A DNA stretch of 64,000 nucleotides from Fibrobacter sp. UBA7003 (GTDB taxonomy: Bacteria; Fibrobacterota; Fibrobacteria; Fibrobacterales; Fibrobacteraceae). The position numbers and the translations under genes were made by a program. Of this stretch, positions 1-64,000 are shown one piece after another. The notes below the pieces were generated by a model. That model made no database searches. It worked only from the letters and a program-made list of their open reading frames with translations, and was not told the DNA's origin. Positions within the stretch are counted from its first letter, which is position 1; each line of letters starts with the position of its first letter. Location: assembly GCF_002449765.1 (NCBI RefSeq), contig NZ_DJXN01000008.1. The stretch is one strand, 5' to 3'.

Positions 1-2
1 TG

Positions 3-725
3 TTCGATTTCAGGATTTGGCGGATGGGCGAACAGGCGTCGGCGCAGATGGTATCGCCACGCAGGACCAGGTTGCAGAATGGCGTGCGCTATGACCTTTA
101 CTTCTATGGCGGCGAAGACGAGGTGCTGCCTGCCGTGGGTGATTCGGTGCGGCTCATGCCGGGCGCGATCCGGGACCTGGGCGGGAACGTGCCCCATGCG
201 AACAATCCGTGGGTGAGGGTCATTGGCGGCCAGAGATTGCTGGTGGACGTGCCGGGCGTGGTTACGCTTTCGCAGGAGACTGCGGAACAGACTGCATCCT
301 GGGAAGGCGGCGTGCACACGTTCGCTATTCCGCCCGAGATGTCCTTGAAGGATGCCGTGGAACAGACGGGCCTTCCGGGGCAGCTTTTGAACTACGATTT
401 GCAGGAACTGGGCCTTACGGCGAGCGATTCGGTGTCCATCGATTCTATCCGCATCGAATGGGAAGTGAGCTATTTTTCGAACCTTGGCCAGTTTGTGAAC
501 CGGGCGAAGGGTTCCGTGGCTTGTTCCGACACTGCGGTGTTCAATGGAGACTGCCGCTCGAATCCGGCGAAGGTATTCCTCGCATGGAACGCCCGCAGCG
601 AGAATGGAAGGCTCGTGGGCACGGGCGCGTATGTATCGAAGCTCGAATGGCGCGTGAAGGCGGGGCGCGAGACTGTCGGCAAGCGCGACGACACGTTCAC
701 GATGGGGGTAAAGCGCGGGAAGTAG
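3..725 (+). CDS. 3' part of a hypothetical protein whose frame is open to the left window edge (first in-frame ATG at 24)
   Basis: No stop from nt 3 to TAG 723-725. Composition looks coding. No family recognised. Confidence 0.5.
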   Translation, partial: FDFRIWRMGEQASAQMVSPRRTRLQNGVRYDLYFYGGEDEVLPAVGDSVRLMPGAIRDLGGNVPHANNPWVRVIGGQRLLVDVPGVVTLSQETAEQTASWEGGVHTFAIPPEMSLKDAVEQTGLPGQLLNYDLQELGLTASDSVSIDSIRIEWEVSYFSNLGQFVNRAKGSVACSDTAVFNGDCRSNPAKVFLAWNARSENGRLVGTGAYVSKLEWRVKAGRETVGKRDDTFTMGVKRGK

Positions 726-726
726 C

Positions 727-1680
727 CTAGCGGCCGACCTGCGCGTGGGACAATCCGTTGTTCCTGTAGAAGGGGATGTCGGCAAGGACATCCTGCACCC
801 AGCCGTTCTTGAGCGGGCTCTTGCGCCACTCGGCGTTTAGCCCCTGGATGCTGTTTTCGGGATAGAAGGCGGCGATGGCGTCTTCTTCGCTCTTGGCGGT
901 ATCGAGGGCTGCCTTCAGCATGCGCGCCCCGGTGCGGATTTGCGCGAGGCCGTCTCCTGAATCCAGTGCGAGCAGGCCGCGTCCGGTCTTTTCGCCTTTG
1001 TAGTTGAAGTCGAATCCCGAAATGTGGCGGATGATGGACATGAGCATGGCGGGGTCGACCTTTTCGCGGAGGCTTGCTTCCAGGACGGGAAGGGCGCAGA
1101 GCTGTTCGTTGTCCCAGGGGCTTCCCCTGTATGTGATTTCGAGCTCGTGGCTTTCGCCCTTGCTTTGCATCCTTATGGAATAGCGCGGGCCGAGTCTTTT
1201 TTGCACGCCCTTCGTAATCTTGATAGTCCTGTTCTTGAATTGCTTGTAGCCGTCGAAGGAGAGGACCAGCGTGTCGTCGAGGCGCACGAGCCTTGCCGTG
1301 GTGGGCCTGTTGACCATTTCGTGGTAGACTTCGACGAGGACGGGGAGCGTGTGCGCAAGTTCGGGCTTCGGGCTTTCGAGGTTGCACCGGGAATCGATCG
1401 CGATGGCACCGCTTGCTTCCATTGCGGAGACGAGCGTGCGGGAGTAGCTCTCGAATATGTGCCTTGCGTCCAGCGGTTCGGGGGCGGCTGGCTTCGGATG
1501 GAGCACGAAGATGGTGGCGATGGCGATGATCGCTACGACAGCCGCGGCGCACGCGATGCGGATTTTGCGGCTGCGCCACAGGATTTTCAGCATGGCCCTC
1601 CCTTTCGGTGTCGAGAGGACGATACCGAGCATGCCGATGGATATGGCAAACCAGAGCGCTATGAGAATTGCGATGACCAC
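727..1680 (-). CDS. membrane-anchored protein with a degenerate SLT-like (lytic transglycosylase fold) C-terminal region
   Basis: 317-aa ORF with N-terminal hydrophobic segments. IIRHISGFDFNYKGEKTGRGLLAL and AIAAFYPENS align by eye with the SLT signature (E-S-x-F ... G-x-x-G-L-M-Q ... A-Y-N-x-G), but the Glu position is Ile. Start codon uncertain. Confidence 0.45.
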   Translation of the reverse strand: MVIAILIALWFAISIGMLGIVLSTPKGRAMLKILWRSRKIRIACAAAVVAIIAIATIFVLHPKPAAPEPLDARHIFESYSRTLVSAMEASGAIAIDSRCNLESPKPELAHTLPVLVEVYHEMVNRPTTARLVRLDDTLVLSFDGYKQFKNRTIKITKGVQKRLGPRYSIRMQSKGESHELEITYRGSPWDNEQLCALPVLEASLREKVDPAMLMSIIRHISGFDFNYKGEKTGRGLLALDSGDGLAQIRTGARMLKAALDTAKSEEDAIAAFYPENSIQGLNAEWRKSPLKNGWVQDVLADIPFYRNNGLSHAQVGR

Positions 1681-1710
1681 AGCTGCAATATAAATTCTAT
1701 TTTAGCGCCC

Positions 1711-2094
1711 ATGATGGATGCTTTGAAAAATGTTGTTGTAATTGGCGACCGAGTGTTGATAAAGTCCCTGGAGGCGTCGAACCGAACGGGGAGCGGGCTA
1801 TACCTGCCGCCGAGCGTGAAGGACCATGACGCCGTGCATGCGGGGCTCGTGATGCGGGTCGGACCCGGATACCCGATTCCCGCGAACCGCGATCCGGATT
1901 CCATCTTTACGGGCGAAAGGGAAGATGCGGTGAACTATGTGCCGCTCCAGGTCCATGAAGGCGACGAGGCGCTCTACCTGCATGCGAGCGGAACCGAAAT
2001 AGAAATCAACGGCGAAAAGTATGTCATCGTCGGGCAGAACGCGATCCTGCTCGTGATGCGAAACGAGATTCCCGACAGTATCGATAACCTCTAG
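1711..2094 (+). CDS. GroES/Cpn10-like co-chaperone family protein
   Basis: An internal ATG of ORF 1024..2094 gives 127 aa. IGDRVLIK ... GSGLYLP ... GLVMRVGPG ... EGDEALY ... YVIVGQNAILLVM follows the Cpn10 pattern. No groEL adjacent. Confidence 0.6.
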   Translation: MMDALKNVVVIGDRVLIKSLEASNRTGSGLYLPPSVKDHDAVHAGLVMRVGPGYPIPANRDPDSIFTGEREDAVNYVPLQVHEGDEALYLHASGTEIEINGEKYVIVGQNAILLVMRNEIPDSIDNL

Positions 2095-3560
2095 GACGCC
2101 TTGCCGTCGAGTTTGGCGTGCGCTTCCTTGATTTTGGAAATCAGAACGGAAGTCGCGTCGAATTCTTCCTTGATTTGTCCGAGGATTTCGTCAAAGAGCT
2201 GCTGGTTACAGAACAGCTCGTTGCGGTTCTGCTTGAGGCTGCGGTAGGTATCGCGCAGGCTCAGGAGCGTCTTGGATTCGCGTTCCATGGAGGCGTTGAC
2301 TTCCTTCCGGATTTCTTCGCGCTGGATTTTCTTTTGCGCGATGATGTCGGGGTCGTTTTCGCTCAGGATATAGGTCGGGAGCGTTGCGTAATCTTCGAAC
2401 TTGCCTGTCTTGAGGGTGCTGTTGCTGGAACGGACCACGTTGGTGCGCAGCCCGATGCCCTTGACTGCGGAGTCGATGGCGATGGAACAGTTGGAAGTGC
2501 CGTGATAGTTGCAGCGCACGCGCTTTTCGACCTGGCGCAGTTCGTTGTACGGGTTGAAGTCGCCATCCGTTTCGATATAGCGGAGCGGAACATAGAGCGG
2601 CGTGGATTCGCCGGCGATTGTAACTTTGTACATAACGCAGGCTTCGTTGTTGAATTCCCTGGTGTCGTATTTGTTGTTGCTGCTGTTCAGCAGCCTGTCG
2701 ATGCGGGCGAGGAGGTCGTCGGCATCGTAGCGCTTTTCATGGATTTCCGGGATGTTTTTCAGGAGGATTTCGAGGGCTATCTTCTTGTAGCCTTCGACAA
2801 TAATCTTGTTCGAAATGGTGCGGCCCCAGATGTTTGTGCCGAGGAAGAAGGTGTCCATGAGGCTGGCTTCGGTGCGCCCGTTGAAGAAGGCGGCGGCCTT
2901 TGCGATGTTGCTTAGGACCATCCATTTCTTGATGGAGACGTAGATGTTGTTTGAGTCGCAGAGTTCGGCGAGCTTGCCGATCATGTCGAGCGCATCGGCA
3001 GAGAATGCAATCTTGTTGATTTTCTCTTTCCATTCCGCGGATTCTTCTGGCGTGATGGTGAGTTCTGCGGGGATGTCGGTCAGGGTCACATCGCGGGGGG
3101 TCGTGAGCAGCTGACAGAGGGCGCTTGCCGAGATGCTGTCGGGGAGGGCGACGGTGAGCGCTATCTTGTCTACAATCTCACCGCGGGTCAGGGCCACTTC
3201 GGGGCGCAGGTCGCCCGAAATGATGACCGGCGTGCCGGCGCGATCCTGGAGCGCAATCTGCACGCTCTCTTTTTGGCGCTCGTTCGTGACGTCGTAGCTC
3301 TGGAATACGATAAGGTTATAGTCGCTGAGCTTGGAGGGAATTTCCTGGATGCGCCTGCCGATGCGGAGCACCTTGGCGTTCTTGAATGCGGCGACGAGCC
3401 TGTCGATGACGATGGCCTTGCCGGAGCCGGAGCGGCCGTAGAGGTAGAACGGTTCACGGACGATGGTCGTGAGAAAGGCAAGTTCGATACAGAATTCGCG
3501 TTCGGGGATGCCTGCGGAGAGGGCGTTCATCAAATCCTTAATACGCGTAGAGAGATTCAT
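2091..3560 (-). CDS. AAA+ ATPase-like protein (RavA/MoxR-like N-terminal layout) with a non-canonical Walker B
   Basis: 489-aa ORF. Walker A-like GRSGSGKA follows a RavA-like leader (IKDLMNALSAGIPEREFCIELAFL). The expected hhhhDE position reads LIVFQS. Confidence 0.55.
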   Translation of the reverse strand: MNLSTRIKDLMNALSAGIPEREFCIELAFLTTIVREPFYLYGRSGSGKAIVIDRLVAAFKNAKVLRIGRRIQEIPSKLSDYNLIVFQSYDVTNERQKESVQIALQDRAGTPVIISGDLRPEVALTRGEIVDKIALTVALPDSISASALCQLLTTPRDVTLTDIPAELTITPEESAEWKEKINKIAFSADALDMIGKLAELCDSNNIYVSIKKWMVLSNIAKAAAFFNGRTEASLMDTFFLGTNIWGRTISNKIIVEGYKKIALEILLKNIPEIHEKRYDADDLLARIDRLLNSSNNKYDTREFNNEACVMYKVTIAGESTPLYVPLRYIETDGDFNPYNELRQVEKRVRCNYHGTSNCSIAIDSAVKGIGLRTNVVRSSNSTLKTGKFEDYATLPTYILSENDPDIIAQKKIQREEIRKEVNASMERESKTLLSLRDTYRSLKQNRNELFCNQQLFDEILGQIKEEFDATSVLISKIKEAHAKLDGKAS

Positions 3561-3620
3561 TTTCTATTCCTTCTTGCGGTTTGCGCGTTGCATAAAAAAT
3601 AATAACGTGAGGTCATCCGT

Positions 3621-4514
3621 TTAGCGCCCTGTGTTCGCGCGGGCTGCGATAAGCGCGTTTTTGGCGGAGTCCGAGACGAGAACCCGCTGGCGGGCGATAA
3701 AGACTGCATGTTCATTTTGGAGTTCCGGGGGGAGCCTTGCGAAGTCCTTCTCGGTGATGACGACTTGTTCGCCATCGCGGAGAAGGGCCTCGAGGATACG
3801 CCGCAGGCGCCTGTCGTGGTCGCGGAGCGCGATGGTGCGGGTCGCGCGGATTCCCGAAGCGGCGACGTCGCTTGCGAACCGGGACGGGTCGGCTATGCCG
3901 CAGAGGAGGACCGGGTCGCGGCTGAGGGAATTGCCCGCTGCGTTCTCGATGCCCGCGATGCCGAAGGTGACATCGGCATCGGCGCCCGTATGCGCGCTCG
4001 CGCAACGGAGCGCGATTGCGGGCGCCGCATGATCCGTTGCCATGCTCCGGAACATGCCCGCGGGCACGAGGCTTTCGGTGTGCACGGGCGGGTCTTCCCA
4101 GTCGAGGCGGATGACTGTGGCACCGGAAAGTCGGGTGTCCTCGAATCCGTCGTCGCAGACGATCGCATCGAATTCGCCGTCGAGTTCGTGGGCGGTGCGG
4201 TAGCGGTTGCCTGTCGAGAATACCTGGACCTGCGGCAATTGCGCGAGCCTTCGCCGTAGCATTTGCGCTTCGTCGCGGGCTTTCGCATGGCAAAGGACCG
4301 CGATACGCCCGGCGCCCTGTTCGCGGAGGAAGCGGACGAACCACGCGGTGAACGGACTCTTGCCCGCGCCCCCGATGCGGAAGCTTCCTATTACATACAA
4401 GCTAGAATTTTGGAGCGGCTGCCCGGGCTTGAGGCAAAGGCGGTGGTGGAGCCGGTATGCGGCATGGTAACAGGCGGCAAGGCATGTGAGCGGGAAGCGC
4501 GTTAATGTGTTCAT
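3621..4514 (-). CDS. lpxK: tetraacyldisaccharide 4'-kinase
   Basis: IGSFRIGGAGKSP, DDGFED, VPAGMFR, CGIADPSRF and ITEKDFAR match the E. coli LpxK blocks VGNLTAGGNGKTP, DDGLQH, LPAGPMRE, AGIGHPPRFF and TEKDAVK in the same order. Confidence 0.75.
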   Translation of the reverse strand: MNTLTRFPLTCLAACYHAAYRLHHRLCLKPGQPLQNSSLYVIGSFRIGGAGKSPFTAWFVRFLREQGAGRIAVLCHAKARDEAQMLRRRLAQLPQVQVFSTGNRYRTAHELDGEFDAIVCDDGFEDTRLSGATVIRLDWEDPPVHTESLVPAGMFRSMATDHAAPAIALRCASAHTGADADVTFGIAGIENAAGNSLSRDPVLLCGIADPSRFASDVAASGIRATRTIALRDHDRRLRRILEALLRDGEQVVITEKDFARLPPELQNEHAVFIARQRVLVSDSAKNALIAARANTGR

Positions 4515-4544
4515 GTCGTTGCGGCGTCCTGGCCGTAGGCCATG

Positions 4545-5627
4545 CTACAGGCAGTGGCGTTTCTGCTGCAGGTAGAGGTCGGCAAGCACGATAGCGGCCA
4601 TGCTTTCGACGATGACCGGCGCGCGTACCGCGACGCACGGGTCGTGGCGGCCTTTGGCGGCGAGTTCTCCGTTCTCCCCTCCGCGGCCGGCGGTCTTCTG
4701 CGCTTGCGCGATTGTCGCGGTGGGCTTGAACGCCATGCGGCAGAGGATGTCTTCGCCGTTGCTGATTCCTCCGACGCAGCCGCCCGCGTTGTTTGTGCGC
4801 GTGCGGTATTGCTTGCCGTCGAAGTAGATTTCGTCGTTGTGGCGGCTGCCGCGCATGCGCGCGGCGGCGAACCCGCTGCCGATCTCGAAACCCTTGCAGG
4901 CGGGGATGCTGAGCATCGCCTGGGCGAGCAGCGCGTCGAGCCTGTCGAACACGGGTTCGCCGAGTGCGGCGGGGACGCCGCGCACCAGCAGCCGCACCGT
5001 GCCGCCGATGCTGTCGGCGTTCTTCTTCGCGTCGAGGATTTCTTCTTCCATTTTCATGCCCGCTTCGGGAACGGGACAGCGGACGGGAGAGGCTTCGATA
5101 GATTCGTGCGTGAGTGTACCGATGTCGAATTCGGGGCAGTCGATGTTGCCGACGGAATCGACCCACGCGATAAATTCTGTTCCGGCGACCTGTGCGAGGA
5201 ACTTGCGTGCGACGGCGCCCGCGCAGACCCTGCCGATGGTTTCGCGTGCGGAACTGCGTCCGCCGCCGCGGTAGTCGCGGAACCCGTACTTCATGTCGTA
5301 GCAGAGGTCGGCATGTCCCGGTCTGTACCATTTCTCGATATCCGCGTAGTCATGGCTTCGCTGGTCCTCGTTGAATACGGCGAACGAGATGGGAGTCCCG
5401 GTCGTCTTGCCTTCGAAAACGCCGCTCAGGATCCTGACCTTGTCCTTTTCGTCGCGGGCGGTGGTCATCGCGCCCTGCCCCGGGCGCCTGCGGTCGAGGT
5501 AAAACTGGATGTCTTCTTCGCAGAGGGGAAGCCCTGCCGGGCATCCGTCCACGACGGCGCCTACTGCCGGACCGTGGGATTCGCCCCAGGTCGTCACGCT
5601 GAAAATTTTGCCAAAAGTGCTAGCCAT
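4545..5627 (-). CDS. aroC: chorismate synthase
   Basis: From an internal ATG (complement of 5625-5627) the protein is 360 aa and starts MASTFGKIFSVTTWGESHGPAVGAVVDGCPAGL, the canonical AroC N-terminus. The upstream 200 codons of ORF 4545..6233 are non-coding-like. Confidence 0.9.
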   Translation of the reverse strand: MASTFGKIFSVTTWGESHGPAVGAVVDGCPAGLPLCEEDIQFYLDRRRPGQGAMTTARDEKDKVRILSGVFEGKTTGTPISFAVFNEDQRSHDYADIEKWYRPGHADLCYDMKYGFRDYRGGGRSSARETIGRVCAGAVARKFLAQVAGTEFIAWVDSVGNIDCPEFDIGTLTHESIEASPVRCPVPEAGMKMEEEILDAKKNADSIGGTVRLLVRGVPAALGEPVFDRLDALLAQAMLSIPACKGFEIGSGFAAARMRGSRHNDEIYFDGKQYRTRTNNAGGCVGGISNGEDILCRMAFKPTATIAQAQKTAGRGGENGELAAKGRHDPCVAVRAPVIVESMAAIVLADLYLQQKRHCL

Positions 5628-5723
5628 GTTGCAAAATATAGATAAAGAGGCCCTAAAACCGTCCGGACGGCCCATTTTTGCTGAAAGTTTACTATCTTTT
5701 ACAAAGGTTTTAGGAGATAGTCC

Positions 5724-6305
5724 GTGTCCATGTTTAGAAATATCATCGTCTTGTTGCTGCTGGCGCTTTCCATGGAAGCGTTCGCGCAGCGCAATGGCGA
5801 ACTCGAATTTGCCGGTATCCCCTTTGGCGCCTCGCGCGAGACAGTGATTGAAGAGGTGATGAAGATGGGCTACGAGCCCTTCGGCCAGATGGGCAAGGGT
5901 GAGCGGGTTGTGCTTCCCATGTTCAATTTCGGCGAACTGCCGGTTCAGGTTTCTTTCATCTTTAACGCGAACGACAAGTTCTACGCTTTTGAAATCCGCA
6001 CGGGCAAGGTGGAGGCGAGCCGCAGGTTCAAGGCCATCGAGGCTGCGGAATACATGTCGGAACAGTTTACGCTCAAGTACGGCAAGCCTTCGCAGGCGCC
6101 GACGCTTGTTGAATCCGCCATCAAGGAAGGCCGCAACAACTACCAGGAATGGTTCGGGGTCAAGGTCCTGAACGCCTTTACGGCTGTCGTCGGCAAGTCC
6201 AACCGCTATTTCGTTCTTGGCTACGTGGAGCACCGCACCCTCGCGAAGGAAGGGCTCGCGCAGAAGAAGGGCAAGGAAAAGGGAAGCGACCAGCCGGTGT
6301 TCTAG
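5724..6305 (+). CDS. secreted hypothetical protein
   Basis: 193-aa ORF with a signal-peptide-like N-terminus (IIVLLLLALSMEAFAQ). Followed by a terminator hairpin. Confidence 0.6.
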   Translation: MSMFRNIIVLLLLALSMEAFAQRNGELEFAGIPFGASRETVIEEVMKMGYEPFGQMGKGERVVLPMFNFGELPVQVSFIFNANDKFYAFEIRTGKVEASRRFKAIEAAEYMSEQFTLKYGKPSQAPTLVESAIKEGRNNYQEWFGVKVLNAFTAVVGKSNRYFVLGYVEHRTLAKEGLAQKKGKEKGSDQPVF

Positions 6306-6350
6306 GTCGGACCTCGCCCCTAAGTCTAAGATAGATAATAAGTTAAAAAG

Positions 6351-6381
6351 AAAACCCCGCCTATGCGGGGTTTGTTATTTT
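6351..6381. terminator. bidirectional rho-independent terminator between convergent genes
   Basis: Stem AAACCCCGC (6352-6360), loop CTAT, stem GCGGGGTTT (6365-6373), with T-runs on both strands. Confidence 0.6.
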
Positions 6382-6413
6382 GTTCTGAAAAAAATAAACT
6401 TATGTAAACTTTG

Positions 6414-6827
6414 TCACACGTCGCGGTCCCTGTTGCACTGCGGGCAGAGCCCGAACATGTAGAGCGACGCTCCGGTGAGCGAACAGCCTTCGGGGAGCAT
6501 CTGTTCGCAACCTTCCGGGACGCTGTCGATGTCGATGACCCTGCCGCATTTTTCGCATCGGAAATGGCTGTGCGGTTTGGTCTCGCCGTCGTAGCGCAGG
6601 AACCCTTCGCCGAAGTCCAGCGAGAGGGCGAGCCCTTTTTCCGCGAACAGTTCGAGCGTGTTGTAGACGGTCGTCCGCGAGAGCCCGGGATTGCCTGGCA
6701 GCAGCGCCTGGTAGATGGAATCCACCGACGGGTGCGAATGGACGCTTTTCAGGTAGTCGAGAATGAGGACCCGCTGTAGCGACGGGCGGATCCCGCATTC
6801 TTGAAGCATGACGGAAGCGGATGCCAT
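6414..6827 (-). CDS. Fur-family transcriptional regulator (PerR-like by context)
   Basis: 137 aa. Wing-helix RTTVYNTLELF, HSHFRCEKCG and a C-terminal CPQC metal site. Starts 3 nt after the rubrerythrin stop. Confidence 0.8.
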   Translation of the reverse strand: MASASVMLQECGIRPSLQRVLILDYLKSVHSHPSVDSIYQALLPGNPGLSRTTVYNTLELFAEKGLALSLDFGEGFLRYDGETKPHSHFRCEKCGRVIDIDSVPEGCEQMLPEGCSLTGASLYMFGLCPQCNRDRDV

Positions 6828-6830
6828 CGC

Positions 6831-7385
6831 TTACTTGAAGTAGCGTCCGAGCAGGCCCTGGAAGGCTCCGCCGTGGCGGGCCTCGTCTTTGCACATTTCG
6901 TGGACGGTATCGTGGATGGCGTCGTAGCCGAGTTCCTTCGCACGCTTCGCGAGGGCGAGCTTGCCTTCGGTGGCGCCCGCTTCGGCGGCGACGCGGAGTT
7001 CGAGGTTCTTCTTGGTGTCGGGGTAGACGACTTCGCCGAGGAGTTCTGCGAACTTGGCGGCATGTTCGGCTTCCTCGAAGGCGATGCGCTTGTAGGCCTC
7101 GGCGACTTCGGGGAACCCTTCGCGGTCGGCCTGGCGGCTCATGGCGAGATACATGCCGACTTCGGTGCATTCGCCTGCGAAATTCTCGCGCAGTCCCTGG
7201 ACGACCTCGGCATCGAGACCCTGGGCGACTCCGATCTTGTGTTCGTCGGCCCATACGATCTTGCCGCTAGACTTGTCCTCCTTTTCGAAGAACTTGCTCT
7301 TGGGAGCGTGGCACTGGGGGCATTCGTCCGGAGCCTCGGGGCCCATGTGGACATAACCGCAGACTTTGCAAACCCATACTTTCAT
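6831..7385 (-). CDS. rbr: rubrerythrin with an N-terminal rubredoxin-like domain (reverse rubrerythrin arrangement)
   Basis: N-terminal CKVCGYV ... CPQCHAPK, followed by ferritin-like E..H motifs (FEEAEHA, DEARHG). Confidence 0.85.
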
Positions 7386-7490
7386 TTGTGTCTCCTGTCC
7401 CGCTTGGCGGGGGTTTGGGTGTTTGTAACTGTGATTATGGAAATTATAAAATCACGATCGCGCTTTGTCAATCGTTTTGTTATAAATTTT

Positions 7491-7503
7491 TGTAATTATT
7501 ACA
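7491..7503. promoter_or_regulatory. Fur/PerR-box-like palindrome upstream of the rbr/Fur-family operon
   Basis: TGTAAT-T-ATTACA is a perfect 6-1-6 inverted repeat about 106 nt upstream of the rbr ATG. It resembles the AT-rich 7-1-7 Fur-family box. Confidence 0.35.
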
Positions 7504-7538
7504 GGAATTCTGTTTTTTCGGCTTGCGGCGGGTCCCTG

Positions 7539-8195
7539 CTAGCCCTTGAAGTCGTCGAGGGCGTCGTTCGGGCCCATGAGGAACAGCACGTCGTTTTCCT
7601 TGAGCACGTAGTCGGCGAGGTTGCCTATCTTGGGCTTGGTCTCGAGCGGGTCGCGGATGGCGATGACCTGGATGCCGTACTTGTGCGTGAGCGAGAGGTC
7701 CTTGAGGGTCTTGCCCTGGAACTTTTCGGGGCACACGACCTCGACGATGGAGAAGCCTTCCATGAACGGCAGGAAGTCGAGCATGTTCGGCCTGTTCAGG
7801 CGTTCGGCGAGCGCGATGGCGCTGTCGCGTTCCGGGTGGAAGATGTCGGATACGCCGAGCTTCTCGAGGATGCTCGAGTGGGCGGCGCTAGAGGACTTCG
7901 CGATGATGTGCTTTACGCCGAGTTCCTTCAGGTTCAGTACGGTAAGGAGGCTTGCTTCCAGGTTCTCGCCGATACAGACGATGACGGAGTCCGCCTTCTG
8001 GAGCGGGATGCTCGCGAGCTGCTTCTTGCGTGTGGAGTCGGCGACCATGGCCTGCGATACGGTGCTGGAGATGTCCTGCACCTTTTCGGGGTGGTTGTCC
8101 ACAACGAGCACGTCGTGGCCGAGGCTCGTCAGGTGACGGGCCAGAAAGATGGCGGAGTTGCCGAGCCCGATGATGATGTACTGTTTAGATGCCAT
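7539..8195 (-). CDS. trkA: Trk/Ktr potassium uptake system, NAD-binding peripheral subunit
   Basis: 218 aa. Rossmann motif IIIGLGNSAIFLARHL, an RCK-C-like C-terminus, and an adjacent TrkH gene. Confidence 0.85.
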   Translation of the reverse strand: MASKQYIIIGLGNSAIFLARHLTSLGHDVLVVDNHPEKVQDISSTVSQAMVADSTRKKQLASIPLQKADSVIVCIGENLEASLLTVLNLKELGVKHIIAKSSSAAHSSILEKLGVSDIFHPERDSAIALAERLNRPNMLDFLPFMEGFSIVEVVCPEKFQGKTLKDLSLTHKYGIQVIAIRDPLETKPKIGNLADYVLKENDVLFLMGPNDALDDFKG

Positions 8196-8237
8196 GGGCT
8201 ATAATTTAGTAATCAATCCCTAATTATCAATTGATGA

Positions 8238-9641
8238 TTAGCCCACCATGATGTCTTCTTCGGCATACCAGGTAGTGTTCTGGACCCTGCCGGCGACCGC
8301 CGAAATGAGGAAAAGCGGGCCCATACGGCCGATAAACATCACGCAGCAGATGACAATCTGGCCTACGGTGGAAAGTTCGCCGGTAAGCCCCATCGAGAGT
8401 CCGCAGGTGCTGTAGGCGCTGATGACCTCGAAGAGGATCTTGAGGAAGGGGGTGCCGTTCTCGTTGAACCCGGTGCCCGCCGGAATCTCGGTGATGAGGA
8501 GGACCATCGTTGCAAGCGCTATAACGACGATGGCGACCACGAAGATTCGCACGGCCTTGTCGACCGTGGTTTCGGGGATGGTACGGCCCATGACCTGGGT
8601 CTTTTCGCGGCCGAGCAGGCGGTTGAACCCGAGCAGCCCGATGACCGCCGCGGTCGTTACCTTGATGCCGCCGCCGCAGCTGCCGGGGTTTGCGCCGATG
8701 AACATGATGATGGCGAAGAAGAACAGGGAGCTTGCGCACAGGGCCGGGGTGTCTACCGTGTTGAGGCCCGCGGTGCGGCTTGTGAAGGCCATGAAGAACG
8801 TGGTTTGGAGCTTGTCGAAGAAGCTTAAGCCGTCGAGCGTGTTGCCCCATTCGGTTATCATGAAGGCGACGATGCTTGCGCCGATGATGACGAACGTGCA
8901 GAACGTCGCGATGCGGGTATGGAGCGAAATCTTGCGGAACTTGCGCTGCTTGAAGTCGAAGGAATACTGCAGCTCGGTGATGGCGAGGAACCCGAAGCCC
9001 CCGGCCAGCGCGAGGATGCAGGTGGTGATGTTCATGACCGGGTTCAGCTGGAACTGTACGAGCGAGTCGGGGAACAGCGTGAACCCGACGTTACAGAACG
9101 AACTGACTGCCTGGAATAGCGAGCAGAAGATGCGGTCGTGGAGCTCCATGTCTCCAAACTGCGTAAAGTAGAGCACGCCGCCGATGGCTTCCAGTATGAA
9201 CGTGAAGGGGAGGACGGCCATGAGGATGCGCTTCGCGTCGACGTTTCCCTCTTGCGTGAAGTCGGCGAGCAGCACGGACTGGTGGTTAAAGCCCGGGTGC
9301 ATGCCCGCAAGCAGGATAAGCACGGTAGACACGGTCATGATGCCGAGGCCGCCCAGCTGCATGAGGACGACGAGCACCCAGTTGCCGAATGTCGAGAAGG
9401 TCGAGCTGATGTCGATGACGGAAAGGCCTGTCACGCACACTGCGGATGTGGCCGTGAAGAGCGCCTGGAGAAAGTCGATGGGCTCGCGGGTGGAGACCGG
9501 CAGGCGCAGGAGTACCGCGCCGACGGTTATAAGCATAAGATAACCGAGCACCACCAGGGTAATCGGGTTTGCCTGTTTTTTCGGTTTGAAGACGTTCTCG
9601 GACGTCGTATCCGAGAAGGCTTGGTACTTGGAACGAAGCAT
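8238..9641 (-). CDS. trkH: TrkH/KtrB-family potassium transporter membrane subunit
   Basis: 467 aa and polytopic. Repeated selectivity-filter-like motifs (VTGLSV, CNVGFT, RTAGLNT, STCGLS). Confidence 0.85.
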   Translation of the reverse strand: MLRSKYQAFSDTTSENVFKPKKQANPITLVVLGYLMLITVGAVLLRLPVSTREPIDFLQALFTATSAVCVTGLSVIDISSTFSTFGNWVLVVLMQLGGLGIMTVSTVLILLAGMHPGFNHQSVLLADFTQEGNVDAKRILMAVLPFTFILEAIGGVLYFTQFGDMELHDRIFCSLFQAVSSFCNVGFTLFPDSLVQFQLNPVMNITTCILALAGGFGFLAITELQYSFDFKQRKFRKISLHTRIATFCTFVIIGASIVAFMITEWGNTLDGLSFFDKLQTTFFMAFTSRTAGLNTVDTPALCASSLFFFAIIMFIGANPGSCGGGIKVTTAAVIGLLGFNRLLGREKTQVMGRTIPETTVDKAVRIFVVAIVVIALATMVLLITEIPAGTGFNENGTPFLKILFEVISAYSTCGLSMGLTGELSTVGQIVICCVMFIGRMGPLFLISAVAGRVQNTTWYAEEDIMVG

Positions 9642-9679
9642 GGAGCGAAATGTAGCAATTTTCTACATTTGGGCACGCT

Positions 9680-10609
9680 ATGAGGAATTTGCGGTCCATA
9701 TTGATGCCGCTGGCGATTGTTCTCGGGATTCTGCTCCCGCAGGCGCACGTGCTTTCGCCTATGATGCCCTTCCTTATCGGCTCGATGATGTTCCTGACGT
9801 TTGTCACGAAGATCCCGCCGCAGACTCACGGCTACACGTTCAAGATCGAGGCCCGCGCGTTTGTCGCAAGCCTTGTGCTGATTGCCGCCCTGTGGGGTAT
9901 CGTGGAACTGTTCGGGCTCCCGCGCGAGGTGCTGCTGGGCGGTGCCATCATCGCTCTCTGCCCGCCTGCGAATGCCGCCCCCACGATGGCCAAGATGCTC
10001 GGCGGATCGGCTTCGCTCGCGCTCAAGATTTTTTTGAGCGGGAACTTGCTCGCGTGCTTTTCGATCCCCGTCATTTTCGGGTGCCTTACCGGCGCCGATG
10101 CGAGCCTCTCCGAAATCGCGATGAAGATTTTCAATACCATCCAGCCCATCATCAGCATACCGCTCGCGTTTGCGCTGGGCCTGCGCGCGTTCTACCCGGA
10201 GCTTGCCGACCGCGCCGCGAAATTCCAGAAGTACACGATGTTCATCTGGACGTTCTCGGTGTTCGTCATCATTTCGAAGGCGAGTTTCGATATCCGCGAG
10301 ATGGGGTTCACCGACTTGTGGAACAGCGGCAAGCTCCCGATGATGGCGGGGGTCTCGCTGGTGCTCTGCATTTTGCTGTTCTGGCTCGGCTGGTTCTGTG
10401 AACGCAAGCGCCGCCCCATCGAGGGGTCGCAGAGCATGGGGCAGAAGAACACGACGCTCGTCATCTGGGTATCTACCTTGTTCGCAGGCCCGGTGGTGGC
10501 GCTCGCCCCGACCTGTTACGTTATCTGGCAGAACCTGGTGCTCACCTGGATGAGCCGCGAAAAGACCCGCGAACGGATGCTCCGCGGCCAGGAAAAGAAA
10601 AATCCCTAG
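9680..10609 (+). CDS. polytopic membrane transporter, possibly bile acid:Na+ symporter (BASS/SBF)-like
   Basis: 309 aa with about 9-10 hydrophobic helices. The family call is a weak pattern impression only. Confidence 0.4.
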   Translation: MRNLRSILMPLAIVLGILLPQAHVLSPMMPFLIGSMMFLTFVTKIPPQTHGYTFKIEARAFVASLVLIAALWGIVELFGLPREVLLGGAIIALCPPANAAPTMAKMLGGSASLALKIFLSGNLLACFSIPVIFGCLTGADASLSEIAMKIFNTIQPIISIPLAFALGLRAFYPELADRAAKFQKYTMFIWTFSVFVIISKASFDIREMGFTDLWNSGKLPMMAGVSLVLCILLFWLGWFCERKRRPIEGSQSMGQKNTTLVIWVSTLFAGPVVALAPTCYVIWQNLVLTWMSREKTRERMLRGQEKKNP

Positions 10610-10627
10610 TTTTATGTGCCCTTTTTT

Positions 10628-10682
10628 TGTGTTCCAGGAATACAGCCGTGTTCCGAGAATACACTTTTGTGTTCTAGAATAC
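10628..10682. promoter_or_regulatory. three tandem inverted-repeat boxes (GTGTTC-n2/3-GAATAC) upstream of a TIGR02147 gene
   Basis: TGTGTTCCAGGAATACA at 10628-10644, CGTGTTCCGAGAATACA at 10647-10663 and TGTGTTCTAGAATAC at 10668-10682. Start-to-start spacings are 19 and 21 bp. The array lies 105-160 nt before ATG 10788. Confidence 0.4.
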
Positions 10683-10787
10683 TGAAATTTTATAAGAATT
10701 CTCCAAAAGTGTAAAATTTGAAGTAAAAACGGCATTTTTGTGCTCTATTCCGTTGCACAGCCCCGGAAAAAGGCTATATTTGTAGTG

Positions 10788-11657
10788 ATGAATGCGATTG
10801 TAGAATACACTGATTATCGCAAGTTCATTCGTGACTACTACGAGGAACGTAAGCGGAGTTCGGCATTTACCTGGCGAGATTTTGCCCGGGATGTCGGTTT
10901 TTCGTCGGCGGTGTACCTGAAGTATGTCAGCGAGGGGAAAAAGAACCTGAGCGTGTCGGCTGCGGGTTCGGTCGCGCGCGCCATGGGGCTTGTCGGTTTC
11001 GAGGCCGAATATTTTGTGCTCATGGTCTCGTATGCGCACGCGAAAAACGACAAGGCGAAGCGTGCGGCGTTCGAACAGCGGTGCGCGCTCGCGATGGCGC
11101 ACAAGGTGCGCGTTCTGGGCAACGAGGAATTCGACTATTTCAAGTCGTGGAAAAACCCGGTGATCCGTGAACTCGCATCGCACATGCCCGGCGCGAAGCC
11201 GCTCGATATCGCACGTGCCTGCAAGCAGAAGATTTCTGCGGCGGAGGTTGCGGAGACGCTCGATTTTTTGGTGAAGGCGAAACTCCTGAAGAAGGACGGG
11301 AGCGGTAACTACCAGCAGACAGACAAGGCCATTTCCATGGGGAAGGTGGACGCGGTTCCGGTGGCGGCTCGCGAGATGCAAAGGCAAATGGGGGAGTTTG
11401 CGGTTAGTGCATTGGATTTGCCGCTATCGGAACGCGACATGTCGGGGCTTACCATGGGGATAACGAGCCGTGCCTACGAGCGCATAAAGAACGAGCTTGC
11501 GGAATGTCGCAAGCGCATCATGGCCATTGTCGTGGAAGACGACGAGACGGAGCGGGTGTATCGCCTGAACATGCAGCTGTTCCCGGTGAGCGAAAACATC
11601 AAGGACAAGGACTATTTGAAAAGGGGCTGGACGGATGATGAAAATAAAACTGTTTAA
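10788..11657 (+). CDS. TIGR02147-type Fibrobacter paralogous family protein, predicted DNA-binding
   Basis: MNAIVEYTDYRKFIRDYY ... FTWRDFARDVGFSSAVYLKYVSEGKKNLS has a Cro/C1-like HTH pattern. A second wHTH-like segment is ISAAEVAETLDFLVKAKLLKK. It is a paralogue of 46022..46879. Start chosen by alignment with that paralogue. Confidence 0.7.
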   Translation: MNAIVEYTDYRKFIRDYYEERKRSSAFTWRDFARDVGFSSAVYLKYVSEGKKNLSVSAAGSVARAMGLVGFEAEYFVLMVSYAHAKNDKAKRAAFEQRCALAMAHKVRVLGNEEFDYFKSWKNPVIRELASHMPGAKPLDIARACKQKISAAEVAETLDFLVKAKLLKKDGSGNYQQTDKAISMGKVDAVPVAAREMQRQMGEFAVSALDLPLSERDMSGLTMGITSRAYERIKNELAECRKRIMAIVVEDDETERVYRLNMQLFPVSENIKDKDYLKRGWTDDENKTV

Positions 11658-13074
11658 GTGTGTCGGTGGCGTTTTGCCGGTCTTGTTGCTGCCTCTGGCC
11701 ATTTTGTCGTTTGTAGTTGTGGGTTGTGGCGACAGCGAGGTCGCGGGCGGCGTTACAGAAGATGCGGGCATTGTCGCCGACGTATCGGGCGTGTTCCAGA
11801 AGGGCCCGTTTGTCGAGGGGACTCCCGTGAAGGTGAAGGGCGTTGACTGCGAGACTCTCGAACCGACGGGCGAGATTGCCGAGGGCTCGATCGCGAACAG
11901 CAGGGGCGAATTCAATTTCGCGAAACTTACTTTGTCTACATCGTGCGCCATATTCGAGGCGACGGGCTATTACCTGAACGAACTGACGGGCGAGCGGACT
12001 GCGGACAAGTTTACTCTTCGCGCGGTGACAAGGCTTACGGACCGCAACAGCGTGAACGTGAACCTGTTCACCCACATGGAATATGGACGCGTGGTGCGCC
12101 TGGTGACCGCGAAGGGCATGGACTTTGACGACGCGAAGGAACAGGCCGAGGCCGAAGTTCTGGCGGCGTTCGGAATTGCGGGCGAACTTGAAGAGTTCGA
12201 GGACATGAACATCGCAGAACCGGGAGATGGCAATGCAGCCCTGCTTGCCGTGAGCGTGATGATGCAGGCCGATGGCGGTGTCGCGGAACTGGCAGAACGC
12301 CTCGACAAGTTCGACGACGCATTTGTCGCGGCCGGCTCGTGGGACGATGCCGAAACGAAGAAGGCTATGGCAGGCTGGGCGCGCGCGGCCGAGGCAAACG
12401 GCGGGTTCGACGCTATCCGCAGGAATGTCGAAAGCTGGAGCGAGGGCGGCGTGGCGCCGACGTTCGAAAGCGTCGTGGACGAGATTGTCGAGGAAGTTTC
12501 CAGGAACCCCTACCTGAACCCCGAAGTGGAATACGGGACGCTCGTGGATGCCCGCGACGGCCATGCCTATGCGACGATAAAAATCGGTGGCCAGACGTGG
12601 ATGGCCGAGAACCTGAACTACTTCGATACCGTGGCGGTGCCCGGACTCAAGGACAGCAGCTGGTGCTACGACAACAATCCCGCGAAATGCGCGGAGGCGG
12701 GGCGCCTCTATACCTGGAGTGTCGCAAGGGCGGCCGTTTGCCCCGATGGTTGGCATTTGCCCGATACGACGGAATGGAACGCCCTGATGGCGGCGGCTGG
12801 GGGGAGCGCGGCTGCATCTGCGCTCAAGTCGGCAGCAGGCTGGGATAGCGGCGCGGGCACGAACGGGACCGGGTTCTCGGCGGTCGCTGTCGGCGAACGC
12901 TACCGCAGCGGTTCGTTCGATTCCGAAGGGCTGAAGGCGTACCTGTGGAGCGCCGAAAATGATTCGGAAGACCGTGAGTCCGCTTATGGAATCCTTGTCG
13001 GGAGTGACGATTCGGTCACTTTGAAGGCATTCCCCTTGGCAAACGGGTTTGCGGTCCGTTGCGTAATGGATTAG
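11635..13074 (+). CDS. lipoprotein with a C-terminal Fibrobacter succinogenes major paralogous domain (TIGR02145-like)
   Basis: Lipobox VVGC. Contains GQTWMAENLNY, WCYDNNPAKC..GRLYTW, CPDGWHLPDTTEWNAL, GFSAV and YLWSA. Overlaps the upstream gene by 23 nt. Confidence 0.75.
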   Translation: MMKIKLFKCVGGVLPVLLLPLAILSFVVVGCGDSEVAGGVTEDAGIVADVSGVFQKGPFVEGTPVKVKGVDCETLEPTGEIAEGSIANSRGEFNFAKLTLSTSCAIFEATGYYLNELTGERTADKFTLRAVTRLTDRNSVNVNLFTHMEYGRVVRLVTAKGMDFDDAKEQAEAEVLAAFGIAGELEEFEDMNIAEPGDGNAALLAVSVMMQADGGVAELAERLDKFDDAFVAAGSWDDAETKKAMAGWARAAEANGGFDAIRRNVESWSEGGVAPTFESVVDEIVEEVSRNPYLNPEVEYGTLVDARDGHAYATIKIGGQTWMAENLNYFDTVAVPGLKDSSWCYDNNPAKCAEAGRLYTWSVARAAVCPDGWHLPDTTEWNALMAAAGGSAAASALKSAAGWDSGAGTNGTGFSAVAVGERYRSGSFDSEGLKAYLWSAENDSEDRESAYGILVGSDDSVTLKAFPLANGFAVRCVMD

Positions 13075-13087
13075 GAGAGTATATATT

Positions 13088-16000
13088 ATGTTCATGATGT
13101 CGGTGAGGAACGCAATGAAAATCAGGCTTGCTTTTGTAGCCGCATTGTCGCTGCTTGCGGTTTGTTCGTTCGCGGCGAACGGTACCATGAAGGGCGAAGG
13201 TACCATCGAAAGCCCATTCCTGGTCGATGACTACGAAGACCTGAAGATGATAGGCAAGGGTGCCTACCTGTATTCTTCAGCCTATATGCTGACTGCCGAT
13301 ATCGACGCTTCGGCCTCGTATGGCGAATGGTGCAGTGAAGGCGTGTGCAACGGGTTCATTCCCTTGGGACTTGAGAAGGATGCTGCGGACGCTTCCGTTT
13401 TCACGGGCTATTTTTGGGGGCGTGGATTTACGATCAGGAATATGCGCATATGGACGCCCTGTGCGCACAACGTGGGTTTTTTCGCGAACCTGGGTCAGGG
13501 TGGACTGGTCTCACATTTGAACTTTGATTCCCTTGTGGTGTGGGGCGGCCTGGATGATATCTATGCGCCCCATTCGAAATATGTCGGCGCCGTTGCGGGC
13601 ACGGCTACCGGGTATATCCTCGATGTGCACGTTACAAATGGCGAAGTGCAGGGCCGTGAGTATGTGGGCGGTATCGTGGGCGACATGGAAAAGACGACGG
13701 CCAATTTGGATAATGTCTCGTATGAGGGCGTTGTCCGGGGCGGATCCAGTGTAGGGGGGCTGGCCGGAAGATCCCGTGGTACGATTGCCGAAAGCAAGGC
13801 GGATGTCAAGATATATGCGAAGGGAAGCGATATTGGTGGCCTTGTTGGCGAAAATAAAGGAGATATTGAAAAAAGCGAAGCGGCTGGTTTAATCCTCCCC
13901 ATTGCCGGAAGTTCAATCACCGAAGTCGGCGGGCTTGTGGGGTATAACATAAGCGGTGGCTACATCACTTCATCCAGGGCATCTGTGGATATTCTGCCTT
14001 TGACTACTGCGGTTCCCAAAAGCAAATTGGGCGGTCTGATCGGAGCCAACTATGGTTCTATTGAGCAGTCGTATGCTACGGGCAGCGTCACTGGGAGCGA
14101 GTTCGATATTGGCGGCCTGGTCGGTAAGAACTATGATGGGACTATCCGTAATTGCTTTGCTACGGGAGCGGTGAGGGGGAATAGGTATGTAGGCGGACTC
14201 GTTGGCGATGCATCGGGAGCGGTAAGCACGTCGTACTCGGTCGGGCCTGTTGAAATTTTTGATACGACGGAAGTCGAGGAGGTAGGCGGCCTGATCGGTT
14301 CGGGCGAGGCGGACAGCTCCTACTGGAACGTGGAATTTTCCGGATTGGATACAAGCAGCGGCGGGACGGGACTTTCCGATGTCGCCATGAAAAAGTTCGA
14401 AAGCTTTTTCGGATGGGACACCGAAATCTGGACTATCGACGAGGGGGAATCGTACCCCTACCTGGCTGTGTTCGGCAAGAAGCCCGATGCTGTCGTCTAT
14501 GCGATTCCCACGACGGCAGCGAAGTGGCAGGAAAATCCGGTTGTCGCCGCGAAAGACGATACCGGCCGTGAATTGTTCGGCAAATGGACTGGCGCGAACT
14601 ACCTGAATGCGGCGCGCGATTCCATCTACTACGGCTACAAGATTGGCTACGTCAAGGAATCCGATACCGTCTGGAGTACGTCGAGCTACATGGCGGTCCC
14701 GAACCGTATCGAGATTGCGACTCTCGAAGACCTGCAGAAGATTGGCAGGCATGTCGGCTTCCCGCTGTTTGCAAATTACGAGCTGACGGCCGATATCGAT
14801 GCGTCCGGGGTTGATTTCGAACCTATCGGTGACGAGCGTGTCTTGTTTACGGGTAGCTTCGACGGAAAGAACCATACCATCAGTGGATTCAGGATTGATG
14901 GCCGCAAGAAGGATTATTCCGGACTCTTCGGGAAGGCGGAAAAGGCTGTCTTCAGGAACATTGTTTTCAGGAACGCAAATGTCAATGGTAAGAAAATAGT
15001 TGGCGTGCTTGCGGGCCAGATTGACGGGTCGATTGTGAGCAACGTTGTCTCGTATGACGCAACGGTCAATGGCCATAGCAATGTCGGTGGGCTTATCGGT
15101 ATCGCGTTCTCAAACGACATGGAGCGCCTTGCAAGTACGGGCGCCGTCACGGGAGATACCTGTGTCGGAGGTCTTTTCGGGGCGTTCGCGTCGAAGTTGA
15201 CAGATGCCTATTCCGTGAATGTCGTCAAGGGGCATTATTGGGTTGGGGGCGTTATGGGCGGTGCGAATTTGGATTTCCATAATGCCGATACCGTCCTCAA
15301 TGTTTACTCCGCGAGCCTTGTGAAGGGCCCCCGCAAGCGTATCGAGGGAATTGCCGGATCCGTGGAGAATTCCTACTACGACGAGAAGTATGCGGACATA
15401 TACTTCGACAGCACGCTTATGCCTTCCGAATGGCAGGTCGATCGGTACGAGTTGGGTGAAGCGCTCCCGACTGATTCCCTGCTGAAGCGGGCCACGTTCA
15501 AGGGGTTCGACTTTGAGTCCGTGTGGACTATCCAGGAAGGCGTGTCGTATCCTTATTTCAAGGGAATGGACCCCTCGCTTCCGGGAACATTGGTCGATGA
15601 CGGAACGAGCTATGCCCTGGTGGGCGAAGGTACGGCGGAAAAACCGTTCCAGATTACCAGCTACGATGACCTCAAGAATGTCGGCAAGCATGAATTCGGC
15701 CTGGACGCCCATTACGAATTGCAGGGATTTTATGCAAGCGAATCCGCGACGGACAACTGCGTCGACGGCGTGTGTGCCGGTTTTGAACCCATCGGCGGAA
15801 CCGAAGGTTTCAGCGGGACGTTCATCGGACACAGGGACGGCATTTTCAAGCTGACCATCAACCGCCCCGACGAGGATTACGTCGGCTTGTTCACGAAACT
15901 CAATCCCGGTGCCAAGGTTTCGGGAATAGGGTTGGGCGAGAGCACCATTATCGGCAGGAACTATGTGGGTGGTATTGCCGGGCTGGACAAGGGTGCCGAC

Positions 16001-18160
16001 CTTGAGAGCATGGGTACGGAACGCGACCTGGTCGTTCGCGGCAACAACTATGTCGGTATGGTTGTCGGGGCGAAGGAAGGTGGTACCGCGAAGTACGACC
16101 ATGTCAACGGTACGGTTGAAGGCAACGATTATGTCGGATCCTTTGCCGGAAGCTCCAAGAACGCTTCCTATACAGACAACCTTTCCTGGGCGAGTGTTCA
16201 GGGCAATGCCAATGTCGGCGGCTTTGTCGGTATCGATTCCGCTTCGGCGTACACGAACATCTACAGCATAAGCCAAGTGCGCGGAAACGAAAATGTCGGG
16301 AACCTGGCGGGATCAAGCGAGAAGTCGACCTACAAGTCGGTCTACTACGATGGCGAAGTGTGGCAGTTCGACAACAGCAGTGTCGGAAAGTCGCTCACGA
16401 CGGCCGAAATGCTGGATTCGGCTTCTTACGAGGGCTGGGAATTCGGGACGGTGTGGCTGAAACATGCCGCAGATGCCTATCCCATCCTCGCATGGACAGA
16501 CGGTGTCAAGTTGATTTACCCTGTCAGGACACACGATGTGAAATTCCAGATGGAAGGTTCCGGCACCGAGGAAGACCCGTTCCTCGTCAAGACATACGAC
16601 GACCTCAAGGCGATAGGCTATGGGAAATACAAGCTCTCGGCGGTTTACCGTCTTGCAAACGATATCGATGCGTCGGCCTCCTCGGATGAATTATATTATG
16701 TGGATTCTGCCAGCCATCCGCAGCTGAATTTCACCATCGGTTTCCCGTCTATCGGGAAGTATCGCGAAAATTCCAAGGGCCTGTTCGGGGGTTCCTACGA
16801 ACACGGGACGGATACGACCTTTACGGGCAAATTCCACGGGAACGGCCACGTGATACATGACCTGTATATCTGTACGCTCCAAGCGTACCGCAATTCGGGA
16901 TTCTTCCTTGCTATCGATTCTTCGGCAATCGTGGATAGCCTTGAAATAAGGTTTGTGGAGTTCTCCGGCGTTACAGCAGGCCTTGCCTATGTGAACAAGG
17001 GAATTGTAGACAACGTAAATGTCAAGTGCGACAATCTGGAGGCCGATGTGGGGCTTGTCTACCGGAACGAGGGTACCATCCGGCAGAGTTCCTTCGAGGG
17101 GTTCTTTGGCGGTTACGGGCGTTTCGGCCCTCGCGGGGGTGGCCTGGTCTATATCAACGAGGGAACCATATCGGAATGCTACGTTAATGCGGATGTCGAA
17201 CGGGATATGCCGTATGTCATAGCTGGCTTTGCCGTGGAGAACCACGGGACAATCGAAAATTCGTTCTCGATGGGTGATGTGCTCGGAATGAACGATTCCG
17301 CCTATTCGGCTGTTTATCTGAATACGGGTGTCATCAGCAAGTCTTATTCTGTCGGAAAGGGCTATCGCGCCTTTGCATACGAGAACAAGGGTTCCATCGA
17401 AAATTCGTATGCTCTCAAGACGAGGTATTTTGTGGAACAGTCCGACAACGGGAAGCCTGTCGATGGTACGAATTACCATACGCCCCAGGGAACTACCATG
17501 GGCTCCATGTACATGCAGGATGAGTACCGCGGTTTCGATTTTGATTCCGTGTGGTACATCAAGGAAGGCTTCTCGACACCGATGCTGCGCGGTTTGCCGA
17601 ACATGCCATTCCCTGCGAGTGTGAATCTGAAGCTTGAAGGGAACGGGTCCCTCGAAAATAGGATCCGCGCCAAGATACTCGAAGATGCCATCGTGATGGA
17701 TTCGACGATGACGAAGGTGGTCCATCTGGATGTTACGAGTATCTTCCTGATTGATTCTCTGGAAAAGGCGGAGAACCCTTCCGGGATGTTTGAGATTTTG
17801 TACAGCGTGGGCATGGTACTCGGCAAGGATACGATTTGGAGCGACGAAGCCGTAGCTAGACTCGGTGTCCTGAAGTCGGTTGGCTTGAGCAAGGTTGCCA
17901 CCCCGTCGGGAGCCCGCTTCGGTGCCGCCTTCCGAGGCTCGAATGTGGCGCTCCGTTTCGAAATTCCTGCCGCGGGTGCCGTGAAGTTTATGCTCATGGA
18001 CATGCAGGGCCGTGTCGTCCGCACGTTCAACCTGGGCAACCGTGCCGCGGGTGCGTATAGCGAAACGCTCGATGCCGGTGCGATTGCCCGAGGCCGCTAC
18101 ATCGGCGTGTTGCAGGTGAACGGCAAGGTGATGGAAAAAGTTTTGATGGCTAGAGACTAG
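13088..18160 (+). CDS. giant secreted GLUG-motif repeat protein with a T9SS-type C-terminal sorting domain
   Basis: 1690 aa with a signal peptide. About four modules each open with G.GTE.PF.I..YDDLK.IG ... DIDAS, followed by many VGG(L/I)(V/A)G repeats. C-terminus: VKFMLMDMQGRVVRTF ... GRYIGVLQVNGKV. Alternative start at 13115. Confidence 0.8.
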   Translation: MFMMSVRNAMKIRLAFVAALSLLAVCSFAANGTMKGEGTIESPFLVDDYEDLKMIGKGAYLYSSAYMLTADIDASASYGEWCSEGVCNGFIPLGLEKDAADASVFTGYFWGRGFTIRNMRIWTPCAHNVGFFANLGQGGLVSHLNFDSLVVWGGLDDIYAPHSKYVGAVAGTATGYILDVHVTNGEVQGREYVGGIVGDMEKTTANLDNVSYEGVVRGGSSVGGLAGRSRGTIAESKADVKIYAKGSDIGGLVGENKGDIEKSEAAGLILPIAGSSITEVGGLVGYNISGGYITSSRASVDILPLTTAVPKSKLGGLIGANYGSIEQSYATGSVTGSEFDIGGLVGKNYDGTIRNCFATGAVRGNRYVGGLVGDASGAVSTSYSVGPVEIFDTTEVEEVGGLIGSGEADSSYWNVEFSGLDTSSGGTGLSDVAMKKFESFFGWDTEIWTIDEGESYPYLAVFGKKPDAVVYAIPTTAAKWQENPVVAAKDDTGRELFGKWTGANYLNAARDSIYYGYKIGYVKESDTVWSTSSYMAVPNRIEIATLEDLQKIGRHVGFPLFANYELTADIDASGVDFEPIGDERVLFTGSFDGKNHTISGFRIDGRKKDYSGLFGKAEKAVFRNIVFRNANVNGKKIVGVLAGQIDGSIVSNVVSYDATVNGHSNVGGLIGIAFSNDMERLASTGAVTGDTCVGGLFGAFASKLTDAYSVNVVKGHYWVGGVMGGANLDFHNADTVLNVYSASLVKGPRKRIEGIAGSVENSYYDEKYADIYFDSTLMPSEWQVDRYELGEALPTDSLLKRATFKGFDFESVWTIQEGVSYPYFKGMDPSLPGTLVDDGTSYALVGEGTAEKPFQITSYDDLKNVGKHEFGLDAHYELQGFYASESATDNCVDGVCAGFEPIGGTEGFSGTFIGHRDGIFKLTINRPDEDYVGLFTKLNPGAKVSGIGLGESTIIGRNYVGGIAGLDKGADLESMGTERDLVVRGNNYVGMVVGAKEGGTAKYDHVNGTVEGNDYVGSFAGSSKNASYTDNLSWASVQGNANVGGFVGIDSASAYTNIYSISQVRGNENVGNLAGSSEKSTYKSVYYDGEVWQFDNSSVGKSLTTAEMLDSASYEGWEFGTVWLKHAADAYPILAWTDGVKLIYPVRTHDVKFQMEGSGTEEDPFLVKTYDDLKAIGYGKYKLSAVYRLANDIDASASSDELYYVDSASHPQLNFTIGFPSIGKYRENSKGLFGGSYEHGTDTTFTGKFHGNGHVIHDLYICTLQAYRNSGFFLAIDSSAIVDSLEIRFVEFSGVTAGLAYVNKGIVDNVNVKCDNLEADVGLVYRNEGTIRQSSFEGFFGGYGRFGPRGGGLVYINEGTISECYVNADVERDMPYVIAGFAVENHGTIENSFSMGDVLGMNDSAYSAVYLNTGVISKSYSVGKGYRAFAYENKGSIENSYALKTRYFVEQSDNGKPVDGTNYHTPQGTTMGSMYMQDEYRGFDFDSVWYIKEGFSTPMLRGLPNMPFPASVNLKLEGNGSLENRIRAKILEDAIVMDSTMTKVVHLDVTSIFLIDSLEKAENPSGMFEILYSVGMVLGKDTIWSDEAVARLGVLKSVGLSKVATPSGARFGAAFRGSNVALRFEIPAAGAVKFMLMDMQGRVVRTFNLGNRAAGAYSETLDAGAIARGRYIGVLQVNGKVMEKVLMARD

Positions 18161-18171
18161 GAGAGAGAAAG

Positions 18172-21100
18172 ATGATGAAGTTACGTTTTGTTTTCGCTGC
18201 CGTTCTGTCGCTGCTTGCGATCCATTCGTTCGCGGCGAACGGCACCATGAAGGGTGATGGTTCCGCCGAAAAGCCTTTCCAGATTGAGGATTACGAAGAC
18301 CTGAAGGCGATAGGCAAGGGCACTTACCTCTATTCTTCGAACTACGTGCTGACTGCCGATATCGACGCTTCGGCCTCGGCGCACGAGATGTGCAGTGACG
18401 AGGGCGGCTGCAACGGCTTTATCCCTATCGGCAAGAACAAGGATGCAGCCGACAGCGTGGCGTTTTGGGGAACTATCGACGGCCAGAACCACACGATTCT
18501 CAATTTAACAATCTGGCTACCCTGTGAACAGAATGTGGGCTTTATCTACGCACTTGTCGGTTCTGTCAAGAACTTGAATTTTGACCATCTCCATGTGACG
18601 GGGAGGGTGAGCGAAACCGACCATGTGGGTGGCGTTGTCGCAAGGCTTGTCGGTACGATTGAAAATGTGCATGTGACGAACGGTTTTGTTCAAGGGAAGA
18701 AGCGTGTCGGCGGCATTGTGGGTGCTGCGATGAGGGCTATCGGGTATTCCGGTATGATTCCCGCCTTGAAGGATGTTTCGTTCCAAGGAGAAATCAAGGG
18801 TACGGAACGGGTTGGCGGAATTGTGGGTGAAACAGACGAGGCGACAATCGATAGCGCCGTTGCCGATGTGAATATCATTGCTATGGACGGGCGTGTCGGC
18901 GGTATTGTCGGGTTCAATGACGGGCGTATTACTAACAGCCGTTCCAATGGAACGATTGTCCCGGGAGAATCCGATGTGAATAATGTCGGTGGCATCGCCG
19001 GAGAATCCGAAGGTGATGTTCAAATGTGCGTGTCTACAATGGACTTGGTACGTTACGGCTATGAATTTGATGAAGATATTGGCGGCATTGTTGGCGATAA
19101 CGATAAGGGAACGGTATCCCATTCGTATGCCATCGGAAAGGTAGAAGGAGAACGCTATGTGGGTGGTGTTGTCGGGAGCGGTGGCTTTGTACAGAGTTCG
19201 TTCGCCATGGGCGAGGTGCGCGGAAACAACAAGGTCGGTGGCGTTGCAGGCTCCGGTGCTTCCATTTTCAATTCCTATGCGGCAAACAAGGTCTTGGGCG
19301 ATTCGCTTGTAGGCGGGCTTATTGGATATTCGCCCGATACAATTTTTAGCTCCTACTGGAATACCGAAATTTCGGGACTCGATACGAGTGCAGGCGGCAC
19401 GGGGCTTTCTACCGCGAAGATGATGAAGCTCTCGTCGTTTGCGGGCTGGGACACTCTGGGTTATGATGAGTATGTCGTTGATGGTACGGATACATGCGAA
19501 TACTTTATATATGAAGGCGCTTGCTATTCGCCTACGGGGAACTTTATTCGTTATTGGGACATAGACGAAGGCAAGACTTTCCCGTACCTGGCGAACAACC
19601 CCTATTCGAAAAAGTCGTTTATCCCGATTGCGACTCCGACTGTGGCGGCAAAGTGGCAAGAGCAGCCGCCTGTTGCCTCGCTTACCGAGGTCGATGGCGA
19701 ACTTGTCGGCAAGTGGCTCGGCTGGGTGAATCTGGGCGATAAATATGATACCGTTAGTGGCGATTATACAAGTTTTATATTAAGGAGAGATACGCTCTAT
19801 TATGGCTATAGAATCGGCGTGGTAAACGAAGGCGATACCGTCTGGGGAACGTCGAGCTACGTGGCTGTACCCAACGGGATAAAGATTTCGACACTTGCGG
19901 AACTCCAGAAAATCGGAAACGACATGGCCTACCCGCTGGTGGCAAGTTACGAACTGACTGCCGATATCGATGCTGCCGGGGTCAATTTTAGGCCCATCGG
20001 CGATAGCGTGCATGTGTTCGCGGGAGTCTTCGACGGAAAAAACCATACCATCAAGAACCTGACGATTGTCGACCCGTATCGTGACTTTGCGGGAATGTTC
20101 GGGGTGGCGGATGACGCTGACATCAAGAACCTGAAACTTGAAAACGCGAAAGTCGAAGGGGATTGGTATGTCGGTGCGCTGGCGGGTGAAATCGATAACT
20201 CCCGTGTCACTAACGTTGTCTCCTTGAACGGGAACGTGTCGGGGATGTCGTTTGTCGGCGGATTGATGGGTGCTACCCGCATAAGTGAAATCCATGTGGT
20301 CGGGACTACCGGCTATGTAACGTCGGGCGATATTGTCGGTGGAATTTTTGGCGCTTCCGCTTCGAGGGTTGTAGACGCGTTCTCGGTGAATGTCGTCAAG
20401 GGTTACGAGAACGTGGGTGGCGTTATGGGCATTTCGGATGAGTTTTCATCGGGCACCTTGCAACAGAACATCTATTCTGCGAGTATCCTGAAGGCTCCCG
20501 ACCCGGAAGGAATTATCGGAGGAAACTTCTTCGGGTCGGGCGAACACATCAAATCATGTTATTTCGACAGTACTGTTACAGGAAACGTGTACGGAGGGAA
20601 TACCACCGAAGAAATGTTGAAACAGTCAACATACGAAGGTTTCAACTTCGATACCGTGTGGGCTATCCAGGAAGGCGTTTCTTACCCGTACTTCAAGGGC
20701 ATGGACCCGATATTGCCGGGCACGCTCGAAGACGACGGTACGGTAAATATGCTCGCTGGTACCGGTACCGAAAGGAACCCCTACAAGATTTACGATTACG
20801 ATGACCTCAAGTATATCGGCAAGTACGAATACGGGCTTGACAAGTATTACAAGCTGATGAGCAATATCAATGCCGCGAGTTCGTTCAGGGAGAACTGCAA
20901 TGCCGACAGCACTCTTTGCAAGGGCTTCGAACCGATTGGAGAATTCAGCGGCGTGTTTGACGGGAATAACAAGTTTATTGCGGGCTTGAACATCAACCGC
21001 CCCGACGAGGATTCCGTAGGGCTTTTCCGGGCTCTGGCGGCGGGTGCCAAGGTGAGCGGCGTCGTCTTTGATACGGCTTCGTATCTTGGAAAAGATAATT

Positions 21101-23976
21101 CGTATGGGCCTGCGGATACTAGGGGTGCCATCCATGGCAAGAACTATGTCGGTACCCTCGCCGGTGTCGATAAAGGTGCTACGCTCGAAAAAATCTTTGT
21201 AAAGTATGATGTTTCTGGCGAAAATTACGTAGGCTCCGTTGTCGGTAAGAAATCTTCGGGATCTCTCGCAAAGAGCGCATCCAGGTTCCTCGTTTCGGGA
21301 AACGAAAATGTGGGCGGCCTCGTAGGGCATTTGGGCGCGGCTAGCGTAGCGGATTGCTATTCGATTGCGAATGTCGTGGGTACAAAGAATGTCGGTGGTC
21401 TGTTTGGCTACTCCGACAATGCAACCGTGAAAAACTCCTTTGCCGCAGGCCGTGTAGTGGGGTCTTCTAAATGGGGAGTTGTTGCAGGGGATGCCGACAA
21501 GTCGACTTATACGTCGGTGTATGGCGATAGCTCTCTTTGGTTTGTTAATGTAACGGCTGGTGGGAAACTCCGCACTACGCGGCAGATGGTTACGAAGGAA
21601 AATTACAAGGATTGGGATTTCGTTTCAACTTGGAGCATTGCTGCAGATACAACCTATCCCTATTTGTCTTGGTTTACTTCGGCTTACCGTATATCCAAAA
21701 CAATGAAGGAAAAAGTCTATCCGAATTTGGATGTTGACCAGACGATGCTCAAAATGGCTGGCTCCGGTACTGAGAGCGATCCGTTCCTGATCAAGACATA
21801 CGGTGACTTGAAATCAATCGGGTACGGAAAGTACAAGCTTTCGTCCGTCTATCGTGTGGCTAATGATATCGATGCTTCTGCCTCAAAGACCCAAACCCTT
21901 TTCAGCGGGCGAGGCATTGGATTCAACCCTATTGGCAAGATTGAAATACTCGAAGATTTTTGCAATTGCTATGGTGTTGTTTTGGGCGGATATATACCGC
22001 AGGATACCTCGAGATTGTTTACTGGAAAAATTCACGGCGGCGGTCACAGTATCAGCGACCTTTATATGGACTTCTGGGACAGTGAACCCACGGGGCTTGT
22101 GGATACGATTGCAAAAACAGGTGTAATCGATAGCTTGTCCTTCAAGAGGTATGAGATAAGCAGAGAAGAAGGAAATGTAAATAAAGTTGGCGCCTTGGCC
22201 GGCGTGAACATGGGGACTGTAAGCCATGTTGATATGGATGTCTTGTTCAAGAAAACTTTTGGCGGTGCGGGTCTTGTTTACGATAACAAGGGGCTTATAG
22301 AAAATTGTTCAGTCAAGGGAATTTTTGGCGGGTCATCTTTGGCGGGTATTTCCGTGATAAACGATGGCGATGTCCTCAACGTGAATGTTGATGCTGTCTG
22401 GAGCGATAGCTCGGGACTCGTTGGTGGAATTGCTCTTGTCAACAGGGGACTTATCAAGCTTTCGTCTGCCAAGGTGTCGTTGAATAATGGCCGTGGCCCG
22501 ATTGGTGGAATTGCCGCCATGAATACGGGAACCGGGCGTATAGTCGACGCATCTGTAAATATTGATGCGAAACAGATTATCCAAGAACGCGGCGTGTATT
22601 ATTATGTTGACCACAAAATAAAGGATTACGAATACGAGGATTTTTATATTGATGGAATAGGTGGCCTTGTCGCGATTGATAGCGGGACTATAACGAACTC
22701 TGCTGCAACGGGCGTTATTGACGCGAAGGATGGGGCCTATGTCGGTGGCCTGATCGCTAAAGCTTATAGCAAGGAATTGAAAGGGCTGCATGCGTCTGTC
22801 GATGTTGGGGGCATGTATTGTGTCGGTGGCTTTGTGGGCTTGAACCAGGCGACTATTTCTGAAAGCTATGCTGCCGGAAATGTCAAGGGGAGTGGAAATT
22901 ATTCCTATTCTGGAGCATTTGTCGGCAAGAACGAAGGCGTGATTGAGCGTTCGTTTGCGATGGGGAATGCAAGCGCGGCTGCCGGTTTTGTCGGCGAAAA
23001 TGATGGAACTATCAGGCGGTCCTATTCTACGGGAAATGTAGAGGAGGCTGGCGGTTTTGCCAATATCAATCAGGCTGTAATTGAAGATTGCTATTCGACG
23101 GGCGATGTGTCGGCGAATGAAACGCCATATGGCTTTGGATTTGCCAGTGTCAACGGTAGCGCTACGAAGGTGAGGGGGTATGCTTCCGGAACGGCCGTTA
23201 AGGACGGAAACCGTTTTTGCGTTGACTTGCCCAGAGGGTCGATGCCTTCGGATGAGTTCTACTTCCTTGCCGACGGCTGTATCGATACACTGGCGACGAA
23301 TACCGGACTTTCGCCCTCGGCAATGCGTAAGCAAAAATCCTTCTCCGCGTTCGATTTCGATTCCGTGTGGTACATCAAGGAGGGTGTGAGCTATCCGCTG
23401 CTGCGCGGCATGCCGAACCCGCCGATGCTTGCAGAAGAGAATGCCGTGTACAATAGCAACACCGGGATTGCAAAGAATGTCCGCGCCAAGCTTCTCGAAG
23501 ATGCCTTCGTGATGGATACGGCGGCAACGAAGGTACTCGCGCTGGATTCTGCAAGCGAGGCCCTGCTCGATTCGCTCGAAAATGTCGAGGCGCCGTCTGG
23601 GAAGTTCGAAGTCTCCTACCGCGTGGGCGTTTTGCTCGGTTCCGACACGCTCTGGAGCAAGCCCGCTACGATGCAGCTTGAAATCGAGAAGACGGTCGGG
23701 AACTTCGAAATTGCGGTTGCGTCTGGACTCGGGTTCGGTGCCGCATTCCATGGCCCGCATGTGGCGCTCCGCTTCGAAATTCCTGCCGCGGGCGCCGTGA
23801 AGTTCGCGTTTGTAGACATGCAGGGTCGCGTGGTGCGCTCGTTCAACCTGGGGAGCCGTGCCGCAGGTGCGTATAGCGATGCGCTCGATGCCGGTGCGAT
23901 TGCCCGCGGGCGCTACGTGGGCGTGCTGCAGGTGAACGGCCGCGTCGCCGGAAAGGCGCTTTTGCTAAAAAGGTAG
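18172..23976 (+). CDS. giant secreted GLUG-motif repeat protein, tandem paralogue of 13088..18160, with a T9SS-type C-terminal domain
   Basis: 1934 aa. The N-terminal 70 aa and C-terminal 90 aa are near-identical to the upstream gene, with the same module grammar. SD GGAGAG before the ATG. Confidence 0.8.
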   Translation: MMKLRFVFAAVLSLLAIHSFAANGTMKGDGSAEKPFQIEDYEDLKAIGKGTYLYSSNYVLTADIDASASAHEMCSDEGGCNGFIPIGKNKDAADSVAFWGTIDGQNHTILNLTIWLPCEQNVGFIYALVGSVKNLNFDHLHVTGRVSETDHVGGVVARLVGTIENVHVTNGFVQGKKRVGGIVGAAMRAIGYSGMIPALKDVSFQGEIKGTERVGGIVGETDEATIDSAVADVNIIAMDGRVGGIVGFNDGRITNSRSNGTIVPGESDVNNVGGIAGESEGDVQMCVSTMDLVRYGYEFDEDIGGIVGDNDKGTVSHSYAIGKVEGERYVGGVVGSGGFVQSSFAMGEVRGNNKVGGVAGSGASIFNSYAANKVLGDSLVGGLIGYSPDTIFSSYWNTEISGLDTSAGGTGLSTAKMMKLSSFAGWDTLGYDEYVVDGTDTCEYFIYEGACYSPTGNFIRYWDIDEGKTFPYLANNPYSKKSFIPIATPTVAAKWQEQPPVASLTEVDGELVGKWLGWVNLGDKYDTVSGDYTSFILRRDTLYYGYRIGVVNEGDTVWGTSSYVAVPNGIKISTLAELQKIGNDMAYPLVASYELTADIDAAGVNFRPIGDSVHVFAGVFDGKNHTIKNLTIVDPYRDFAGMFGVADDADIKNLKLENAKVEGDWYVGALAGEIDNSRVTNVVSLNGNVSGMSFVGGLMGATRISEIHVVGTTGYVTSGDIVGGIFGASASRVVDAFSVNVVKGYENVGGVMGISDEFSSGTLQQNIYSASILKAPDPEGIIGGNFFGSGEHIKSCYFDSTVTGNVYGGNTTEEMLKQSTYEGFNFDTVWAIQEGVSYPYFKGMDPILPGTLEDDGTVNMLAGTGTERNPYKIYDYDDLKYIGKYEYGLDKYYKLMSNINAASSFRENCNADSTLCKGFEPIGEFSGVFDGNNKFIAGLNINRPDEDSVGLFRALAAGAKVSGVVFDTASYLGKDNSYGPADTRGAIHGKNYVGTLAGVDKGATLEKIFVKYDVSGENYVGSVVGKKSSGSLAKSASRFLVSGNENVGGLVGHLGAASVADCYSIANVVGTKNVGGLFGYSDNATVKNSFAAGRVVGSSKWGVVAGDADKSTYTSVYGDSSLWFVNVTAGGKLRTTRQMVTKENYKDWDFVSTWSIAADTTYPYLSWFTSAYRISKTMKEKVYPNLDVDQTMLKMAGSGTESDPFLIKTYGDLKSIGYGKYKLSSVYRVANDIDASASKTQTLFSGRGIGFNPIGKIEILEDFCNCYGVVLGGYIPQDTSRLFTGKIHGGGHSISDLYMDFWDSEPTGLVDTIAKTGVIDSLSFKRYEISREEGNVNKVGALAGVNMGTVSHVDMDVLFKKTFGGAGLVYDNKGLIENCSVKGIFGGSSLAGISVINDGDVLNVNVDAVWSDSSGLVGGIALVNRGLIKLSSAKVSLNNGRGPIGGIAAMNTGTGRIVDASVNIDAKQIIQERGVYYYVDHKIKDYEYEDFYIDGIGGLVAIDSGTITNSAATGVIDAKDGAYVGGLIAKAYSKELKGLHASVDVGGMYCVGGFVGLNQATISESYAAGNVKGSGNYSYSGAFVGKNEGVIERSFAMGNASAAAGFVGENDGTIRRSYSTGNVEEAGGFANINQAVIEDCYSTGDVSANETPYGFGFASVNGSATKVRGYASGTAVKDGNRFCVDLPRGSMPSDEFYFLADGCIDTLATNTGLSPSAMRKQKSFSAFDFDSVWYIKEGVSYPLLRGMPNPPMLAEENAVYNSNTGIAKNVRAKLLEDAFVMDTAATKVLALDSASEALLDSLENVEAPSGKFEVSYRVGVLLGSDTLWSKPATMQLEIEKTVGNFEIAVASGLGFGAAFHGPHVALRFEIPAAGAVKFAFVDMQGRVVRSFNLGSRAAGAYSDALDAGAIARGRYVGVLQVNGRVAGKALLLKR

Positions 23977-23979
23977 CCC

Positions 23980-24696
23980 ATGACCCATGCCGAACTCCTA
24001 AAGCGACTGCAGGCCGAACAGGATTTGAAGTACCGCGACTTTCATGCGTCGCTGTTGCCGAACATCGACAAGAAATCGATTATCGGCGTGCGGGTGCCTA
24101 CCATGCGAAAGATTGCGAAGGAGTTCGCGGCGGCCGATGTCGCCAAGTTTTTGGACAAACTGCCGCACAAGTACTTTGAAGAAAACCAGGTTCACCTCTT
24201 CGTGGTCGAACGCATTAAGGATGCGGACGAGTGCCTGTACCGCATCGAACAGTTCCTGCCCTACATCGACAACTGGGCGGTATGCGATGGCAAATCGCCA
24301 AAGGCATTGCTCAAGGACGAAAAGCGGTTCGTGTCGTGCATCGAAAAATGGCTCAAGTCAAAGCACCCTTACACGGTTCGCTTCGGCGTGAACATGCTCA
24401 TGACGTTCTTTTTGGACGTGCGATTCGACAAGAAGTTTTTGAAGTGGGTCGCGGCTATTGATGAATCTCTGTTTAATGACGACGGCCGCGCGGAATGCCC
24501 CACCGACCGCTACTACGTGCAGATGGTCGTCGCCTGGTATTTCGCGACCGCGCTTGCCAAGCAGTGGGATGCGACGTTCCCCTACATCGAGGGCCGAAAG
24601 CTTTCGCCGTGGATTCACGCGAAGTCCATCCAGAAGGCGTGCGAAAGCTACCGCATTACCGATGCGCAGAAGGCTATCTTGCGTCGCCTGAAGTAA
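23980..24696 (+). CDS. DNA alkylation repair protein (AlkD-like HEAT-repeat family)
   Basis: 238 aa. The pattern YRDFHASLLP ... IIGVRVPTMRKIAKEF ... NWAVCDG is typical of the DNA_alkylation family. Confidence 0.7.
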   Translation: MTHAELLKRLQAEQDLKYRDFHASLLPNIDKKSIIGVRVPTMRKIAKEFAAADVAKFLDKLPHKYFEENQVHLFVVERIKDADECLYRIEQFLPYIDNWAVCDGKSPKALLKDEKRFVSCIEKWLKSKHPYTVRFGVNMLMTFFLDVRFDKKFLKWVAAIDESLFNDDGRAECPTDRYYVQMVVAWYFATALAKQWDATFPYIEGRKLSPWIHAKSIQKACESYRITDAQKAILRRLK

Positions 24697-24718
24697 AAAT
24701 TCTATTATTTCATTCCGT

Positions 24719-26434
24719 ATGCGCATCAGCCAGACATTTTGCGGAAGGCGGTTTACGTCGATGCTCTTTACGGCATCGTTTTCGGTCTGTGCTGAACTCG
24801 TGAACATCTTCATCGACAAGGTGGTCGCGGCCCGGTTCCTGGGCGAAAATGCGCTGGCGGCGATATCCTTCTTCACGCCGATGTTCTCGTTCATCCTGTT
24901 TCTGAGCGCGATGGTCATGGTGGGGAGCCTCGTCTGCTATTCGATTGAGCTGGGGCGCCTGAACAAGCACCGTGCGGACCGTTTTTTCGGACAGGGGATA
25001 ATCCTTTCTTTTGCGGTCGGGATCCTGATGGTGGCTCTTTTTGCTGTCGGGCGCCTGTTCCTCGATACGTCGGGAATAGATGCCGAACAGCTGAAATTCG
25101 TGAACGAGTTTTACGGATGGTTCCTGGGACTTGCCTTCGTAATCCCGCTGAACAATATCTTGCAGGAGATGGTGTATGTCGACGGTGACATGAAGACATG
25201 CAATATCTCGTATGCGGTGCTGCTGCTTGGAAACCTGGTCTTCTCGTGCGTGTTCTGCAAGTTCTGGGGAATGTCGGGAATCGCGCTCGGGACGGTGCTT
25301 TCCGTTGTTCTCAGCATCCTTGTGCTTTGTTCGCACTTTGTGCGGAAGGGCAATACGCTCAAGTTTGTGTGGTATTTCAAGATCCGCGATGTCGCGAAGG
25401 TTGTCCGGTTCAGCATGGCGGAAGCGTGCGAGTATCTTTTCTTTGCGCTGTTTGCCGCAGTCATGAACTTCTACTTCGTCACCCATTTCGGCAGCGACAG
25501 GATTGCCATCCTCTCGGTTATTTACGAAATCCTTGAACTCAGCGTCGTATTCAATGGCATCTGGATGGCGGCCGAGCCGATTATCAACATCTACCGAGGC
25601 GAGGAAAACGGTAACGGGGTCGCGCAGATGATGAAATTCGTGAACTGGGTGTCGCTCAAGGAGACTCTGGTCGCTACCGCGCTCCTGCTGGCGTTTGCGC
25701 CCCTGCTCGCGCGCCTGTTCCACATCAGTTCGGCAAGCGCCGCGGACGAACTCGCCTTTGCGATTCGCGCCTGCGCTGTCGGGCTGTGTCCGCTCGCTTT
25801 TGTGAAGATATATGCGGCCTATCATGTCCACGAAAAGCCGATTCTCTCGTTCCTGTTCATCTTTGTCGCGGTGTTCCTCGGCCCGGTAGCCTGTGTCCTG
25901 GGCGGTGTGCCGCTCTGGGGCGATGGTAATGTGTGGCTCGGATTTGGCGTTTCTCCGTTTGTTGCTTTTGCAGTGTGCTGCATTGTCCAGCTCGTGCTCT
26001 ACGGTAGATCCGGTTTTCCGCTCCTTCTCGAAGAATCCGAAGGAACGGGACACTGGTATATGTACGATCTGTTGCTGAATCCCGAAAACCTGGTCAAGTA
26101 CCGCGATATCATCGGGAAGAAGCTGAAGGATGCGTCCGTGGATGACGCCGGAATCGTGAAGGCGATGCTCCTGCTCGAGGAACTCGGCATGACCGTCTAC
26201 GAGAGCAATGCGGGACGGAAGGTTTACATGGAAGTCTCGCTGCAGGTGCTGCAGGGCGAATTCCTGCTTGTCATCAAGGACGACGGGAAACTCATGGACC
26301 TGACAGACCTGGAGCGTTCGGTGACGGGACTTCGTGCCTACCTCGTGAACATGTTCATGAAGGTCCAGCGCGACAAGCATTACCTGCTTACCACGAGCTG
26401 CAACCGCCATGTGTTCCGCTTTGCGCAGGAATAG
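24719..26434 (+). CDS. MATE-like polytopic membrane protein with an extra cytoplasmic C-terminal domain (GHKL/anti-sigma-kinase-like?)
   Basis: 571 aa. The N-terminal 440 aa or so is MATE-like (IDKVVAARFLGENALAAISF ...). The C-terminal 130 aa or so contains LLLEELGMTVYESN and LLVIKDDGKLMD, resembling the N-box and G1-box. Confidence 0.5.
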   Translation: MRISQTFCGRRFTSMLFTASFSVCAELVNIFIDKVVAARFLGENALAAISFFTPMFSFILFLSAMVMVGSLVCYSIELGRLNKHRADRFFGQGIILSFAVGILMVALFAVGRLFLDTSGIDAEQLKFVNEFYGWFLGLAFVIPLNNILQEMVYVDGDMKTCNISYAVLLLGNLVFSCVFCKFWGMSGIALGTVLSVVLSILVLCSHFVRKGNTLKFVWYFKIRDVAKVVRFSMAEACEYLFFALFAAVMNFYFVTHFGSDRIAILSVIYEILELSVVFNGIWMAAEPIINIYRGEENGNGVAQMMKFVNWVSLKETLVATALLLAFAPLLARLFHISSASAADELAFAIRACAVGLCPLAFVKIYAAYHVHEKPILSFLFIFVAVFLGPVACVLGGVPLWGDGNVWLGFGVSPFVAFAVCCIVQLVLYGRSGFPLLLEESEGTGHWYMYDLLLNPENLVKYRDIIGKKLKDASVDDAGIVKAMLLLEELGMTVYESNAGRKVYMEVSLQVLQGEFLLVIKDDGKLMDLTDLERSVTGLRAYLVNMFMKVQRDKHYLLTTSCNRHVFRFAQE

Positions 26435-26471
26435 GATTGCTCCGCCGGATTCGAATTGCTAATTTTTCGGT

Positions 26472-27254
26472 ATGGATAGAGCACGCCGCCGCAAATTCGG
26501 CCAAAACTTTCTGGATGTACCTACCGCGCAGATGATTGCGGGGGACCTGCCTGCAGAGGCGGGCGACTACGTGCTTGAAATTGGCCCCGGGCACGGGGCG
26601 CTGACCGAGCATCTGCTCGGGCGCGCCGTGCAACTCACTGCCGTCGAGATCGACGAGCAGTGCGTGGAATTTCTGGAACAGAAATTCCGGGGCCGGGAAA
26701 ACTTCCGCATCGAGAATATCGACTTCCTGAAGTTCGACCTGCAGGGATTCCTGGATGCGCACGCAAAACCGTGGGTCACCGGCAATCTCCCGTACAACGT
26801 TTCCACGGCGATTATCGCGGGGCTCATGCCGAAGCTCCATCTGACCAGGGGATTCATGGGGATGGTGCAGCTCGAAGTCGCTGAACGCATCTGCGCGTCG
26901 CCCTGCAGCAGCAACTACGGAAGTTTATCCGTACTCGTGTCCGCGTTCGCCGATACGCAGATACTGAGGAAGATCGGCCCGGAACACTTCACGCCGCGCC
27001 CGAACGTGGACAGCGCTACGATGCTCCTCACGCCCAAGGAATGTCCGCTCCAGGTCCCCGAGGGTTACTTCGACTTCGTGCGGGCCGCGTTTACGCAGAA
27101 GAGGAAGACGCTCGCGAATTCCTTCGGTCGCGCCTACGACAAGAAGAAAATCCAGGAAGCCATCGAACTTCTGGATTATCCTACGACGGTCCGTGCCGAG
27201 GAACTTTCGCCTTCGCAGTTCCTTGAATTCTACAAGGTCATTGTCGGGGAGTAG
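26472..27254 (+). CDS. rsmA: 16S rRNA (adenine1518/1519-N6)-dimethyltransferase
   Basis: RRRKFGQNFL ... VLEIGPGHGALT ... GNLPYNVST is the canonical KsgA/RsmA motif set. Confidence 0.9.
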   Translation: MDRARRRKFGQNFLDVPTAQMIAGDLPAEAGDYVLEIGPGHGALTEHLLGRAVQLTAVEIDEQCVEFLEQKFRGRENFRIENIDFLKFDLQGFLDAHAKPWVTGNLPYNVSTAIIAGLMPKLHLTRGFMGMVQLEVAERICASPCSSNYGSLSVLVSAFADTQILRKIGPEHFTPRPNVDSATMLLTPKECPLQVPEGYFDFVRAAFTQKRKTLANSFGRAYDKKKIQEAIELLDYPTTVRAEELSPSQFLEFYKVIVGE

Positions 27255-27256
27255 CT

Positions 27257-29062
27257 TTATTTTTCGGCGGCGGCCTGCTCGAAATCGGTCGCGATGAGGT
27301 CGCTTACGTCGACCCTGCCAAGATCCGGGGAAGCTGCAAGGCGGTTGGCCTGCTTCTCGATGACTTTTTCGAACAGGTTGCGCACGTAGCGTCCGTTTCC
27401 GAACCGGCTGTCTTTCTTGCTGACGGCATCGGCGATGCAGCGCTTCATGGCGGCCTCTGCGGCTTTGCCTATCTTGTAGTCGTATTTCGCGAGGAACGAC
27501 CTGAAAATCTGCGCGAGCTCGTCTTCCGAATAGTCGGGGAAGTTGATGTACCTGTTGAATCGCGAAGAGAGGCCGGGATTCGAGTTCACGAAGCGCTTGA
27601 TTTCGTCCGTGTAGCCGGCGATGATGACCACGAGCCTGTCACGGTCATCTTCCATGCGCTTGAGGAGCGTGTCGATGGCCTCCTGCCCGTAGTCGTTTTC
27701 GGCGCTTCGCGCGAGCGTGTAGGCTTCGTCGATAAACAGGACTCCGTCCAGGGCGTCGTCTATTACTTTGTTTGTCTTGATGGCCGTCTGTCCCATGTAG
27801 CCTGCGACCAGGTCTGCCCGCGTCGCCTCTACCAGGTGGCCTTTGCGGAGAACGCCCAGGTCCTTGAAAATTTCGGCCATGATGCGCGCGATTGTCGTCT
27901 TGCCCGTGCCGGGATTTCCGGAGAACACCAGGTGGTACGATGTCGGCGGAACGGAAAGCCCTTTCTTCTTGCGTTCGTTCTGCACGCGGATAAAGTTGTA
28001 GAACGTGACGACTTCCTTCTTCACCGACGAAAGGCCGATGAGCGAATCGAGCTGCTTCACCGCCTCGCCCTGCGGGACGCGTTCTTCCTTTGCGGGTCGC
28101 ATGTTGCGCGAGACGGCTTCTTTTAGAGGCGTGTTCTTGTAGTTCACCGGTCGCGTGGAGCACTTGACGAATCCCGGGCGCCATGCTGCCGAGCGGTTGT
28201 TCCCGATGTGCCTTTCCAGGTACTGCAGCCATTGCACCTCGTCCGGAGTGAGCTTGCCGTCGATGTTTGCAAGCGCCGCGGAATAGTCATAAAGGAGCCG
28301 CGAGTACTTGCGGACGGCATCGGGAGAAAATCCTCCGAATATCGAACTGAACAGGAATATCTCTCCGGTGGTCTCTATCTGGGCGTGGTTCCTTTCCAGG
28401 TTTTGCACCAGGGGACCCATCTCGATTTCTTTGTCGACGAATGACTGGAGAACAAGGCGGTTCCAGTCCGTCGTGGCGGGTGCGTTTGTCCGCAGGCGCA
28501 GCAGTAGCGAAACAAAACCGCAGGACTCGAACGAGTCGAGGCTCATTTCGTGGCCGAGCTTTTCGGAAAGGTAGTTGATGTCCGAGAGGAATATGGTCGA
28601 AAGTTCCTGGAACGTGTCGCTGCCTTCGCCCAGTTCAAAGTGGTTGCGCAACTTTTCGGCCACGCCGTCGTAATATATGAAATCCTTGAAGAAACTTGCG
28701 ATGGCGTTTACCGTGGGCGCAAGCTTCGTCATGTATTTCGTGAGCCTCGGGTCTATCTGGCCGTTCGGCTTCACGGCAACGGCATACTGCGAATCTCCCG
28801 AAAGATTCTTCTCCATCGGGGATGTCATCACCTCTTTCATCAGGTCGGCAACCTGCTGCGCCGTCTCGGTGGAACGGTAGCGGGTCCACAGGAGGAACCC
28901 GGTTACGGAGATAATGAGGACGAGCGCGATGAAGAGGAGGTAGGCGGACGCTCCCAGAACGGAGGAAAGCTTGATGATGGCCACGGTGGCGACCATCGTG
29001 AGCATCAGCATGACGGAGCTGATGCCTGCGAGAAGAGTCTGGTTCGTCTTTCTTTTTGGCAT
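27257..29062 (-). CDS. membrane-anchored SpoVK/CbbX-type AAA+ ATPase with a TerB-like middle segment
   Basis: 601 aa with two N-terminal TM segments. ALANIDGKLTPDEVQWLQYL is TerB-like. Also GNPGTGKTT, VLFIDEAYTL and GYTDEIKRF ... NPGLSSRF (CbbX/SpoVK signature). Confidence 0.8.
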   Translation of the reverse strand: MPKRKTNQTLLAGISSVMLMLTMVATVAIIKLSSVLGASAYLLFIALVLIISVTGFLLWTRYRSTETAQQVADLMKEVMTSPMEKNLSGDSQYAVAVKPNGQIDPRLTKYMTKLAPTVNAIASFFKDFIYYDGVAEKLRNHFELGEGSDTFQELSTIFLSDINYLSEKLGHEMSLDSFESCGFVSLLLRLRTNAPATTDWNRLVLQSFVDKEIEMGPLVQNLERNHAQIETTGEIFLFSSIFGGFSPDAVRKYSRLLYDYSAALANIDGKLTPDEVQWLQYLERHIGNNRSAAWRPGFVKCSTRPVNYKNTPLKEAVSRNMRPAKEERVPQGEAVKQLDSLIGLSSVKKEVVTFYNFIRVQNERKKKGLSVPPTSYHLVFSGNPGTGKTTIARIMAEIFKDLGVLRKGHLVEATRADLVAGYMGQTAIKTNKVIDDALDGVLFIDEAYTLARSAENDYGQEAIDTLLKRMEDDRDRLVVIIAGYTDEIKRFVNSNPGLSSRFNRYINFPDYSEDELAQIFRSFLAKYDYKIGKAAEAAMKRCIADAVSKKDSRFGNGRYVRNLFEKVIEKQANRLAASPDLGRVDVSDLIATDFEQAAAEK

Positions 29063-29121
29063 ACGCTCTTCAAATCTATATTATTTTACTGGAAACGAAA
29101 CGGGAAAATAGCCCTGCGCCG

Positions 29122-29922
29122 CTACTTGCAGGAAAAACCCTGCAATTCGAGACCGGCACGCATTTCGCCATAGGTCGAAGTGCGTTTCATGTCCATCGCC
29201 TTCATGAATCGGCAATCGTTGTCGATGTGCATGCGGAATCCAGTCATGGTCGGCTCGACCTCGCCCTTGCCGCTTGCACGCACGTGTTCTATCATCTGTT
29301 CGCGCCTGTCGCTCAGTTCGGGCGGCACGAACACGTCGGTGACGATGTCGACATTCTTGATTTCGTAGTCACCGAACACGAACGAAATGGTGACGAGGTT
29401 CTTGAGACCGTTGAACTGGCCGTTTACCTTGCAGACGAGATTCTTCTGCGTGTTCTTGACTTTTTTCGGCCTTGCCGCATTTGCCTTCACTTTCGGGTCC
29501 GGCGTATACTGCAGGGCGTTCAACAGATCTTCTTCCTTGACTGCCCCGACGAGCTGGTTGATAAACTTTCCGTCGCGGATGAAGAAGAATGTCGGAAACG
29601 CTTGAATCGGGAGTGAAGCCTTTATCTTGTCTATGTTCGGCTCGTCGATTCCCACGGTCGCAATCTTGATGTCGCTGTAATTTTTGGCGATGCCGATGAG
29701 GGTCGGAATCATGATGAGGCAGGGCGGGCAGCTTGTGGAAGTGATGTCCAGAATCACTGGCTTTTTCGACTGCAGGATTTCTTTCTCGAAGTTGCTGTCG
29801 TTTATCTTGACAATCTTGATGTCTTCGGCCGCCTGTGCGTTCCCTTTTGCAAACGCGAAACTGGCCGTGGCCAGAGCCACGGCGCAGATATTCGCGATTA
29901 CCTTTACGAAGGAGGTTCTCAT
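29122..29922 (-). CDS. secreted thioredoxin-fold protein with an additional C-terminal domain
   Basis: Signal peptide, and VILDITSTSCPPCLIMIP with a CPPC active site. Confidence 0.7.
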   Translation of the reverse strand: MRTSFVKVIANICAVALATASFAFAKGNAQAAEDIKIVKINDSNFEKEILQSKKPVILDITSTSCPPCLIMIPTLIGIAKNYSDIKIATVGIDEPNIDKIKASLPIQAFPTFFFIRDGKFINQLVGAVKEEDLLNALQYTPDPKVKANAARPKKVKNTQKNLVCKVNGQFNGLKNLVTISFVFGDYEIKNVDIVTDVFVPPELSDRREQMIEHVRASGKGEVEPTMTGFRMHIDNDCRFMKAMDMKRTSTYGEMRAGLELQGFSCK

Positions 29923-29931
29923 CTTCGGGAA

Positions 29932-31209
29932 TTACACCTTGTCCAAAGCCTGCGTGAGGTCCGCGATGATGTCTTCGACGTTTTCGATACCGACGCTGAA
30001 GCGGATCAGGTCCGGAGCAACGCCTGCCTCGATCAACTGTTCGTCGCTGAGCTGACGGTGCGTGTGGCTTGCCGGATGCAGCACGCAGCTGCGGGCATCG
30101 GCCACATGGGTCACGATGCAGATCATCTTGAGGTTGTCCATGAACTGGATGCTCTTTTCGCGGCCACCCTTGATACCGAAGGTGAGCACGCCACACGGGA
30201 GCCCGCCCTTGAACTGCTTCTTGGCAAGTTCGTGGTACTTGTTGCCCTCGAGGCCCGCGTAATCGACCCAGGCCACCTTCGGGTGGTTCTGCAGGAACTT
30301 CGCGCAGGCGAGAGCGTTTTCGCAGTGGCGCGGCATGCGCAGATGGAGCGTTTCAAGGCCAACGTTCAGGAGGAACGCGTTCTGCGGAGCCTGGATGCTG
30401 CCGAGGTCACGCATCAGCTGGGCCGTAGCCTTCGTGATGAAGGCGCCCTTGCCGAAAGCCTTCGTGTAGGCAAGGCCGTGGTAGCTCGGGTCCGGTTCGG
30501 TGAGACCCTTGAACTTGTCGTGATGGGCTTCCCAGTCAAAGTTACCGCTATCCACGATGCAGCCACCCACAGCCATCGCGTGACCGTCCATGTACTTGGT
30601 GGTGGAGTGAGTCACGATGTCCACGCCGAATTCAATCGGGCGGCAAAGAATCGGAGTCGGGAACGTATTGTCCACAATCATCGGCACGCCGTGCTTGTGG
30701 GCGATGTCGGCGAAGCGCTTGAGGTCCAAAATCTTGCCGGCGGGGTTTGCCACCGTCTCGCCGAAGAAGCACTTGGTGTTCGGGCGGAAAGCCTTCTCGA
30801 TTTCCTCGTCGCTAGCGTCCTGGTCCACGAACGTGCATTCGATACCGAGCTTCTTCATGGTAACGCTGAAGAGGTTGCTCGTACCGCCGTAAATAGCGCT
30901 GGTGCTGATGAAGTGGTCGCCCGCCTCGCAGATGTTGAACACGGCGAAGAAGTTCGCCGCCTGACCGGAACTCGTGAGCATCGCAGCGACACCGCCTTCC
31001 ATGGCCGCAATCTTGGATGCCACGGCATCGTTGGTCGGGTTCTGCAGGCGCGTGTAGAAGTAGCCGCTGGCCTTCAGGTCGAACAGGTCGGCCATCGCGT
31101 TGCTGGACTCGTACTTGAAAGTGGTGCTCTGGTAGATGGGAAGGACGCGCGGTTCGCCGTTTTTCGGCTGCCAGCCGCCCTGTACGCACAAAGTTTCGAT
31201 CTTGGACAT
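29932..31209 (-). CDS. metY: O-acetylhomoserine sulfhydrylase (PLP-dependent Cys/Met metabolism family)
   Basis: 425 aa. ETLCVQGG, PIYQSTTF, YTRLQNPT and HSTTKYMDGH (PLP lysine motif). Confidence 0.85.
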   Translation of the reverse strand: MSKIETLCVQGGWQPKNGEPRVLPIYQSTTFKYESSNAMADLFDLKASGYFYTRLQNPTNDAVASKIAAMEGGVAAMLTSSGQAANFFAVFNICEAGDHFISTSAIYGGTSNLFSVTMKKLGIECTFVDQDASDEEIEKAFRPNTKCFFGETVANPAGKILDLKRFADIAHKHGVPMIVDNTFPTPILCRPIEFGVDIVTHSTTKYMDGHAMAVGGCIVDSGNFDWEAHHDKFKGLTEPDPSYHGLAYTKAFGKGAFITKATAQLMRDLGSIQAPQNAFLLNVGLETLHLRMPRHCENALACAKFLQNHPKVAWVDYAGLEGNKYHELAKKQFKGGLPCGVLTFGIKGGREKSIQFMDNLKMICIVTHVADARSCVLHPASHTHRQLSDEQLIEAGVAPDLIRFSVGIENVEDIIADLTQALDKV

Positions 31210-31348
31210 TTTTGCCTCTTGTTTGTTATAGCCTTAAAATATAGATAGACGAAAGACGTGGTTCGACAAGCTCACCAACCTAGACGATAGATAATCTCAT
31301 CGTATGGTCTTCGAAAAAGGCCGCCTTAGCATATCTTTTCGGTAGGTA

Positions 31349-31376
31349 AATATAGAAAAAGACTATACCTTGTCAA
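31349..31376 (-). promoter_or_regulatory. sigma70-like promoter for metY
   Basis: The minus strand reads TTGACA (31376-31371), a 16-nt spacer, then TATATT (31354-31349). This lies about 140 nt upstream of the metY ATG. Confidence 0.4.
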
Positions 31377-31380
31377 TGCG

Positions 31381-31402
31381 TTTATGCAAATATTTGCATA
31401 AA
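31381..31402. promoter_or_regulatory. perfect 22-bp palindrome in the metY / DMT-transporter divergent region
   Basis: TTTATGCAAATATTTGCATAAA equals its own reverse complement. It ends 5 nt upstream of the metY -35 element and 50 nt before ATG 31453. Confidence 0.4.
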
Positions 31403-31452
31403 TTTAAAATCAACCGACGGCTAAGCATCCCTTTTTTCTATCTTTGTGGCCG

Positions 31453-32367
31453 ATGACACCCGCGCGCAACAACATGGCCCTCTGGCATATCCTCGCCATC
31501 GCGACGATTGCGTTCTGGGGCACGAGTTTCGTGAGCACGAAGGTGCTGCTGAATCACGGTTTTACCGCGGTGCAGATTTTTACGTTGCGGTTCGCGGTCA
31601 CCTACCTTATCCTGCTCGCGGCATCCCACAAGAAGTTCCGCTGCAAGAACTGGAAGCACGAAATCATCCTGTTCGTCTGCGGTATCACGGGCTGCACGCT
31701 CTATTTCTGGGCCGAGAACACGGCCCTCTCGCTTTCACCCAGCAGCAACGTCTCGCTCATCGTGTGCACGAACCCGCTGCTCACCATGATTTTCGGGGGC
31801 ATCCTGTACAAGGCGGAGCGCCTCGGCAAGCGGCAGGTTGTCGGGTGCCTGATTACGTTTGTCGGGATGGTGCTCGTGGTGCTGAACGGGAAATTCATCC
31901 TGAAACTTTCGCCCGTGGGCGACATGCTCGCGTTCACCTCGTCCGTCATGTGGGCCATCTATTCGCTGGTCGTGCGCCAGTTCAACGGCGTGTATTCTAC
32001 TTTGTTCATAACCCGCAAGATGTTCTTTTACGGGGCACTCATGTCGCTGCCCGCGCTATTCTTCGAGGCGGGTGGCGATATCCACAAAACGTTCGATATC
32101 CCGTGGCAAAATTTCGCGGAACCGGTCGTATCGTTCAACTTCGTCTGCCTCACGGTTTTCTCGTCGCTGCTCGGCTACCTCGCATGGAACAAGGTGCTGA
32201 AGCAGCTCGGCACGGTGCTCGCGAGCAACTACATCTACGCCATCCCGCTCGTCACCATCATCACGGCGGTCATCGCCCTCGGGGAACGCATCACGCCTGT
32301 CGCCATCGCGGGTGCGGTAGCGATTGTCGCGGGCATGGTCATGGCCGAGATGAAACGCGGTTCCTAG
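31453..32367 (+). CDS. DMT-superfamily (EamA-like) transporter
   Basis: Ten hydrophobic helices and an EamA-like N-terminus (ILAIATIAFWGTSFVSTK). The start is ambiguous (TTG 31444, ATG 31453 or ATG 31474). Confidence 0.8.
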   Translation: MTPARNNMALWHILAIATIAFWGTSFVSTKVLLNHGFTAVQIFTLRFAVTYLILLAASHKKFRCKNWKHEIILFVCGITGCTLYFWAENTALSLSPSSNVSLIVCTNPLLTMIFGGILYKAERLGKRQVVGCLITFVGMVLVVLNGKFILKLSPVGDMLAFTSSVMWAIYSLVVRQFNGVYSTLFITRKMFFYGALMSLPALFFEAGGDIHKTFDIPWQNFAEPVVSFNFVCLTVFSSLLGYLAWNKVLKQLGTVLASNYIYAIPLVTIITAVIALGERITPVAIAGAVAIVAGMVMAEMKRGS

Positions 32368-32385
32368 TCCGCGCTTCCTGATTTA

Positions 32386-33219
32386 CTATTCCTTGACGCA
32401 ACGCACGGCGTAGGCATAGTACCCGCGCTGCATGGATTCCTTCTCCATGTCGTACTGGTTCGAGAGTATCCAGGCGTAGTGATTCATGTTGTCTTCGCCC
32501 CAGAAATAGGCCTTGGTGCCCTCGCCGTCGCATTCGCCCGTCTTGGCGCGGTAACCTGCCGGGAGAGCGGAGAACCCGCTTGCGTTCGTGGCCGTTACGT
32601 TGTCTCCAAAAATCGTATTTTCCCATTCACCCACAGCGCGCAGGGAGCCGTTGTTGTCGCCGAACTCGCTCTTCGCCGTAGTGGTCAGGTCGCGCCAGTC
32701 GTCCGCAGTGGGGAGGCGCCAACCCTCGGGGCACACGGCCGTCGCGGCGTATTCCTGGTAAAGGCGGCCATACTTTTCGCAGTTCGCGGGAATGCCGTCG
32801 TAGCAGAAGCTTGAATCGATGGAACCCGTGGCGGTAGCACTGTTGTCATAGTTCAGGTTCTCGGCCATCCACGTGAGGCTGCCGATTTTCACGGTCTTGT
32901 AGCTCTTGCCGTCGCGGGAATCGGCGAGCGTGCCGTATTCCACGTTCGAGACGGCTGCGCTAGATGAACTGGACACACTTGTCTCGCTGCTGCTCGATTT
33001 TTCGCTACTACTCAGAACGACGTCCTTCGGTGTGGCGCTGGAGCTTGAAACCAAAATAATTTCGCCATAACTAGTAGGGCCAACGCTGACGCGGTCATAC
33101 GCATTCGAAGAGGCGGGGTCATTTTGCGGGCCGGAAGACGAATCGGAATCGCAGGCGACAAGCGCAATCCCGAAGGCAAGAGCCGCGATTACAATGCTGC
33201 TGGAGCGTTTGAAGTTCAT
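32386..33219 (-). CDS. lipoprotein with the Fibrobacter succinogenes major paralogous domain (TIGR02145-like)
   Basis: Start at MNFKRSS, with GGAGAAG upstream. Lipobox LVAC and a Ser-rich linker. Contains GSLTWMAENLNY, CPEGWRLPTADDW, GFSALPAGY and YFWG. Confidence 0.75.
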   Translation of the reverse strand: MNFKRSSSIVIAALAFGIALVACDSDSSSGPQNDPASSNAYDRVSVGPTSYGEIILVSSSSATPKDVVLSSSEKSSSSETSVSSSSSAAVSNVEYGTLADSRDGKSYKTVKIGSLTWMAENLNYDNSATATGSIDSSFCYDGIPANCEKYGRLYQEYAATAVCPEGWRLPTADDWRDLTTTAKSEFGDNNGSLRAVGEWENTIFGDNVTATNASGFSALPAGYRAKTGECDGEGTKAYFWGEDNMNHYAWILSNQYDMEKESMQRGYYAYAVRCVKE

Positions 33220-33284
33220 ATTATCTTCTCCTACAAGTATTTTGTGTGCAATAAACAAATATAAAAACTAAATTTGACGCTGCA

Positions 33285-34238
33285 ATGGTTTCTCGAAAAT
33301 GTCTGATGGTAGCCTTGGGGCTTGCGACGGTGGCGGCGATGCTTGTCACGGCTTGGTGGTCTTTGCGCCCCGAAATCCCACCGGAAGTTCAGGAACAGAT
33401 TGAAGACGATCTTGAAAAATGCGGCGGTGAACTGAAAGAGGCCCGCTGTGCGGTGAACGGCGTTGACGACTGGATATTCCTGCAGGAAAGTCTTGTCAAC
33501 CTGGTGGTGGACTGGAAAGAAAACTTGAATTCCTTTGTCGCCTTCAACGATTCGCTGGAAGTGCGCGGTATCAAGCTGGTTGTGGTGCCGGTTCCGGACA
33601 AACTGCAAATCGAGGCGGAACATTATTCGGAAGAATTGTCGGGTGGGATTGTTGCTCCGCAATATGAAGAATGGGTGGATGCTTTGCAGGACGAAGGTGT
33701 TGTCGTTGTAGATGCCGTGGAGGAGTTTCTCGAAAAGAACGAGGAAACGCCCATGTTCGAGGCGTACGAAAGCCACTATACCAGCGCTGGCCGGCAATTG
33801 CTTGCCCAGATGATTGCCGATACCATCAACGAGATGGATTTGGATGTCCCGAGGGGAGAGTGGTTCCTGCGCGATACGGTTGTCCCCGGCTCTGGGAATC
33901 TTTACCACCTGAAGTATAACAGCTATCCCGATTACGACGTGCGTGTGCTGAAGACCGTAGATGCCGAAGGTAAACGCTACCATGGTTCCAAGGACGCTCC
34001 CATCGTGGTTATCGGCGACAGCAATGCCGATTTTGGCTGGAACAGTTCTTCCAATATCGGCGCTTACATAGCGCAGGCGACAGGGATAAAGACCTTTACC
34101 CGCAGCCGAATCGGTGGGGGGAACCTGGGCCCGACCTTGTTCAAGGGCCGTTCAAAATTCCTGGAAGGCAAAAAGATGGTTGTCTGGGTATTCGACGGCC
34201 GCGAGCTTTACGGCGATTTCAGCATGCCGGAATTCTAG
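33285..34238 (+). CDS. AlgX/AlgJ-type SGNH-like protein (polysaccharide O-acetylation family)
   Basis: N-terminal anchor. GVDDWIFLQE, VVVPVPDKLQIE, YESHYTSAG and VVIGDSNA follow the AlgJ/AlgX block order. Confidence 0.5.
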   Translation: MVSRKCLMVALGLATVAAMLVTAWWSLRPEIPPEVQEQIEDDLEKCGGELKEARCAVNGVDDWIFLQESLVNLVVDWKENLNSFVAFNDSLEVRGIKLVVVPVPDKLQIEAEHYSEELSGGIVAPQYEEWVDALQDEGVVVVDAVEEFLEKNEETPMFEAYESHYTSAGRQLLAQMIADTINEMDLDVPRGEWFLRDTVVPGSGNLYHLKYNSYPDYDVRVLKTVDAEGKRYHGSKDAPIVVIGDSNADFGWNSSSNIGAYIAQATGIKTFTRSRIGGGNLGPTLFKGRSKFLEGKKMVVWVFDGRELYGDFSMPEF

Positions 34239-34240
34239 CT

Positions 34241-34573
34241 CTAGTGGATATCCATCTTCGAGAAAAGATTCAGCACGGCAACGCCGGAAATAATCAGGAC
34301 GAGCCCGATAATGGCGCCCAAATCCGGCATCTGCTTGAAAAAGAAAATGCCGCTGACGGTAATGAGCGCGATGCCGAGCGCCGACCAGGTGGCATATGCG
34401 ATGCCGATGGGGATAGTCCGCATGCAAAGGCTTAGCAGATAAAGCGACGCCACGTAGCAGACGAGCGATGCGATGGAAGGGACGAGTTTGGTGAACTGTT
34501 CCGACATCTTGAGCAGTGTGGTGCCGGCGGCTTCCGCAACAATGGCGAGGATAAGGAATACGTAGTTGAGCAT
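34241..34573 (-). CDS. SMR-family small multidrug efflux protein
   Basis: 110 aa from the ATG (the listed ORF begins at an upstream TTG). MLNYVFLILAIVAEAAGTTLLKMSEQF carries the conserved membrane Glu, and there are 4 TM segments. Confidence 0.8.
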   Translation of the reverse strand: MLNYVFLILAIVAEAAGTTLLKMSEQFTKLVPSIASLVCYVASLYLLSLCMRTIPIGIAYATWSALGIALITVSGIFFFKQMPDLGAIIGLVLIISGVAVLNLFSKMDIH

Positions 34574-34609
34574 AGGGAGAATATACAAATTAATTGTTAT
34601 ATTGTAACC

Positions 34610-34948
34610 ATGCCGAGTTCAGAGAAGTTTCGTGACCACGTTTTGGAGCAGTTCAATGGGGAGCTGCTTGAAGGTGGTTTCCGCGTGACCACCCGCAAGA
34701 TGATGGGCGAGTACATTCTGTATGCCGACGGGAAAATCTTCGGCGGGATTTACGATGACCGCCTGCTGGTGAAGCCCGTGCCGGCGGCTGTGGCGATGCT
34801 CCCCGGCGCAAAGAAGCAATTACCCTACGATGGTGCGAAGCCCATGCTCCGCGTGACCAACGAACAGATTGAAGACAGCGAATTTTTGGCGAAGCTTCTG
34901 GACGCGATGCTGCCGGAAGTGCCCGCCCCGAAAGCGAAGAAGAAATAA
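34610..34948 (+). CDS. TfoX/Sxy N-terminal domain family protein
   Basis: 112 aa. RKMMGEYILYADGKIFGGIYDDRLLVK is the typical TfoX_N pattern. Confidence 0.7.
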   Translation: MPSSEKFRDHVLEQFNGELLEGGFRVTTRKMMGEYILYADGKIFGGIYDDRLLVKPVPAAVAMLPGAKKQLPYDGAKPMLRVTNEQIEDSEFLAKLLDAMLPEVPAPKAKKK

Positions 34949-35032
34949 TCCCGACGAACGCACGGAATTTGCTGATAACCTACGCTCATTTTCAAGTGCG
35001 TTAATATATCTTCATGGATATGGGGGTTAGGT

Positions 35033-35755
35033 ATGTTCTCGCCGAAACACAATTTGCGGATTGTTCTAGCATGCGTGTGCATGCTTGTTTTTCCGGCATG
35101 GGCGGGTTCCTCGAATTCGAACAGTGATGATAAGCCTTCTGTGCTGGATGTGATTTTTGGTATTGCCGAATGGGCGACTTCGTGCAGAGACGACGATTAT
35201 GATTGTAAAAAGCGCCAAGGTGAATATCACAAGCGCGAAAATGATGAAAATGCGCGCCGAGCCAAGGAAAATCAGAAAAAATGGCGCGAGAAGAATCGAA
35301 ATTACAAGACGGGCTACTTGGGAATTGCGCTGACCATGCCTTTCTTTGCTGAAGAAAAAGATGTGGCGGGAGGTGCGGAACTTGTTTGGGCTTTTGTTTC
35401 CCGGTTTGGTGAACTTTTTATGTCGTTTGGTGGCGGCACTAATTTATCGATGGCATTTGTCGATGCAAACGTCTTTTACAGGCCGCCAATCGACATGAAC
35501 GGTATTTGGAAAATTGCGCCCGAAGTCGGTATTGGCGTCACGTCTTATGAGCCGTTCGATAGCGACGATTATGTTGAACCCTTGTACCATTATTCAGTGG
35601 GCGTGCGCTACGAGCATACCCTGCAAAGCCGCAAGAACATCATCGAGGACGAGGACGTGCTTATCAACGGCGTGAGCGCCGGTTGCGCCGTGTGGATGAA
35701 CTACGCCGATTTTGCCGGCGTCAAGTGCGACATCCGATTTGGATTGTATTTGTAA
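35033..35755 (+). CDS. secreted hypothetical protein
   Basis: 240 aa with a signal peptide (ACVCMLVFPAWAG), a charged K/R/E-rich linker and a beta-rich C-terminal half. No family recognised. Confidence 0.45.
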   Translation: MFSPKHNLRIVLACVCMLVFPAWAGSSNSNSDDKPSVLDVIFGIAEWATSCRDDDYDCKKRQGEYHKRENDENARRAKENQKKWREKNRNYKTGYLGIALTMPFFAEEKDVAGGAELVWAFVSRFGELFMSFGGGTNLSMAFVDANVFYRPPIDMNGIWKIAPEVGIGVTSYEPFDSDDYVEPLYHYSVGVRYEHTLQSRKNIIEDEDVLINGVSAGCAVWMNYADFAGVKCDIRFGLYL

Positions 35756-35835
35756 GTCCGTTTTATTTGATGAAGTCCACGAATTGTTGGATGGGATGAA
35801 TCCGGGTTTTGCCTAGATATTCTATTTTATAGATA

Positions 35836-36477
35836 ATGGCCCGCGGAATTTTATGGATTGTGTTGGTGGTGTGCGCCCTGCTGCTTGCGGGGTGCTCAAG
35901 TCATCCGCCTTCTGCGGCGCAGTTCATGAATGTGAAAGAAGACGAAGGTGATATTGTTGTTGGAGGGACCGCTAAAATCGGAGACCTCCATCGAGGCAAG
36001 AATCGGTTGCAGAGTGACTATTCTGATGTAGAACTCTTTGGTGATTTAGATGTTTCTCTTTTGTTTAGATACAGCCATTTGGTTCTGGGACTTTATTCGG
36101 AAAATCTTTATTCGATAAGCGGCCTTGCTGGTTCCCGATGGGAATATGTAGGAATTCAAGGCTGGTTCGGTATGTCTGTTTTAGTGGTTGACAAGCAAGT
36201 CCCTATTTACGGCGGATTGATGTTGATCGAAGAATATCCTGTAAGTAAAAATCTTAGAGTGGGGCTAAGTGAACACATTTCGCGTAATGCCCACGGTGTA
36301 GATAAGAATGAAGCTGGTTTAGGTTCTCCGGCTACGGGTTTTTATCATGAGTTTGGTACCGGAATTTATTTGGCGTATAAGGCCTTTTCGGTAGAGTTGC
36401 GATATGGACGGGAAATTGATGAACCGAGAAATCGCTTTTATTTTATGATAAATTATGGCTTTGATTCTGATGGCTAG
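35836..36477 (+). CDS. hypothetical lipoprotein (AT-rich gene)
   Basis: 213 aa with lipobox LLAGC. The local GC is clearly lower than in flanking core genes. No family recognised. Confidence 0.45.
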   Translation: MARGILWIVLVVCALLLAGCSSHPPSAAQFMNVKEDEGDIVVGGTAKIGDLHRGKNRLQSDYSDVELFGDLDVSLLFRYSHLVLGLYSENLYSISGLAGSRWEYVGIQGWFGMSVLVVDKQVPIYGGLMLIEEYPVSKNLRVGLSEHISRNAHGVDKNEAGLGSPATGFYHEFGTGIYLAYKAFSVELRYGREIDEPRNRFYFMINYGFDSDG

Positions 36478-36513
36478 TTTTTTAAAAAGGGCGGTCCCCC
36501 CCCGTCTATGCTT

Positions 36514-37155
36514 TTACGAAAAGCAGTTCTTGACGCATGCTTCGAGGATTGCGGCGAATGCGAGCAGGGTTATGCCGTACTTGGGGCGGAGCCTCTTGAT
36601 TATGGGGAAGAACGCGTTGATGATGTACAAAGTAGATGCGACCAGGTAGCCTAACGCGATGATGTATGCAGGCTGGCCCAGGCCGGAATAGAACAGGCCG
36701 TCGTATTCCCCGCGGGCGAAAGTTTCTAGGGAAAAGAAGAAAAGGAACGATGCGATGCTTAGGGCAATCTTGAAGTTCCTGAGCCAGAAATCTTCGGGAG
36801 GGAGGTTCGCTGACGGATCCTTGTCTTTCCAGATGTGCTTATTGAAAAAGGGGATGCATGTCGAATACCAGATGAAAATCCCGAATGCGGGGAGGAACTT
36901 GGCAAATTCGAAAACGTGCCAAAGTTGAAGGCTCTTGATTACGGAGGGGTCGCTGGCGATGGAGAACAGTAAACCGTCTTCAAGGCGGCCGCGTGGTCCG
37001 CGAAGTAAAACGAGAACGTAAATTGCGAATACGATTCCGAAGAGTATCAGGAACTGCTTAAATCCCTTTTTGTCGGGCAGGGGCTGCGGCTGCTTGAGGA
37101 TTTTTTCCTCGTAAATTTTGAGATCTTTATCGGTAAAATGTGTCATATTTTGCAA
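36514..37155 (-). CDS. hypothetical polytopic membrane protein
   Basis: 213 aa with 5-6 hydrophobic segments. No family recognised. Confidence 0.5.
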   Translation of the reverse strand: MQNMTHFTDKDLKIYEEKILKQPQPLPDKKGFKQFLILFGIVFAIYVLVLLRGPRGRLEDGLLFSIASDPSVIKSLQLWHVFEFAKFLPAFGIFIWYSTCIPFFNKHIWKDKDPSANLPPEDFWLRNFKIALSIASFLFFFSLETFARGEYDGLFYSGLGQPAYIIALGYLVASTLYIINAFFPIIKRLRPKYGITLLAFAAILEACVKNCFS

Positions 37156-37240
37156 TAAATGTAACTTAAAAGGGGAAGATTTGCTTTTTTCGGGGCAATT
37201 TTTGTATTTTAATGTCCGTAAAAATTTTAGAGGTACACTA

Positions 37241-38224
37241 ATGGATATTCAGGAACTTTCGGAAAAGGTGCGCCAGCAGAGTGCTTTTTGCATGAATTTG
37301 CTGCGTGAAGTGGAAGGGACGGTGATTGGCCAGAAGGCTCTGGTCGAAAGCATTCTGACGGGTATTTTGGCGGACGGTCACGTGCTGCTGGAAGGCTTGC
37401 CGGGCCTTGCCAAGACGACTGCGGTGAAGGCTTTTGCCGATGCTGTGTCGCTGGACTTCAAGCGCATCCAGTTCACTCCCGACCTGTTGCCGGCCGACTT
37501 GCTGGGTACCACGATTTACAACGCGAAGGAAGCGAAGTTCGAAACCCGTAAGGGCCCGCTCTTCACGAACCTCGTGCTCGCCGATGAAATTAACCGTGCT
37601 CCGTCGAAGGTGCAGAGCGCCCTCCTCGAAGCCATGCAGGAACGCCACATCACGATTGGCGACGAGACGTTCAAGCTGGACGAGCCGTTCCTGGTGCTTG
37701 CCACGCAGAACCCCATCGAGCAGGAAGGTACGTATCCGCTGCCCGAAGCCCAGGTGGACCGTTTCCTGTTGAAGGTGAAGGTCAGCTACCCGAACAAGGC
37801 CGACGAAATGAAGATTCTCGACGCCGTTGCCGGTGCGGGGCTGCGCCAGCCGCAGGCTGTCGCCACGAAGGAAGATATCCTTGCCGCCCGCCAGCTCGTG
37901 AAGCAGGTGTACGTGGACGAACGCGTGCGCGAATACATCGTGAACCTGGTGCTTGCGACCCGCGATCCGGGCAGCATCAAGCGCAGCGACCTGGTGGGCT
38001 TTGTGGAAGTGGGCGCCTCGCCGCGTGCATCCATCGGCCTTGCCCAGGCTTCGAAGGCTCATGCGTTCATCCAGGGCCGCGCCTACGTGACGCCGGAAGA
38101 TGTGAAGGCCGTCGCGATGGAAGTGCTCCGCCACCGCATTATCCTCAGTTACGAGGCCGAAGCGGAAGAAGTCTCCGCCGAGACTGTGGTGCAGAAGATT
38201 CTGGATTCTGTTGAGGTTCCGTAG
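37241..38224 (+). CDS. moxR: MoxR-family AAA+ ATPase
   Basis: Starts at MDIQELSEKV. GQKALVESILTGILADGHVLLEGLPGLAKT, LADEINRA, LATQNP and a RASI...A C-terminal block. 327 aa. Confidence 0.9.
   Translation: MDIQELSEKVRQQSAFCMNLLREVEGTVIGQKALVESILTGILADGHVLLEGLPGLAKTTAVKAFADAVSLDFKRIQFTPDLLPADLLGTTIYNAKEAKFETRKGPLFTNLVLADEINRAPSKVQSALLEAMQERHITIGDETFKLDEPFLVLATQNPIEQEGTYPLPEAQVDRFLLKVKVSYPNKADEMKILDAVAGAGLRQPQAVATKEDILAARQLVKQVYVDERVREYIVNLVLATRDPGSIKRSDLVGFVEVGASPRASIGLAQASKAHAFIQGRAYVTPEDVKAVAMEVLRHRIILSYEAEAEEVSAETVVQKILDSVEVP
38106..38224 (+). repeat. copy 1 of a 119-bp diverged direct repeat (functional 3' end of moxR)
   Basis: Aligns without gaps to 40589-40707. The first 38 nt are identical, with about 16 mismatches overall. 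Nearly all mismatches are synonymous, and the encoded peptides differ at one residue (V/F). Confidence 0.85.
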
Positions 38225-38278
38225 TCGCGGCCATCTCTAACCGACATTGTTATCTCGCACTCGTTGCGGGATCTCCAC

Positions 38279-38914
38279 TTACATAAGCCGGGCCTTGAGC
38301 TCGGCTTTCACTTTTTTGAGGTCGCCGCTGGTGAGAATGGGAATGAGACTGTTGATTTCGTCGATGGGCTTGTCCCACCACTTGAACTTGAGCAGAAGTG
38401 CGGTGAGTTCGTCGTCGAATCGCTTGCGGATGAGTTTGGCAGGGTTCCCTGCCACGATGGTGTAGGGCTCCACGTCGCTTGCTACGACGGAGTTTGCCCC
38501 GATGATGGTACCGTCGCCGATGTGAACGCCTGGGAGAATCGTCACATTCTGCCCGATCCACACGTCGTTCCCGATGACGGTATCGCCTTTGAACGGCATA
38601 TCTTCGCGGGCGGGCGGTGCCATGTCCCAGCCCTGCAGCGTGTAGAACGGGAAGGTGGAAACCGCATTCATCTGGTGGTTCGCCCCGTTCATGACGAATT
38701 CCACGCCGGAGGCAATTTGGCAAAATTTGCCGATGATGAGTTTGTCTCCAATGAAGTTGTAATGGTGCGTCACGTGGCTCTCGAAATCCGAATCGGCAAT
38801 GTAGGTGAAATCGCCCACGATTATATTCGCTCTCTTGAGCGTCGGCTTCACGTAGATTTCCTTGTCGTAGCCCGCGATGGGGTGGATTGTATTCGGGTCG
38901 GGTCTTGTTATCAT
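38279..38914 (-). CDS. vat: Vat-family streptogramin A O-acetyltransferase (xenobiotic hexapeptide acyltransferase)
   Basis: From MITRPDPNTIHPI. DKLIIGKFCQIASGVEFVMNGANHQMNAVSTFPF, KGDTVIGNDVWIGQNVTILPGVHIGDG and KWWDKPIDEI are collinear with VatD blocks (GKFCSIGPG ... NGANHRMDGSTYPF ... KGDTIIGNDVWIG ... KWWNWPID). Confidence 0.85.
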   Translation of the reverse strand: MITRPDPNTIHPIAGYDKEIYVKPTLKRANIIVGDFTYIADSDFESHVTHHYNFIGDKLIIGKFCQIASGVEFVMNGANHQMNAVSTFPFYTLQGWDMAPPAREDMPFKGDTVIGNDVWIGQNVTILPGVHIGDGTIIGANSVVASDVEPYTIVAGNPAKLIRKRFDDELTALLLKFKWWDKPIDEINSLIPILTSGDLKKVKAELKARLM

Positions 38915-38980
38915 AGCGGGAAACCTTTTGCTAAACGTCACTTTTCTTTTTTGCGGTTTTTCAAGCACGTCTTTTGCTTT

Positions 38981-39262
38981 TTATGGGCGTGTTTCGTCAT
39001 GGGCAGATGAAATTGTAATAATGTCATCGAAACAGCAATCCTCTTCGTTGACTTCGCATGCGCAGCCACACATGCCAGATAATTTTGGGATGATGAATTC
39101 TCCCTTGCTCCACCGGGTGTATAGGGAATCGTCTATCGTCTGGATTTTCTTTTGCAGGGAAGGATCCGACGATATGTCGCATTTGAATCTGCCAAAATGC
39201 AGTGCAGGCTCGGCATTTATGAAGCATGCCAGAAAGAGGATTGTTTTCAGCACCGATTTCAT
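38981..39262 (-). CDS. small secreted Cys-rich hypothetical protein
   Basis: 93 aa with a signal peptide (ILFLACFINAEP) and 7 Cys, including the cluster GMCGCACEVNEEDCC. Lies between the 292-aa gene and vat on the same strand. Confidence 0.4.
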   Translation of the reverse strand: MKSVLKTILFLACFINAEPALHFGRFKCDISSDPSLQKKIQTIDDSLYTRWSKGEFIIPKLSGMCGCACEVNEEDCCFDDIITISSAHDETRP

Positions 39263-39280
39263 CTCAAGAAGAATAATAGT

Positions 39281-40096
39281 TTAATTCTGTTGGCGGTGGG
39301 CGTCCTGTTCGAAAATCGTCTTGATGTATGCCTGCACCTGCTTGACGGAGAGAGGGGTGTTGCCGCTTTCGAAGGTGGCGATGAAGTTCTTGCCGAGGAT
39401 GTAGCCGCTGGCGGCGTATCGGGAGATTTTCTGCACGGCGTTTTCGGTGTAGTCGGGGTCGCCCATCAGGCCGAAGTGCTCCCAGATGATTTCTTCGCGG
39501 GAGCTGGTGCGCAGGCAGGTGAAATCGGGGTAGAGCGTACCCCAGCCTTTGACGCTGGTAGGGTATTCGTAGCGGAAGGGGATGCCTGCGCGATTGAGCG
39601 CGTCTGCGATGATGACTTCGGATTTTGAGCGGACGCGCACGCCCGTGCTCGTGAAGAATTCGGGTGCGTTGATTTCGAAGGGCTTGCCGGTGTAGGGGAG
39701 GTGCTGCCATGCAGCGATGAAATCCTCGTCGGGCTCGCGCACGGGCGTCACAAGGGGGCGGCGGCCGGGGTGTAGCCCCGTGAACGCGGTGTCGATTTCT
39801 TCGGGATGGTAATTCTCCGTCAGGTTGTTGAGTGCGATGATTTGCCTGCCGATGATGCCTGCGACAGCCGCGTTGTAATCGCGTTGCGCGATTGCCGCCG
39901 CCCTGCGTCGTTCCTTGCGGGGGAGGTATTTTCCGTTAGAGTTGCTGCCCTTGTCTACGAGATAGTATTGCGACCGGTCATGGTTGGTTATGACTCGCAA
40001 TCTTCCTGTGGGTTGCTTTCCCTTGGGGAGTTTAGCCTTCAGTGCGATCAGTTGCTGAATCCGCTCGTTGGCGATTTGAATGAGTTGGTCTGCCAT
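39281..40096 (-). CDS. hypothetical protein with a C-terminal PD-(D/E)xK-like (restriction-endonuclease fold) motif arrangement
   Basis: ATG at 40096 with a purine-rich stretch upstream (alternative TTG at 40159). VRSKSEVIIADALNRAGIPFRYEYP ... LYPDFTC ... IIWEHFG resembles the S-x-x-E / PDF / h-E-x-x-G layout of TnsA, Vsr and DUF559-type nucleases. Confidence 0.5.
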   Translation of the reverse strand: MADQLIQIANERIQQLIALKAKLPKGKQPTGRLRVITNHDRSQYYLVDKGSNSNGKYLPRKERRRAAAIAQRDYNAAVAGIIGRQIIALNNLTENYHPEEIDTAFTGLHPGRRPLVTPVREPDEDFIAAWQHLPYTGKPFEINAPEFFTSTGVRVRSKSEVIIADALNRAGIPFRYEYPTSVKGWGTLYPDFTCLRTSSREEIIWEHFGLMGDPDYTENAVQKISRYAASGYILGKNFIATFESGNTPLSVKQVQAYIKTIFEQDAHRQQN

Positions 40097-40269
40097 TTCC
40101 GTTCCCTTTTTCTGTGAAACAAAAAAGCGCTGATACGCCGTTTTAACGGACGATATCAACGCTTATGTGTCCCTAATATACAAAGTGTGTGGCAAAAAAA
40201 CAAGTTGATGCTTTAGGCGGCAGTTGGATAGCATTTTTTTTGACTTTTGAACGTCTGTTTTGCGGGGGC

Positions 40270-40508
40270 TTACATACCAAAGACGTAAATAGTGGTGGTT
40301 GGTATGTAAAAAAGGTTGCGAAAGAGCGAAAAGTGTCCCAAATGGGGTCGCGGATGACGAAATTAGGGCGATTTTTGCTTAGTTTGTCTGTGTTTTGGCT
40401 ATTTTTTACATACTAAAACATTGCTTCGGGAAAATAGGTATGTAAGGTCTGTGAATGCTGGTTGCGGATTGCATACTAATTGAACTTTTTTGGTGTTTTA
40501 GTATGTAA
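40270..40508. repeat. three 40-bp units, each with 11-bp inverted arms (consensus TTACATAC[CT]AA) around an 18-bp non-conserved spacer
   Basis: Unit 1 is 40270-40280 / 40299-40309, unit 2 is 40406-40416 / 40435-40445, and unit 3 is 40469-40479 / 40498-40508. The spacer is exactly 18 nt in all three. Confidence 0.8.
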
Positions 40509-40588
40509 ATAGATGCGTTTTCCCCGCTCCTAGACGACTTCTCTGAGGTTCGCGGGCGTTATTTTGCAACCTATAGGCGGTTTTCCGC

Positions 40589-40707
40589 AGGCCGTCGCGA
40601 TGGAAGTGCTCCGCCACCGCATTATCTTAAGCTACGAGGCCGAAGCGGAAGAAGTCTCCGCCGAAACCTTCGTGCAGAAGATTCTCGACAGCGTCGAAGT
40701 GCCGTAA
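40589..40707 (+). pseudogene. orphan 3' fragment of moxR (copy 2 of the 119-bp repeat)
   Basis: Encodes AVAMEVLRHRIILSYEAEAEEVSAETFVQKILDSVEVP-stop with no upstream moxR body. Homology starts abruptly at 40589. Confidence 0.8.
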
Positions 40708-40771
40708 ACTTCGCGATCATCTTTGGCGCATTAAACCTGCGCAGGAATCGCACAGAAATCATATGAGAAAG

Positions 40772-40810
40772 AAGAACGCCCCGACAAGAGGCGTTCTTTT
40801 ACTATTTTAA
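40772..40810 (+). terminator. rho-independent terminator following the orphan moxR 3' end
   Basis: Stem AAGAACGCC (40772-40780), a 9-nt loop, stem GGCGTTCTT (40790-40798), then a T-rich tail. Confidence 0.6.
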
Positions 40811-40815
40811 AAATT

Positions 40816-43560
40816 ATGAAATCCTGGCAACTCCTATTTATGCTGAATAGCGCCATTCTTGCTTTGGTACTTTTGGGGGCGTGCTCTAATTCTCAAATGG
40901 ATGAGGGATTGGACGACGAAAGCCGGTCTGCAGAACGCGATGTAGCGGTTCCCGAAGTTGAACTGGATTCACTGCGGCCAGGAATGATGCGAATTAAGTC
41001 GAACGGTGCCTCGGTTTTGCTGGGTGACGACCGAATGCGGGTGAAACTGGATTACGATTACTCGCTCGGAATTCACGAGGTGACGTGTGGGGAATTCGCT
41101 CAAATTTCTGAAAAGGAAACGTGGTATTTTTATTTGGACTGTACGCAAGACGACTTGCCTGTGACTAATGTGTCTTATTTCGATGCGGTCCTTTTTGCGA
41201 ACGCTTATGGTAGAGTGCATGGTTACGATTCGGTTTATGTCTATCACCGTGCGGTCTTTAACTCGAAGGGGCACTGCGTTAATCTCGAGGGACTGAATGT
41301 TCGGACGGATGTAGATGGCTTTCGTTTGCCGACCGAAGCGGAATGGGTGATGGCGGCATCGTTGTCGTGGGATCCTGAAAGATACGGCTGGACTTCCGCT
41401 AATTCGAATTACGAACTCCATGCTCCTTGCGCGTTCCCGGATTCGATGGGCTTCTGCGACTTGGCGGGTAACGCTCTCGAACTGACAAATGATTGGCTTG
41501 GTAATCTCGGCGACTCCGTTGTAAAAAACTTTGTTGGTCCCCCGACGGGAAACGCCTTGTTCGAGAAGGTGGTCAAGGGCGGAACGGCGTATGGGCTTGG
41601 TGTTGAGATGAATTGGAATAATCGGGTCGACGTCTATCCTGTGACGGCCTCGACGATTTCTGTTTACATGGGTTTTCGTTTAGCATTTGGAAAGATTCCT
41701 GATGCTGTCTGGATGGATGGGCGTGGTGATGTCGCGACGGAGCTGATAAAAATGAAAGCATTCTCATTGGACATGCGCGAAAAAATCGGGACTGTGCATG
41801 CGAAGCTCGCTTTTCGGAACGATATGACGGGTAACCTGGTTTATGTGGATTTTGGGGGTGGTGCGCCGGGTGCGGTGGAAATTCTCGATAGTGTTCCTGT
41901 ATTCCATCCTGAAATTTCACCGGATGGAAAGAAAGTTGCGTTCTGCACGGGTGTTGAAGGTGTTGATGCGCCTTCGGCTGTTTATGTGAGGAATTTGGAT
42001 GTAGCTGGTAGCGGGCTTGTTAAGCTTGAAGTAGAGAATGCGGCAATTCCGCGATGGAACGTGGATTCGAATGGGGATACCTCTATTGTATATGTAGATA
42101 ATACCGGGGACAATACGGACGATGCGAATTTTCTTGCTGCAGCGACATGGCTGGTGCCTTTCTCTGACGGACGTTTCGGTGTGCCAAGAAAACTGATGGA
42201 TGGTGCTTACCATGGCGGTTTGTCGCCAGACGGAAGTCGTGCTGTTTCAGGTGCTCGACGGCTGCGTGCGCATGTGGATGGAACAGACGAAATTTGGTAT
42301 GACGGTGAACAGGCCTGCAATGCTTCACTTTCGAAGGATGGCTCGAACCAAACGCTTTTCTTGGATTTTGGTGGCGATGCCGGCAGAATGTTTGCACACG
42401 AAAAATATGGAGTTCACGAACGTTTACTTGTTGTCGATAGTACGGGGTCGCTTGTTCGAGCTATCCCTGCACCGGAAGGTTATTCCTTCGACCATACAGA
42501 ATGGGTGGATCGTGAAAACTGGGCTGTCGCATCGCTCGCGGATTCGGATGGAAAACATTCAAAAATAGTGTTGGTGAGCATCGCAGATTCTAGCGTGGTG
42601 GCTTTGGTCGAGGGGGAAGAACTTTGGCATCCGAATTTATGGGTGATGCCCCGGGTTGCGTCGGGAACGACATATCTTGACTTGGACAGTGCTGGCGTGT
42701 ACTGGGATCCCATTTTACAAAGTGGTTCAAAATCTGCTGCGTTGAAGATGCGTATGTTCTGGGATACGTTCGACTCCCTGGAGGTAATTGCCGTCGGAAG
42801 TTCGCGTACGGAGAGGGGCTTTGATCCTTTGAAGATTTCGAGGCCTGCCTTTAATTTTGGCTTTATAGGCGAAGACTTGTGGGGCGAACTTTATTTGTTA
42901 GAAAATTATGTTGTTCCTCATGCTCGTAATCTTAAGTATTTGATTGTCGAAATTTCGCCCGACTTGATGACCAATGATCCTTTTGCGAGAATGCGTGAGG
43001 TGTTTGAACAGGCTCCAGGGTATTTCTACGATAGAAACCATGGATTCTGGAACGATAGCGTACCCGAAGCCTTTGTTCGCCTAGTTGATATCAATGTCGT
43101 CTATACGTTGAATGACTCGACGCAATATGTCAATACGCGTGGCTTGAATAGGATGGAATCGGGCGGTTGGGGTGAAGATCCTGAGATAAAGCAGGGTGCT
43201 ATATTGTTCGATAGCAAACGTAGACATTATGCGAACGTGGTCGATAGCTTGGTTGCTTTTGTCGACCGCATGCAAGGTAAGGGCTTTGTGATAATTGGTC
43301 TCATTTATCCGCAGTCTCCAAAATATGCGGACACGGAATGTTTCGGTCGACACGGAACGCCCAGGGATTTGGCGGAGGAAACTGTGGCGTATCTTGACTC
43401 TCTTGCCGGGGGGTATCCATACTTTGTCTTGATGGATGAGAACAAGTTTGGTGCGCACGATTATCCGGACTCGATGGCGAACGATTATGACCATCTCAGC
43501 GCAGTCGGGGCGGAACGCTTGTCTGTTCGGCTGGATTCCTTGATAAAGACGTTGGAATAA
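40816..43560 (+). CDS. large lipoprotein with an N-terminal SUMF1/FGE-like domain, a TolB-like beta-propeller segment and a C-terminal domain (resembles Fibrobacter family TIGR02171)
   Basis: 914 aa with lipobox LLGAC. FRLPTEAEWVMAAS, GNALELTNDW and VVKGG are FGE-sulfatase-like. HPEISPDGKKVAFC is TolB/WD40-like. The family name comes from memory of TIGRFAM descriptions. Confidence 0.6.
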   Translation: MKSWQLLFMLNSAILALVLLGACSNSQMDEGLDDESRSAERDVAVPEVELDSLRPGMMRIKSNGASVLLGDDRMRVKLDYDYSLGIHEVTCGEFAQISEKETWYFYLDCTQDDLPVTNVSYFDAVLFANAYGRVHGYDSVYVYHRAVFNSKGHCVNLEGLNVRTDVDGFRLPTEAEWVMAASLSWDPERYGWTSANSNYELHAPCAFPDSMGFCDLAGNALELTNDWLGNLGDSVVKNFVGPPTGNALFEKVVKGGTAYGLGVEMNWNNRVDVYPVTASTISVYMGFRLAFGKIPDAVWMDGRGDVATELIKMKAFSLDMREKIGTVHAKLAFRNDMTGNLVYVDFGGGAPGAVEILDSVPVFHPEISPDGKKVAFCTGVEGVDAPSAVYVRNLDVAGSGLVKLEVENAAIPRWNVDSNGDTSIVYVDNTGDNTDDANFLAAATWLVPFSDGRFGVPRKLMDGAYHGGLSPDGSRAVSGARRLRAHVDGTDEIWYDGEQACNASLSKDGSNQTLFLDFGGDAGRMFAHEKYGVHERLLVVDSTGSLVRAIPAPEGYSFDHTEWVDRENWAVASLADSDGKHSKIVLVSIADSSVVALVEGEELWHPNLWVMPRVASGTTYLDLDSAGVYWDPILQSGSKSAALKMRMFWDTFDSLEVIAVGSSRTERGFDPLKISRPAFNFGFIGEDLWGELYLLENYVVPHARNLKYLIVEISPDLMTNDPFARMREVFEQAPGYFYDRNHGFWNDSVPEAFVRLVDINVVYTLNDSTQYVNTRGLNRMESGGWGEDPEIKQGAILFDSKRRHYANVVDSLVAFVDRMQGKGFVIIGLIYPQSPKYADTECFGRHGTPRDLAEETVAYLDSLAGGYPYFVLMDENKFGAHDYPDSMANDYDHLSAVGAERLSVRLDSLIKTLE

Positions 43561-43588
43561 ATCTCGATGTTGGTAACCTAAAGTCAAT

Positions 43589-43619
43589 AATCCCCAGCCG
43601 AGGTGGCCGGGGATTTTTT
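43589..43619 (+). terminator. rho-independent terminator between convergent genes
   Basis: AATCCCCAGCC / GGCCGGGGATT is an 11-bp stem with one mismatch and loop GAGGT, followed by TTTTTT. Confidence 0.6.
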
Positions 43620-43640
43620 GGAGGTGTGTTGCTTCGAGAG

Positions 43641-45806
43641 TTATCGCCTTACGGCCTTGAATATCCCGAGGGTCCTGTTGCCTTGCGAGACTTTGACGAG
43701 GTAGGCGCCTTGACGCAGGGTGATGTGGAGTTCGTTCCCCTGCACTGCGCGAAATTCCGCGATGCGGTGGCCTTGCATGTCGAAGATGCTGATATCGTGC
43801 GCGCCGCCGTCGATGCCCTTGAGAAGGAGCGTGCTACCGTCGATACGGCCGCTAATTGCGTTGCGCGGTGTCAAGGATTCGACGGCGGTGGTGCCCTCGG
43901 TTCCTTCCGCGCTGGAAGATGTGCCTTCTGCTGCGCTGGAAGACTGTGGCCCGACGATTTCTGCGCTTGAGGAGTTGACGTCGGCGAAGGATTCTTCGCG
44001 TAGTCCTCCGACAATCTCGATATCCGGTTTCGGGGGCATGTCCATGCCGTAGCCGAGGAAGTAGTCGAGCATGCTTGCCTGCACATAGCCCTTCGCAGTA
44101 GTCCCCATGCGGTAGCAGGGGTTCTGCATCAGCGAGTAGAAGCGGTGTTCGCTTGCGATGTCTGTCGTGAATATCACGAGTTCCTTCGTGTCGTAGTTCA
44201 CGAGGATTGATTCTTCGCGCCAGTCACCGAAGATATCCCCGTGGAACATTCCCACGCCCCTCTCGCTCCCGCTGCTGCCGTAGATTTTCCATGTGGTTGC
44301 CACACGGCCAACCGACTTGTTCTTGTAATCCCACTTTTCGATTTTTCCGTCATTGTAGCTTTCTGCCGCGAGATCCCCGTCCCACCAGTAGCGGAGTACG
44401 GGGTACAGGTAGTTGCTGGCGATAAGTTTGTTGGTGACGCCGTTGTAGGTTCCCTGGAAACTCCAGACTTCGAATCCGTCGTAATCGGGGTCGATGTCAC
44501 CGATGTTCCCGCGTGCGACGTCGCACTGGCCTGCGCAGGACTCGTCGCCGTAGTGGGTCCAGATGACCTTGCCGGTGGAGGCGTTGTAGTAGTATTCGAG
44601 CAGGTTTTTCGGATGGTCCTGCTGTATTCCGTAGCCCATCATCACCTTGTCGCCCTTGTTGAATGCCCCTACGTACCAGCGGTCACCGTGAACGACTTCG
44701 GGAATCTGGTAACGCAGGCTTCCGTCGCCGTTCAGTGCGTAGCCCATGTGCAACACTTCGTCCTTGCCGTCGTAATCCACATCGGCGATTCTAATCTGGT
44801 GCGCTTCGGCTCCGCCGCCGCTTTTGCGTGCATCGTGCTTCCACTGCTGCGTGAGCTTTCCCTTCTCGACGCGGTAGGCGACGGTCATGCTGTTGAAGCT
44901 CTTGTCCGCATTCCTGTTCTTTATCCACGTGACGACGCTCGGGGTTTTTCCGTCGAGATAGGCGATTTCCATCATGCAGGCCATCGGACCGATCGAGATG
45001 TAGTCATCGGGGACAGGAGCGTATGTTTTCAGTGCGCCGGTACGCCCGTCCAGGACGGCTATGGCCTGGGCGTTTGTTCCACTGAGCGTGAATTTTTTGC
45101 CATCACCGAAGGTGACACCGTCGGCTATTCGCACGATAACGTCGGCAAAGCCGTCGGAATCGATATCATAGACGGTTGCCCCGTCCCACATGCCCACGTC
45201 GAGCGTTGATGCGCCCGGTGTAATGTTGTTCTTGTTCTCGCTGTTCGGGCCAAGATCAAGAGTCCACAGGTACTTTCCCTGGCTCGAGTATGCCTGCAGT
45301 TGCTGGTGGTCGAGTGCGGGCTGGTCGAGCAGGTAGTCGTATGCGCCATCCCCGTCAAAGTCGCCCACCCACACGAAATGGACGGTGGATGTGATATTTG
45401 GGACGGGAACGGTGACATACGCTCCGATTCCCTTGTTCGCGGGCATGGTGTAGCTGCCGTTTGTTCCGAGTTCTACGCCGTTCAGTACCTTCTTGACGGA
45501 GTAGGTGTTGGCCTTCGAAAAGTCGGCGGTACCGTCGGTGAAATTTGTACCCTTGGTAAGTACGGTCTGGTTCAACTTGACGGTTTTTCCATCGGTTGTT
45601 CGGTAAACGTTGAATCCGAGGTCGCTTTCGTCGGTGGCGAGGCTTCGCCAGCTGACAAGTGCGCTGGAATTGTTCTGCCGTACGGCGACAACGCCCCTGT
45701 CCAGGTATTCAAATTGCCTTTTGACGAGAGCCTCGCCTGCGGCGAGAGATTCGCTTGCAATGCCTGCCCCGGCAATGCATGTGGCGAGAAGGGTCTTGCG
45801 TAACAT
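43641..45806 (-). CDS. rhamnogalacturonan lyase, polysaccharide lyase family 11, with a T9SS-type C-terminal domain
   Basis: 721 aa with a signal peptide. QFEYLDRGVVAV ... SWRSL ... GFNVYR, VGDFDGDGAYDY and LGDWREE-like blocks are collinear with B. subtilis YesW/YesX. C-terminus: ISIFDMQGHRIAEF ... GAYLVKVSQG. Confidence 0.85.
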   Translation of the reverse strand: MLRKTLLATCIAGAGIASESLAAGEALVKRQFEYLDRGVVAVRQNNSSALVSWRSLATDESDLGFNVYRTTDGKTVKLNQTVLTKGTNFTDGTADFSKANTYSVKKVLNGVELGTNGSYTMPANKGIGAYVTVPVPNITSTVHFVWVGDFDGDGAYDYLLDQPALDHQQLQAYSSQGKYLWTLDLGPNSENKNNITPGASTLDVGMWDGATVYDIDSDGFADVIVRIADGVTFGDGKKFTLSGTNAQAIAVLDGRTGALKTYAPVPDDYISIGPMACMMEIAYLDGKTPSVVTWIKNRNADKSFNSMTVAYRVEKGKLTQQWKHDARKSGGGAEAHQIRIADVDYDGKDEVLHMGYALNGDGSLRYQIPEVVHGDRWYVGAFNKGDKVMMGYGIQQDHPKNLLEYYYNASTGKVIWTHYGDESCAGQCDVARGNIGDIDPDYDGFEVWSFQGTYNGVTNKLIASNYLYPVLRYWWDGDLAAESYNDGKIEKWDYKNKSVGRVATTWKIYGSSGSERGVGMFHGDIFGDWREESILVNYDTKELVIFTTDIASEHRFYSLMQNPCYRMGTTAKGYVQASMLDYFLGYGMDMPPKPDIEIVGGLREESFADVNSSSAEIVGPQSSSAAEGTSSSAEGTEGTTAVESLTPRNAISGRIDGSTLLLKGIDGGAHDISIFDMQGHRIAEFRAVQGNELHITLRQGAYLVKVSQGNRTLGIFKAVRR

Positions 45807-45844
45807 GGGTTACTCCTTTTTGATTTTTTAACATCCCTGATGAC

Positions 45845-45999
45845 GATACTACGTAGTGTACTACCTTTTTATCGTTAATGTACTACAAAATGTACTATAA
45901 AAATTTATAAAATGCAAGAAAAAATTGAATAATTCTCAAATTTTAGCAAAAAAATGGGTAAATAGCATATATCTTTGTTTTTACTATACTATGTACTAC
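45845..45999. promoter_or_regulatory. cluster of TGTACTA(C/T) octamer repeats in the divergent PL11 / TIGR02147 intergenic region
   Basis: Exact TGTACTAC at 45857, 45879 and 45992. TGTACTAT at 45891 and GATACTAC at 45845. Palindrome ACTACGTAGT at 45848-45857. Confidence 0.4.
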
Positions 46000-46021
46000 A
46001 TTTTTATGTATATTTAATATC

Positions 46022-46879
46022 ATGAATACCTTCGTAAACATTTTCGAGTTTACCAAGTTCCGCAAGTTCCTGGCAGAATACCAGGAGCGCCGTCAGGCGG
46101 CGGAGCCTTCGTTTTCGCGTACCGAGTTCTGCAACTTGCTGGGACTCCCGAATACCCGCAGCTATTTCAACGACGTGGTGCAGGGCAAGCGCGTGACCGA
46201 CAACATGCGCGAGCGCTTTATAAACGTTATCGGGCTCAAGGGGAACGAGGCGAGGTATTTCGAGGCGATGGTCGATTTTGACCAGGGGAAGACTGCCCAG
46301 GTGCGCGAAGCGGCGTTCGATGCCATGATGCGCCTGAACAAGAACCCGCAGGCGATTGTGGACCCGGACAGCTACGAGTTCTTTGGCAACTGGTACAACA
46401 GCACGGTCTACGCGATTCTCGAGGTGATGGATGTGGGCGACGACGTATCGGAACTTGCGGCGAAGATTTTCCCGCCCGTGTCCGAGAAGCGCCTGAAGGC
46501 AAGCCTTGAACTCATGCAGAAGATGTCGCTCGTGCGCAAGGACGAACGCGGATTCTGGAAGCCGACGAAGGATAGTCTTGCCACGGTGCAGCAGAGCAAG
46601 AGCCAGATGGTACTCCAGTTCCAGAAGCAGTGCCTGGAACTCTCGAAGCAGGCGCTGGAGTCCGAAGGGAGTGAATCCCGCGACATGACTACGTTCACGT
46701 TCGCGGTTTCGAAATCCGCACAGGCGAAGGTCGAGAAGGCTGCCGAAAAATTCAAGGCGCAGGTGCGCCAGATTGTGATGGCCGATAACGAGACGCCGAC
46801 CGTTGTGGAACATGTGAACCTGCACGTGTTCAGCAACATCCGCGAAAACAATAAACCGTCCGGAACGGACGAGGCGTAG
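46022..46879 (+). CDS. TIGR02147-type Fibrobacter paralogous family protein, predicted DNA-binding
   Basis: MNTFVNIFEFTKFRKFLAEYQ ... FSRTEFCNLLGLPNTRSYFNDVVQGKRVT. Paralogue of 10788..11657 over its full length. Confidence 0.7.
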   Translation: MNTFVNIFEFTKFRKFLAEYQERRQAAEPSFSRTEFCNLLGLPNTRSYFNDVVQGKRVTDNMRERFINVIGLKGNEARYFEAMVDFDQGKTAQVREAAFDAMMRLNKNPQAIVDPDSYEFFGNWYNSTVYAILEVMDVGDDVSELAAKIFPPVSEKRLKASLELMQKMSLVRKDERGFWKPTKDSLATVQQSKSQMVLQFQKQCLELSKQALESEGSESRDMTTFTFAVSKSAQAKVEKAAEKFKAQVRQIVMADNETPTVVEHVNLHVFSNIRENNKPSGTDEA

Positions 46880-46892
46880 GGAGGAAGGAATT

Positions 46893-48242
46893 ATGGAATG
46901 CTTTAGGAATATGATTGGTTCGGGGCGACTCGCGTTTGCTTTTGCCGCGGTGTGCGTGCTCGCCTTCTTTGCGGGCTGCAGCAATACGTCTTCTACGGAT
47001 TCCGCGGGGATTTTGATTGAGACGAATACGGGCAACAAGGGCGTTGCGCGGATTCTTGTTTCTACCGAAAATCTGGATGTTGTCGTGGGCGATACCGTCG
47101 TGGTGTTCAAGGCGAGCGCCGATACCGTAGACGATACTTTGTATGTAGATACGGTGGACTACAGGCATGTGACGACCTCGATTGAGTGCGCATCGGGCGT
47201 GATGGCGCTCGATAGCCTGCCCGTGGGCAATTACGAATCCGTTTCGGTGCACCCTCTGGAAGGTGACGTGCGTTCCGTGGCTGTTTCCTGGAACGTCGAG
47301 GAAAATTCCACGAATATCGACCGTGCGCTGGAAGCTGAATTCAAGGGCGCTGTCGCGCTCGTGCTTCCTGAGGGTTTTGAAGATTTGGCCGGTTCGGACG
47401 AGGTGTTCGAAAGCATGCCTTTCGCGGTTCGGCTCCCGGATGTGAAGAACCCATGCCTGCTGGATGCTGACGGCAACATGGTGCGTCTCAGCCGTACCGA
47501 GCTTGCAGATGCCCCTACGGCGAATGTTTCCGATTCTGCTGTTTATTGGGGCGTGCTGCCGCGGGTAGCCTTCGACGAGAATGGCGCGATTTCCCTTGAC
47601 ATCGTGGAATCGTGCCAGTCCAGCGACCGGATTAACTTGGCTCTGGCCCGCTATGTGGAGCATTTCGATTCGTTCAAACCTTCCGAGGCGGTGCTCGCTA
47701 CCGGCAACGGGCTTGCGTCTGTGCTCGGCAATTCACGCTGGACGGATTCTACCGACAACTGGTTCTACATTCCCGATTTCAAGCCCTTCTCCGAAGACGG
47801 CTACTACATGGGGCTTTCCATTTGGTTCAATATCGATTCCATGCAGGTGAGCGAGTACGCGCAAATTATTTCTGCCAAGAATGACAGTACGGGTTTTGCA
47901 CTGCAGAAGCGCGGTGCTACGGGTGCGGTGAACCTCAGGCTCGATACCAAGACGGGGGCGTATAACGCCCTGTTCGGTCGCGCAAACGGGGTGCTCGACG
48001 GTAAGTGGCATAACTACTCGTTCAAGATTCACGGCGATAGCGTAACCACGTTCATTGACGGAACGCTGCTGGAATCCAGGCAGTTTGATTCGGGCGAAGG
48101 CTTTGCTGCCGCATTCAACCCCACAATCGGTTATGGCGGTATCCGCGGTGGTGTCGACGAGGTATTCTTCTTCGATGGTACGCAGTCCAACAACTGGATG
48201 CGGCTCTTCTACGCCCTGCAATATGCGGTTATAAAGGAATAA
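46893..48242 (+). CDS. lipoprotein with a C-terminal LamG/concanavalin-like domain
   Basis: Lipobox FFAGC. The C-terminal segment LSIWFNIDS ... DGKWHNYSFKIHGDSVTTFIDGTL ... VDEVFFFD is a typical Laminin_G_3-like pattern. Starts 13 nt after the TIGR02147 stop, with a GGAGG SD. Confidence 0.6.
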   Translation: MECFRNMIGSGRLAFAFAAVCVLAFFAGCSNTSSTDSAGILIETNTGNKGVARILVSTENLDVVVGDTVVVFKASADTVDDTLYVDTVDYRHVTTSIECASGVMALDSLPVGNYESVSVHPLEGDVRSVAVSWNVEENSTNIDRALEAEFKGAVALVLPEGFEDLAGSDEVFESMPFAVRLPDVKNPCLLDADGNMVRLSRTELADAPTANVSDSAVYWGVLPRVAFDENGAISLDIVESCQSSDRINLALARYVEHFDSFKPSEAVLATGNGLASVLGNSRWTDSTDNWFYIPDFKPFSEDGYYMGLSIWFNIDSMQVSEYAQIISAKNDSTGFALQKRGATGAVNLRLDTKTGAYNALFGRANGVLDGKWHNYSFKIHGDSVTTFIDGTLLESRQFDSGEGFAAAFNPTIGYGGIRGGVDEVFFFDGTQSNNWMRLFYALQYAVIKE

Positions 48243-48408
48243 ACGGGCGTTTAAGGCGCCTTTCGTGGCACATCTTGCGAAATGTAGACTTTTTTTAAGC
48301 AAAACGTTGTTAAAATCTCATAATATTATTCTAAAATATTGTAAAACTATTGACTTTTAATTGCCAAAAGTGTAGATTTTTTATATATTCTCTGGAAAGG
48401 AGTGTGGT

Positions 48409-51318
48409 ATGGGTGTATTGGAAACATTCAGGGCGGCGTGTGTCGCCTTATCTCTCGCGGCTGTTGCCGCATTTGCGGCCTCGGTCGCCGTTCACGATCC
48501 TTCCGTCATTGTGGTCTATAAGGACGCGGGCGGGAATTCGTATCCTGAAAACGATGCGGCCAAGTCGCGGACGAAGTATTATTACATATTCGGGACCATG
48601 AACGGGGCGGCATATTCCCGCGATATGCTGGACTGGACCCCGTTTACGCCGCAGCTTTCGAGGGGCGGCACGGTGTATGTCACTGGCAACGAGGCCAAGG
48701 ACGATTACTACAGCGTGTTCAAGGCGGAAGCCGACTATGCGGAACATACGAATTCCGCGACCGCCAAGGGGAACCTGTGGGCGCCCGATATCGTGTGGAA
48801 CAAGAAGCTGAAAAAGTGGTGCCTGTACTTTTCGATGGCGGGCGAGGACTGGAAAAGTTCCATTGTGCTCCTGACATCCGACAAGATCGAGGGGCCGTAC
48901 GAGTACAAGGGTGCGGTCGTCTACGGCGGGATGGACAAGCAGACGGCGGGTTCTGCCGCCAATGCCGACTACGCGAAGGTGACCGGTTCTTCGACAATCG
49001 ACGAGCGTTACTATATCGCGAACAACGGTGTCACTAATTTGGGCAAGTGGGATGGCGGCTATGGTTCCAGCTGCATCGACCCGAACGTGTTCTACGACGA
49101 GGACGGAAACCTGTGGCTCCTGTACGGTTCGTGGAGCGGCGGGCTTTTCCTGGTCAAGCTCGATGAGTCTACCGGTCTCAGGGACTATTCGTACAAGTAC
49201 GGGAACAATGGCGCTGCCAAGTGGAGCGGGACTTCGATGCTCGAGGACCCTTACATGGGCATCCACGTGGGTGGCGGTTATTATGTGAGTGGCGAGGGTT
49301 CGTACATCCAGTATTTCAAGGATGCGGATGGCAATGGCTACTACTACCTGTTCGTGAGTTACGGGTTCTATTCGCCCGAGGGCGGCTACACCATGCGCGT
49401 GTTCCGCAGCAAGGACGTGAAGGGGCCCTATGTCGATGTGGATGGGACTCCTGCGATTTTTGAAAAGTTTATCCTGAACTATTGGGGCAATACTGACCGC
49501 GGATTCCCGATTGTCGCGAATTACCGCTGGAGTTTCTGGGCCGAAGACCGTGCCGAAATTGCGGATGGGCACAATTCGCTGTTGCGCGACGACGATGGTG
49601 GCATGTACCTGGTTTATCACCGCAAGTTCAACAACCATACGGGTTGGCACAATGTCGAGACTCACCAGCTGTTCTTTAACAGGATGGGCTGGATTGTGGC
49701 GGCACCTTTCGAGTATCACGAGGGTTACGGGCTACCGGCGCGTTCGCTCGACCGCAGCGATATCGCGGGCCCGTACAAGGTGATTATGCATAACCCGCCC
49801 AGGAACAACCCGCAGACCTGGGAAGATTCCGTGGCGGTGAACCAGGAACAGAACATGCAGCTCAATGCCGACGGTACGGTGACAGGCGCCTACACGGGAA
49901 CCTGGGATTACGACTATGCGAAGGGCCGGAGCTACGTGACGCTTACTCTGGGTGGAACTGTCTACGAGGGCGTGGTGCTTGACCAATTGCAGAACGATAT
50001 GAGCAAGCGGACGCTTACGTTCTCGGCGATGAACAAGGCGGGGAACCGTGCCTTCTGGGGTTACCGTGTGCCGAAAACCGAGGTGCTGCAGGATGCCCGC
50101 TATTACGGCGACAGCGTGAAGTTCGTTGGGAAAAAGGACTTTAGCACGGCATGGGATGCCTACGACGAATTTGAGTCCGTGAAGGTAAGCGGAAACTTTG
50201 TCACGGAATTTGAATTCAGGAACAAGGTAAAGAGCGGTGCCGAAAACTGGAACAACTGGGTGCTCGTCTTTAGGAACGGTGGCGACATGTGGTACCTGCG
50301 TGCCGACGGCTATTCCGTGGAAACGCTCGGTGGCGAAAATACGGTGCACTACTGGAATGCCTGGGGTGAAAACTGGGATGCCTTCAAGAAGATGTATGAC
50401 GGTGCAAAAGTCCGCCTGCGTGCAGAAAAGGACGGCTACCTGATCAATGTGTATGCGTTCTTGCGCGGTGCGGCGAAGGATGGATCCGACTCGCTAGTGT
50501 ATGCGGTTACGGCTACGGGGACACCGGTTGGCGATTACGAAATCTTGCTCGGTGCCGACGCGGCGTCGCTCGAGTTGAGCCGCGTTGCCTACGGAGCACT
50601 TGAAAATCGCATCGTGGCGGGTACGATAAACGACGGTGGCGAATACAATGTAGCGTTCAATGCGCAGAAGACGGCTGAATACAAGGTCTCGGGCGACTTT
50701 AGCGCAACATTCCGCTTTATGAATTACGGAAACAAGCCGGTCTATGGGCTTGCCGATGCGAACAAGGTGAACAACTGGGACAATTACATTGTGCGTGCGA
50801 CTGCCGGCGGGGCGACGACGCTGTTGCGTGCCGATGCCTTTGCGATGGATAACGCGGGGACGTTCGATTACAATTTCGACTGGAACTGGGACGATTTCGC
50901 TGGCATCATGCGCAACGCCGAAGTGGTGATGGATGTCTCGCGCGAAAAGGATGTCGTTACCTACTCGGCCCGCATCACGGCGCAAGATGGCAAGGCGTAT
51001 CACTACAAGGCGGTAAACAGGGGCGCATCGACTGCCGAGATGTCGCTCGGGTTTACTTGTGAGAAGAGTGTGGTCGACCTGCTTTCGGTTTCTGTGAATA
51101 GCGTGGCGGGCGACAGCACGCAAATCCATGTGGAAGATCCTGATTCTTCGACCACGTCGTTTGCGGTTCGCAATGGCGTTGAAACGGGACGCAGCCTGCA
51201 GGATATGCGTGGTGCGAAGGTTTACGATGTTCGCGGTCGCCTTCTGGGAACTGCGGACAGCCCGCGGGTAAAGGAAATGCGTTTGCGCAAGGCCCGACAG
51301 CCCGTTTTTGCGAAGTAA
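48409..51318 (+). CDS. glycoside hydrolase family 43 (arabinanase-like) with C-terminal accessory modules and a basic/T9SS-like tail
   Basis: 969 aa with a signal peptide. VHDPSVI, NLWAPDIVW, CIDPNVFYDEDGNLWLLYGSW and EGSYIQY are the GH43 catalytic blocks. AAGGAG SD present. Confidence 0.8.
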   Translation: MGVLETFRAACVALSLAAVAAFAASVAVHDPSVIVVYKDAGGNSYPENDAAKSRTKYYYIFGTMNGAAYSRDMLDWTPFTPQLSRGGTVYVTGNEAKDDYYSVFKAEADYAEHTNSATAKGNLWAPDIVWNKKLKKWCLYFSMAGEDWKSSIVLLTSDKIEGPYEYKGAVVYGGMDKQTAGSAANADYAKVTGSSTIDERYYIANNGVTNLGKWDGGYGSSCIDPNVFYDEDGNLWLLYGSWSGGLFLVKLDESTGLRDYSYKYGNNGAAKWSGTSMLEDPYMGIHVGGGYYVSGEGSYIQYFKDADGNGYYYLFVSYGFYSPEGGYTMRVFRSKDVKGPYVDVDGTPAIFEKFILNYWGNTDRGFPIVANYRWSFWAEDRAEIADGHNSLLRDDDGGMYLVYHRKFNNHTGWHNVETHQLFFNRMGWIVAAPFEYHEGYGLPARSLDRSDIAGPYKVIMHNPPRNNPQTWEDSVAVNQEQNMQLNADGTVTGAYTGTWDYDYAKGRSYVTLTLGGTVYEGVVLDQLQNDMSKRTLTFSAMNKAGNRAFWGYRVPKTEVLQDARYYGDSVKFVGKKDFSTAWDAYDEFESVKVSGNFVTEFEFRNKVKSGAENWNNWVLVFRNGGDMWYLRADGYSVETLGGENTVHYWNAWGENWDAFKKMYDGAKVRLRAEKDGYLINVYAFLRGAAKDGSDSLVYAVTATGTPVGDYEILLGADAASLELSRVAYGALENRIVAGTINDGGEYNVAFNAQKTAEYKVSGDFSATFRFMNYGNKPVYGLADANKVNNWDNYIVRATAGGATTLLRADAFAMDNAGTFDYNFDWNWDDFAGIMRNAEVVMDVSREKDVVTYSARITAQDGKAYHYKAVNRGASTAEMSLGFTCEKSVVDLLSVSVNSVAGDSTQIHVEDPDSSTTSFAVRNGVETGRSLQDMRGAKVYDVRGRLLGTADSPRVKEMRLRKARQPVFAK

Positions 51319-51323
51319 CAAAA

Positions 51324-51338
51324 GCACCGCAGGTGCCC
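51324..51338 (+). repeat. 15-nt intergenic element GCACCGCAGGTGCCC (copy 1)
   Basis: Identical 15-mer at 54435-54449. Each copy is followed 27-42 nt later by GGACAAC[CT]GGAA. Contains the mini-hairpin GCACC-GCA-GGTGC. Confidence 0.7.
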
Positions 51339-51472
51339 ACGAAGAAACTTGTCTCCGTTGTCTATGGACAACCGGAAGTGTGGTGGTGAAGGTACTATTT
51401 GGAGTGCCGGAGATATATTATAGGTGCAGGTTCCCGGTGGTGCGGGGGCCTGTAATTCAAAAAAAGGATTGG

Positions 51473-54382
51473 ATGATGAAAAAGTTGTGGATGTTTGGGC
51501 TTTCGCTCGCGCTTGGAGTGGGCATGTCGCAGGCGGCTCGCCAGATGGAATGGCTGAACCGCGGGCTTGTGGCGGTTAAGACCGGCGGGGGCGTGTTCCT
51601 CAGCTGGCGCGTCCTTGGGACCGATGGCTCCGAGACGGGCTTTAACCTGTACCGCGATGGCGAGAAAATCGCGAGCCTCAGCGGGACACAGGCGAGCAAC
51701 TATATCGACGCGAAAGGGACAACCTCGAGCAGGTATTCCGTAAAGGCAGTCATAAACGGCAAGGAACTTGCATCTGACGATGCCGTACCCGTTTGGGGCG
51801 AGCAGTTCTTGACTGTGAACCTGGACAGGCCTGCAGGCGGTAGCGACTACACCTACAGTCCCAATGATATTGCCGTGGGCGATGTGGATGGTGATGGCGA
51901 GTTCGAGTTGGTTCTCAAGTGGGATCCGAGCAATTCCAAGGACAATTCCCAGAAGGGAAAGACGGGCAACGTCATCATTGACTGTTACAAGATGAGCGGC
52001 AAAAAACTTTGGCGCATCGATCTGGGCGTAAACATCCGTGCGGGGGCGCACTACACGCAGATGCTCGTGGGTGACTACGATGGCGACGGCAAGGCGGAAC
52101 TTGCCGTAAAGACAGCGCCGGGAACGAAGGATGCCAGCGGAAAGTACCTGAGCAAGGGCGCAGCGGCCAATGCGGCACATACCAGCGATTACCGCAATTC
52201 GAGTGGATACATTCTGACCGGTGACGAATACCTCACGGTTTTCAACGGCGAAACGGGACTTGAAATGGCGACCGTCGCCTATAATCCAGGGCGCGGTACG
52301 GTAAAGAGCTGGGGAGACAGTTACGGGAACCGCGTCGACCGCTTCCTTGCGACAAATGCCTATCTCGATGGCAAGAAACCGAGCATGGTTTTCCAGCGCG
52401 GCTATTACACGCGCATGGCGCTCACGGCCTACGACTGGGACGGAAAATCGCTGACGCAGCGCTGGTACCACAATTCGGCGACGAGCGGCAAGGAATGCTA
52501 CGGGCAGGGAAACCATAACCTTTCGGCGGGTGACGTGGATGGCGACGGATTTGATGAAATCATGCAGGGTAATTGCGCTATCGATCACGATGGTAAGTTC
52601 ATGTACCGTGTAGGTTACGGTCACGGTGATGCAATCCACTTTGGCGATTTGGACCCCGACAACGAGGGCCTCGAGGTTTGGCAGGTCCACGAGGAAAAGC
52701 CCTACGGCTACAACTTGCACGACGCACGTACTGGCAAGGTGCTTTTCTACGAAACCAGTTCGGGCGATAACGGGCGCGGTGTCGCGGGCGACGTTGATTC
52801 CAACAGCCGCGGACATGAGCTCTGGTCTGCTGCAAACTGGAACACCTATACGGCTAAGGGAAAAATCTGGAAGTCCGACAAGCGCCCCGCCTACAACTTC
52901 CGTATCTACTGGGATGGTGACCTGCTTGACGAACTTTTGGACAATACGACTATCAGCAAGTGGGACCATGCAAAGCAACAGAGCAATACGCTTTTCCAGA
53001 TGCAGGGCAACAGCTGCAATACCACCAAGGCGACACCGAATTTCAGCGGTGACATTCTGGGTGACTGGCGCGAGGAAGTCATCTTGCACGATGGAGCCTC
53101 CAAGCTTTACATTTACACGACGACCGCGCCTACCGAACATCGCATGTACACGCTTGCGCACGACCCGGTTTACCGCAATGGCATGAGCTGGCAGAATACC
53201 GCCTACAACCAGCCGCCGCATCTGGGTTTTTGGCTGCATGGCAACAAGGGCAAGTTCCCGAAGCCGGACATTGTGCTGATAGGCGACAACACGCCGAAGG
53301 CGGCCGCGATTGTCAAGCAGGGCGCAGGTAGTTCGAGCCAGGTGATTGTGAAGGGTGATTCGATTGTCCCGTTCACCTTCGCGATCCAGCATGCGGACGG
53401 GGCGAATGTTGACGGGCTCCCGGCAGGCGTGACGGCCGTGTGGAATGCGACGACATCATCGCTCTATTTTAGCGGGACTCCCGTTGTCGAGGGCGAGTTT
53501 ACCTATACGATTACGACGAAAGGCGGGAATGCTGACTTTGGCGAAGCGACTCGCAACGGAAAATTCACCATCCTGAGTGTCGTGGAATCGGGGCCTGCTC
53601 CTCTTATGGTTCGGAGCGATATCGAGGCGGCGGTACCGACCGATGCAAAGGGAGCCTTTGCCGACAATCACGAGAATTTCCGCGGCACGGGATTCTACGA
53701 TTTCGAAAACAGTCTCGATAGCTACGGCATTTACCACCTGGTTTCGCCGAAGGAATACAAGAATGCAACGATGGTGCTGCGCTACGCCCACGGCAAAACG
53801 GATACGCGTCGCATTATGGTGAAGATGAATGAAGACCTGGTCGGTTCGCTGACGTTCAAGCCCACTGCCGATTGGGATACCTGGGATAGCGTCTCGGTGG
53901 GTGTTTCGCTCCAGAAGGGGTTGAATGTGCTTTATCTGAAATCGCTGGAAGAGGCGGGTGCACCGAACATCGATCAGATCGGTTTTGATGTCGAAGGCGT
54001 GGTGCTTTTTGAGGATTCAACGCAACTCTCGGCGATAGACACCTTGAGCGCTGAAGTCGCGGGAGACTCTTCGGGAACGACGGGACTTACCCGTGGCGAT
54101 TACACCGCAGAAGACGACTTTGCAGGTAACATTCGCGTTGCTGCCGGAATACACCTGAATCTTGCAGATGGTACGCTGATTGCCCGCGAATCGGGGTATG
54201 CCCAGGTGGATTTCTTTGACATGACTGGCCACCAGGTGGCGCGCCTTGCAAGAAATGTTCCGGCAGGAGCGTCTGACTTGTCCCGCGAAATCAGGGCTCT
54301 CCCCGAGGGCGTCTACATGGTCCGTGTCAAGTTCAATGGTCGCACGATGCAGAATGCGGTGCAGGTAAGAGTCGAACGGTAG
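51473..54382 (+). CDS. rhamnogalacturonan lyase, polysaccharide lyase family 11, with a CBM-like module and a T9SS-type C-terminal domain
   Basis: Starts at MMKKLWMF. ARQMEWLNRGLVAVKTGGGVFLSWRVLGTD ... FNLYRDG, VGDVDGDGEFELVLKWDPSNSKDNSQ, NIRAGAHYTQ and GDWREEV are nearly collinear with YesW. C-terminus: VDFFDMTGHQVARL ... GVYMVRVKFNG. Confidence 0.85.
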   Translation: MMKKLWMFGLSLALGVGMSQAARQMEWLNRGLVAVKTGGGVFLSWRVLGTDGSETGFNLYRDGEKIASLSGTQASNYIDAKGTTSSRYSVKAVINGKELASDDAVPVWGEQFLTVNLDRPAGGSDYTYSPNDIAVGDVDGDGEFELVLKWDPSNSKDNSQKGKTGNVIIDCYKMSGKKLWRIDLGVNIRAGAHYTQMLVGDYDGDGKAELAVKTAPGTKDASGKYLSKGAAANAAHTSDYRNSSGYILTGDEYLTVFNGETGLEMATVAYNPGRGTVKSWGDSYGNRVDRFLATNAYLDGKKPSMVFQRGYYTRMALTAYDWDGKSLTQRWYHNSATSGKECYGQGNHNLSAGDVDGDGFDEIMQGNCAIDHDGKFMYRVGYGHGDAIHFGDLDPDNEGLEVWQVHEEKPYGYNLHDARTGKVLFYETSSGDNGRGVAGDVDSNSRGHELWSAANWNTYTAKGKIWKSDKRPAYNFRIYWDGDLLDELLDNTTISKWDHAKQQSNTLFQMQGNSCNTTKATPNFSGDILGDWREEVILHDGASKLYIYTTTAPTEHRMYTLAHDPVYRNGMSWQNTAYNQPPHLGFWLHGNKGKFPKPDIVLIGDNTPKAAAIVKQGAGSSSQVIVKGDSIVPFTFAIQHADGANVDGLPAGVTAVWNATTSSLYFSGTPVVEGEFTYTITTKGGNADFGEATRNGKFTILSVVESGPAPLMVRSDIEAAVPTDAKGAFADNHENFRGTGFYDFENSLDSYGIYHLVSPKEYKNATMVLRYAHGKTDTRRIMVKMNEDLVGSLTFKPTADWDTWDSVSVGVSLQKGLNVLYLKSLEEAGAPNIDQIGFDVEGVVLFEDSTQLSAIDTLSAEVAGDSSGTTGLTRGDYTAEDDFAGNIRVAAGIHLNLADGTLIARESGYAQVDFFDMTGHQVARLARNVPAGASDLSREIRALPEGVYMVRVKFNGRTMQNAVQVRVER

Positions 54383-54399
54383 TTTCCTAACTAAACGAT

Positions 54400-54434
54400 A
54401 CGTCCCGGCGGAAAGCCGGGGCGTTTTTTTTTTT
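54400..54434 (+). terminator. rho-independent terminator
   Basis: ACGTCCCGGC (54400-54409), loop GGAAA, GCCGGGGCGT (54415-54424, one G-U pair), then a T11 run. Confidence 0.7.
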
Positions 54435-54449
54435 GCACCGCAGGTGCCC
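54435..54449 (+). repeat. 15-nt intergenic element GCACCGCAGGTGCCC (copy 2)
   Basis: Exact copy of 51324-51338, placed immediately after the terminator T-run. Confidence 0.7.
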
Positions 54450-54537
54450 GCCGTAGTCCGCGGACAACTGGAAATTTCTTTTATCCTACCCCCGGAGCAA
54501 ATCCGAGGGTATTTTTGTGGGCAGAAAGGAGTTTTGT

Positions 54538-57360
54538 ATGGGATGTTTGAATTCTATTCGCGTATTGGGCCTCTCGGCGGCGCTTGCCTTTGCCGCATCG
54601 CCCGTCATCAGGGTCGATTTTGACATGAGCGGCCGCAATTCGAGCGAGGTTACGGAACCGAATTACGTGCCCTGGGTGGTTTCGGGTGTCGCTTCGAAAG
54701 ATACGACGCTTTCGGGCGTGAAGGTGAATGTCGCCGGAAGCGCGAACCTCAAGGCCAACTGGTACAAGGCCGGGGTGCAGTCCCCGAGCTATGCGCGCCT
54801 TGTATGCGATGGCGTGATGGTTGAAAACGGCGGGGCGATTACGCTCACCTTCTCGAATCTTGCGGCAGGAACGCACAGCCTCCTTTTGTACCTGAACAAT
54901 GTCGATGGGACGGCGGCAAGCAACAGCATCGATGTCTATGTGAACAACTCGAAGCAGGCGTCGGTCAAGCCCACGAATCGTGCGCTCTCGACAGGCGAGG
55001 CGGCGATTGCCTACGTGACTTTTAATGTAAGCGGTACGGGTGCTTCGACCGCGATAAAGTTGAATACGGGCACGGTTACCCTGAACGGCTTTGAACTGGA
55101 CGTGCCCAATGCGGCGGCACAGGCGACAGGGCCTTCGCCTGCGGATCTGGATTATCACGCTCCGCACGAAAACGGAGCGCTGACGCTTTCGTGGACGGCG
55201 GCGAAGTCGGCCGTAAAGCATCGCGTCTATTTCGGGACGGATTCGGCGGCTGTGCTTGCGGCAACGCCCTCGAGCACTGCGATTTACAAGGGTGAACAAT
55301 CCGGCAGTTCGTATAAGGTGAGCGGTACGACTCCGCTCCAGACATACTACTGGCGCGTAGATGAGGTCGATGCGAACGGAACGGTCACGGCAGGGAATGT
55401 CTGGTCGTTCAAGCCGGGCCGCGTCGCGTTCGAAGGTGCCGAAGGTTATGGCCGCAACGCCTTGGGTGGCCGCGGTGGCAAGGTGGTGTACGTGACGAAC
55501 CTGAACGATGACGGTGCAGGCTCCTTGCGCGAGGCGTGCACGGCGGAAATTGGCCCGCGTACCATCGTGTTCAAGGTGTCGGGCATGATCCAGCTGAAAT
55601 CGCGCCTGGTCTGCAATCAGGATTACGTGACGATTGCGGGGCAGACGGCTCCCGGCAAGGGTATTACCATCAAGAGCGCCCCCATCGGGTTCACGGGCAA
55701 GGACATGGTCATCCGCTTCATGCGCGTGCGCCTGGGCTACGGCGCCACCTACGACGGTATGGGGCTCACCGGCGGCGACCACAGCATATTGGACCATGCG
55801 AGTATCAGCTGGACGATTGACGAAGCCTTTAGTAGCCGAGGCGGCAAGAACCTTACGCTGCAGCGCACGCTGATTTCGGAAGCGCTGAACATTGCGGACC
55901 ACCAGAATTACCCCGTCGGGACGGGACACGGGTATGCGGCGACTATCGGCGGCGATATCGGCAGTTTCCACCACAACCTGCTTGCGCACAATGCGGGCCG
56001 CAACTGGAGCCTGGGTGGTGGCCTCGACGGGAACGGCTACTATGCGGGTCGCCTCGACATATTCAACAACGTTGTCTATAACTGGGTGAGCCGCGTGACC
56101 GATGGCGGTGCGCACGAGGTGAACTTCGTGGGCAATTACTACAAGGAGGGCGCCGCCACTACCTTGCATGGCTATACATTGCGTGCGCAGTTCGAAGGTA
56201 CGGGCAAGGGCTCGCAGGCGTATTACTACCACAACAATATTCTCGAGGCTGCGGGCGGCAAGTTCACCTGCGACGGCACCAACGACAATTGCGGTCGCGA
56301 GTATTCGCTTTCCGGCGGGCAGGTGCTGGATTGGGAACCATGGAACAGCAAGCCCTTCTTTGCCTCGTATGCGACTGTCCAGAGCGCGAAGGCCGCCTAC
56401 AAGGATGTGCTGAGCGATGTGGGTCAGCGCATGCCGGTACTTGACAATCATGACACCCGCGTGATAAACGAGACCAAGAACGGAACCTACAGCATGAAGG
56501 GCTCCGTGGGTGGCATGGCGGGTATTCCCGACCGCGAAACCGACGTGAAGGATACGGCGAACATCAAGGGCTGGGAACCTTACCCGAGCGAAATCCGGGC
56601 CGACGACTACGACAGCGATTTGGACGGGCTTCCGGATTGGTGGGAAAATATGTACGGGTACAATCCGAAGTCGAAGAGCGGTGACTTTAGCGAAGCGAAC
56701 AGGGACCGCCTGGGCGATGGCTGGACGGAACTGGAACGCTACCTGGAATGGATGGCCCGCGCGCACTACACCTTCGCGAAGGGCGAAACCCAGGTGATAG
56801 ACCTTTCGCAGTTTACCCGCGGTTACGACGGCGGAATTTACACCGTGTCGGCCCCGAGCGGCGTGACGGCGACCGTGAGCGGTTCCAGGTTGACGGTGAA
56901 ACTCGCCGACAGTTTTGCAGGTGCGGGCTACGTGCAGTTTACGCTCAAGGACAACGCGGGCGATACCTTTAGCCGCTACATCGGCGTGACGCAGGGCCTA
57001 GCCTTGAACGCCTCGCAGGGCGAACAGGATGAAAACGATACGACATCTATTGTCGCGGACGATTCGACGGCAACGGATTCTTCGACGACTTCGATTGCGA
57101 CGTTCTCTCCTGTGAAAATTTTCCACTACACCGTTTCGGATAACATCGTGCGCCTCTACGGCATTCCCGCAAATGCACAGATCCGCGTGACGGACCTGAG
57201 CGGCAGAAATCCGATGCTCGGCAAGAATGTGCTGACCGCAGACGGAACTGCTTCGGTGGATCTGCAACCCTTCGGCAGGGGCGTCTATATAGTGAACGTC
57301 CGCGGAATGGCCCGCGACGGTTCCCGCCTGAACAAGACCATCAAGGTCATGCGCAAGTAA
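54538..57360 (+). CDS. pectate lyase (PL1-like) with N-terminal accessory domains and a T9SS-type C-terminal domain
   Basis: ATG 6 nt after AAGGAG. AFEGAEGYGRNALGGRGGKVVYVTNLNDDGAGSLREA ... IVFKVSG ... VTIAGQTAPGKGITI ... FMRVRLG is the pectate lyase beta-helix pattern. C-terminus: IRVTDLSGRN ... GVYIVNVRG. Confidence 0.8.
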   Translation: MGCLNSIRVLGLSAALAFAASPVIRVDFDMSGRNSSEVTEPNYVPWVVSGVASKDTTLSGVKVNVAGSANLKANWYKAGVQSPSYARLVCDGVMVENGGAITLTFSNLAAGTHSLLLYLNNVDGTAASNSIDVYVNNSKQASVKPTNRALSTGEAAIAYVTFNVSGTGASTAIKLNTGTVTLNGFELDVPNAAAQATGPSPADLDYHAPHENGALTLSWTAAKSAVKHRVYFGTDSAAVLAATPSSTAIYKGEQSGSSYKVSGTTPLQTYYWRVDEVDANGTVTAGNVWSFKPGRVAFEGAEGYGRNALGGRGGKVVYVTNLNDDGAGSLREACTAEIGPRTIVFKVSGMIQLKSRLVCNQDYVTIAGQTAPGKGITIKSAPIGFTGKDMVIRFMRVRLGYGATYDGMGLTGGDHSILDHASISWTIDEAFSSRGGKNLTLQRTLISEALNIADHQNYPVGTGHGYAATIGGDIGSFHHNLLAHNAGRNWSLGGGLDGNGYYAGRLDIFNNVVYNWVSRVTDGGAHEVNFVGNYYKEGAATTLHGYTLRAQFEGTGKGSQAYYYHNNILEAAGGKFTCDGTNDNCGREYSLSGGQVLDWEPWNSKPFFASYATVQSAKAAYKDVLSDVGQRMPVLDNHDTRVINETKNGTYSMKGSVGGMAGIPDRETDVKDTANIKGWEPYPSEIRADDYDSDLDGLPDWWENMYGYNPKSKSGDFSEANRDRLGDGWTELERYLEWMARAHYTFAKGETQVIDLSQFTRGYDGGIYTVSAPSGVTATVSGSRLTVKLADSFAGAGYVQFTLKDNAGDTFSRYIGVTQGLALNASQGEQDENDTTSIVADDSTATDSSTTSIATFSPVKIFHYTVSDNIVRLYGIPANAQIRVTDLSGRNPMLGKNVLTADGTASVDLQPFGRGVYIVNVRGMARDGSRLNKTIKVMRK

Positions 57361-57392
57361 ACCGCAAAAGAATACATCACGCATCCTCGAAA

Positions 57393-57426
57393 CCTAGGCT
57401 CAAACGAGCCTAGGCTTTCTTATTTC
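57393..57426. terminator. hairpin between convergent PL1 and KilA-N genes, also the approximate left edge of the low-GC island
   Basis: CCTAGGCTC (57393-57401), loop AAAC, GAGCCTAGG (57406-57414), then CTTTCTTATTT. Overlaps the KilA-N stop. Confidence 0.5.
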
Positions 57427-58229
57427 AAAAGCTTGTTCTCTCCGATAGATTCCAGTACTGTCATCTGCGAAATCGCAATCTGGTTCAGCTTTTGCAATCG
57501 TTCTGGCTGCGGCAAGCCTTCCTTGATCAGGACGGAATTCAGCGATTCCATATTCGAAAGGCATATAAGCTGGTTTACCGTCGCATAGTCGCGGACATTG
57601 CCCTGCAAATCGGCGTGTGCATCGCGCCATTCCTTAGCCGTAAATCCGAATAAAGCAACATTTAGAACATCGGCTTCGTTTGCGTAAACCATGCTCATCT
57701 GTTGCTTTGTAAGTGTTGCCGGAATCAAATTCTGCTTGATGGCGTCCGTATGGATATGGTAGTTGATTTTTGAGAGTTCACGACGTAGTGACCATCCTAA
57801 TTGAGCTTGTTCCGCAGCCTTGAGGCGTTGGAACTCCTTAACCAAGTACAATTCGAATTCGACAGAAACCCAACTTGCAAATTTGACGGCGATATCATAT
57901 TGTGCGAATGTCCCGCCGTTAACACCATTTTTAGAAATGAGTCCAATTGCACCAGTTTCTTCAATCCATCGAGAAGGGCTCATAGTGAACGAATGGCTAC
58001 CAGCTTCTTTTAAAAAGGGGTCGAATTCGACCCCTTTGAAGTCGGGATTGTTCAACATTTCCCATAAACCTAAGTATTCTATTGTATTTTTTGACCTCAT
58101 CCAATTTTTCACAACATCCTTAGGCTCCACAGGATTCTTTTGCCGAGCAATATCAGTAATGCAGACATAATCGACGCCGTTAACGAGCATTGTTTTGATT
58201 TCACGGTTCATGACGTTTATTCGTTTCAT
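57420..58229 (-). CDS. KilA-N domain-containing DNA-binding protein
   Basis: 269 aa. VNGVDYVCITDIAR ... NWMRSKNTIEYLGLWE ... GGTFAQYDIAVKFASWVSVEFELYL is the typical KilA-N pattern. Confidence 0.8.
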   Translation of the reverse strand: MKRINVMNREIKTMLVNGVDYVCITDIARQKNPVEPKDVVKNWMRSKNTIEYLGLWEMLNNPDFKGVEFDPFLKEAGSHSFTMSPSRWIEETGAIGLISKNGVNGGTFAQYDIAVKFASWVSVEFELYLVKEFQRLKAAEQAQLGWSLRRELSKINYHIHTDAIKQNLIPATLTKQQMSMVYANEADVLNVALFGFTAKEWRDAHADLQGNVRDYATVNQLICLSNMESLNSVLIKEGLPQPERLQKLNQIAISQMTVLESIGENKLLK

Positions 58230-58443
58230 CTTTTACTCCTTTTTTGCTACGGACAAGCGTAAAAACCGTAGTGTTTGAAATTTTGGGCACTAGAACGTTT
58301 GTGCACTAATAAATATAACTCCACAAGGGGTGAATGTCAAGAGATTTTCGTTTTTTTTTGAAACGAGATTTGAAAAAATATAAATTGTCATTTTATGACA
58401 GTTTATGAATATATATTTGTGGTATAACCAAATGGAGGCTATT

Positions 58444-59097
58444 ATGGAACAGAATCAGAAAACTATTAGAGTTATGGGGACGGGCTTTGTCAAAATCTCT
58501 CCGGACACCACGAGACTCACTTTTTCTATAGATTCCAAGCACGATTCCTATGAAAAGGCATATAACGAGGCCTCCCTAGGTAACAAAGGTTTGAGGGATG
58601 CTCTTGAAAAGCTGAATATTCCGAAGGAATCTCTTAAGACATCAGATTTCTCGATAAGTAAACATCGGGAATGGATTAGCAAGGAAGTCCGGTGGCTTGT
58701 CGAATATCATTTGAATCAAAGTCTCTCTATTGAGTTGCCTTTGGATAGTGTTCTTACATCAAAGGTTATGTCGACTTTGGGAGCCGCGTGGCCTGAACTC
58801 GAAGTGAACATATCTTTTATCAGGAAAGATTCTCACGATGTCAAGCTTCAAATTCTCGAATCGGCAGTCAAGGATGCCCGCGAAAAAGCCGAGGTGATCG
58901 CCATGACGCTTGGACATAAGCTAGGCGGTATCGTAAGTGTCGATTACTCCAGACGTAGCATTGACGTTTATGTTGGTCGGGAAGATTATAACATGGTGGC
59001 TGATTTAGCAGAAAGTTCCGGCTCGCAATCTGTTGATTATACCCCTGATGATATTGAAGCAGGAGATACTGTTGAAACAGTCTGGTATTTGGATTAG
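58444..59097 (+). CDS. SIMPL (DUF541) domain protein without a signal peptide
   Basis: ATG 5 nt after GGAGG. IRVMGTGFVKISPDTTRLTFSI ... AYNEAS ... AVKDAREKAEVIA follows the SIMPL pattern. Confidence 0.65.
   Translation: MEQNQKTIRVMGTGFVKISPDTTRLTFSIDSKHDSYEKAYNEASLGNKGLRDALEKLNIPKESLKTSDFSISKHREWISKEVRWLVEYHLNQSLSIELPLDSVLTSKVMSTLGAAWPELEVNISFIRKDSHDVKLQILESAVKDAREKAEVIAMTLGHKLGGIVSVDYSRRSIDVYVGREDYNMVADLAESSGSQSVDYTPDDIEAGDTVETVWYLD
59070..59097 (+). repeat. 28-bp perfect direct repeat, copy 1 (last codons plus stop of the SIMPL gene)
   Basis: TGTTGAAACAGTCTGGTATTTGGATTAG is identical to 59500-59527. Confidence 0.95.
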
Positions 59098-59149
59098 ACA
59101 AAATAGAGGATTGATTTTATTGTTGATAAAATCAATAAGGCAACAATAT

Positions 59150-59449
59150 TCAATCTATGATGATGCCTTTTGTAAACATTTTGTCGCGATGCTTGAAGTA
59201 TTTGTCAAGTTCTTTTTCGACTGCTTTGAAAAATTTTTTCGCATTCGGGTCTACATGCAGTAGCATACTAGCTAAATCACGCATCCAATTAAAGCGCACC
59301 ATCGAATCTGCGGTGTCGAAAAAATCGCGTGTAATATGTTCTCTAGTCGATTTATGCTCCTTCAAAAGTTCATCAATGGCTTCGTCATCGCCAAAATCGT
59401 ATATGGTCTTTTCTCCCAAATTAGAGAAATCTGTACTGATGAGTTTCAT
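59150..59449 (-). CDS. small acidic hypothetical protein (single-gene cassette between the 28-bp repeats)
   Basis: 99-aa ORF on the opposite strand to its neighbours. An AT-rich hairpin at 59110-59136 lies downstream of both converging genes. Confidence 0.5.
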   Translation of the reverse strand: MKLISTDFSNLGEKTIYDFGDDEAIDELLKEHKSTREHITRDFFDTADSMVRFNWMRDLASMLLHVDPNAKKFFKAVEKELDKYFKHRDKMFTKGIIID

Positions 59450-59499
59450 AAAATAACACCTTTCCTCCCTAATATACCACTTTTTTTATAGAAAGTCAA

Positions 59500-59527
59500 T
59501 GTTGAAACAGTCTGGTATTTGGATTAG
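59500..59527 (+). repeat. 28-bp perfect direct repeat, copy 2
   Basis: Identical to 59070-59097. Flanking bases differ on both sides. Confidence 0.95.
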
Positions 59528-59576
59528 TATATTACTGAATTTGCGTTCTTTCCTATTTTTGCAGTAAGGGCGCCTT

Positions 59577-60008
59577 ATGTCAGATCGGAACATCATAAAT
59601 CTTAAATTGTCGATGCGGGCAAGTCAAAAGAGCAGAATTATAGCCATAGTGGCGGCAGTCCTGCTTATTGCTGTGCTGTTTGTAGAAAATTTCTGCCTTG
59701 ATTTCGATTGTGTGTATATGGGAGTTTCAATCTTTGTGTTTGTCGGAATATCTTATGTTCTCCGTTTCTTCTCTGATATTTTTACAGACATGTTTGCTGG
59801 TCTGTTGGCGGCTTCGCTAGGTGCATTTGCAGAGGCTATAATAATATCTATCGCCATCAATTCGATTTTCGACTGTAAATTCGATAAAAACTTTGGAACG
59901 CTATTTTTCTTTTGCTACTGTTTGTGCTTATTGTTTATGGTCATTATGCTCATGTGGAAAGAAAGACGCAAAGAAGAACGGAAAAATACTAGCGTCGATA
60001 ACGGTTAA
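59577..60008 (+). CDS. small four-helix membrane protein, function unknown
   Basis: 143 aa with four hydrophobic segments and a basic C-terminal tail (KERRKEERK). Ends 15 nt before the next ATG. Confidence 0.55.
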   Translation: MSDRNIINLKLSMRASQKSRIIAIVAAVLLIAVLFVENFCLDFDCVYMGVSIFVFVGISYVLRFFSDIFTDMFAGLLAASLGAFAEAIIISIAINSIFDCKFDKNFGTLFFFCYCLCLLFMVIMLMWKERRKEERKNTSVDNG

Positions 60009-60023
60009 GCAAGGCTGGTCAAT

Positions 60024-61523
60024 ATGGACAAACGATACATTAATAGATTTGGAGATTTCTATCGCCATAGGGCATCCCTAGTTTGGTGCATGGGCTCTTT
60101 GGCATATTGCTTTGAGAAAAAAAAGGAATTGCTTAGCGTTCCTGAAAATCTTTGGTCAGCCATTCTTTATCAGATTTCAGATTGTGTCATTGATTTGTAT
60201 CAGTTCGATTTGGCAATGGAAGAACGCATCAATAATATGGAACGATACTTTAACGATGGCCGAGATGTTGTTAATGATCTTGTTCAGAATGACTCGGAAC
60301 TTAAGGTTAAAACAGATGCGCTATACGAATATTTGTGGAATGTAAGAGGGTTTACATATGAAATTATAGATTTACACGGAATCCCTTATACAGATAGGCT
60401 CTCCACAGAAGAACAAGTAGAATTTGAAAATACTTTTTGGAAAAAGGCAACCCCAAAATTCAAGAAAGCCCATAAGGCCTATCGTGATTTGCTCGCGATA
60501 ATGGATGATCGGGTTTACAAGATAAGGAAAAGTCTTGTAAAAGACAAAGTCCCTATATCCTTGCCGCATACGCCGGAAAGTGCCATGTTGCCCGAAGAAA
60601 AGGCTTTTTACCACCAGGCCAAGGCGATTTGGGATAAGGAAGAATACATTGATATCGAAGAAAATGTAAACTACCTGTGGGTTTATGTTCAGGAACTTCT
60701 TGCCAAAAGACAATCGGCGACATTCGAGTTCTTAAAAGGGATTCTCATGCGTCTTTGCGAACGCTACTATACGGAGGAAACGTTCTTCATATCGTGTGGG
60801 CCTTATATTGAGGATTTGGCCCTTGAACGTGGTGATGTCAAGTGCTATTTGGACTGGTCAGAAATGCAACGTGTCTATGGACATTGTTCATTAGAAAGTG
60901 AATCGCGGGTGGGTGTCGCCATGCGCGAAAATATTCCGCTCCATCCGATGGATATCATAATGGCTACGGGTGGTTATTATTCCAAGTTCATTCGCGATAA
61001 CTATGCCCTATACAAGTTCTGCCTTTATCAAAAGTTCTCTGAATATGACAATGCGAAGGGCTGGTATAATCTACTCAAGAAACTTCCGAAGGCAGGACAT
61101 ATAAATGCGGTTCAGTGCTATTTGGGCTTGCCTGGTGTCGTATGCGAGTCGAAAGTTTACAATCTGTTTGACGCTTCGGCGGAGCCTGTCTGTAAAACAA
61201 TAGTTTCTGTTTGCCAAGATGCCGAAAAGATGGCTATTGAAATGAAATCAAACGGTGACTCATGGGAAATAGAGCGTCACGAGCGGATATTTGAGTACTT
61301 AAAGGGATATCTTCCTCAGTTAAAGATGTTCCTAGAAGCAAGGCCGCTGTTTGCGAATGGTGAAGTTATTCCCATCTACATTCCTTATAGGGATATAGCG
61401 ATTTGCCGTGCCGGTGTGGAATCTAAATGCGATGCGGCCGAGATCCAAAGACGGAATATCCGGTTTGTGAACATCGATTCTGAACCCAATCAGGTTGTCG
61501 AAGAAATAAAAAGTCTCTTGTAG
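60024..61523 (+). CDS. 499-aa protein of unknown function (weak TerB-N-like and endonuclease-fold-like hints)
   Basis: Long AT-rich ORF with coding periodicity. Segment EKAFYHQAKAIWDKEEYIDIEENVNYLWVYVQELL and C-terminal segment IPIYIPYRDIAICRAG ... RRNIRFVNID. No confident family. Confidence 0.6.
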   Translation: MDKRYINRFGDFYRHRASLVWCMGSLAYCFEKKKELLSVPENLWSAILYQISDCVIDLYQFDLAMEERINNMERYFNDGRDVVNDLVQNDSELKVKTDALYEYLWNVRGFTYEIIDLHGIPYTDRLSTEEQVEFENTFWKKATPKFKKAHKAYRDLLAIMDDRVYKIRKSLVKDKVPISLPHTPESAMLPEEKAFYHQAKAIWDKEEYIDIEENVNYLWVYVQELLAKRQSATFEFLKGILMRLCERYYTEETFFISCGPYIEDLALERGDVKCYLDWSEMQRVYGHCSLESESRVGVAMRENIPLHPMDIIMATGGYYSKFIRDNYALYKFCLYQKFSEYDNAKGWYNLLKKLPKAGHINAVQCYLGLPGVVCESKVYNLFDASAEPVCKTIVSVCQDAEKMAIEMKSNGDSWEIERHERIFEYLKGYLPQLKMFLEARPLFANGEVIPIYIPYRDIAICRAGVESKCDAAEIQRRNIRFVNIDSEPNQVVEEIKSLL

Positions 61524-61561
61524 CCCGTAGGGCTGTTTCGGCTAAGCCATATATTTGCGTT

Positions 61562-61586
61562 AACCGGCCCCTTAGGGTCGGTTTTT
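61562..61586 (+). terminator. rho-independent terminator after the 499-aa gene
   Basis: AACCGGCCC, loop CTTA, GGGTCGGTT (one G-U pair), then TTTTT. Confidence 0.5.
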
Positions 61587-61889
61587 GCAATATTTGCCAT
61601 TCCAATAATCTATATTGCACGATAAATAGCCCCGTACCGAATGGTTCGGAGCGACCGGAATTTTTGAGTATTTGCTCTAATCTCTGTTTCGAAATCTAGC
61701 AGTTTCACAACTTACGAGAATAGGGCAGACTGCTCACGTCCCAATTGGGGCGTGGGTTGTTTGCAGTTATTGGTAAGTTGGGCTTTGCTAGAGCCTCGAA
61801 ACACAGTAACTTGCAGGCAACTTCGCGCCCTTTTTTTATTGGGTAAATCGTAAGTCAAGTAGAGCGGATCTCGCAACGTTGGAGCCGCC

Positions 61890-64000
61890 ATGGCCGATTT
61901 GGACAAGAGCAAGATTCAAGCCGTCGCACAATACATCGACGAGGTTTCCAAGCAGTTTTCTACGGGCAAGGCGACCGAACACAGTTACCGCCCAGCACTT
62001 GCGAAACTGCTTGGCGACTTGCTCCCCAAATTCACCATCACGAACGAGCCCAGCCGAATCCAGTGCGGAGCGCCGGATTACATTATCGCGAAAGGGAAAG
62101 GAGCAACATCGATTCCTGTTGCCTTCGTAGAGGCTAAAGACATTGGCGATAGTGACCTGGATGGCAACCGCCAGCACAAGGAACAGTTCAACCGCTATAA
62201 GAACTCGCTAGACCATATCCTTTTCACGGATTACCTTGATTTTCATCTTTATGAAAACGGTGAATTTGTCAATAGCATCCGAATCGCAGAAATCAAAGGA
62301 AATAAGATTGCGCTGATAGACACCAATGTCCCGATGTTTTTGGAAATGGTGGCGCATCTCGCGGAATCAATGCCGCAGAAGATAACGAGTTCTACGAAAT
62401 TAGCGCAGATGATGGCCGCCAAGGCGCGCCTCCTTGCCGAAGTGATTGAGAAGACTCTCGAAACTGATAGCGAAAAGACAGGTGAGTTGGCGGGACAATG
62501 GAAATCTTTCCAGAAAGTGTTGATTCACGATTTGACGGAACGGCAATTTGCCGATATTTACGCACAGACAATCTGCTATGGAATGTTTGCAGCAAGGCTC
62601 CATGACGATACTCCCGACACTTTCAGTCGAGAAGAAGCGGCTACACTCATTCCCAAGACAAATCCGTTCTTGCGCAAAGTTTTCCAGAATGTTGCCGCAT
62701 TCGATGTAGATACAAGCATCGCATGGATTGTTGATGACCTGGCAGAAACATTCCGGGTGACGGACATGCCGAAGGTCATGAAAAATTTTGGAAAGGCTAC
62801 TGGTCAGGCCGATCCGATGATTCACTTCTATGAAGATTTTCTGCGCTATTACGACCCTAAGCAGAAAAAGGCTTGCGGTGTTTACTACACGCCCGAACCC
62901 GTTGTTCACTTTATCGTCAATGCTGTCGATGAAATTTTGAAATCCAGCTTCAATTTGAGTGATGGTCTCGCCGACACAAGCAAGGTGACGATTCGACAAA
63001 CTTCGAACCTGTATACGGACAATCGCACCAAAGACCACAAGAAATACGAAACGCGAGAATACCATAAGGTTCAAATTCTCGACCCTGCAACAGGAACGGG
63101 AACATTCCTTGCCGAAGTGGTCCGTAAGATATATTCTGGCATGGAAAACCAGAAGGGAGCTTGGCAAAACTATGTAGAAGAGCATTTACTCCTACGCTTG
63201 AACGGTTTTGAATTCATGATGGCTCCATACGCCGTTGCGCACTTGAAATTAGATATGGTGCTGGCGCAGACGGGTTACAAGGCAAAGCAGGACAAGAGAC
63301 TCCGCATATTCCTTACCAATTCCCTCGAAGAATGTGACCATGACACGGGAACGCTGTTTGCACAATGGCTTGCGCAAGAAGCGAGCGAGGCGAACCTTGT
63401 CAAGCGCGATACTCCCGTGATGGTGATGATTGGCAACCCGCCGTATAGCGTGAGCAGTAGCAATAAAGGCGCTTGGATTCAGGAATTATCGGAAACCTAC
63501 AAGAAAAATTTAAACGAGAAAAATATCCAGCCGCTTTCGGATGATTATATCAAATTCATTCGATTAGGCCATTACTATGTAGAAAAGAATGGCGAAGGAA
63601 TTCTCGCATATATTTCAAACAACAGTTTTATAGATGGAATCATCCACCGACAAATGCGAAAAGCATTGATGGAAACTTTTGATGAAATCTACATTCTTGA
63701 TTTGCATGGAAACACAAGAAAAAAAGAAACCGCTTTTGATGGTGGCAAAGATGAAAATGTTTTCGACATCATGCAAGGCGTAAGCATTAACATCTTTGTT
63801 AAGAAAAAACAGGGCGTCATCCTGAGCGAAGCTCGTAAGGGCGAAGTCGAAGGATTTCTAGCCCGCGTTTATCACTATGAACTCTTCGGCAAACGTTTTG
63901 AAAAGTACGCTTTTCTGGCTAAAACATCATTCAGCGATATTCCTTGGAAAGAACTCTCTCCGCAAGCACCACAATATTTCTTTGTCCCTAAAGATTTTTC
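61890..64000 (+). CDS. Type IIG-like restriction-modification enzyme: N-terminal PD-(D/E)xK nuclease fused to a gamma-class N6-adenine DNA methyltransferase (3' end outside window)
   Basis: I translated this frame codon by codon from ATG 61890 (GGAG SD) to nt 64000 and found no stop. It is absent from the supplied ORF track. Motifs: GAPDYII ... VAFVEAKD (PD ... ExK), GVYYTPEPVVHFIV, ILDPATGTGTFL (SAM motif I) and MIGNPPYSV (motif IV). Confidence 0.8.
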   Translation, partial: MADLDKSKIQAVAQYIDEVSKQFSTGKATEHSYRPALAKLLGDLLPKFTITNEPSRIQCGAPDYIIAKGKGATSIPVAFVEAKDIGDSDLDGNRQHKEQFNRYKNSLDHILFTDYLDFHLYENGEFVNSIRIAEIKGNKIALIDTNVPMFLEMVAHLAESMPQKITSSTKLAQMMAAKARLLAEVIEKTLETDSEKTGELAGQWKSFQKVLIHDLTERQFADIYAQTICYGMFAARLHDDTPDTFSREEAATLIPKTNPFLRKVFQNVAAFDVDTSIAWIVDDLAETFRVTDMPKVMKNFGKATGQADPMIHFYEDFLRYYDPKQKKACGVYYTPEPVVHFIVNAVDEILKSSFNLSDGLADTSKVTIRQTSNLYTDNRTKDHKKYETREYHKVQILDPATGTGTFLAEVVRKIYSGMENQKGAWQNYVEEHLLLRLNGFEFMMAPYAVAHLKLDMVLAQTGYKAKQDKRLRIFLTNSLEECDHDTGTLFAQWLAQEASEANLVKRDTPVMVMIGNPPYSVSSSNKGAWIQELSETYKKNLNEKNIQPLSDDYIKFIRLGHYYVEKNGEGILAYISNNSFIDGIIHRQMRKALMETFDEIYILDLHGNTRKKETAFDGGKDENVFDIMQGVSINIFVKKKQGVILSEARKGEVEGFLARVYHYELFGKRFEKYAFLAKTSFSDIPWKELSPQAPQYFFVPKDF

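Follow-up and report, generated by a model that had tools for sequence, protein, structure and literature searches.

A TIGR02147 gene and a lipoprotein gene form a recurrent two-gene cassette with predicted private operators in Fibrobacter

The window, a 64-kb stretch of Fibrobacter DNA, carries two loci that each start with a TIGR02147 gene followed by a lipoprotein gene. As judged from sequence comparison, the conserved unit is this two-gene cassette, which is smaller and more general than first proposed. We consider it probable that the unit is autonomous, with a self-regulating TIGR02147 DNA-binding protein that has a private operator, is produced from a leaderless mRNA and is coupled to an exported lipoprotein. 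Two uncharacterised Fibrobacter gene families are thus brought together in one recurring cassette, which gives a first testable handle on the control of abundant surface lipoproteins.

Locus 1 (positions 10629-23976 of the window, all features on the plus strand) opens with the predicted distal operators, an imperfect palindrome GTGTTC-N2-3-GAATAC that stands three times in tandem, at 10629, 10648 and 10669 (span 10629-10682, spacing 19-21 bp). All three occurrences of this pattern in the window fall inside this span, against 0.01 expected, and homologous palindromes were found 5' of 82 related genes. Further downstream, GTGTAAAATTTG (10709-10720) represents in the window the spacer element TGGTAAAATTTG, which shows at least 90% conservation across related upstream regions. 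The proximal half-site TTTTTGTGCTCTATT (10735-10749) coincides with the proximal promoter's -35 region and forms the D2 repeat with 10662-10676. The -10-like box TATATT (10775-10780) is placed 7 nt 5' of the ATG at 10788, without a Shine-Dalgarno (SD) sequence. The promoter scan returned TTTATA-17-TAAAAT at 10689-10717. The first gene (10788-11657) encodes a TIGR02147/DUF4423 protein of 289 aa, a predicted autoregulator with an XRE-type HTH, a winged helix and long C-terminal helices, and overlaps by 23 nt the gene of a 479-aa lipoprotein (11635-13074, lipobox VVGC). The latter protein comprises the conserved tether motif VAGGVTEDAGI, a beta-sandwich (residues 46-133), a helical bundle (144-289) and a C-terminal lectin-like FISUMP domain (301-479; TIGR02145, E 5e-51). 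Two GLUG-repeat giant secreted proteins follow. The first (13088-18160, 1690 aa, Sec signal) is probably encoded in the same operon, because its gene is separated by a 13-nt gap with an SD and without a terminator; the second (18172-23976, 1934 aa) begins after an 11-nt gap and is a paralogue of the first with 43% identity.

Locus 2 (43641-57360) shares its operator-bearing intergenic region with a divergent rhamnogalacturonan lyase (PL11) gene on the minus strand (43641-45806). Predicted distal operators occupy 45845-45898 (plus strand, as are all the following features). They comprise GATACTACGTAGTGTACTAC, with the palindrome ACTACGTAGT inside it, as well as GTACTAC at 45880 and GTACTAT at 45892. 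Their distance from the start codon of the PL11 gene is 40-90 nt; in the proposed model the operator region also serves this gene. All three window copies of GTACTAC are inside 45858-45999 on a single strand. The predicted proximal operator TACTATACTATGTACTAC (45982-45999) occupies the -35/spacer region, and its pattern TACTAC-N4-TGTACTA[CT] is kept in S85-like orthologues. Again, a -10-like box TATATT (46009-46014) precedes the ATG at 46022 by 7 nt, without an SD. The TIGR02147/DUF4423 paralogue (46022-46879, 285 aa) is an orthologue of F. succinogenes S85 FSU_2524 (87%), and after a 13-nt gap with the SD GGGAGG it is followed by the gene of a 449-aa lipoprotein (46893-48242) with lipobox FAGC, tether motif DSAGILIETNTGN and a C-terminal Laminin_G_3 domain. 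The original observation of upstream repeats, a TIGR02147 gene and a coupled or nearly coupled lipoprotein gene at both loci was thus borne out, and the repeats are non-random. It had left out the divergent PL11 gene, the promoter-like sequence ahead of the GH43 gene further downstream and the much wider recurrence of the two-gene unit.

The proposed pairing with a variable lipoprotein proved strongly recurrent. The census covered 124 TIGR02147 genes in 62 Fibrobacter loci and the window, about 1 Mb of DNA; since similarity to the regulator was the basis for collecting the loci, these numbers are not whole-genome counts. A same-family lipoprotein gene directly follows about 115 of the 120 assessable genes, and 94 of 102 junctions either overlap (60, mode -4 nt) or lie within 25 nt (34), so translation would run from the regulator gene straight into the lipoprotein gene. 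TIGR02147 genes often occur co-directionally at 2-4 per 20 kb, and about 27 of 59 consecutive cassettes stand back to back without intervening genes. The 64-kb window holds no copy beyond the two described. The cassette appears to have been amplified into tandem arrays in Fibrobacter. Among highly divergent metagenomic members (22-36% identity, GC 37-65%), about 22 of 25 have an overlapping lipoprotein gene and a related post-Cys motif. The TIGR02147 gene of a Bdellovibrio plasmid has a 4-nt overlap with its neighbour, which encodes a secreted protein other than a lipoprotein.

The cassette lipoproteins share an N-terminal module of roughly 290 aa and the post-Cys motif; FISUMP is present in 49 of 72 and the related Lcl_C in a further 15. 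In the proposed model, a short Gly-rich, acidic conserved motif after the lipidated Cys would be followed by a beta-sandwich, a helical domain and a variable lectin-like C-terminus (FISUMP, Lcl_C or LamG), and the protein is probably surface-exposed. In the searchable literature we found no report on a linkage between FISUMP and TIGR02147, on the shared module or on the post-Cys motif.

Both window proteins match TIGR02147 (323 bits for 10788-11657 and 249 bits for 46022-46879, cut-off 50) and PF14394 (DUF4423), and they are mutually 25% identical. The AF2 model (pLDDT 76) contains an HTH at residues 29-48 (helices 29-36 and 41-48), a winged helix at 122-177 and long C-terminal helices. Foldseek gave only domain-level and weak matches (best E 0.03), to XRE proteins (Stl, HigA, C.BclI) and to MarR/Fur winged helices, and no whole-chain match in the PDB. 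Neither window protein matched a Pfam HTH model at E <= 0.01; the Bdellovibrio homologue matches HTH_3 with E 1e-4. The first gene thus looks to encode a soluble, cytoplasmic DNA-binding protein. Its N-terminal XRE-type HTH and its winged helix in the centre are followed by the long C-terminal helices, through which the protein probably dimerises. Model and structural search agree here with the earlier assignment of a Cro/C1-like HTH and a winged helix without a transmembrane segment. Likewise, as had been stated, the searchable literature gives no function for the family; nor did we find publications devoted to it.

The anatomy of the predicted operators was drawn from 82 non-redundant upstream regions, in which the common order is terminator, palindrome, half-site, TGGTAAAATTTG, half-site and TATATTTG-N5-ATG. 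The predicted operator is a 14-15 bp palindrome with direct half-sites that bracket the promoter, and 61 of 70 class palindromes are inside the roughly 5% of sequence lying 5' of TIGR02147 genes. The TIGR02147 protein would bind this private operator, the palindrome being just past the terminator of the upstream gene and one of the one or two direct half-sites overlapping the cassette promoter at its -35 region, and would thereby control its own transcription. The distance from the -10 box to the ATG is exactly 7 nt in 79 of the 82 regions, and none of the 82 has an SD, while other window genes carry GGAGG-type SDs; a leaderless mRNA (TATATT, 7 nt to ATG) is therefore predicted. In certain subfamilies the predicted leaderless start is GTG (loci L067 and L068), or the -10-like box is about 40 nt upstream (L094). 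The element TGGTAAAATTTG may act as a second promoter of an extended -10-like kind, or may be bound by a common factor; were it the real promoter, the mRNA would carry a leader of roughly 60 nt and would not be leaderless. In L004, L009, L032 and L042, lipoprotein genes stand behind complete operator/promoter regions that have no regulator gene, which implies that the regulator acts in trans.

The half-site sequences seen were GTATTC, ATGTTC, GTATCC, GTTTTA and GTACTA, and they changed together with residues of the HTH; the figures compare the number of sites in a 225-nt upstream region with the bulk rate. Proteins with T28/R30 have GT[AG]TTC (3.9 vs 0.33), those with S28 and H30 or Q30 have ATGTTC (2.3-3.7 vs 0.22; GTATTC 0.0-0.6), and the half-site of S28/R30 proteins is GTATCC. 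GTTTTA belongs to the ASGSY..L class (2.6 vs 0.08) and GTACTA to the locus-2 protein (4 vs 0.03), in whose subfamily the change from LPNTRS to LPKTRS accompanies that from GTACTA to TGTTCTATA. The covarying residues occupy classic positions of an HTH, at the beginning of helix 2 and of the recognition helix. This tracking argues that TIGR02147 proteins are probable autoregulators with private operators, and together with the conserved anatomy it upholds the proposal that the upstream repeats serve them as operators. Recognition-helix residues and half-sites would have diversified jointly, and each cassette or small regulon would therefore be insulated from its neighbours. The covariation could derive in part from the co-inheritance of duplicated cassettes; that 3-4 half-sites in a region changed in concert speaks against pure drift.

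The cassette had been compared to the regulator/sensor pairs of PULs, in which case the surface lipoprotein would sense a polysaccharide and the pair would switch on downstream T9SS-secreted cargo. We regard this as unlikely. Locus 1 runs without a terminator and with gaps of only 11-13 nt up to the GLUG giants, the lipoproteins bear lectin-like domains, and the order regulator, lipoprotein, GLUG giant recurs in 6 other cassettes, of which 4 belong to the locus 1 orthologous group. Moreover, in 4 of 5 distinct contexts (the window, L065, L066 and L067) the locus-2 type adjoins pectin- or arabinan-degrading genes, and its distal operator falls within the promoter region that belongs to a divergently transcribed PL11 or GH53 gene (RGL11 in L066, GH53 in L067); this part of the analogy stood. 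However, most cassettes lack cargo, and GLUG giants come after only 6 of 100. What all the examined contexts of the locus-2 subfamily have in common is just the pair of regulator and lipoprotein genes (L063 and L065-L067, and L068 with a non-LamG lipoprotein); the genes 3' of it are on the opposite strand in L066 and L067 and unrelated in L068. In the window, the GH43 arabinanase (48409-51318), the downstream PL11 (about 51473-54382, terminator 54400-54424) and the PL1-like enzyme (about 54538-57360, terminator 57393-57414) are outside the conserved cassette and probably form a separate transcription unit, because one or two sigma70-like promoters (TTGACT-17-TAGATT and TTGCCA-17-TATATT, 48350-48389) lie between the lipoprotein and GH43 genes; no predicted operator copy precedes any of the three genes. 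The expectation that the regulator controls large T9SS cargo therefore found no support as a general rule, given the rarity of GLUG giants, the back-to-back cassettes and the promoter-like sequence of GH43. The claim of sorting-type C-termini was confirmed in part: with the isolated C-terminal 110 aa and a TIGR04183 cut-off of 23 bits, PL1 scored 24.1, PL11 20.9 and GLUG1 17.3 bits, and the C-termini of these three resemble a T9SS CTD; GLUG2 gave only a weak FlgD-like match and GH43 nothing. Furthermore, the PUL analogy breaks down at the features that define such pairs: the cassette encodes neither a partner transducer nor a SusC/D-like pair, and the regulator has no membrane segment. Nothing supports signalling to it, and no route is apparent from an exported lipoprotein to a soluble cytoplasmic protein. 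To judge by their distribution, the large secreted proteins are subfamily-specific passengers of the cassette; the two giants would ride on the locus 1 operon as second lipoprotein paralogues do in other cassettes.

The repeats might instead be sites of another factor or promoter architecture, with TIGR02147 acting as a chaperone or targeting factor for the lipoprotein precursor or as a general nucleoid protein, a reading to which we give slightly less credit still. Strict translational coupling, and the motif conserved throughout the family close to the N-terminus of the lipoprotein, would be in keeping with a relationship between the two proteins. Moreover, the operator classes have TGGTAAAATTTG in common, which means that they share at least one factor or promoter element. 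Yet the half-sites change in step with HTH residues, orphan operators are retained at places with no regulator gene next to them, and the fold consists of two DNA-binding domains. We consider a selfish or mobile nature of the cassette far less plausible, be it that of a phage-derived repressor paired with a lipoprotein for superinfection exclusion, of a defence system or of a toxin-antitoxin-like pair. Temperate phages do offer precedents: in lambda cI-rexAB a leaderless repressor mRNA continues into accessory genes, and Streptococcus thermophilus phage TP-J34 has the ltp lipoprotein gene beside its repressor gene. Tandem amplification and the Bdellovibrio plasmid homologue near IS66 would fit too. 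Against this, 50,697 phage records contained no homologue and the plasmid match was single, neither protein matched PHROG or PADLOC, the flanks are free of integrase and phage genes, and orthologues are syntenic across Fibrobacter species.

The predicted autoregulatory cassette resembles XRE-family autoregulators (lambda CI at PRM, 434 repressor, C proteins such as C.BclI) in its type of HTH, in palindromic operators with extra sites around its own promoter and in having the regulator as the first gene of the controlled unit; lambda cI is leaderless from PRM, with the same -10-to-ATG geometry. Unlike them, it adds a winged helix and a long helical C-terminus (DUF4423), has no phage or restriction-modification association, is invariably partnered with an exported lipoprotein and is present as dozens of paralogues in each genome, every one of which has its own predicted operator. 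The locus-specific paralogues UpxY/UpxZ of the Bacteroides fragilis capsule loci, also from an FCB-group host, are similar in standing as first gene at each of many parallel surface-molecule loci and in own-locus specificity. However, UpxY proteins are NusG-like antiterminators whose target is 5' UTR RNA or the elongation complex, unlike HTH proteins that recognise palindromic DNA operators, and a UpxZ-like cross-inhibitor was not seen in the cassette. With the PUL regulators of Bacteroidetes (SusR, hybrid two-component systems, ECF sigma/anti-sigma) the cassette shares the genomic association with surface lipoproteins and, for the locus-2 type, the adjoining polysaccharide-degrading enzymes; it differs by lacking a transmembrane or periplasmic sensor domain and by a conserved unit of regulator and lipoprotein only. 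The FISUMP domain (TIGR02145/Fib_succ_major) of the locus 1 lipoprotein links it to a known group of Fibrobacter lipoproteins. The literature counts 54 copies of this domain in S85 and describes it as possibly a cohesin analogue or a protein that binds cellulose (PMC4704652); in Bacteroides, diversity-generating retroelements act on it as a target (PMC4159848, PMC5758913). One FISUMP member was detected in cellulose-grown cells only (PMC4619616).

The window (G + C content 53.7%) contains exactly two TIGR02147 genes, both on the plus strand, and each is followed by a gene for a lipobox-bearing protein, which confirms the pairing claimed in the original prediction. The locus-1 protein (10788-11657) matched the TIGR02147 profile with 323.4 bits over positions 1-271 of 272 and the locus-2 protein (46022-46879) with 249.4 bits over positions 2-270 (cut-off 50), and the respective scores for PF14394 (DUF4423) were 107 and 76.8 bits (cut-off 30). 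The two proteins share 25% identity. At locus 1, the lipoprotein gene (11635-13074, plus strand) overlaps the TIGR02147 gene by 23 nt, and its product has the lipobox VVGC, with Cys31, and a C-terminal FISUMP (TIGR02145) domain (12535-13074, plus strand; 173.9 bits, cut-off 41.65). At locus 2, the lipoprotein gene (46893-48242, plus strand) begins 13 nt after the TIGR02147 gene behind the Shine-Dalgarno sequence GGGAGG; its product has the lipobox FAGC, with Cys28, and FISUMP is replaced by Laminin_G_3 (30.7 bits, cut-off 27.6). A 535-aa antisense ORF spanning the whole lipoprotein 1 gene (11599-13206, minus strand) was taken as spurious, because the FISUMP domain lies in the plus-strand frame. 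This ORF is probably a by-product of codon or G + C bias, and automatic gene calls may choose the wrong strand here.

A scan of one genome per species yielded 62 Fibrobacter loci, in which a family-profile search of six-frame ORFs detected 124 TIGR02147 genes in about 0.96 Mb. Co-directional tandem arrays with TIGR02147 genes 3-5 kb apart were common (e.g., at 2785, 5631 and 10001 in locus L022 and at 1251, 5812 and 10001 in L017). The survey for a downstream lipoprotein that had been proposed along with the original prediction revealed one of the same family after about 115 of 120 assessable genes. This count comes from direct reading of the downstream ORFs; strict lipobox and motif expressions under-counted (65/120, then 80). 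Of 102 regulator/lipoprotein junctions, 60 were overlaps (mode -4 nt, n = 23) and 34 lay within 25 nt, and both genes are predicted to share a dicistronic mRNA. The next TIGR02147 gene begins within ~310 nt of the lipoprotein stop codon in ~27 of 59 neighbouring pairs, showing that the unit can consist of two genes only, and larger gaps between cassettes are mostly occupied by a second lipoprotein paralogue.

The orthologue of the locus-2 regulator in F. succinogenes S85 is FSU_2524. The pair with a LamG lipoprotein, overlapping by 1-4 nt, is kept in four other contexts of this subfamily (L063, L065, L066 and L067); in L068 the coupled pair is also kept, but the partner shows a weak CarboxypepD_reg match without LamG. 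The pairing likewise reaches distant environmental relatives. A metagenome scan with an alignment of three divergent members gave 37 loci with 22-36% identity to the query and a GC content of 37-65%, while the same scan with the Bdellovibrio TIGR02147 protein as the sole query gave none. An overlapping or adjacent downstream lipoprotein with a related motif after the lipidated cysteine was present in about 22 of the 25 assessable metagenomic loci, and in several of these partners the sequence behind the motif resembles, as judged by eye, a carboxypeptidase-regulatory-like sandwich. On a Bdellovibrio plasmid, the TIGR02147 copy shares 4 nt with a gene whose product is secreted without being a lipoprotein; a further secreted protein with a faint FGE-sulfatase/C-lectin signal follows. 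The whole family comprised 14,953 matches at E <= 0.001 (50%-cluster representatives; 1.84 billion searched), with one Chitinivibrionales entry among the distant representatives, this phyletic range being a sketch only.

Both window lipoproteins and those of ~115 homologous cassettes carry an N-terminal signal peptide that ends in a lipobox, for which the pattern used was [LVI][ASTG][GAS]C, and are predicted to be lipidated as signal peptidase II substrates. In the cassette lipoproteins the signal peptide and lipobox are followed by a Ser/Asp-rich stretch, the motif AG[GT]xS[EG][DE]xG[IV]xA, a module starting with [IV]AGVxQKGPFVxGSxV and a variable C-terminus, with a total length of 184-1099 aa. 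Among 72 cassette lipoproteins the C-terminal domain was Fib_succ_major in 49, Lcl_C in 15 and LamG in one; the N-terminal stretch of ~290 aa that these 72 have in common matched no Pfam model. FISUMP and Lcl_C have a C-type-lectin-like fold, which is a variable DGR target in Bacteroides and its phages (PMC4159848, PMC5758913). The AF2 model of lipoprotein 1 (pLDDT 79) has a beta-sandwich at residues 46-133 and, behind a helical bundle at 144-289, the FISUMP domain at 301-479. A Foldseek comparison of this model with the PDB found no significant or whole-chain neighbour, only weak matches of the beta-sandwich, e.g., to PA1324 and Ole e 1-like proteins.

A Gly-rich acidic motif located 3-15 residues past the lipidated cysteine is kept across very distant cassettes, from the window to the divergent metagenomic loci (L070-L106). 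It lies at 11725-11760 (residues 31-47) in lipoprotein 1 and at 46974-47020 in lipoprotein 2. Its variants, which follow the regulator subfamily, are AGGxSEDAGI, DSAGILIETNTGN, GGGGIETV, GGTEVGNP and AGGSTDTELG, those of the metagenomic loci being GG[ST][ED][VI]GNP, GGGGIETV, AGGSTDTELG and AGTST. Other lipoproteins of the same Fibrobacter loci lack the motif, so within this sample it does not mark lipoproteins in general. The acidic residues that follow the cysteine resemble the lipoprotein export signal of Bacteroidetes, and the cassette lipoprotein is presumably exposed on the surface. A third type of array member, located downstream of short (about 287 aa) cassette lipoproteins, comprises lipoproteins of ~520-550 aa that keep the QKGPF beta-sandwich without AGGxSEDAGI (CSQNDSSSALSEGSRTIYGTSQKGPF...); these were found at 3139-4695 in L004, 2708-4273 in L005, 3357-4913 in L009, 943-2601 in L022, 4979-6613 in L023 and 1966-3543 in L057.

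Neither window TIGR02147 protein matched HTH_3 or related Pfam HTH models at E <= 0.01, and the Bdellovibrio homologue reached 22.5 bits against HTH_3 (cut-off 23). In the AF2 model of the locus-1 regulator (pLDDT 76), the N-terminal domain is helical and contains an HTH (helices 29-36 and 41-48, pLDDT about 88-90); helices 122-163 and a hairpin at 167-177 form a winged helix, and the C-terminal helices are long (191-250). All helices are soluble, with no TM segment. In the PDB, Foldseek found no whole-chain neighbour of this model (best E 0.03), and a sequence search with the family profile gave nothing below E 0.4. The domain-level matches were the XRE proteins Stl, HigA, C.BclI and NHTF (probability 0.95-0.99, but E 0.07-0.4) and MarR/Fur-type winged helices. 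The TIGR02147 proteins are predicted to bind DNA. A relationship to RRNPP-type regulators was considered, but no Pfam TPR match was obtained, the model has a winged helix and long helices instead, and the partner is a lipoprotein of 184-1099 aa rather than the precursor of a small secreted peptide.

The repeat arrays upstream of both TIGR02147 genes proved to be non-random. The three copies of GTGTTC-N2-3-GAATAC in the window all lie within 10629-10682, against 0.01 expected, and all three GTACTAC of the 64 kb are confined to 142 bp upstream of the second TIGR02147 gene. Among the other promoters of the window, a single GTACTA (51392) was judged a chance occurrence, as the extended TGTACTAC context is missing. 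The locus-1-like classes supplied 82 non-redundant upstream regions, whose alignment showed a shared order of elements: the terminator hairpin and T-run of the upstream gene, a palindrome of 15 bp (GTATTCCnGGAATAC or a variant), a gap of about 5 bp, the direct half-site TTTTaTGTTCTAAA, an AT-rich spacer with TGGTAAAATTTG, a second direct half-site TTTTGTGTTCTAAA, 19 nt, cTATATTTG, 5 nt and the ATG. The proximal half-site coincides with the -35 position. The distance from the TATATT box to the ATG is exactly 7 nt in 79 of the 82 regions, and none of the 82 has a Shine-Dalgarno sequence, whereas other window genes do have GGAGG-type sites. The same 7-nt geometry is present at locus 2 (TATATT 46009-46014, ATG 46022), in its relatives and in several very distant members (L077, L081 and L083).

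This geometry suggests that the regulator mRNA is leaderless. A Bacteroidetes-type promoter (TAnnTTTG at -7, TTTG at -33) was considered as another reading of TATATTTG; it also puts the start at or beside the ATG, so a leaderless transcript would follow from either choice. The 12-nt element TGGTAAAATTTG, at least 90% conserved and located about 65 nt before the ATG in the 82 regions whatever the operator class, has window copies at 10709-10720 (GTGTAAAATTTG) and 45955-45965 (TGGGTAAATAG). It resembles an extended -10 (TGnTAAAAT) and may serve as a second promoter or bind a common factor; a promoter at the TGGTAAAAT element could place transcript 5' ends about 60 nt upstream of the ATG. In one metagenomic subfamily (L089, L094, L095 and L096), GATTACAnnTGTAATC-like palindromes and a lone GATTACA beside a TATATT or TAAATT box are located about 60-150 nt before the regulator start codon; the L094 box lies about 40 nt from the ATG, and the leaderless geometry is thus not found in every subfamily.

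Class-specific palindromes were concentrated upstream of TIGR02147 genes (61 of 70), in zones that make up about 5% of the sequence, and the upstream repeats are probably operators bound by the TIGR02147 proteins at their own promoters. Four of the remaining palindromes belong to orphan control regions, which have the full set of elements, from terminator and palindrome through the half-sites to TGGTAAAATTT and TATATTTG; the regulator gene is absent, and a 45-60 nt leader with a Shine-Dalgarno sequence leads into a lipoprotein gene (L004, 13160-13400 (13218); L009, ~13224; L032, ~12694; L042, ~12703). Such operators without a regulator gene imply that a same-class paralogue controls them in trans.

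When the proteins were grouped by the residues that open HTH helix 2 (28, 30 and 31) and the recognition helix (39-43 and 46), the groups separated the half-site types cleanly. Per 225-nt upstream region, T28/R30 proteins had 3.9 GT[AG]TTC sites (bulk 0.33) and no ATGTTC, while S28/H30 or S28/Q30 proteins had 2.3-3.7 ATGTTC (bulk 0.22) and 0.0-0.6 GTATTC. Likewise, S28/R30 was associated with 2.5-3 GTATCC (bulk 0.11), the ASGSY..L class with 2.6 GTTTTA (bulk 0.08) and the second protein of the window with 4 GTACTA (bulk 0.03). The predicted sites are GTATTCCnGGAATAC for T28/R30, CATGTTCnnGAACATG for S28/H30 and TGTACTAC for the locus-2 type. Within the locus-2 subfamily, LPNTRSYF pairs with GTACTA[CT] (window, L063, L065 and L067) and LPKTRSYF with four copies of TGTTCTATA (L066). 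Tandem arrays combine classes, e.g., ATGTTC, GTGTTC and GTATTC in L017, and divergent metagenomic members have palindromes of their own (GTATTCTtcAGAATAC, TGTGTACaaaaGTACACA and GATTACAnnTGTAATC-like). The joint change of three or four half-sites in each region leads us to interpret this covariation as a DNA-binding protein co-evolving with its sites; the inheritance of duplicated cassettes as units adds to the pattern and is not fully separable from it.

The cassette would be autoregulatory, with the regulator acting on its own promoter, and a half-site on a weak -35 would be compatible with class II activation or with occlusion. In this it would work like autoregulated Cro/CI-type systems, and it also resembles the capsule loci of Bacteroides, where the first gene codes for a locus-specific regulator. 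Three traits set it apart from both: the predicted two-domain DNA-binding architecture without a solved relative, the invariable lipoprotein partner and the massive amplification with private operators. The proposed analogy to the regulator/sensor pairs of PULs did not hold for SusR, HTCS or ECF/anti-sigma systems with SusC/D, as the regulator model has no TM segment and SusC/D-type Pfam matches were absent both from the L065-L068 gene tables and from those window genes that were examined. An origin from phages or defence systems was rejected: a TIGR02147 tblastn against a phage collection gave no match, and the PHROG and PADLOC profile libraries gave no family matches. It is also conceivable, though we consider it improbable, that the leaderless regulator receives feedback from the co-translated lipoprotein through its post-Cys motif (AGGxSEDxGI, GGGIET or GGTEVGNP), the signal being either the precursor before export or an N-terminal fragment that has been released. 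The expression of a cassette would then depend on how its surface protein is exported or processed, and the arrays, with their private operators, would allow insulated, possibly mutually exclusive, expression of alternative surface lectins. The logic would be like that of FlgM/sigma28 or of lipoprotein-derived pheromones, and such feedback, if true, would be a so far undescribed type of self-contained signalling circuit, providing surface variation without DNA rearrangement in Fibrobacterota and their relatives.

In agreement with the claimed lack of an assigned function, full-text literature searches on TIGR02147/DUF4423 returned only one proteome table entry, Bdellovibrio Bd3700. No link between TIGR02147 and FISUMP proteins was found in the full-text literature; the TIGRFAMs/InterPro family notes, which lie outside this coverage, may mention the adjacency. 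The genome paper remarked on a 'paucity of transcriptional regulators' around cellulase genes (PMC3079729), and the regulation of the surface and fibre-degrading apparatus of F. succinogenes is a recognised gap. With the present results, TIGR02147, a DUF and the 'second' paralogous family of the organism, gains the status of candidate transcription factors with predicted operators and specificity residues. It is physically linked to the largest paralogous family, the FISUMP lipoproteins, of which S85 has 54 copies. Regulator/operator pairs that are orthogonal by nature could become genetic parts for a phylum lacking tools.

The large secreted proteins, regarded in the original prediction as a general part of the module, turned out to be a subfamily-specific feature. 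Two GLUG-repeat giants (13088-18160 and 18172-23976) follow the locus-1 lipoprotein gene, lying 13 and 11 nt behind their respective preceding genes with no terminator that is convincing, and such giants occurred downstream of the lipoprotein in only 6 of 100 cassettes (L016, L028, L041, L043, L015 and L026). The first four form the orthologous group of locus 1, with regulators starting MKAI[IV]EYTDYRK and lipoproteins of about 480 aa that are 54-55% identical to that of the window; the operon is therefore real and conserved in this group, and is not a family property. A DNA alkylation repair gene (PF08713, E 1e-13; 23980-24696, plus strand) begins 4 nt past the stop codon of the second giant and would be an odd companion if co-transcribed. 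Of the claimed sorting-domain-like C-termini, one passed the profile cut-off: in the isolated C-terminal 110 aa, the T9SS type A sorting domain TIGR04183 (PF18962 in Pfam; cut-off 23 bits) scored 24.1 bits in the PL1-like protein, 20.9 in PL11 and 17.3 in the first GLUG giant, both below the cut-off, and did not match the second giant or GH43. The Fibrobacter basic terminal domain has been proposed to be a T9SS CTD (PMC6851124).

At locus 2, GH43, PL11 and PL1-like genes lie downstream. Behind other pairs of this type the genes differ: three GH43 (L065), opposite-strand lipid genes (L066), a convergent histidine kinase (L067) and ferredoxin genes (L068). GH43 is preceded by a sigma70-like promoter (48350-48389) and a Shine-Dalgarno sequence, and no GTACTAC-type site was found in the window before the GH43, PL11 and PL1 genes. 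The distal sites (45845-45898) lie 40-90 nt from the start codon of a divergent PL11 gene (43641-45806, minus strand), and as the same layout is present in L066 (RGL11) and L067 (GH53), the locus-2 type probably also controls the divergent pectinolytic gene. The organism is reported not to grow on hemicellulose breakdown products (PMC3079729). Two paralogous PL11 rhamnogalacturonan lyase genes (43641-45806, minus strand, and 51473-54382, plus strand) flank locus 2 and, with the GH43 arabinanase and the PL1-like lyase, form a pectin side-chain cluster around it.

Follow-up and report, generated by a model that had tools for sequence, protein, structure and literature searches.

A mosaic insert between diverged copies of the moxR 3' end in Fibrobacter, and a predicted nuclease gene paired with an inverted-repeat array

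Islets that enter gene 3' ends by Campbell-type recombination, such as tRNA and tmRNA islands, are flanked by direct repeats of the 3' end of the target gene; the incoming copy completes the gene, the resident copy is orphaned, and relatives keep the empty site. An insert downstream of moxR in Fibrobacter shares all of these properties. It differs from such islets in that it has no integrase, its "arm" is ordinary chromosome of another strain, its repeats are 85 to 92% identical mosaics with no exact core, and the cargo at its junction varies. Flanking direct repeats and an empty site were thus found, as in integrative elements, whereas a recombinase and element-specific arms were not. A second related process is homology-facilitated illegitimate recombination, or templated insertion in break repair, known from work on Acinetobacter and pneumococcus. 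As in that process, one end of the insert is anchored in homology (to moxR) and the other is illegitimate, with 2 nt of microhomology. Classical homology-facilitated illegitimate recombination deletes recipient DNA; here 119 to 156 nt are duplicated, so that a circular or template-switch intermediate would be needed. The window analyzed is the whole stretch of 64,000 nucleotides, and its relevant features are as follows.

37241-38224, plus strand: moxR, intact, encoding a MoxR-type AAA+ ATPase (Pfam AAA_3, 2.3e-65; AAA_lid_2, 5e-24)
38106-38224, plus strand: direct repeat copy 1, the end of the functional moxR
38279-38914, minus strand: gene for a Vat-like xenobiotic (hexapeptide-repeat) acetyltransferase, 211 aa
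38981-39262, minus strand: truncated gene for a secreted Cys-rich protein, 93 aa (153 to 154 aa in relatives)
39281-40096, minus strand: nuc, 271 aa, with a predicted PD-(D/E)xK-fold C-terminal domain
40121-40162, minus strand: leader hairpin with a T-run, read in the nuc sense and placed 30 nt ahead of the start codon ATG (dG -18.9)
40175-40180: TATATT box near the nuc leader hairpin
40270-40508, no strand: array of three convergent inverted-repeat units (40270-40309, 40406-40445 and 40469-40508)
40516-40588, no strand: spacer of about 70 nt between array and orphan, ending at the illegitimate junction 40588/40589
40589-40744, plus strand: direct repeat copy 2, the orphan moxR 3' end (40589-40707) plus 37 nt of resident post-stop sequence
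40772-40810, plus strand: terminator hairpin of the resident flank, which comes after moxR where moxR-lipoprotein loci are uninterrupted
40816-43560, plus strand: gene for a TIGR02171-family Fibrobacter lipoprotein (NCBIfam TIGR02171, 1216.6 bits)

The original prediction held that the end of moxR recurs as an orphan fragment and that the two copies descend from different moxR alleles. Both points were borne out. Positions 38106-38224 and 40589-40707 align without gaps and with 16 mismatches in 119 positions, and 38106-38143 is identical to 40589-40626. The mismatches are nearly all silent, comprising 10 synonymous codons, one V-to-F change (GTG/TTC) and a TAG/TAA difference in the stop codon. 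The T that creates the F codon is absent from all other aligned moxR tails, which suggests a mutation private to the orphan copy. The last 81 nt of moxR (tail A) match natural alleles at up to 78 of 81 positions (L003 and L019), and the B-type allele of the orphan (tail B) does so at up to 77 of 81 (L010 and L012); the MoxR protein is 100% identical across many species-level Fibrobacter genomes. The orphan is part of no longer gene, and the sole ORF overlapping it is a 47-aa TTG ORF. Measured against relatives, the resident block extends about 37 nt beyond the stop codon, to 40744, and the full repeat is 156 nt in sister contigs. No similarity between the surroundings of the two copies was found upstream of 40589.

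The orphan represents the displaced end of the resident moxR. Relatives show the uninterrupted site: 40589-40892 is colinear with moxR-terminator-lipoprotein loci (L002, L008, L015, L025 and L052), in which the hairpin of the predicted terminator (40772-40798) is conserved. The orphan and flank of three metagenomic contigs, L090 to L092, are colinear with the empty "moxR-Y" locus L003. In the window, homology to the Y flank of L003 and L090 picks up at 43580, past the lipoprotein gene, which is resident flank here yet a variable insert relative to moxR-Y genomes. A second moxR-tail copy occurs in 0 of 72 Fibrobacteraceae species genomes. The A-type tail arrived with the inserted block. The crossover in the window would lie inside 38106-38143, because this stretch is identical to copy 2. 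In L090, the repeat copies agree fully in their midsection and differ toward either end, a pattern expected from gene conversion or from a crossover placed elsewhere in the repeat. The possible crossover intervals are repeat positions 1 to 38 for the window and 25 to 96 for L090, overlapping at 25 to 38; an overlap there is also expected from a fixed recombinase core.

These data bear on a purely local origin, in which a segment starting at moxR -119 and ending shortly beyond the array was duplicated in tandem in one ancestor and then altered by deletions and gene conversion from imported alleles, no foreign block being involved at the junction. Such a duplication yields exactly one new junction (segment end to segment start), as was observed; the L090 copies are partly homogenized, and the window and L090 gene orders are circular permutations of similar gene sets. 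We nevertheless regard this origin as unlikely. The copies are 13% divergent, and each matches a natural allele of its own. The nearest relatives of the interior segments, which together form a mosaic, lie in different genomes; the window carries only one copy of nuc, and several extra deletions and replacements would be required.

The join at 40588/40589 is illegitimate in appearance, as had been proposed, with just 2 nt (AG) common to its partners. Exactly the same junction, a 70-nt spacer followed by moxR -119, is common to four metagenomic contigs, L089 (Logan) and L090 to L092, the latter being three separate assemblies. Among the fetched loci, the spacer had no match other than these four. 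Their cargo and gene order are unlike those of the window and comprise a terminator, a lipoprotein gene and genes for 129-aa, 428-aa and 153-aa proteins, with no vat. The junction appears to predate the arrangement in the window. We rejected the repeat as the boundary of a Vat cassette, since the same junction holds this other cargo in L089 to L092. The junction would be expected both from one origin followed by homologous spread and from site-specific integration that happened repeatedly. It is very improbable that two coexisting strains were joined through their common moxR tail during assembly, even though many related sequences are metagenome assembled and L089 breaks off after 29 nt of the repeat. 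The junction recurs in five independent assemblies, and shared k-mers could not have created it because its partners share only 2 nt. The identical block is merely 38 nt, and final assembly graphs usually use longer k-mers.

Between the repeats, the small Cys-rich secreted protein of the original prediction proved to be a truncated copy of a 153- to 154-aa protein, of which L090 has a full-length, 153-aa homologue. About 140 nt (L026 9772-9911) are missing internally at 38995/38996. Up to 38995 the closest sequence is L026 (92.6%), whereas from 39023 on it is L089 to L092 (95 to 96%). A second recombination scar thus lies at 38995/38996. By these matches, the version in the window is a mosaic, in which an L026-like moxR-vat segment is joined inside the Cys-rich gene to an L089-L092-like segment of nuc, array, spacer and orphan. 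The proposed entry of foreign DNA holds in that the block probably came from another Fibrobacter strain, but not in the sense of a dedicated element arm, the DNA after copy 1 being an ordinary moxR continuation. The sequence after copy 1 continues as in L026 and L019 in the window and as in L002 and L008 in L090. The inserted DNA is consistent with ordinary chromosome of other strains.

The identification of the first cargo gene as a Vat streptogramin acetyltransferase was upheld in part. The protein matches Vat profiles over its full length, but its NF000311 score of 276.3 bits is below the curated NCBIfam equivalog cut-off of 300 bits, and its scores against allele-specific Vat models are all under their cut-offs. 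Like the XAT/Vat family, it has a predicted left-handed beta-helix hexapeptide fold (Pfam Hexapep, 8.5e-15), matches VatA and VatD structures (VatA at E 7e-63) and keeps the catalytic His motif NGANH (MNGANH, aligned to VatA of PDB 4myo, to which it is 49.5% identical). It differs from the family in being chromosomal, common at its locus and below the equivalog cut-off, and is by sequence a candidate acetyltransferase. Of the 72 species-level loci, 14 have a Vat-like gene within 8 kb 3' of moxR, arranged in more than one way, which does not fit the idea of a Vat cassette; 13 of these 14 loci have a MoxR 99 to 100% identical to that of the window. The window vat is 92% identical to the L026 copy at the same position. 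We conclude that vat looks like a long-standing chromosomal resident of the moxR locus. The suggested clinical relevance was not corroborated, in that no tie to clinical vat genes was found. Because the gene falls below the curated threshold, an assay would be needed before it is listed among acquired clinical determinants; for resistance surveillance, it is a common chromosomal resident of the Fibrobacter moxR locus.

Downstream of moxR lies a hypervariable hotspot, and gene arrangements there differ across the 72 loci. In the Fibrobacter succinogenes clade, purA or the convergent gene Y comes directly after moxR, and what strains carry between these fixed genes varies, the mixes being drawn from vat, genes for the TIGR02171 lipoprotein and for secreted proteins, and the nuclease-plus-array module. 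Other inserts of the interval are bracketed in like manner. In 12 loci the bracketing copy is 68 to 69 nt of the vat 5' end, and in L030, L136 and L144 it is 80 to 114 nt of the nuc 3' end. For Fibrobacter gene exchange, this means that inserts bracketed by diverged ends of neighboring genes recur at this locus with no obvious mobile-element machinery.

We favor, with moderate confidence, the notion that a duplicative, Campbell-type recombination in this hypervariable interval left the moxR repeat as its scar, which homologous exchange later spread. A piece of chromosome reaching from moxR -119 to about 70 nt past the array would have been joined head to tail, by circularization or by template switching in break repair, creating the single illegitimate junction at 40588/40589. 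One crossover between the incoming and resident moxR tails, in the window inside the 38-nt identical stretch, would then have placed the block before the resident tail, leaving the incoming tail to complete moxR and the resident one stranded as the orphan at 40589-40744. Homologous recombination would subsequently have carried the block between strains and reshuffled its interior, and because both ends of the block carry moxR homology, ordinary recombination could have sufficed for this spread.

A different account treats the block as a site-specific integrative element with its attachment site at the moxR 3' end. A moxR tail of about 156 nt would serve as attP, nuc would act as, or recruit, a recombinase at the array, and integration would restore moxR and displace the resident tail. 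The direct repeats that bracket the insert and the orphaned resident tail fit this account, as do an outer boundary at -119 that is the same in two different base arrangements, the overlap of the crossover intervals and the closeness of the array to the junction. Moreover, nuc is the only candidate enzyme and often lies downstream of moxR, and in L130 and L131 arrays flank it on both sides. As had been predicted, however, no Tyr, Ser or DDE recombinase domain is encoded in any ORF of 38225-40588, and PD-(D/E)xK nucleases are not known for conservative site-specific recombination. The orphan tail is confined to one nuc lineage (the window and L089 to L092, with nuc 96 to 98% identical to that of the window) and is absent from 19 nuc loci in the 72 species genomes and from about 60 metagenomic nuc loci. 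In addition, nuc and its array adjoin purA, and half-site remnants persist in "empty" loci, which suggests long residence over repeated integration at moxR. A classical integrase element was rejected, there being no integrase and the arm beside copy 1 being normal chromosome. The "att" reading is possible but weaker than duplicative recombination, and we give the integrative element as a whole little credence.

The constant core of the inserted block is nuc and the inverted-repeat array, rather than vat. The nuc protein has no sequence match in Pfam, NCBIfam, PHROG or the PDB. Its AF2 model (pLDDT 89.2) matched the nuclease domains of Bax1, DrdV, MunI and Vsr in Foldseek (probability up to 0.99, E 6e-3) as well as BFVD endonucleases, and the C terminus of PADLOC PDC-S68 matches nuc at 5e-24. 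Residues E160, D191, E206 and H207, which are putatively catalytic, are invariant, and K223 is nearly so. By modeled fold and acidic residues, nuc belongs to the PD-(D/E)xK superfamily and is a predicted nuclease. Its N-terminal domain is new, has no detectable relative, and consists of helices and a beta-hairpin (residues 32 to 47). The family comprises at least 3,051 clusters at 50% identity (E <= 1e-30; 8,153 at E <= 0.001), and its source names include Fibrobacter and Treponema. The module occupies varied intergenic sites, with cognate-looking sites beside nuc itself. It is chromosomal and single copy, and no plasmid or phage context was found.

The array upstream of nuc is built of convergent 11-bp half-sites, TTACATACTAA, whose partners lie 29 nt apart, start to start, in the window. 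Six sites fall within 240 nt, and the rest of the 64 kb holds only six weak matches with 2 mismatches. The array is conserved in homologous loci, and arrays of 2 to 7 pairs lie upstream of nearly all nuc homologues examined. Partner spacing is 28 to 31 nt in 256 pairs, and 423 of 445 half-sites fall in the 800 nt ahead of nuc. Of five loci drawn from other clusters of the family, four have a similar array before the gene; two carry the name Treponema. The pairing of nuc with an array is undescribed, widespread and in no curated family. Equivalent leader hairpins with differing stems accompany 4 of 5 half-site types, the fifth being without one. The junction is only 80 nt outside the array, and nuc is often near the moxR 3' end.

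Several described systems resemble this module in part. Paired-site nucleases such as FokI-type IIS enzymes, and Vsr-like or PD-(D/E)xK homing endonucleases such as I-Bth0305I, have a separate N-terminal recognition part and a C-terminal PD-(D/E)xK cleavage domain, as predicted for nuc; they are also compact intergenic genes, and the convergent 28- to 31-nt spacing fits a head-to-head dimer. Unlike them, nuc has its cognate sites in a 2- to 7-pair array beside its own gene, no methyltransferase partner (none was found among the longer, non-overlapping ORFs scanned at 35000-43560), no intron or intein context and an N-terminal domain without relatives. The type III toxin-antitoxin system ToxIN likewise places a repeat array and then a terminator-like hairpin before a potentially toxic nuclease gene. 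It was rejected because the nuc array consists of inverted half-sites with unconserved spacers instead of tandem direct RNA units, there was no Rfam match, nuc does not share the fold of ToxN, the hairpin is missing from one half-site type, and compensatory changes are not in excess, with about 4 genuine ones against 98 one-arm changes. Rep-iteron and RTP-Ter systems share an array beside the gene and a site sequence that covaries with protein lineage; in the nuc module, by contrast, the sites are convergent pairs instead of direct iterons, the protein has a predicted nuclease domain, and the setting is chromosomal and single copy, away from plasmids and phages. An integron was also rejected, as there is no integrase and the inverted repeats cluster upstream of nuc, away from cassette ends.

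We infer that nuc binds and cleaves DNA. From the sequence patterns, a dimer would most likely bind the convergent half-sites upstream of its own gene, the N-terminal beta-hairpin reading bases and the two PD-(D/E)xK domains lying over a spacer of about 18 bp. Since nuc is found near the moxR 3' end in many genomes, a causal role in the rearrangement is conceivable. More tentatively, nuc and its array could form a new compact module, in which a dimeric nuclease with an evolvable hairpin (residues 36 to 38) binds or cuts its own paired sites, and local breaks or an array nucleoprotein complex drive allele replacement, cassette capture, hotspots and the moxR junction. Half-site sequence covaries with nuc clade and with residues 36 to 38, an association that is confounded by shared ancestry. 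The apparent pairing of three hairpin residues with outer half-site bases makes the specificity of nuc directly testable and possibly retargetable.

Inspection of the window revealed that the end of moxR occurs twice, on either side of a short block of genes. The locus is laid out as follows:

37241-38224, plus strand: moxR, matching AAA_3 and AAA_lid_2
38106-38224: tail A, the end of intact moxR (repeat copy 1)
38279-38914, minus strand: Vat-like acetyltransferase gene (vat)
38981-39262: small secreted Cys-rich ORF
39281-40096, minus strand: 271-aa ORF (nuc)
40121-40162, minus strand: leader hairpin of nuc
40270-40508: inverted-repeat array of convergent 11-bp half-sites
40589-40707: tail B, an orphan moxR fragment (repeat copy 2)
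40816-43560: TIGR02171 lipoprotein gene, of a family that assigns the window to Fibrobacter
43641-45806: homologue of gene Y, a convergent gene that follows moxR in some strains

Tails A and B align without gaps, with 16 mismatches over 119 nt and the first 38 nt identical; upstream of 40589 the similarity is absent. Codon by codon, the copies differ by 10 synonymous changes, one V-to-F replacement, and the stop codon (TAG versus TAA). The diverged, nearly synonymous repeat of the original prediction is therefore confirmed, and its descriptions of the genes in the insert hold. The ORF listing contained no longer gene across the orphan, which is thus not a piece of something unrelated.

A MoxR scan of species-representative genomes yielded 72 Fibrobacteraceae loci (L001 to L072), each with only one copy of the moxR end. 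The stretch 40589-40892 is colinear with five of these loci (L002, L008, L015, L025, and L052), where moxR runs through the same terminator into the lipoprotein gene. It follows from this colinearity that the orphan is where the resident moxR originally ended, and the proposal that DNA entered here is right; the insert spans roughly 38144-40588. Compared with the natural tails of the clade, tail A matches at up to 78 of 81 positions and tail B at up to 77 of 81, as anticipated for two different moxR alleles, and both lie within the clade's natural allelic variation. The base that creates the F codon of the orphan is present in no other aligned moxR tail.

The closest homologues of nuc (96 to 98% identical) were found on one Logan contig (L089) and on metagenome contigs L090 to L094. 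L089 and L090 to L092 have a join identical to that at 40588|40589 of the window, including the same 70-nt spacer. No source for this spacer (40516-40588, 70 nt) was found, with no match anywhere except in the sister contigs. Since the junction was found again in five assemblies, an assembly error is very unlikely. The gene orders around the shared join are as follows:

Window: moxR, vat, truncated Cys-rich gene, nuc, array, spacer, moxR fragment, terminator, lipoprotein, Y (homologous to Y again from 43580)
L090 to L092: moxR, terminator, lipoprotein, 129-aa gene, 428-aa gene, 153-aa Cys-rich gene, nuc, array, spacer, moxR fragment (-119 to +37), Y

Because the same join recurs with different interiors, it probably formed once and spread from there. 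The orphan of L090 and its flank are laid out base for base as the empty moxR-Y locus L003. The repeat in L090 to L092 is 156 nt long with 85 to 92% identity; in L090 the two copies share an identical central part and diverge toward either end, and those of the window differ throughout after position 38. Possible crossover intervals are repeat positions 1 to 38 in the window and 25 to 96 in L090. The overlap of these intervals, and the position of the array 80 nt from the join, would suit a site-specific element with nuc as its recombinase. We consider such an element unlikely, since orphans are present in no other nuc lineage examined and the flanks are chromosomal in nature.

The interior of the insert is itself mosaic. 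The segment 37093-38995 is 92.6% identical to L026, which has the same order of moxR, vat, Cys-rich gene, nuc, and lipoprotein but whose nuc is only 65% identical; the best matches of 39023-40744 are L089 to L092 (95 to 96%). Exactly where the best relative switches, at 38995/38996, about 140 nt internal to the Cys-rich gene are missing, which shortens its product to 93 aa from the 153 to 154 aa of relatives. This position is a second recombination scar, within the insert. What directly follows repeat copy 1 is the way moxR normally continues in L026/L019-type genomes (for the window) or in L002/L008-type genomes (for L090). As these flanks are normal continuations of moxR, the inserted blocks are ordinary chromosome of other strains and lack the arms of a dedicated element.

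As the origin of the scar we favor, with moderate confidence, a duplicative but otherwise ordinary recombination in an interval that varies between strains. Direct repeats of the target on both sides of an insert cannot result from a plain double crossover with a linear fragment. The route must be a single crossover with a circle, a comparable switch of template while a break is repaired, or a tandem duplication, and a single illegitimate join between the spacer and moxR -119, which share 2 nt, would suffice. Once moxR homology is present at both ends of the block, ordinary homologous recombination can place it wherever there is a moxR tail and can swap its interior. Purely local tandem duplication with conversion afterwards would give an equivalent topology, yet it requires more steps, and we regard it as improbable. 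Further cases of the bracketed topology occur in the same interval, formed by vat 5' ends at 12 loci and nuc 3' ends at three:

vat 5' end, L001: 9810-9878 and 11459-11527
vat 5' end, further loci: L004, L010, L012, L019, L069, L104, L111, L114 to L116, and L134
nuc 3' end, L030: 2460-2539 and 3804-3883
nuc 3' end, L136: 573-652 and 1295-1374
nuc 3' end, L144: 6703-6782 and 7406-7485

The vat copies (68 to 69 nt, 85 to 93% identical) lie directly after the nuc stop codon and are separated from intact vat by an insert of 1.3 to 5 kb, a topology like that of the moxR duplication. The orphan nuc copies (80 to 114 nt, 91 to 95% identical) lie between nuc and moxR; here, too, a duplicated gene end brackets an insert. 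A transposon model was rejected, as a search for half-sites at the insert's left end found none. Also rejected was a 70-nt repeat around an array-nuc-cargo block in L126/L127 (5492-5561 and 9489-9558) as an att site; the same segment occurs in L029/L045, and it is probably a common terminator-bearing segment rather than an attachment site.

The interval downstream of moxR is a hotspot with vat among its residents. The simplest genomes have purA within 190 to 500 nt after moxR, and L003 and L011 have gene Y; in other genomes, vat, the lipoprotein gene, and nuc occur singly or in combination between these fixed genes. Of the 72 loci, 14 have a Vat-like gene downstream of moxR and 19 have nuc; the Vat-like gene of L022 and L023 is on the opposite strand, past the lipoprotein gene. 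The window vat scored 276.3 bits against the Vat equivalog model, below the cut-off of 300, is 49.5% identical to VatA of PDB entry 4myo, and retains the NGANH motif; a xenobiotic acetyltransferase is plausible. Given this score and identity, we rejected a recent import from clinical lineages. The emphasis of the original prediction on Vat and a cassette was misplaced, as vat is a sub-threshold resident and the same junction occurs elsewhere with other cargo. A search of the literature on Fibrobacter vat, PDC-S68, and Fibrobacter recombination found nothing relevant.

The unexpected result was the nuclease-array module, which we could not place in any known system. Nuc has 1,315 word-index homologues; among the matches listed, all with a source name were called "hypothetical protein" and none had a Pfam domain. 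A profile search recovered 8,153 clusters (50% identity) at E <= 0.001, 3,051 of them at E <= 1e-30, and almost all of the best 150 clusters are about 260 to 310 aa and cover nearly the whole profile. Named members come from Fibrobacter and Treponema. Sequence and profile searches of PDB, Pfam (E up to 10), NCBIfam, and PHROGs gave no match. The AF2 model, a confident one (pLDDT 89.2), has an N-terminal part of long helices and a beta-hairpin, and its predicted C-terminal domain has fold matches to the PD-(D/E)xK nucleases Bax1, DrdV, MunI, and Vsr and to viral endonucleases. This domain also matches the C terminus of the PADLOC candidate PDC-S68. Across 43 diverse members, E160, D191, E206, and H207 never vary. 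No nuc was found on viral contigs; plasmids carry only its C-terminal domain, fused to large ATPase/helicase genes. One homologue, 29% identical, lies on a 4.2-kb gut contig without an array. In contigs L162 and L164, which came from the family search, the neighborhood of the nuc homologue includes an XPB-type helicase gene (ERCC3_RAD25_C) and a TP_0021-like gene, at positions differing between the two; Bax1, the best PDB fold match, is the nuclease that partners XPB in archaea. The association may be coincidental.

An array of convergent half-site pairs lies 5' of nearly every nuc homologue examined, with partners 28 to 31 nt apart, start to start (256 pairs). Within 800 nt of the nuc start codon lie 423 of the 445 half-sites, and 18 of the remainder belong to second arrays that follow nuc in L130 and L131. 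The half-site varies by protein clade, as do residues 36 to 38 in the hairpin:

TTACATACTAA: I-T-N
GTACCTATAAA: D-R/K-C
GGGGCATATAA: L-K-H
GGGGCGTATAA: Q-P-H
TTACGGACTA: S-M-N

A further half-site is TGCATATAA, and still other types belong to nuc members only 30 to 39% identical. These residues are the alignment columns that best track half-site type while being conserved within type, a link confounded by shared ancestry. Arm deviations are mostly one-sided (98 one-arm versus about 4 genuine compensated), and the region 37000-41500 had no Rfam match at E <= 1, so the half-sites look like protein sites on duplex DNA, not RNA hairpins. Compensatory arm changes were in no excess over neighboring non-partner sites, which likewise favors protein sites on double-stranded DNA; the strand bias of arm mismatches (G-T, 311; A-C, 429) was uninformative. 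A strong hairpin with a T-run precedes the nuc start by 16 to 34 nt in four of five types, its structure conserved but its stems different (GCGTTGATA... or GCTACG...), and is absent in the GTACCTATAAA type; it suggests tight control of nuc expression. For a comparison beyond Fibrobacter, we sampled five loci from other clusters of the family, two of them named Treponema. They lie between unrelated housekeeping genes, and in four of them a private half-site forms 2 to 4 units with the spacing unchanged, where shuffling gives an expectation of about 0.1.

The "empty" moxR-purA loci L021 and L007, without nuc, keep an outermost half-site just upstream of purA (TTTATACGCCCC and TTAACACGCCCC, respectively). 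The module is therefore lost as well as replaced, and these half-sites look like its remnants. We infer that a nuc dimer would read each convergent pair, its two nuclease domains sitting over the spacer of about 18 bp. The module might be selfish and homing-like, might encode a defense- or toxin-like nuclease kept under tight repression, its array serving as operator or sink, or might make the hotspot by generating local breaks. L130 (4323-4547 and 6196-6536), and likewise L131, has TTACGGACTA-type arrays of 85-nt period on both sides of nuc. These form 327-nt direct repeats, 85% identical, and recombination between them would free a circle with nuc and one array.

TIGR02171 lipoprotein alleles are very divergent: that of the window has 52 to 68% protein identity to any copy in the fetched loci, yet its flanks are 93% identical to relatives. 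The side 5' of moxR (35000-37155 and L001 to L072) is variable too, with differing numbers of paralogous membrane/lipoprotein-like genes of about 213 aa, homologous to 35836-36477 and 36514-37155 of the window. Despite this variable upstream side, MoxR is 96 to 100% identical across about 50 species-level genomes.

Follow-up and report, generated by a model that had tools for sequence, protein, structure and literature searches.

Background

In REP/REPIN repeats, two inverted arms enclose a spacer whose sequence differs from copy to copy (PMC3337134; PMC3116915). The repeats are specifically paired with RAYTs, HUH/Y1 transposases related to the TnpA of IS200/IS605, whose single-copy genes are flanked by the repeats (PMC3337134). 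A comparable pairing of a repeat with a protein, apparently undescribed so far, recurs across hundreds of bacteria of the gut and rumen; a search of the literature on Fibrobacter palindromic repeats, on TIGR02147 and on PDC-S68 gave nothing relevant. The case analysed here lies in a stretch of 64 kb from Fibrobacter sp. UBA7003, referred to below as the window, in which three palindromic units precede the gene of a 271-aa protein. As with REPINs and RAYTs, a single-copy gene of a nuclease family stands beside its own palindromic repeats, cognate repeats flank the gene, many gene-less copies are found in intergenic DNA, each protein lineage is paired with one type of repeat, and several orthogonal pairs are possible in one genome. 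On the other hand, RAYTs are HUH/Y1 proteins acting on single-stranded hairpins, whereas the protein described here is predicted to have a PD-(D/E)xK restriction-endonuclease fold. The whole doublet does not behave as a single-stranded hairpin here, its spacers not being self-complementary and its folds being weak, and the units are phased with the duplex helix, in arrays of fixed geometry that lie on one side of the gene. In our view it is somewhat more probable than not that the protein encoded directly downstream (39281–40096, minus strand) recognises the three units as sites on double-stranded DNA, in a partnership comparable to that of REPINs and RAYTs.

Genes of DNA-binding proteins preceded by their own phased sites, with more sites elsewhere, are also known from plasmid Rep proteins and their iterons, Bacillus subtilis RTP with the IRI/IRII terminators, and Escherichia coli Tus with TerB. 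The present locus shares with these systems the repeated sites just upstream of a putative binder gene, the helical phasing and the cognate sites that lack the gene. It differs from them in having no plasmid context, several paralogues of differing specificity per genome with a fast turnover, a predicted nuclease fold with conserved residues of catalytic type, and widely spaced palindrome units (12 + 16 + 12 bp). A third group of systems comprises FokI dimers and engineered ZFN or TALEN pairs, in which PD-(D/E)xK domains cleave within the non-specific spacer that separates two recognition modules, and SfiI, an interrupted-palindrome or two-site enzyme. Inverted half-sites, a fixed spacer length with an almost free spacer sequence, multiple sites in cis, and a putative DNA-binding module fused to a domain of restriction-endonuclease fold are common to these enzymes and to the locus in the window. 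However, arms of 11–12 bp with a spacer of 16–18 bp are far larger than natural type II sites, the sites lie in the host's own chromosome, cleavage is here conjectural, and no methyltransferase partner was found among the neighbours.

Results and discussion

Three palindromic units upstream of a nuclease-fold gene

An earlier note on this DNA had described three units with 11-bp arms and spacers of exactly 18 bp, and the sequence of the window bears this out. The units and the gene next to them are as follows.

40270–40309, no strand: unit 1, gene-proximal, TTACATACCAA-N18-TTGGTATGTAA, a perfect 11-bp inverted repeat with AAAT as the central spacer bases
40406–40445, no strand: unit 2, TTACATACTAA-N18-TAGGTATGTAA, centre 136 bp (13 helical turns) from that of unit 1
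40469–40508, no strand: unit 3, distal, TTGCATACTAA-N18-TTAGTATGTAA, centre 63 bp (6 helical turns) from that of unit 2
39281–40096, minus strand: gene of the 271-aa protein, with a variable N-terminal helix and beta-hairpin (residues ~1–55), a helical middle and a C-terminal domain of predicted restriction-endonuclease fold

The units conform to the consensus TTRCATACYAA-N18-TWRGTATGTAA. When the 64-kb window was shuffled 100 times with its dinucleotides preserved, a degenerate pattern of the unit matched 0.00 times, and in the window itself the motif has no copies besides the three units. The counterpart of unit 1 is the proximal unit in the related loci L004, L005, L081 and L082. In 165 distinct units of the same arm type as those of the window, the conserved arm extends to 12 bp, TTACATACTAAA. 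The suggestion that arms and spacer length are conserved and spacer sequence is not holds for the arms and the length, but the centre of the spacer is constrained to A/T: the central 2–4 bp of these 165 units are almost exclusively A/T, with 4% C+G at position 20, and the centres of TTACATAC-type units are A/T only. None of the three units is followed by a T-run, as had been observed earlier, although another hairpin, at 40125–40164, is. The three units were rejected as intrinsic terminators, also with a terminator scan, their stems being AT-rich rather than G+C-rich, their loops 18 nt long and a T-run absent.

The adjacent protein

The product of the adjacent gene had been given as a 292-aa protein, which corresponds to an ORF with a TTG start; the true start is at MADQ..., so that the protein has 271 aa. 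Searches of Pfam, NCBIfam and PHROG with this protein gave no match, and in PADLOC only its C-terminal part matched the C-terminus of PDC-S68. Its family comprises ~4,000 clusters at E<=1e-3, with members in Fibrobacter, Treponema, Lachnospiraceae and other gut and rumen anaerobes, and has no Pfam or NCBIfam model. The AF2 model of the protein (pLDDT 88.3) contains the alpha/beta core of the restriction-endonuclease-like (PD-(D/E)xK) fold, to which the protein is assigned on this predicted structure. Foldseek matches in the PDB were Bax1 (probability 0.98), DrdV, MunI and Vsr, with E-values of only 0.01–0.9, and the BFVD gave 16 matches at E<=1e-3, including a restriction enzyme, DUF559, DUF2726 and TnsA-N; no sequence homologue with a solved structure was found. 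Membership of the REP/REPIN–RAYT group by way of an HUH/Y1 protein was rejected on the lack of Pfam, NCBIfam and PHROG matches and on the restriction-endonuclease-like fold of the model.

The C-terminal domain carries the invariant motifs RVRSKSE, PDF and WEHFG. All of 24 sequences have E160 (RSKSE), D191 (PDF), and E206 and H207 (WEHFG), and E160, D191 and E206 are candidate catalytic residues; in these sequences the pattern of acidic residues, for which a catalytic role is predicted, is nearer to the Vsr/DUF559 type than to the canonical D...ExK. The N-terminal module matched no known DNA-binding fold.

Arrays and arm types at homologue loci

At least two units were found within 800 bp upstream at 58 of 80 loci encoding homologues of the 271-aa gene, with 2–10 units each. 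The arms are lineage-specific, for example GGGGCGTATAAA, TTACGGACTAA, GTACCTATAA and ATTACCACTAAA, as well as GGGGCGTATA at L001, and paralogues within one genome carry different arms (L016, L017, L024). Arrays with arms of their own also precede homologues in Treponema, Lachnospiraceae and Clostridia, and a distant homologue of 29% identity, from one unverified virome scaffold, is without an array.

In modules that are 86–96% identical the arms are invariant, and the spacers and linkers keep their length while point substitutions accumulate in them. Point substitutions and copy-number steps of 199 bp are the only differences between orthologous arrays, and no inversion or rearrangement was detected within the arrays of 49 orthologous pairs; sites of an invertible segment (shufflon/invertase) were rejected on the absence of inverted segments in these pairs. 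Conserved repeat parts that alternate with variable segments of constant length recall CRISPR, TIGR and integron attC arrays, but here the repeats are inverted pairs, they are helically phased, and the variable parts drift by point substitution. Acquisition of the CRISPR, TIGR or attC kind was rejected, given that spacers are homologous and merely drifted in the 86–96% identical modules and that Cas, Tas and integrase (IntI) genes are absent.

Arm type was compared with the protein sequence in 207 protein pairs, namely those whose nuclease domains share at least 75% identity. The similarity of the arms rises with identity in residues 1–55 (Spearman 0.79) and is uncorrelated with identity in the middle region (0.22) and in the C-terminal one (0.22). 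Within the module, the hairpin LR-x8-QYY varies by arm class, being of NH type with TTAC..AC arms and of K/R-N-S-F type with ..TATAA arms. Arm type follows the ~55 N-terminal residues and not the C-terminal domain of predicted restriction-endonuclease fold, in a covariation that is partly confounded by phylogeny and physical linkage. The promoter and leader between array and gene are common across arm types, which makes simple physical linkage a weaker explanation.

Double-stranded DNA or hairpins

The earlier note had considered either recognition of paired half-sites by a protein or hairpins with a conserved stem, and the former is now favoured by the quantised spacing, the AT/GC period, the mismatch spectrum, the weak folds and the covariation with the N-terminus. 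Centre-to-centre distances (105, non-redundant) fall only on multiples of ~10.55 bp, with a Rayleigh R of 0.906 at a period of 10.5–10.6 bp. Inside the units, AT/GC content shows an alternation with a period of 10.5 bp; for 131 units of other arm types, AT fractions are 0.75–0.79 at the centre, 0.34–0.5 at ±3–6, 0.85–0.95 at ±9–12 and 0.15 at ±16. Mismatches between arms comprise 17 G·T and 29 A·C, with no G·U bias on either strand. Phasing, alternation and the lack of a G·U bias together point to bent double-stranded DNA bound on one face rather than to RNA or hairpins.

It could also be the case that the units act as single-stranded hairpins, either as REP-like single-stranded DNA or as a transcribed array that the nuclease processes, on the model of type III toxin-antitoxin systems (ToxI repeats, terminator, toxN), a reading to which we assign very little probability. 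The perfect palindromy of the arms, which is retained where the arm sequence changes between lineages, would fit it, as would the near-identical tandem repetition of the whole unit, including the loop, at L030, L070 and L077 (some Firmicutes and Treponema loci). The same holds for 34 compensatory arm changes within loci, many of them at arm edges, which a pure model of independent half-sites does not predict. Against it stand the inter-unit quantisation and the AT/GC alternation, for which RNA or single-stranded DNA offers no rationale, and the weakness of the predicted single-stranded DNA folds (-3.3 to -8 kcal/mol, with AT-rich stems and 18-nt loops). Strand-specific RNA hairpins were rejected on the mismatch spectrum of the arms, which has no wobble bias, and an Rfam search of 39900–40800 at E<=10 gave nothing relevant. 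In ToxIN, as here, a tandem repeat array is followed by a terminator-like hairpin and then by a nuclease gene. However, ToxI is made of direct, fully conserved and transcribed units of 34–36 nt and ToxN is an endoribonuclease of another fold, whereas in our case the evidence is for duplex DNA, a conserved promoter-like motif comes after the array, and the predicted fold is that of a DNA endonuclease and not of ToxN/Kid. A type III toxin-antitoxin system was rejected on the fold, on the lack of a ToxIN-type match in PADLOC and of an Rfam match, and on the phasing, which argues for DNA.

The module and its cargo

The surroundings of the array comprise the following features.

40509–40517, no strand: outer edge of the module; homology to the L081 copy, which lies in another genomic context, ends at 40517
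40174–40184, minus strand: promoter-like motif TTTGTATATTA, with a -10-like TATATT at 40175–40180, recognised as a sequence motif only
40114–40164, minus strand: 5' leader hairpin, AAGCGTTGATA...TATCAGCGCTT at 40125–40164 and then a U-run, between the promoter-like motif and the ATG
38981–39262, minus strand: 93-aa ORF, cargo outside the module, which follows TTACATAC-type genes in L004, L006 and L007 and is absent in L081
38279–38968, minus strand: vat, a Vat-like hexapeptide acetyltransferase, cargo
40587–40729, plus strand: orphan copy of the moxR 3' end, 88% identical to 38107–38246

The conserved module consists of the array and the 271-aa gene only (40517–39281, ~1.2 kb) and moves as a unit. 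The view of the array as an operator for a three-gene operon is not supported, since vat and the 93-aa ORF lie outside the module and are exchanged in close relatives: vat is found beside genes of other arm types in L011, L014 and L016, and other genes take its place in L082 and L083. The earlier note had pointed to a partial match to the arm at the stop of vat, TTACATAAG at 38278–38286, which does not belong to the system. The match differs from the 11-mer at 4 positions and lacks a partner arm, and by chance ~14 matches with at most two mismatches to the 11-mer are expected in the window; its letters are those of the final vat codons in reverse complement, and it accompanies vat beside genes of other arm types, for example at L016.

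The promoter-like motif is kept upstream of homologues regardless of arm type. Between it and the gene, the leader hairpin (RNA fold -26.4 kcal/mol, z -4.65) has features of an intrinsic terminator at 40125–40164, was partly found by the terminator scan, and is kept in L004, L005, L006, L009, L020 and L081, with changes that are compensatory or compatible with G·U pairing; it resembles an intrinsic terminator or an attenuator. More than 100 bp separate the array from the promoter-like motif downstream of it, with no fixed phase between the two. At five loci counted by hand, the distance from the proximal unit to the motif is 83.5–159 bp, not integral turns. Autoregulation by the array is unproven, given that the array is out of phase with the motif, and identical arrays elsewhere lie between convergent genes. 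Apart from the synteny with moxR in Fibrobacter, there are no conserved partner genes.

It had also been proposed that the array contains the end-recognition sites of an element, and it might: homology between copies in differing contexts stops 9 bp outside the distal arm. Neither a second end nor a target-site duplication was found, and there are no terminal inverted repeats around the module. The array might then be one end of a mobile or integrative element and a platform for recombination or cleavage, which would explain the turnover of cargo and the duplicated moxR 3' end; we regard this as unlikely. The same module, 86% identical, occurs in moxR and in purA contexts, the 3' flank of moxR holds different modules and cargo in 13 Fibrobacter loci, and similar arrays have unrelated flanks, as in L102 compared with the L104 group (88%). 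The outer junction of the insertion is made up of the moxR 3' copy at 40587–40729 and of 40518–40586, and a duplicated moxR 3' end is what the single-crossover insertion of a circle would leave. On the other hand, the 49 orthologous pairs mentioned above speak against recombination inside the arrays, most dispersed arrays have only arms and geometry in common, no integrase, transposase or relaxase gene is nearby, and no full-length homologue of the 271-aa protein was found in 72,556 plasmids or among the viruses of IMG/VR. A plasmid iteron/Rep origin and a MOBC relaxase/oriT were rejected on these searches and on the neighbours, which are ordinary chromosomal genes. As to whether synteny breaks prefer the distal end of arrays, the count was 13 versus 6 pairs, by an ungapped method that confuses indels with breaks. 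An array at the end of an element overlaps with our preferred explanation, to which it is an alternative as to function and not as to the binder.

Proposed mechanism and implications

Recognition of the units by the 271-aa protein, which we prefer, could proceed as follows. Each unit would be bound by a dimer of the protein, of which one variable N-terminal module (residues ~1–55) would read 7–8 bp at the outer side of each arm. The segments so read would share one face of the DNA, at a distance of about three helical turns, and bending of the DNA around the protein may be permitted by the TAAA tracts on the inner side, the flanks richer in G/C and the spacer centre of A/T only. Two domains of restriction-endonuclease fold would be positioned over the centre of the spacer, in a geometry like that of FokI or a TALEN. 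Since whole helical turns separate the units (63 and 136 bp), the bound dimers would fall on one face and could form a wrapped higher-order complex. Array and gene would constitute a self-contained 1.2-kb module with its own promoter-like motif, expressed through the terminator-like leader, and one protein specificity would also be served by many gene-less arrays in intergenic DNA. Were the protein an active nuclease, the many perfect sites in the chromosome that encodes it would call for an explanation, which speaks against this reading; tight control of expression, nicking only, or binding only are possible.

In a more tentative reading, which we think rather unlikely to hold as a whole, these loci form an undescribed class of dispersed repeats, namely bend-prone arrays of palindromes on one face of the helix. 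A single-copy protein of restriction-endonuclease fold with a swappable N-terminal specificity module of ~55 residues would maintain these arrays and co-evolve with them, the whole being a double-stranded DNA counterpart of REPINs and RAYTs; the protein could cut or nick the A/T centre and so drive local recombination and the exchange of cargo.

If the adjacent protein does read the arms, an unannotated family gains a testable function, the sequence-specific recognition of 2 x 12 bp sites. The loci would then be natural matched pairs of protein and site, with dozens of arm sequences from which an N-terminal recognition code could be derived, and would provide an independent, duplex-DNA case of a domesticated nuclease with its own dispersed repeats, so far known mainly from REPINs and RAYTs. 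The arrays also mark variable regions with accessory genes, here the Vat-like acetyltransferase, and are repeats able to break or confuse assemblies of Fibrobacter metagenomes.

Dispersed arrays without the gene

The gene is absent from 76 of 80 metagenome loci that carry the exact unit. Across at least 20 intergenic contexts, arrays without the gene retain a geometry of 63/136 or 63.5/147.5 bp, and most dispersed arrays share arms and geometry and no recent common sequence. According to the earlier note, a motif common in unrelated contexts would be a generic repeat; the motif does occur in such contexts, yet the dispersed copies keep arms and geometry while all else diverges, which argues for function and not against it.

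That most arrays of the arm type of the window are not beside the 271-aa gene is also what would be expected if the arrays were an architectural or regulatory element of the host that is read by another trans-factor, either a nucleoid-associated protein or a Fibrobacter paralogue of the TIGR02147 HTH family, the nuclease-fold gene being merely one neighbour among many. The arrays are found in tandem, divergent and convergent intergenic regions, and 12 of 80 lie ~280 bp from a TIGR02147-like gene, as does the second array of L022. We nevertheless hold a reader other than the nuclease-fold protein to be distinctly improbable, with the array in the same upstream position at the 58 gene loci, arm type following the N-terminus of the nuclease-fold protein, and own-armed arrays before homologues outside Fibrobacter, as described above. 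TIGR02147 HTH proteins were rejected as readers of the arms, if weakly, on three sequences, in which the HTH regions of neighbours of TTACATAC and GACCTATAA arrays differ no more than those of two neighbours of TTACATAC arrays, and so do not follow arm type. Where gene-less arrays lie near a gene of the nuclease-fold family, they usually match the arm type of that gene (L020, L022, L026, L028, L033), an exception being one gene-less TTACATAC array near a gene of another arm type at L016.

The palindromic units and the insertion that carries them

Three 40-bp palindromic units with 18-bp spacers, as claimed in the earlier note, were re-located in the window sequence at the same coordinates, with centres 63 and 136 bp apart. 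The degenerate 40-bp pattern had no match across 100 dinucleotide-preserving shuffles, and no further copy was found in the 64-kb window with up to 3 mismatches allowed. The features of the region are the following.

38279-38968, minus strand: Vat-like acetyltransferase (NCBIfam Vat_ABCDEFH, 275.9 bits, just under the 300-bit cutoff)
38285-38307, plus strand: terminator-like hairpin for moxR, within the convergent vat coding sequence, at its 3' end
38981-39262, minus strand: 93-aa ORF, signal-peptide-like N-terminus, many cysteines, no family match
40114-40164, minus strand: hairpin with U-run (RNA fold -26.4 kcal/mol, z -4.65), conserved in relatives
40174-40184, between array and ATG: promoter-like motif TTTGTATATTA, conserved in relatives
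40270-40309: unit 1, TTACATACCAA-N18-TTGGTATGTAA
40406-40445: unit 2, TTACATACTAA-N18-TAGGTATGTAA
40469-40508: unit 3, TTGCATACTAA-N18-TTAGTATGTAA

The insertion is bounded on one side by intact moxR (end 38224) and on the other by an orphan duplicate of the final ~140 bp of that gene (38107-38246 against 40587-40729, 88% identical). Its three ORFs, encoding the Vat-like hexapeptide acetyltransferase, the 93-aa product and a 271-aa protein, are all on the minus strand. The stretch 40518-40586 separates the array from the moxR fragment, and the layout of the duplication is that expected from single-crossover insertion of a circle with a moxR 3' segment. The putative partial arm at 38278-38286 does not stand: it has 4 mismatches to the arm, where some 14 sites with two or fewer are expected by chance, it is the reverse complement of the final vat codons, and it travels with vat, also beside genes of other arm types.

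Positions 40517-39311 are 86% identical to L081 (L-numbers denote compared loci), which adjoins purA and not moxR, the homology running from 9 bp outside the distal arm to the gene end; L082 is 96% identical, with different downstream genes. A family member lies at the moxR 3' flank in 13 Fibrobacter loci, with varying arms and with vat, an MBL-fold protein, the 93-aa ORF or nothing as cargo, and in spaced-apart taxa the neighbours of the homologue gene are unrelated ordinary genes. Since the module of array and 271-aa gene is constant while the downstream genes change, vat and the 93-aa ORF are cargo rather than partners, and the earlier proposal of an operator array for the three-gene unit is not supported. 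Close relatives share invariant arms; their spacers and linkers have accumulated point substitutions at unchanged length.

The Vat-like protein is a streptogramin-acetyltransferase relative, exchangeable as cargo in rumen Fibrobacter. The 93-aa ORF directly follows genes with TTACATAC-type arms in L004, L006 and L007; in L082 it occurs in a fused or extended form. In L159, L188, L199 and L208, module and moxR fragment stand after, not before, a 70%-identical copy of a 914-aa gene, which means that more than one rearrangement has taken place in this region.

The adjacent protein and its leader

Homologues begin at MADQ (40096), which shortens the protein from the 292 aa assumed previously to 271 aa. 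It has no match in Pfam, NCBIfam or PHROG, and in PADLOC only its C-terminal ~115 residues match, to the C-terminus of the 1,200-aa candidate PDC-S68; about 4,000 relatives at E<=1e-3 are all unnamed. An AlphaFold2 model from 24 homologues (pLDDT 88) predicts three parts: a helix and beta-hairpin at the N-terminus, a helical middle, and a C-terminal domain for which the structural neighbours are Bax1, DrdV, MunI and Vsr together with viral 'restriction enzyme', DUF559, DUF2726 and TnsA-like proteins. Residues E160, D191, E206 and H207 are invariant.

Because its variants in relatives are G·U-compatible or compensatory when read on the strand of the gene, the hairpin at 40114-40164 looks like a true leader terminator or attenuator. 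Another hairpin of the same layout (GCTACGC...GCGTAGC plus T-run) occupies the leader position in L001, L003 and L008, and leader hairpins of either sequence suggest attenuation control of the nuclease-fold gene. In several lineages a paired 8-bp palindrome TTTGCAAA (e.g. TTTGCAAACGGTTGTTTGCAAAATGA) is found in place of the hairpin, up to 60 bp upstream of the gene start (L010, L013, L015, L023, L028, L033, L037), and may be an operator of a different kind. The motif TTTTGTATATTA recurs at -70 to -90 from the ATG in about 20 related Fibrobacter loci, whatever the arm type, and may be a general -10-type promoter element of Fibrobacter.

Arm sequences covary with the N-terminus of the protein

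Among 80 homologue-gene loci taken from reference genomes (Fibrobacter, Treponema, Lachnospiraceae, Clostridia and others), 58 have, by a strict criterion of exact 8-mer inverted pairs, an array of 2-10 palindromic units, each 36-44 bp long, in the 800 bp upstream of the gene. Arm sequence is uniform inside each locus and different from lineage to lineage (GGGGCGTATAAA, GGGGCATATAA, ATGCATATAA, CGTACCTATAA, TTACGGACTAA, TTACGTACTAA, GGTCACTAA, ATTACCACTAAA, TACCGGCAAAA), and even same-genome paralogues can differ in their arms (L016, L017, L024). Where two proteins share at least 75% identity in the nuclease domain (207 pairs), the similarity of their arms follows the identity of residues 1-55 (Spearman 0.79), with no correlation for residues 56-135 or 136-262 (0.22 each). 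The LR-to-QYY beta-hairpin segment sorts with arm class: VITNHDRS-like segments pair with TTAC(A/G)(T/G)AC arms, and (Q/L)xHK(N/K)SF-like segments with ..(G/A/C)TATAA arms. Co-inheritance by mere adjacency is a weaker explanation, because the promoter-like motif and leader hairpin, although placed between array and N-terminal codons, are common to different arm types (the window's copy with L009/L020; L001 with L008), and we infer that the covariation goes beyond it. That a different trans-acting factor reads the arms is, beside this covariation, rather improbable.

In some loci of Clostridia, Lachnoclostridium, Treponema and Fibrobacter (among L030, L070, L077 and L026) the whole unit including its spacer is a near-identical tandem repeat, for instance 6 x 39 bp at 74-75 bp, or arrays of 10 units at 54 bp and of 5 at 64 bp; such arrays look like recent expansions. 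The L026 array lies after the gene, not before it.

The units have the features of duplex sites

All 105 non-redundant centre-to-centre distances between neighbouring units are multiples of ~10.55 bp (Rayleigh R 0.906, period 10.5-10.6), the sole values being 21.5, 53-54, 63-64.5, 72.5-75, 84-86, 93-95.5, 104.5-106.5, 127, 136, 146.5-147.5, 158, 170, 191 and 256 bp. Base composition within 131 units alternates at the same period, independently of arm sequence, the AT fraction being 0.75-0.79 at the centre, 0.34-0.5 at ±3-6 bp, 0.85-0.95 at ±9-12 bp and 0.15 at ±16 bp. Phasing and composition together are, as read from sequence, the mark of a protein complex on one face of bent B-DNA. In 165 distinct TTACATAC-type units the arm is 12 bp (TTACATACTAAA) and not the 11 described earlier, and the spacer centre is constrained: positions 14-18 are free, with A/T at position 20 in 96% and at position 19 in ~80%.

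The earlier note had left a choice between protein-read half-sites and conserved-stem hairpins. That the units function as single-stranded hairpins or ToxIN-like RNA would be better suited by one observation, the 34 compensatory arm changes inside loci, many of them at arm edges; against it stand the 10.55-bp phasing, arm mismatches without wobble preference on the gene strand (17 G·T vs 29 A·C, and 66 others), weak folding as ssDNA hairpins (-3.3 to -8 kcal/mol) and an Rfam search for known RNA families that returned nothing. We consider it very unlikely, and half-sites are favoured.

Proposed function

On the best-supported reading, the adjacent protein would bind each unit, as duplex, in the form of a dimer. 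Its N-terminal modules would contact the outer segments of the arms, at a distance of three turns, and the DNA would bend via A-tracts and the A/T centre; both nuclease-fold domains would lie over the spacer centre, and units on the same face would assemble a higher-order complex. Geometry and conserved catalytic-type residues alone suggest cleavage or nicking at the spacer centre. Autoregulation by the array-bound protein is plausible but unproven, because the array is upstream of the promoter-like motif by more than 100 bp and has no fixed phase to it, which also speaks against an operator array for the three-gene operon. A part of the complex in local recombination (cargo shuffling, moxR end duplication) is possible. 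An array that served a mobile element as its end or as a platform for recombination would share the binder of the dimer reading and differ from it in function only; element ends or target duplications were not found, and we regard this role as unlikely.

Dispersed arrays and comparison with REPIN–RAYT

When metagenome contigs were scanned for exact copies of the unit, at least 80 loci were obtained. Among the matches listed, 4 encode the protein and 76 are gene-less arrays, each with 2-5 units in the same geometry (63/136 or 63.5/147.5 bp); these proportions would be compatible with a single gene and about twenty arrays in each genome. The 76 occupy at least 20 different intergenic contexts, in tandem (24), convergent (20) or divergent (16) orientation by a crude ORF call on the matches listed, with neighbours that include polysaccharide lyases, GatB, a GSCFA-like gene and TIGR02147-family genes with lipoproteins; the sole features conserved across contexts are arms, lengths and A/T-tract tendencies. 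No inversion was found in 49 pairs of orthologous array sites, at which copy number varies by 199-bp steps. Certain arrays are 76-88% identical end to end despite unrelated flanks, so arrays have been copied to new places. Other arm types also have gene-less arrays, usually near a same-type gene (L020, L022, L026, L028, L033), though L016 departs from this, and in L091 a TACCTATAA array is present with no gene.

As in the REPIN–RAYT population structure (PMC3337134, PMC3116915), a single-copy gene is kept beside its own repeats, gene-less copies are numerous, each protein lineage has one repeat type, orthogonal pairs occur within one genome and spacers are unique and of fixed length. Enzyme class and DNA form differ, however, so array and gene do not belong to that family. 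Full-text searches turned up no account of either the arrays or the protein family, and there is no model for the full-length protein or the arrays in Pfam, NCBIfam, PHROGs, PADLOC, Rfam or PDB. The general kind, a repeat family with a cognate nuclease-family gene, is known, and the arrays and protein here appear undescribed; that they form a distinct class in their own right is a tentative idea, which we rather doubt.

Gene-less arrays often lie ~280 bp upstream of a TIGR02147-family HTH gene, which is followed by a large lipoprotein gene (L158 215-652 and 929-3760; L022 5755-7090; L111; L128), with an AT-rich stretch of repeated TTGATTTTT motifs between array and HTH gene. A gene-less subfamily (L091, L100, L129, L133, L155, L158 and others), in which copy number changes by 199 bp (two units) at a time, has an extra conserved motif ACAAAGTA ~5 bp outside certain arms, also present inverted within a 24-bp linker, and a conserved end ..GGATAATTG ~40 bp past the last unit.
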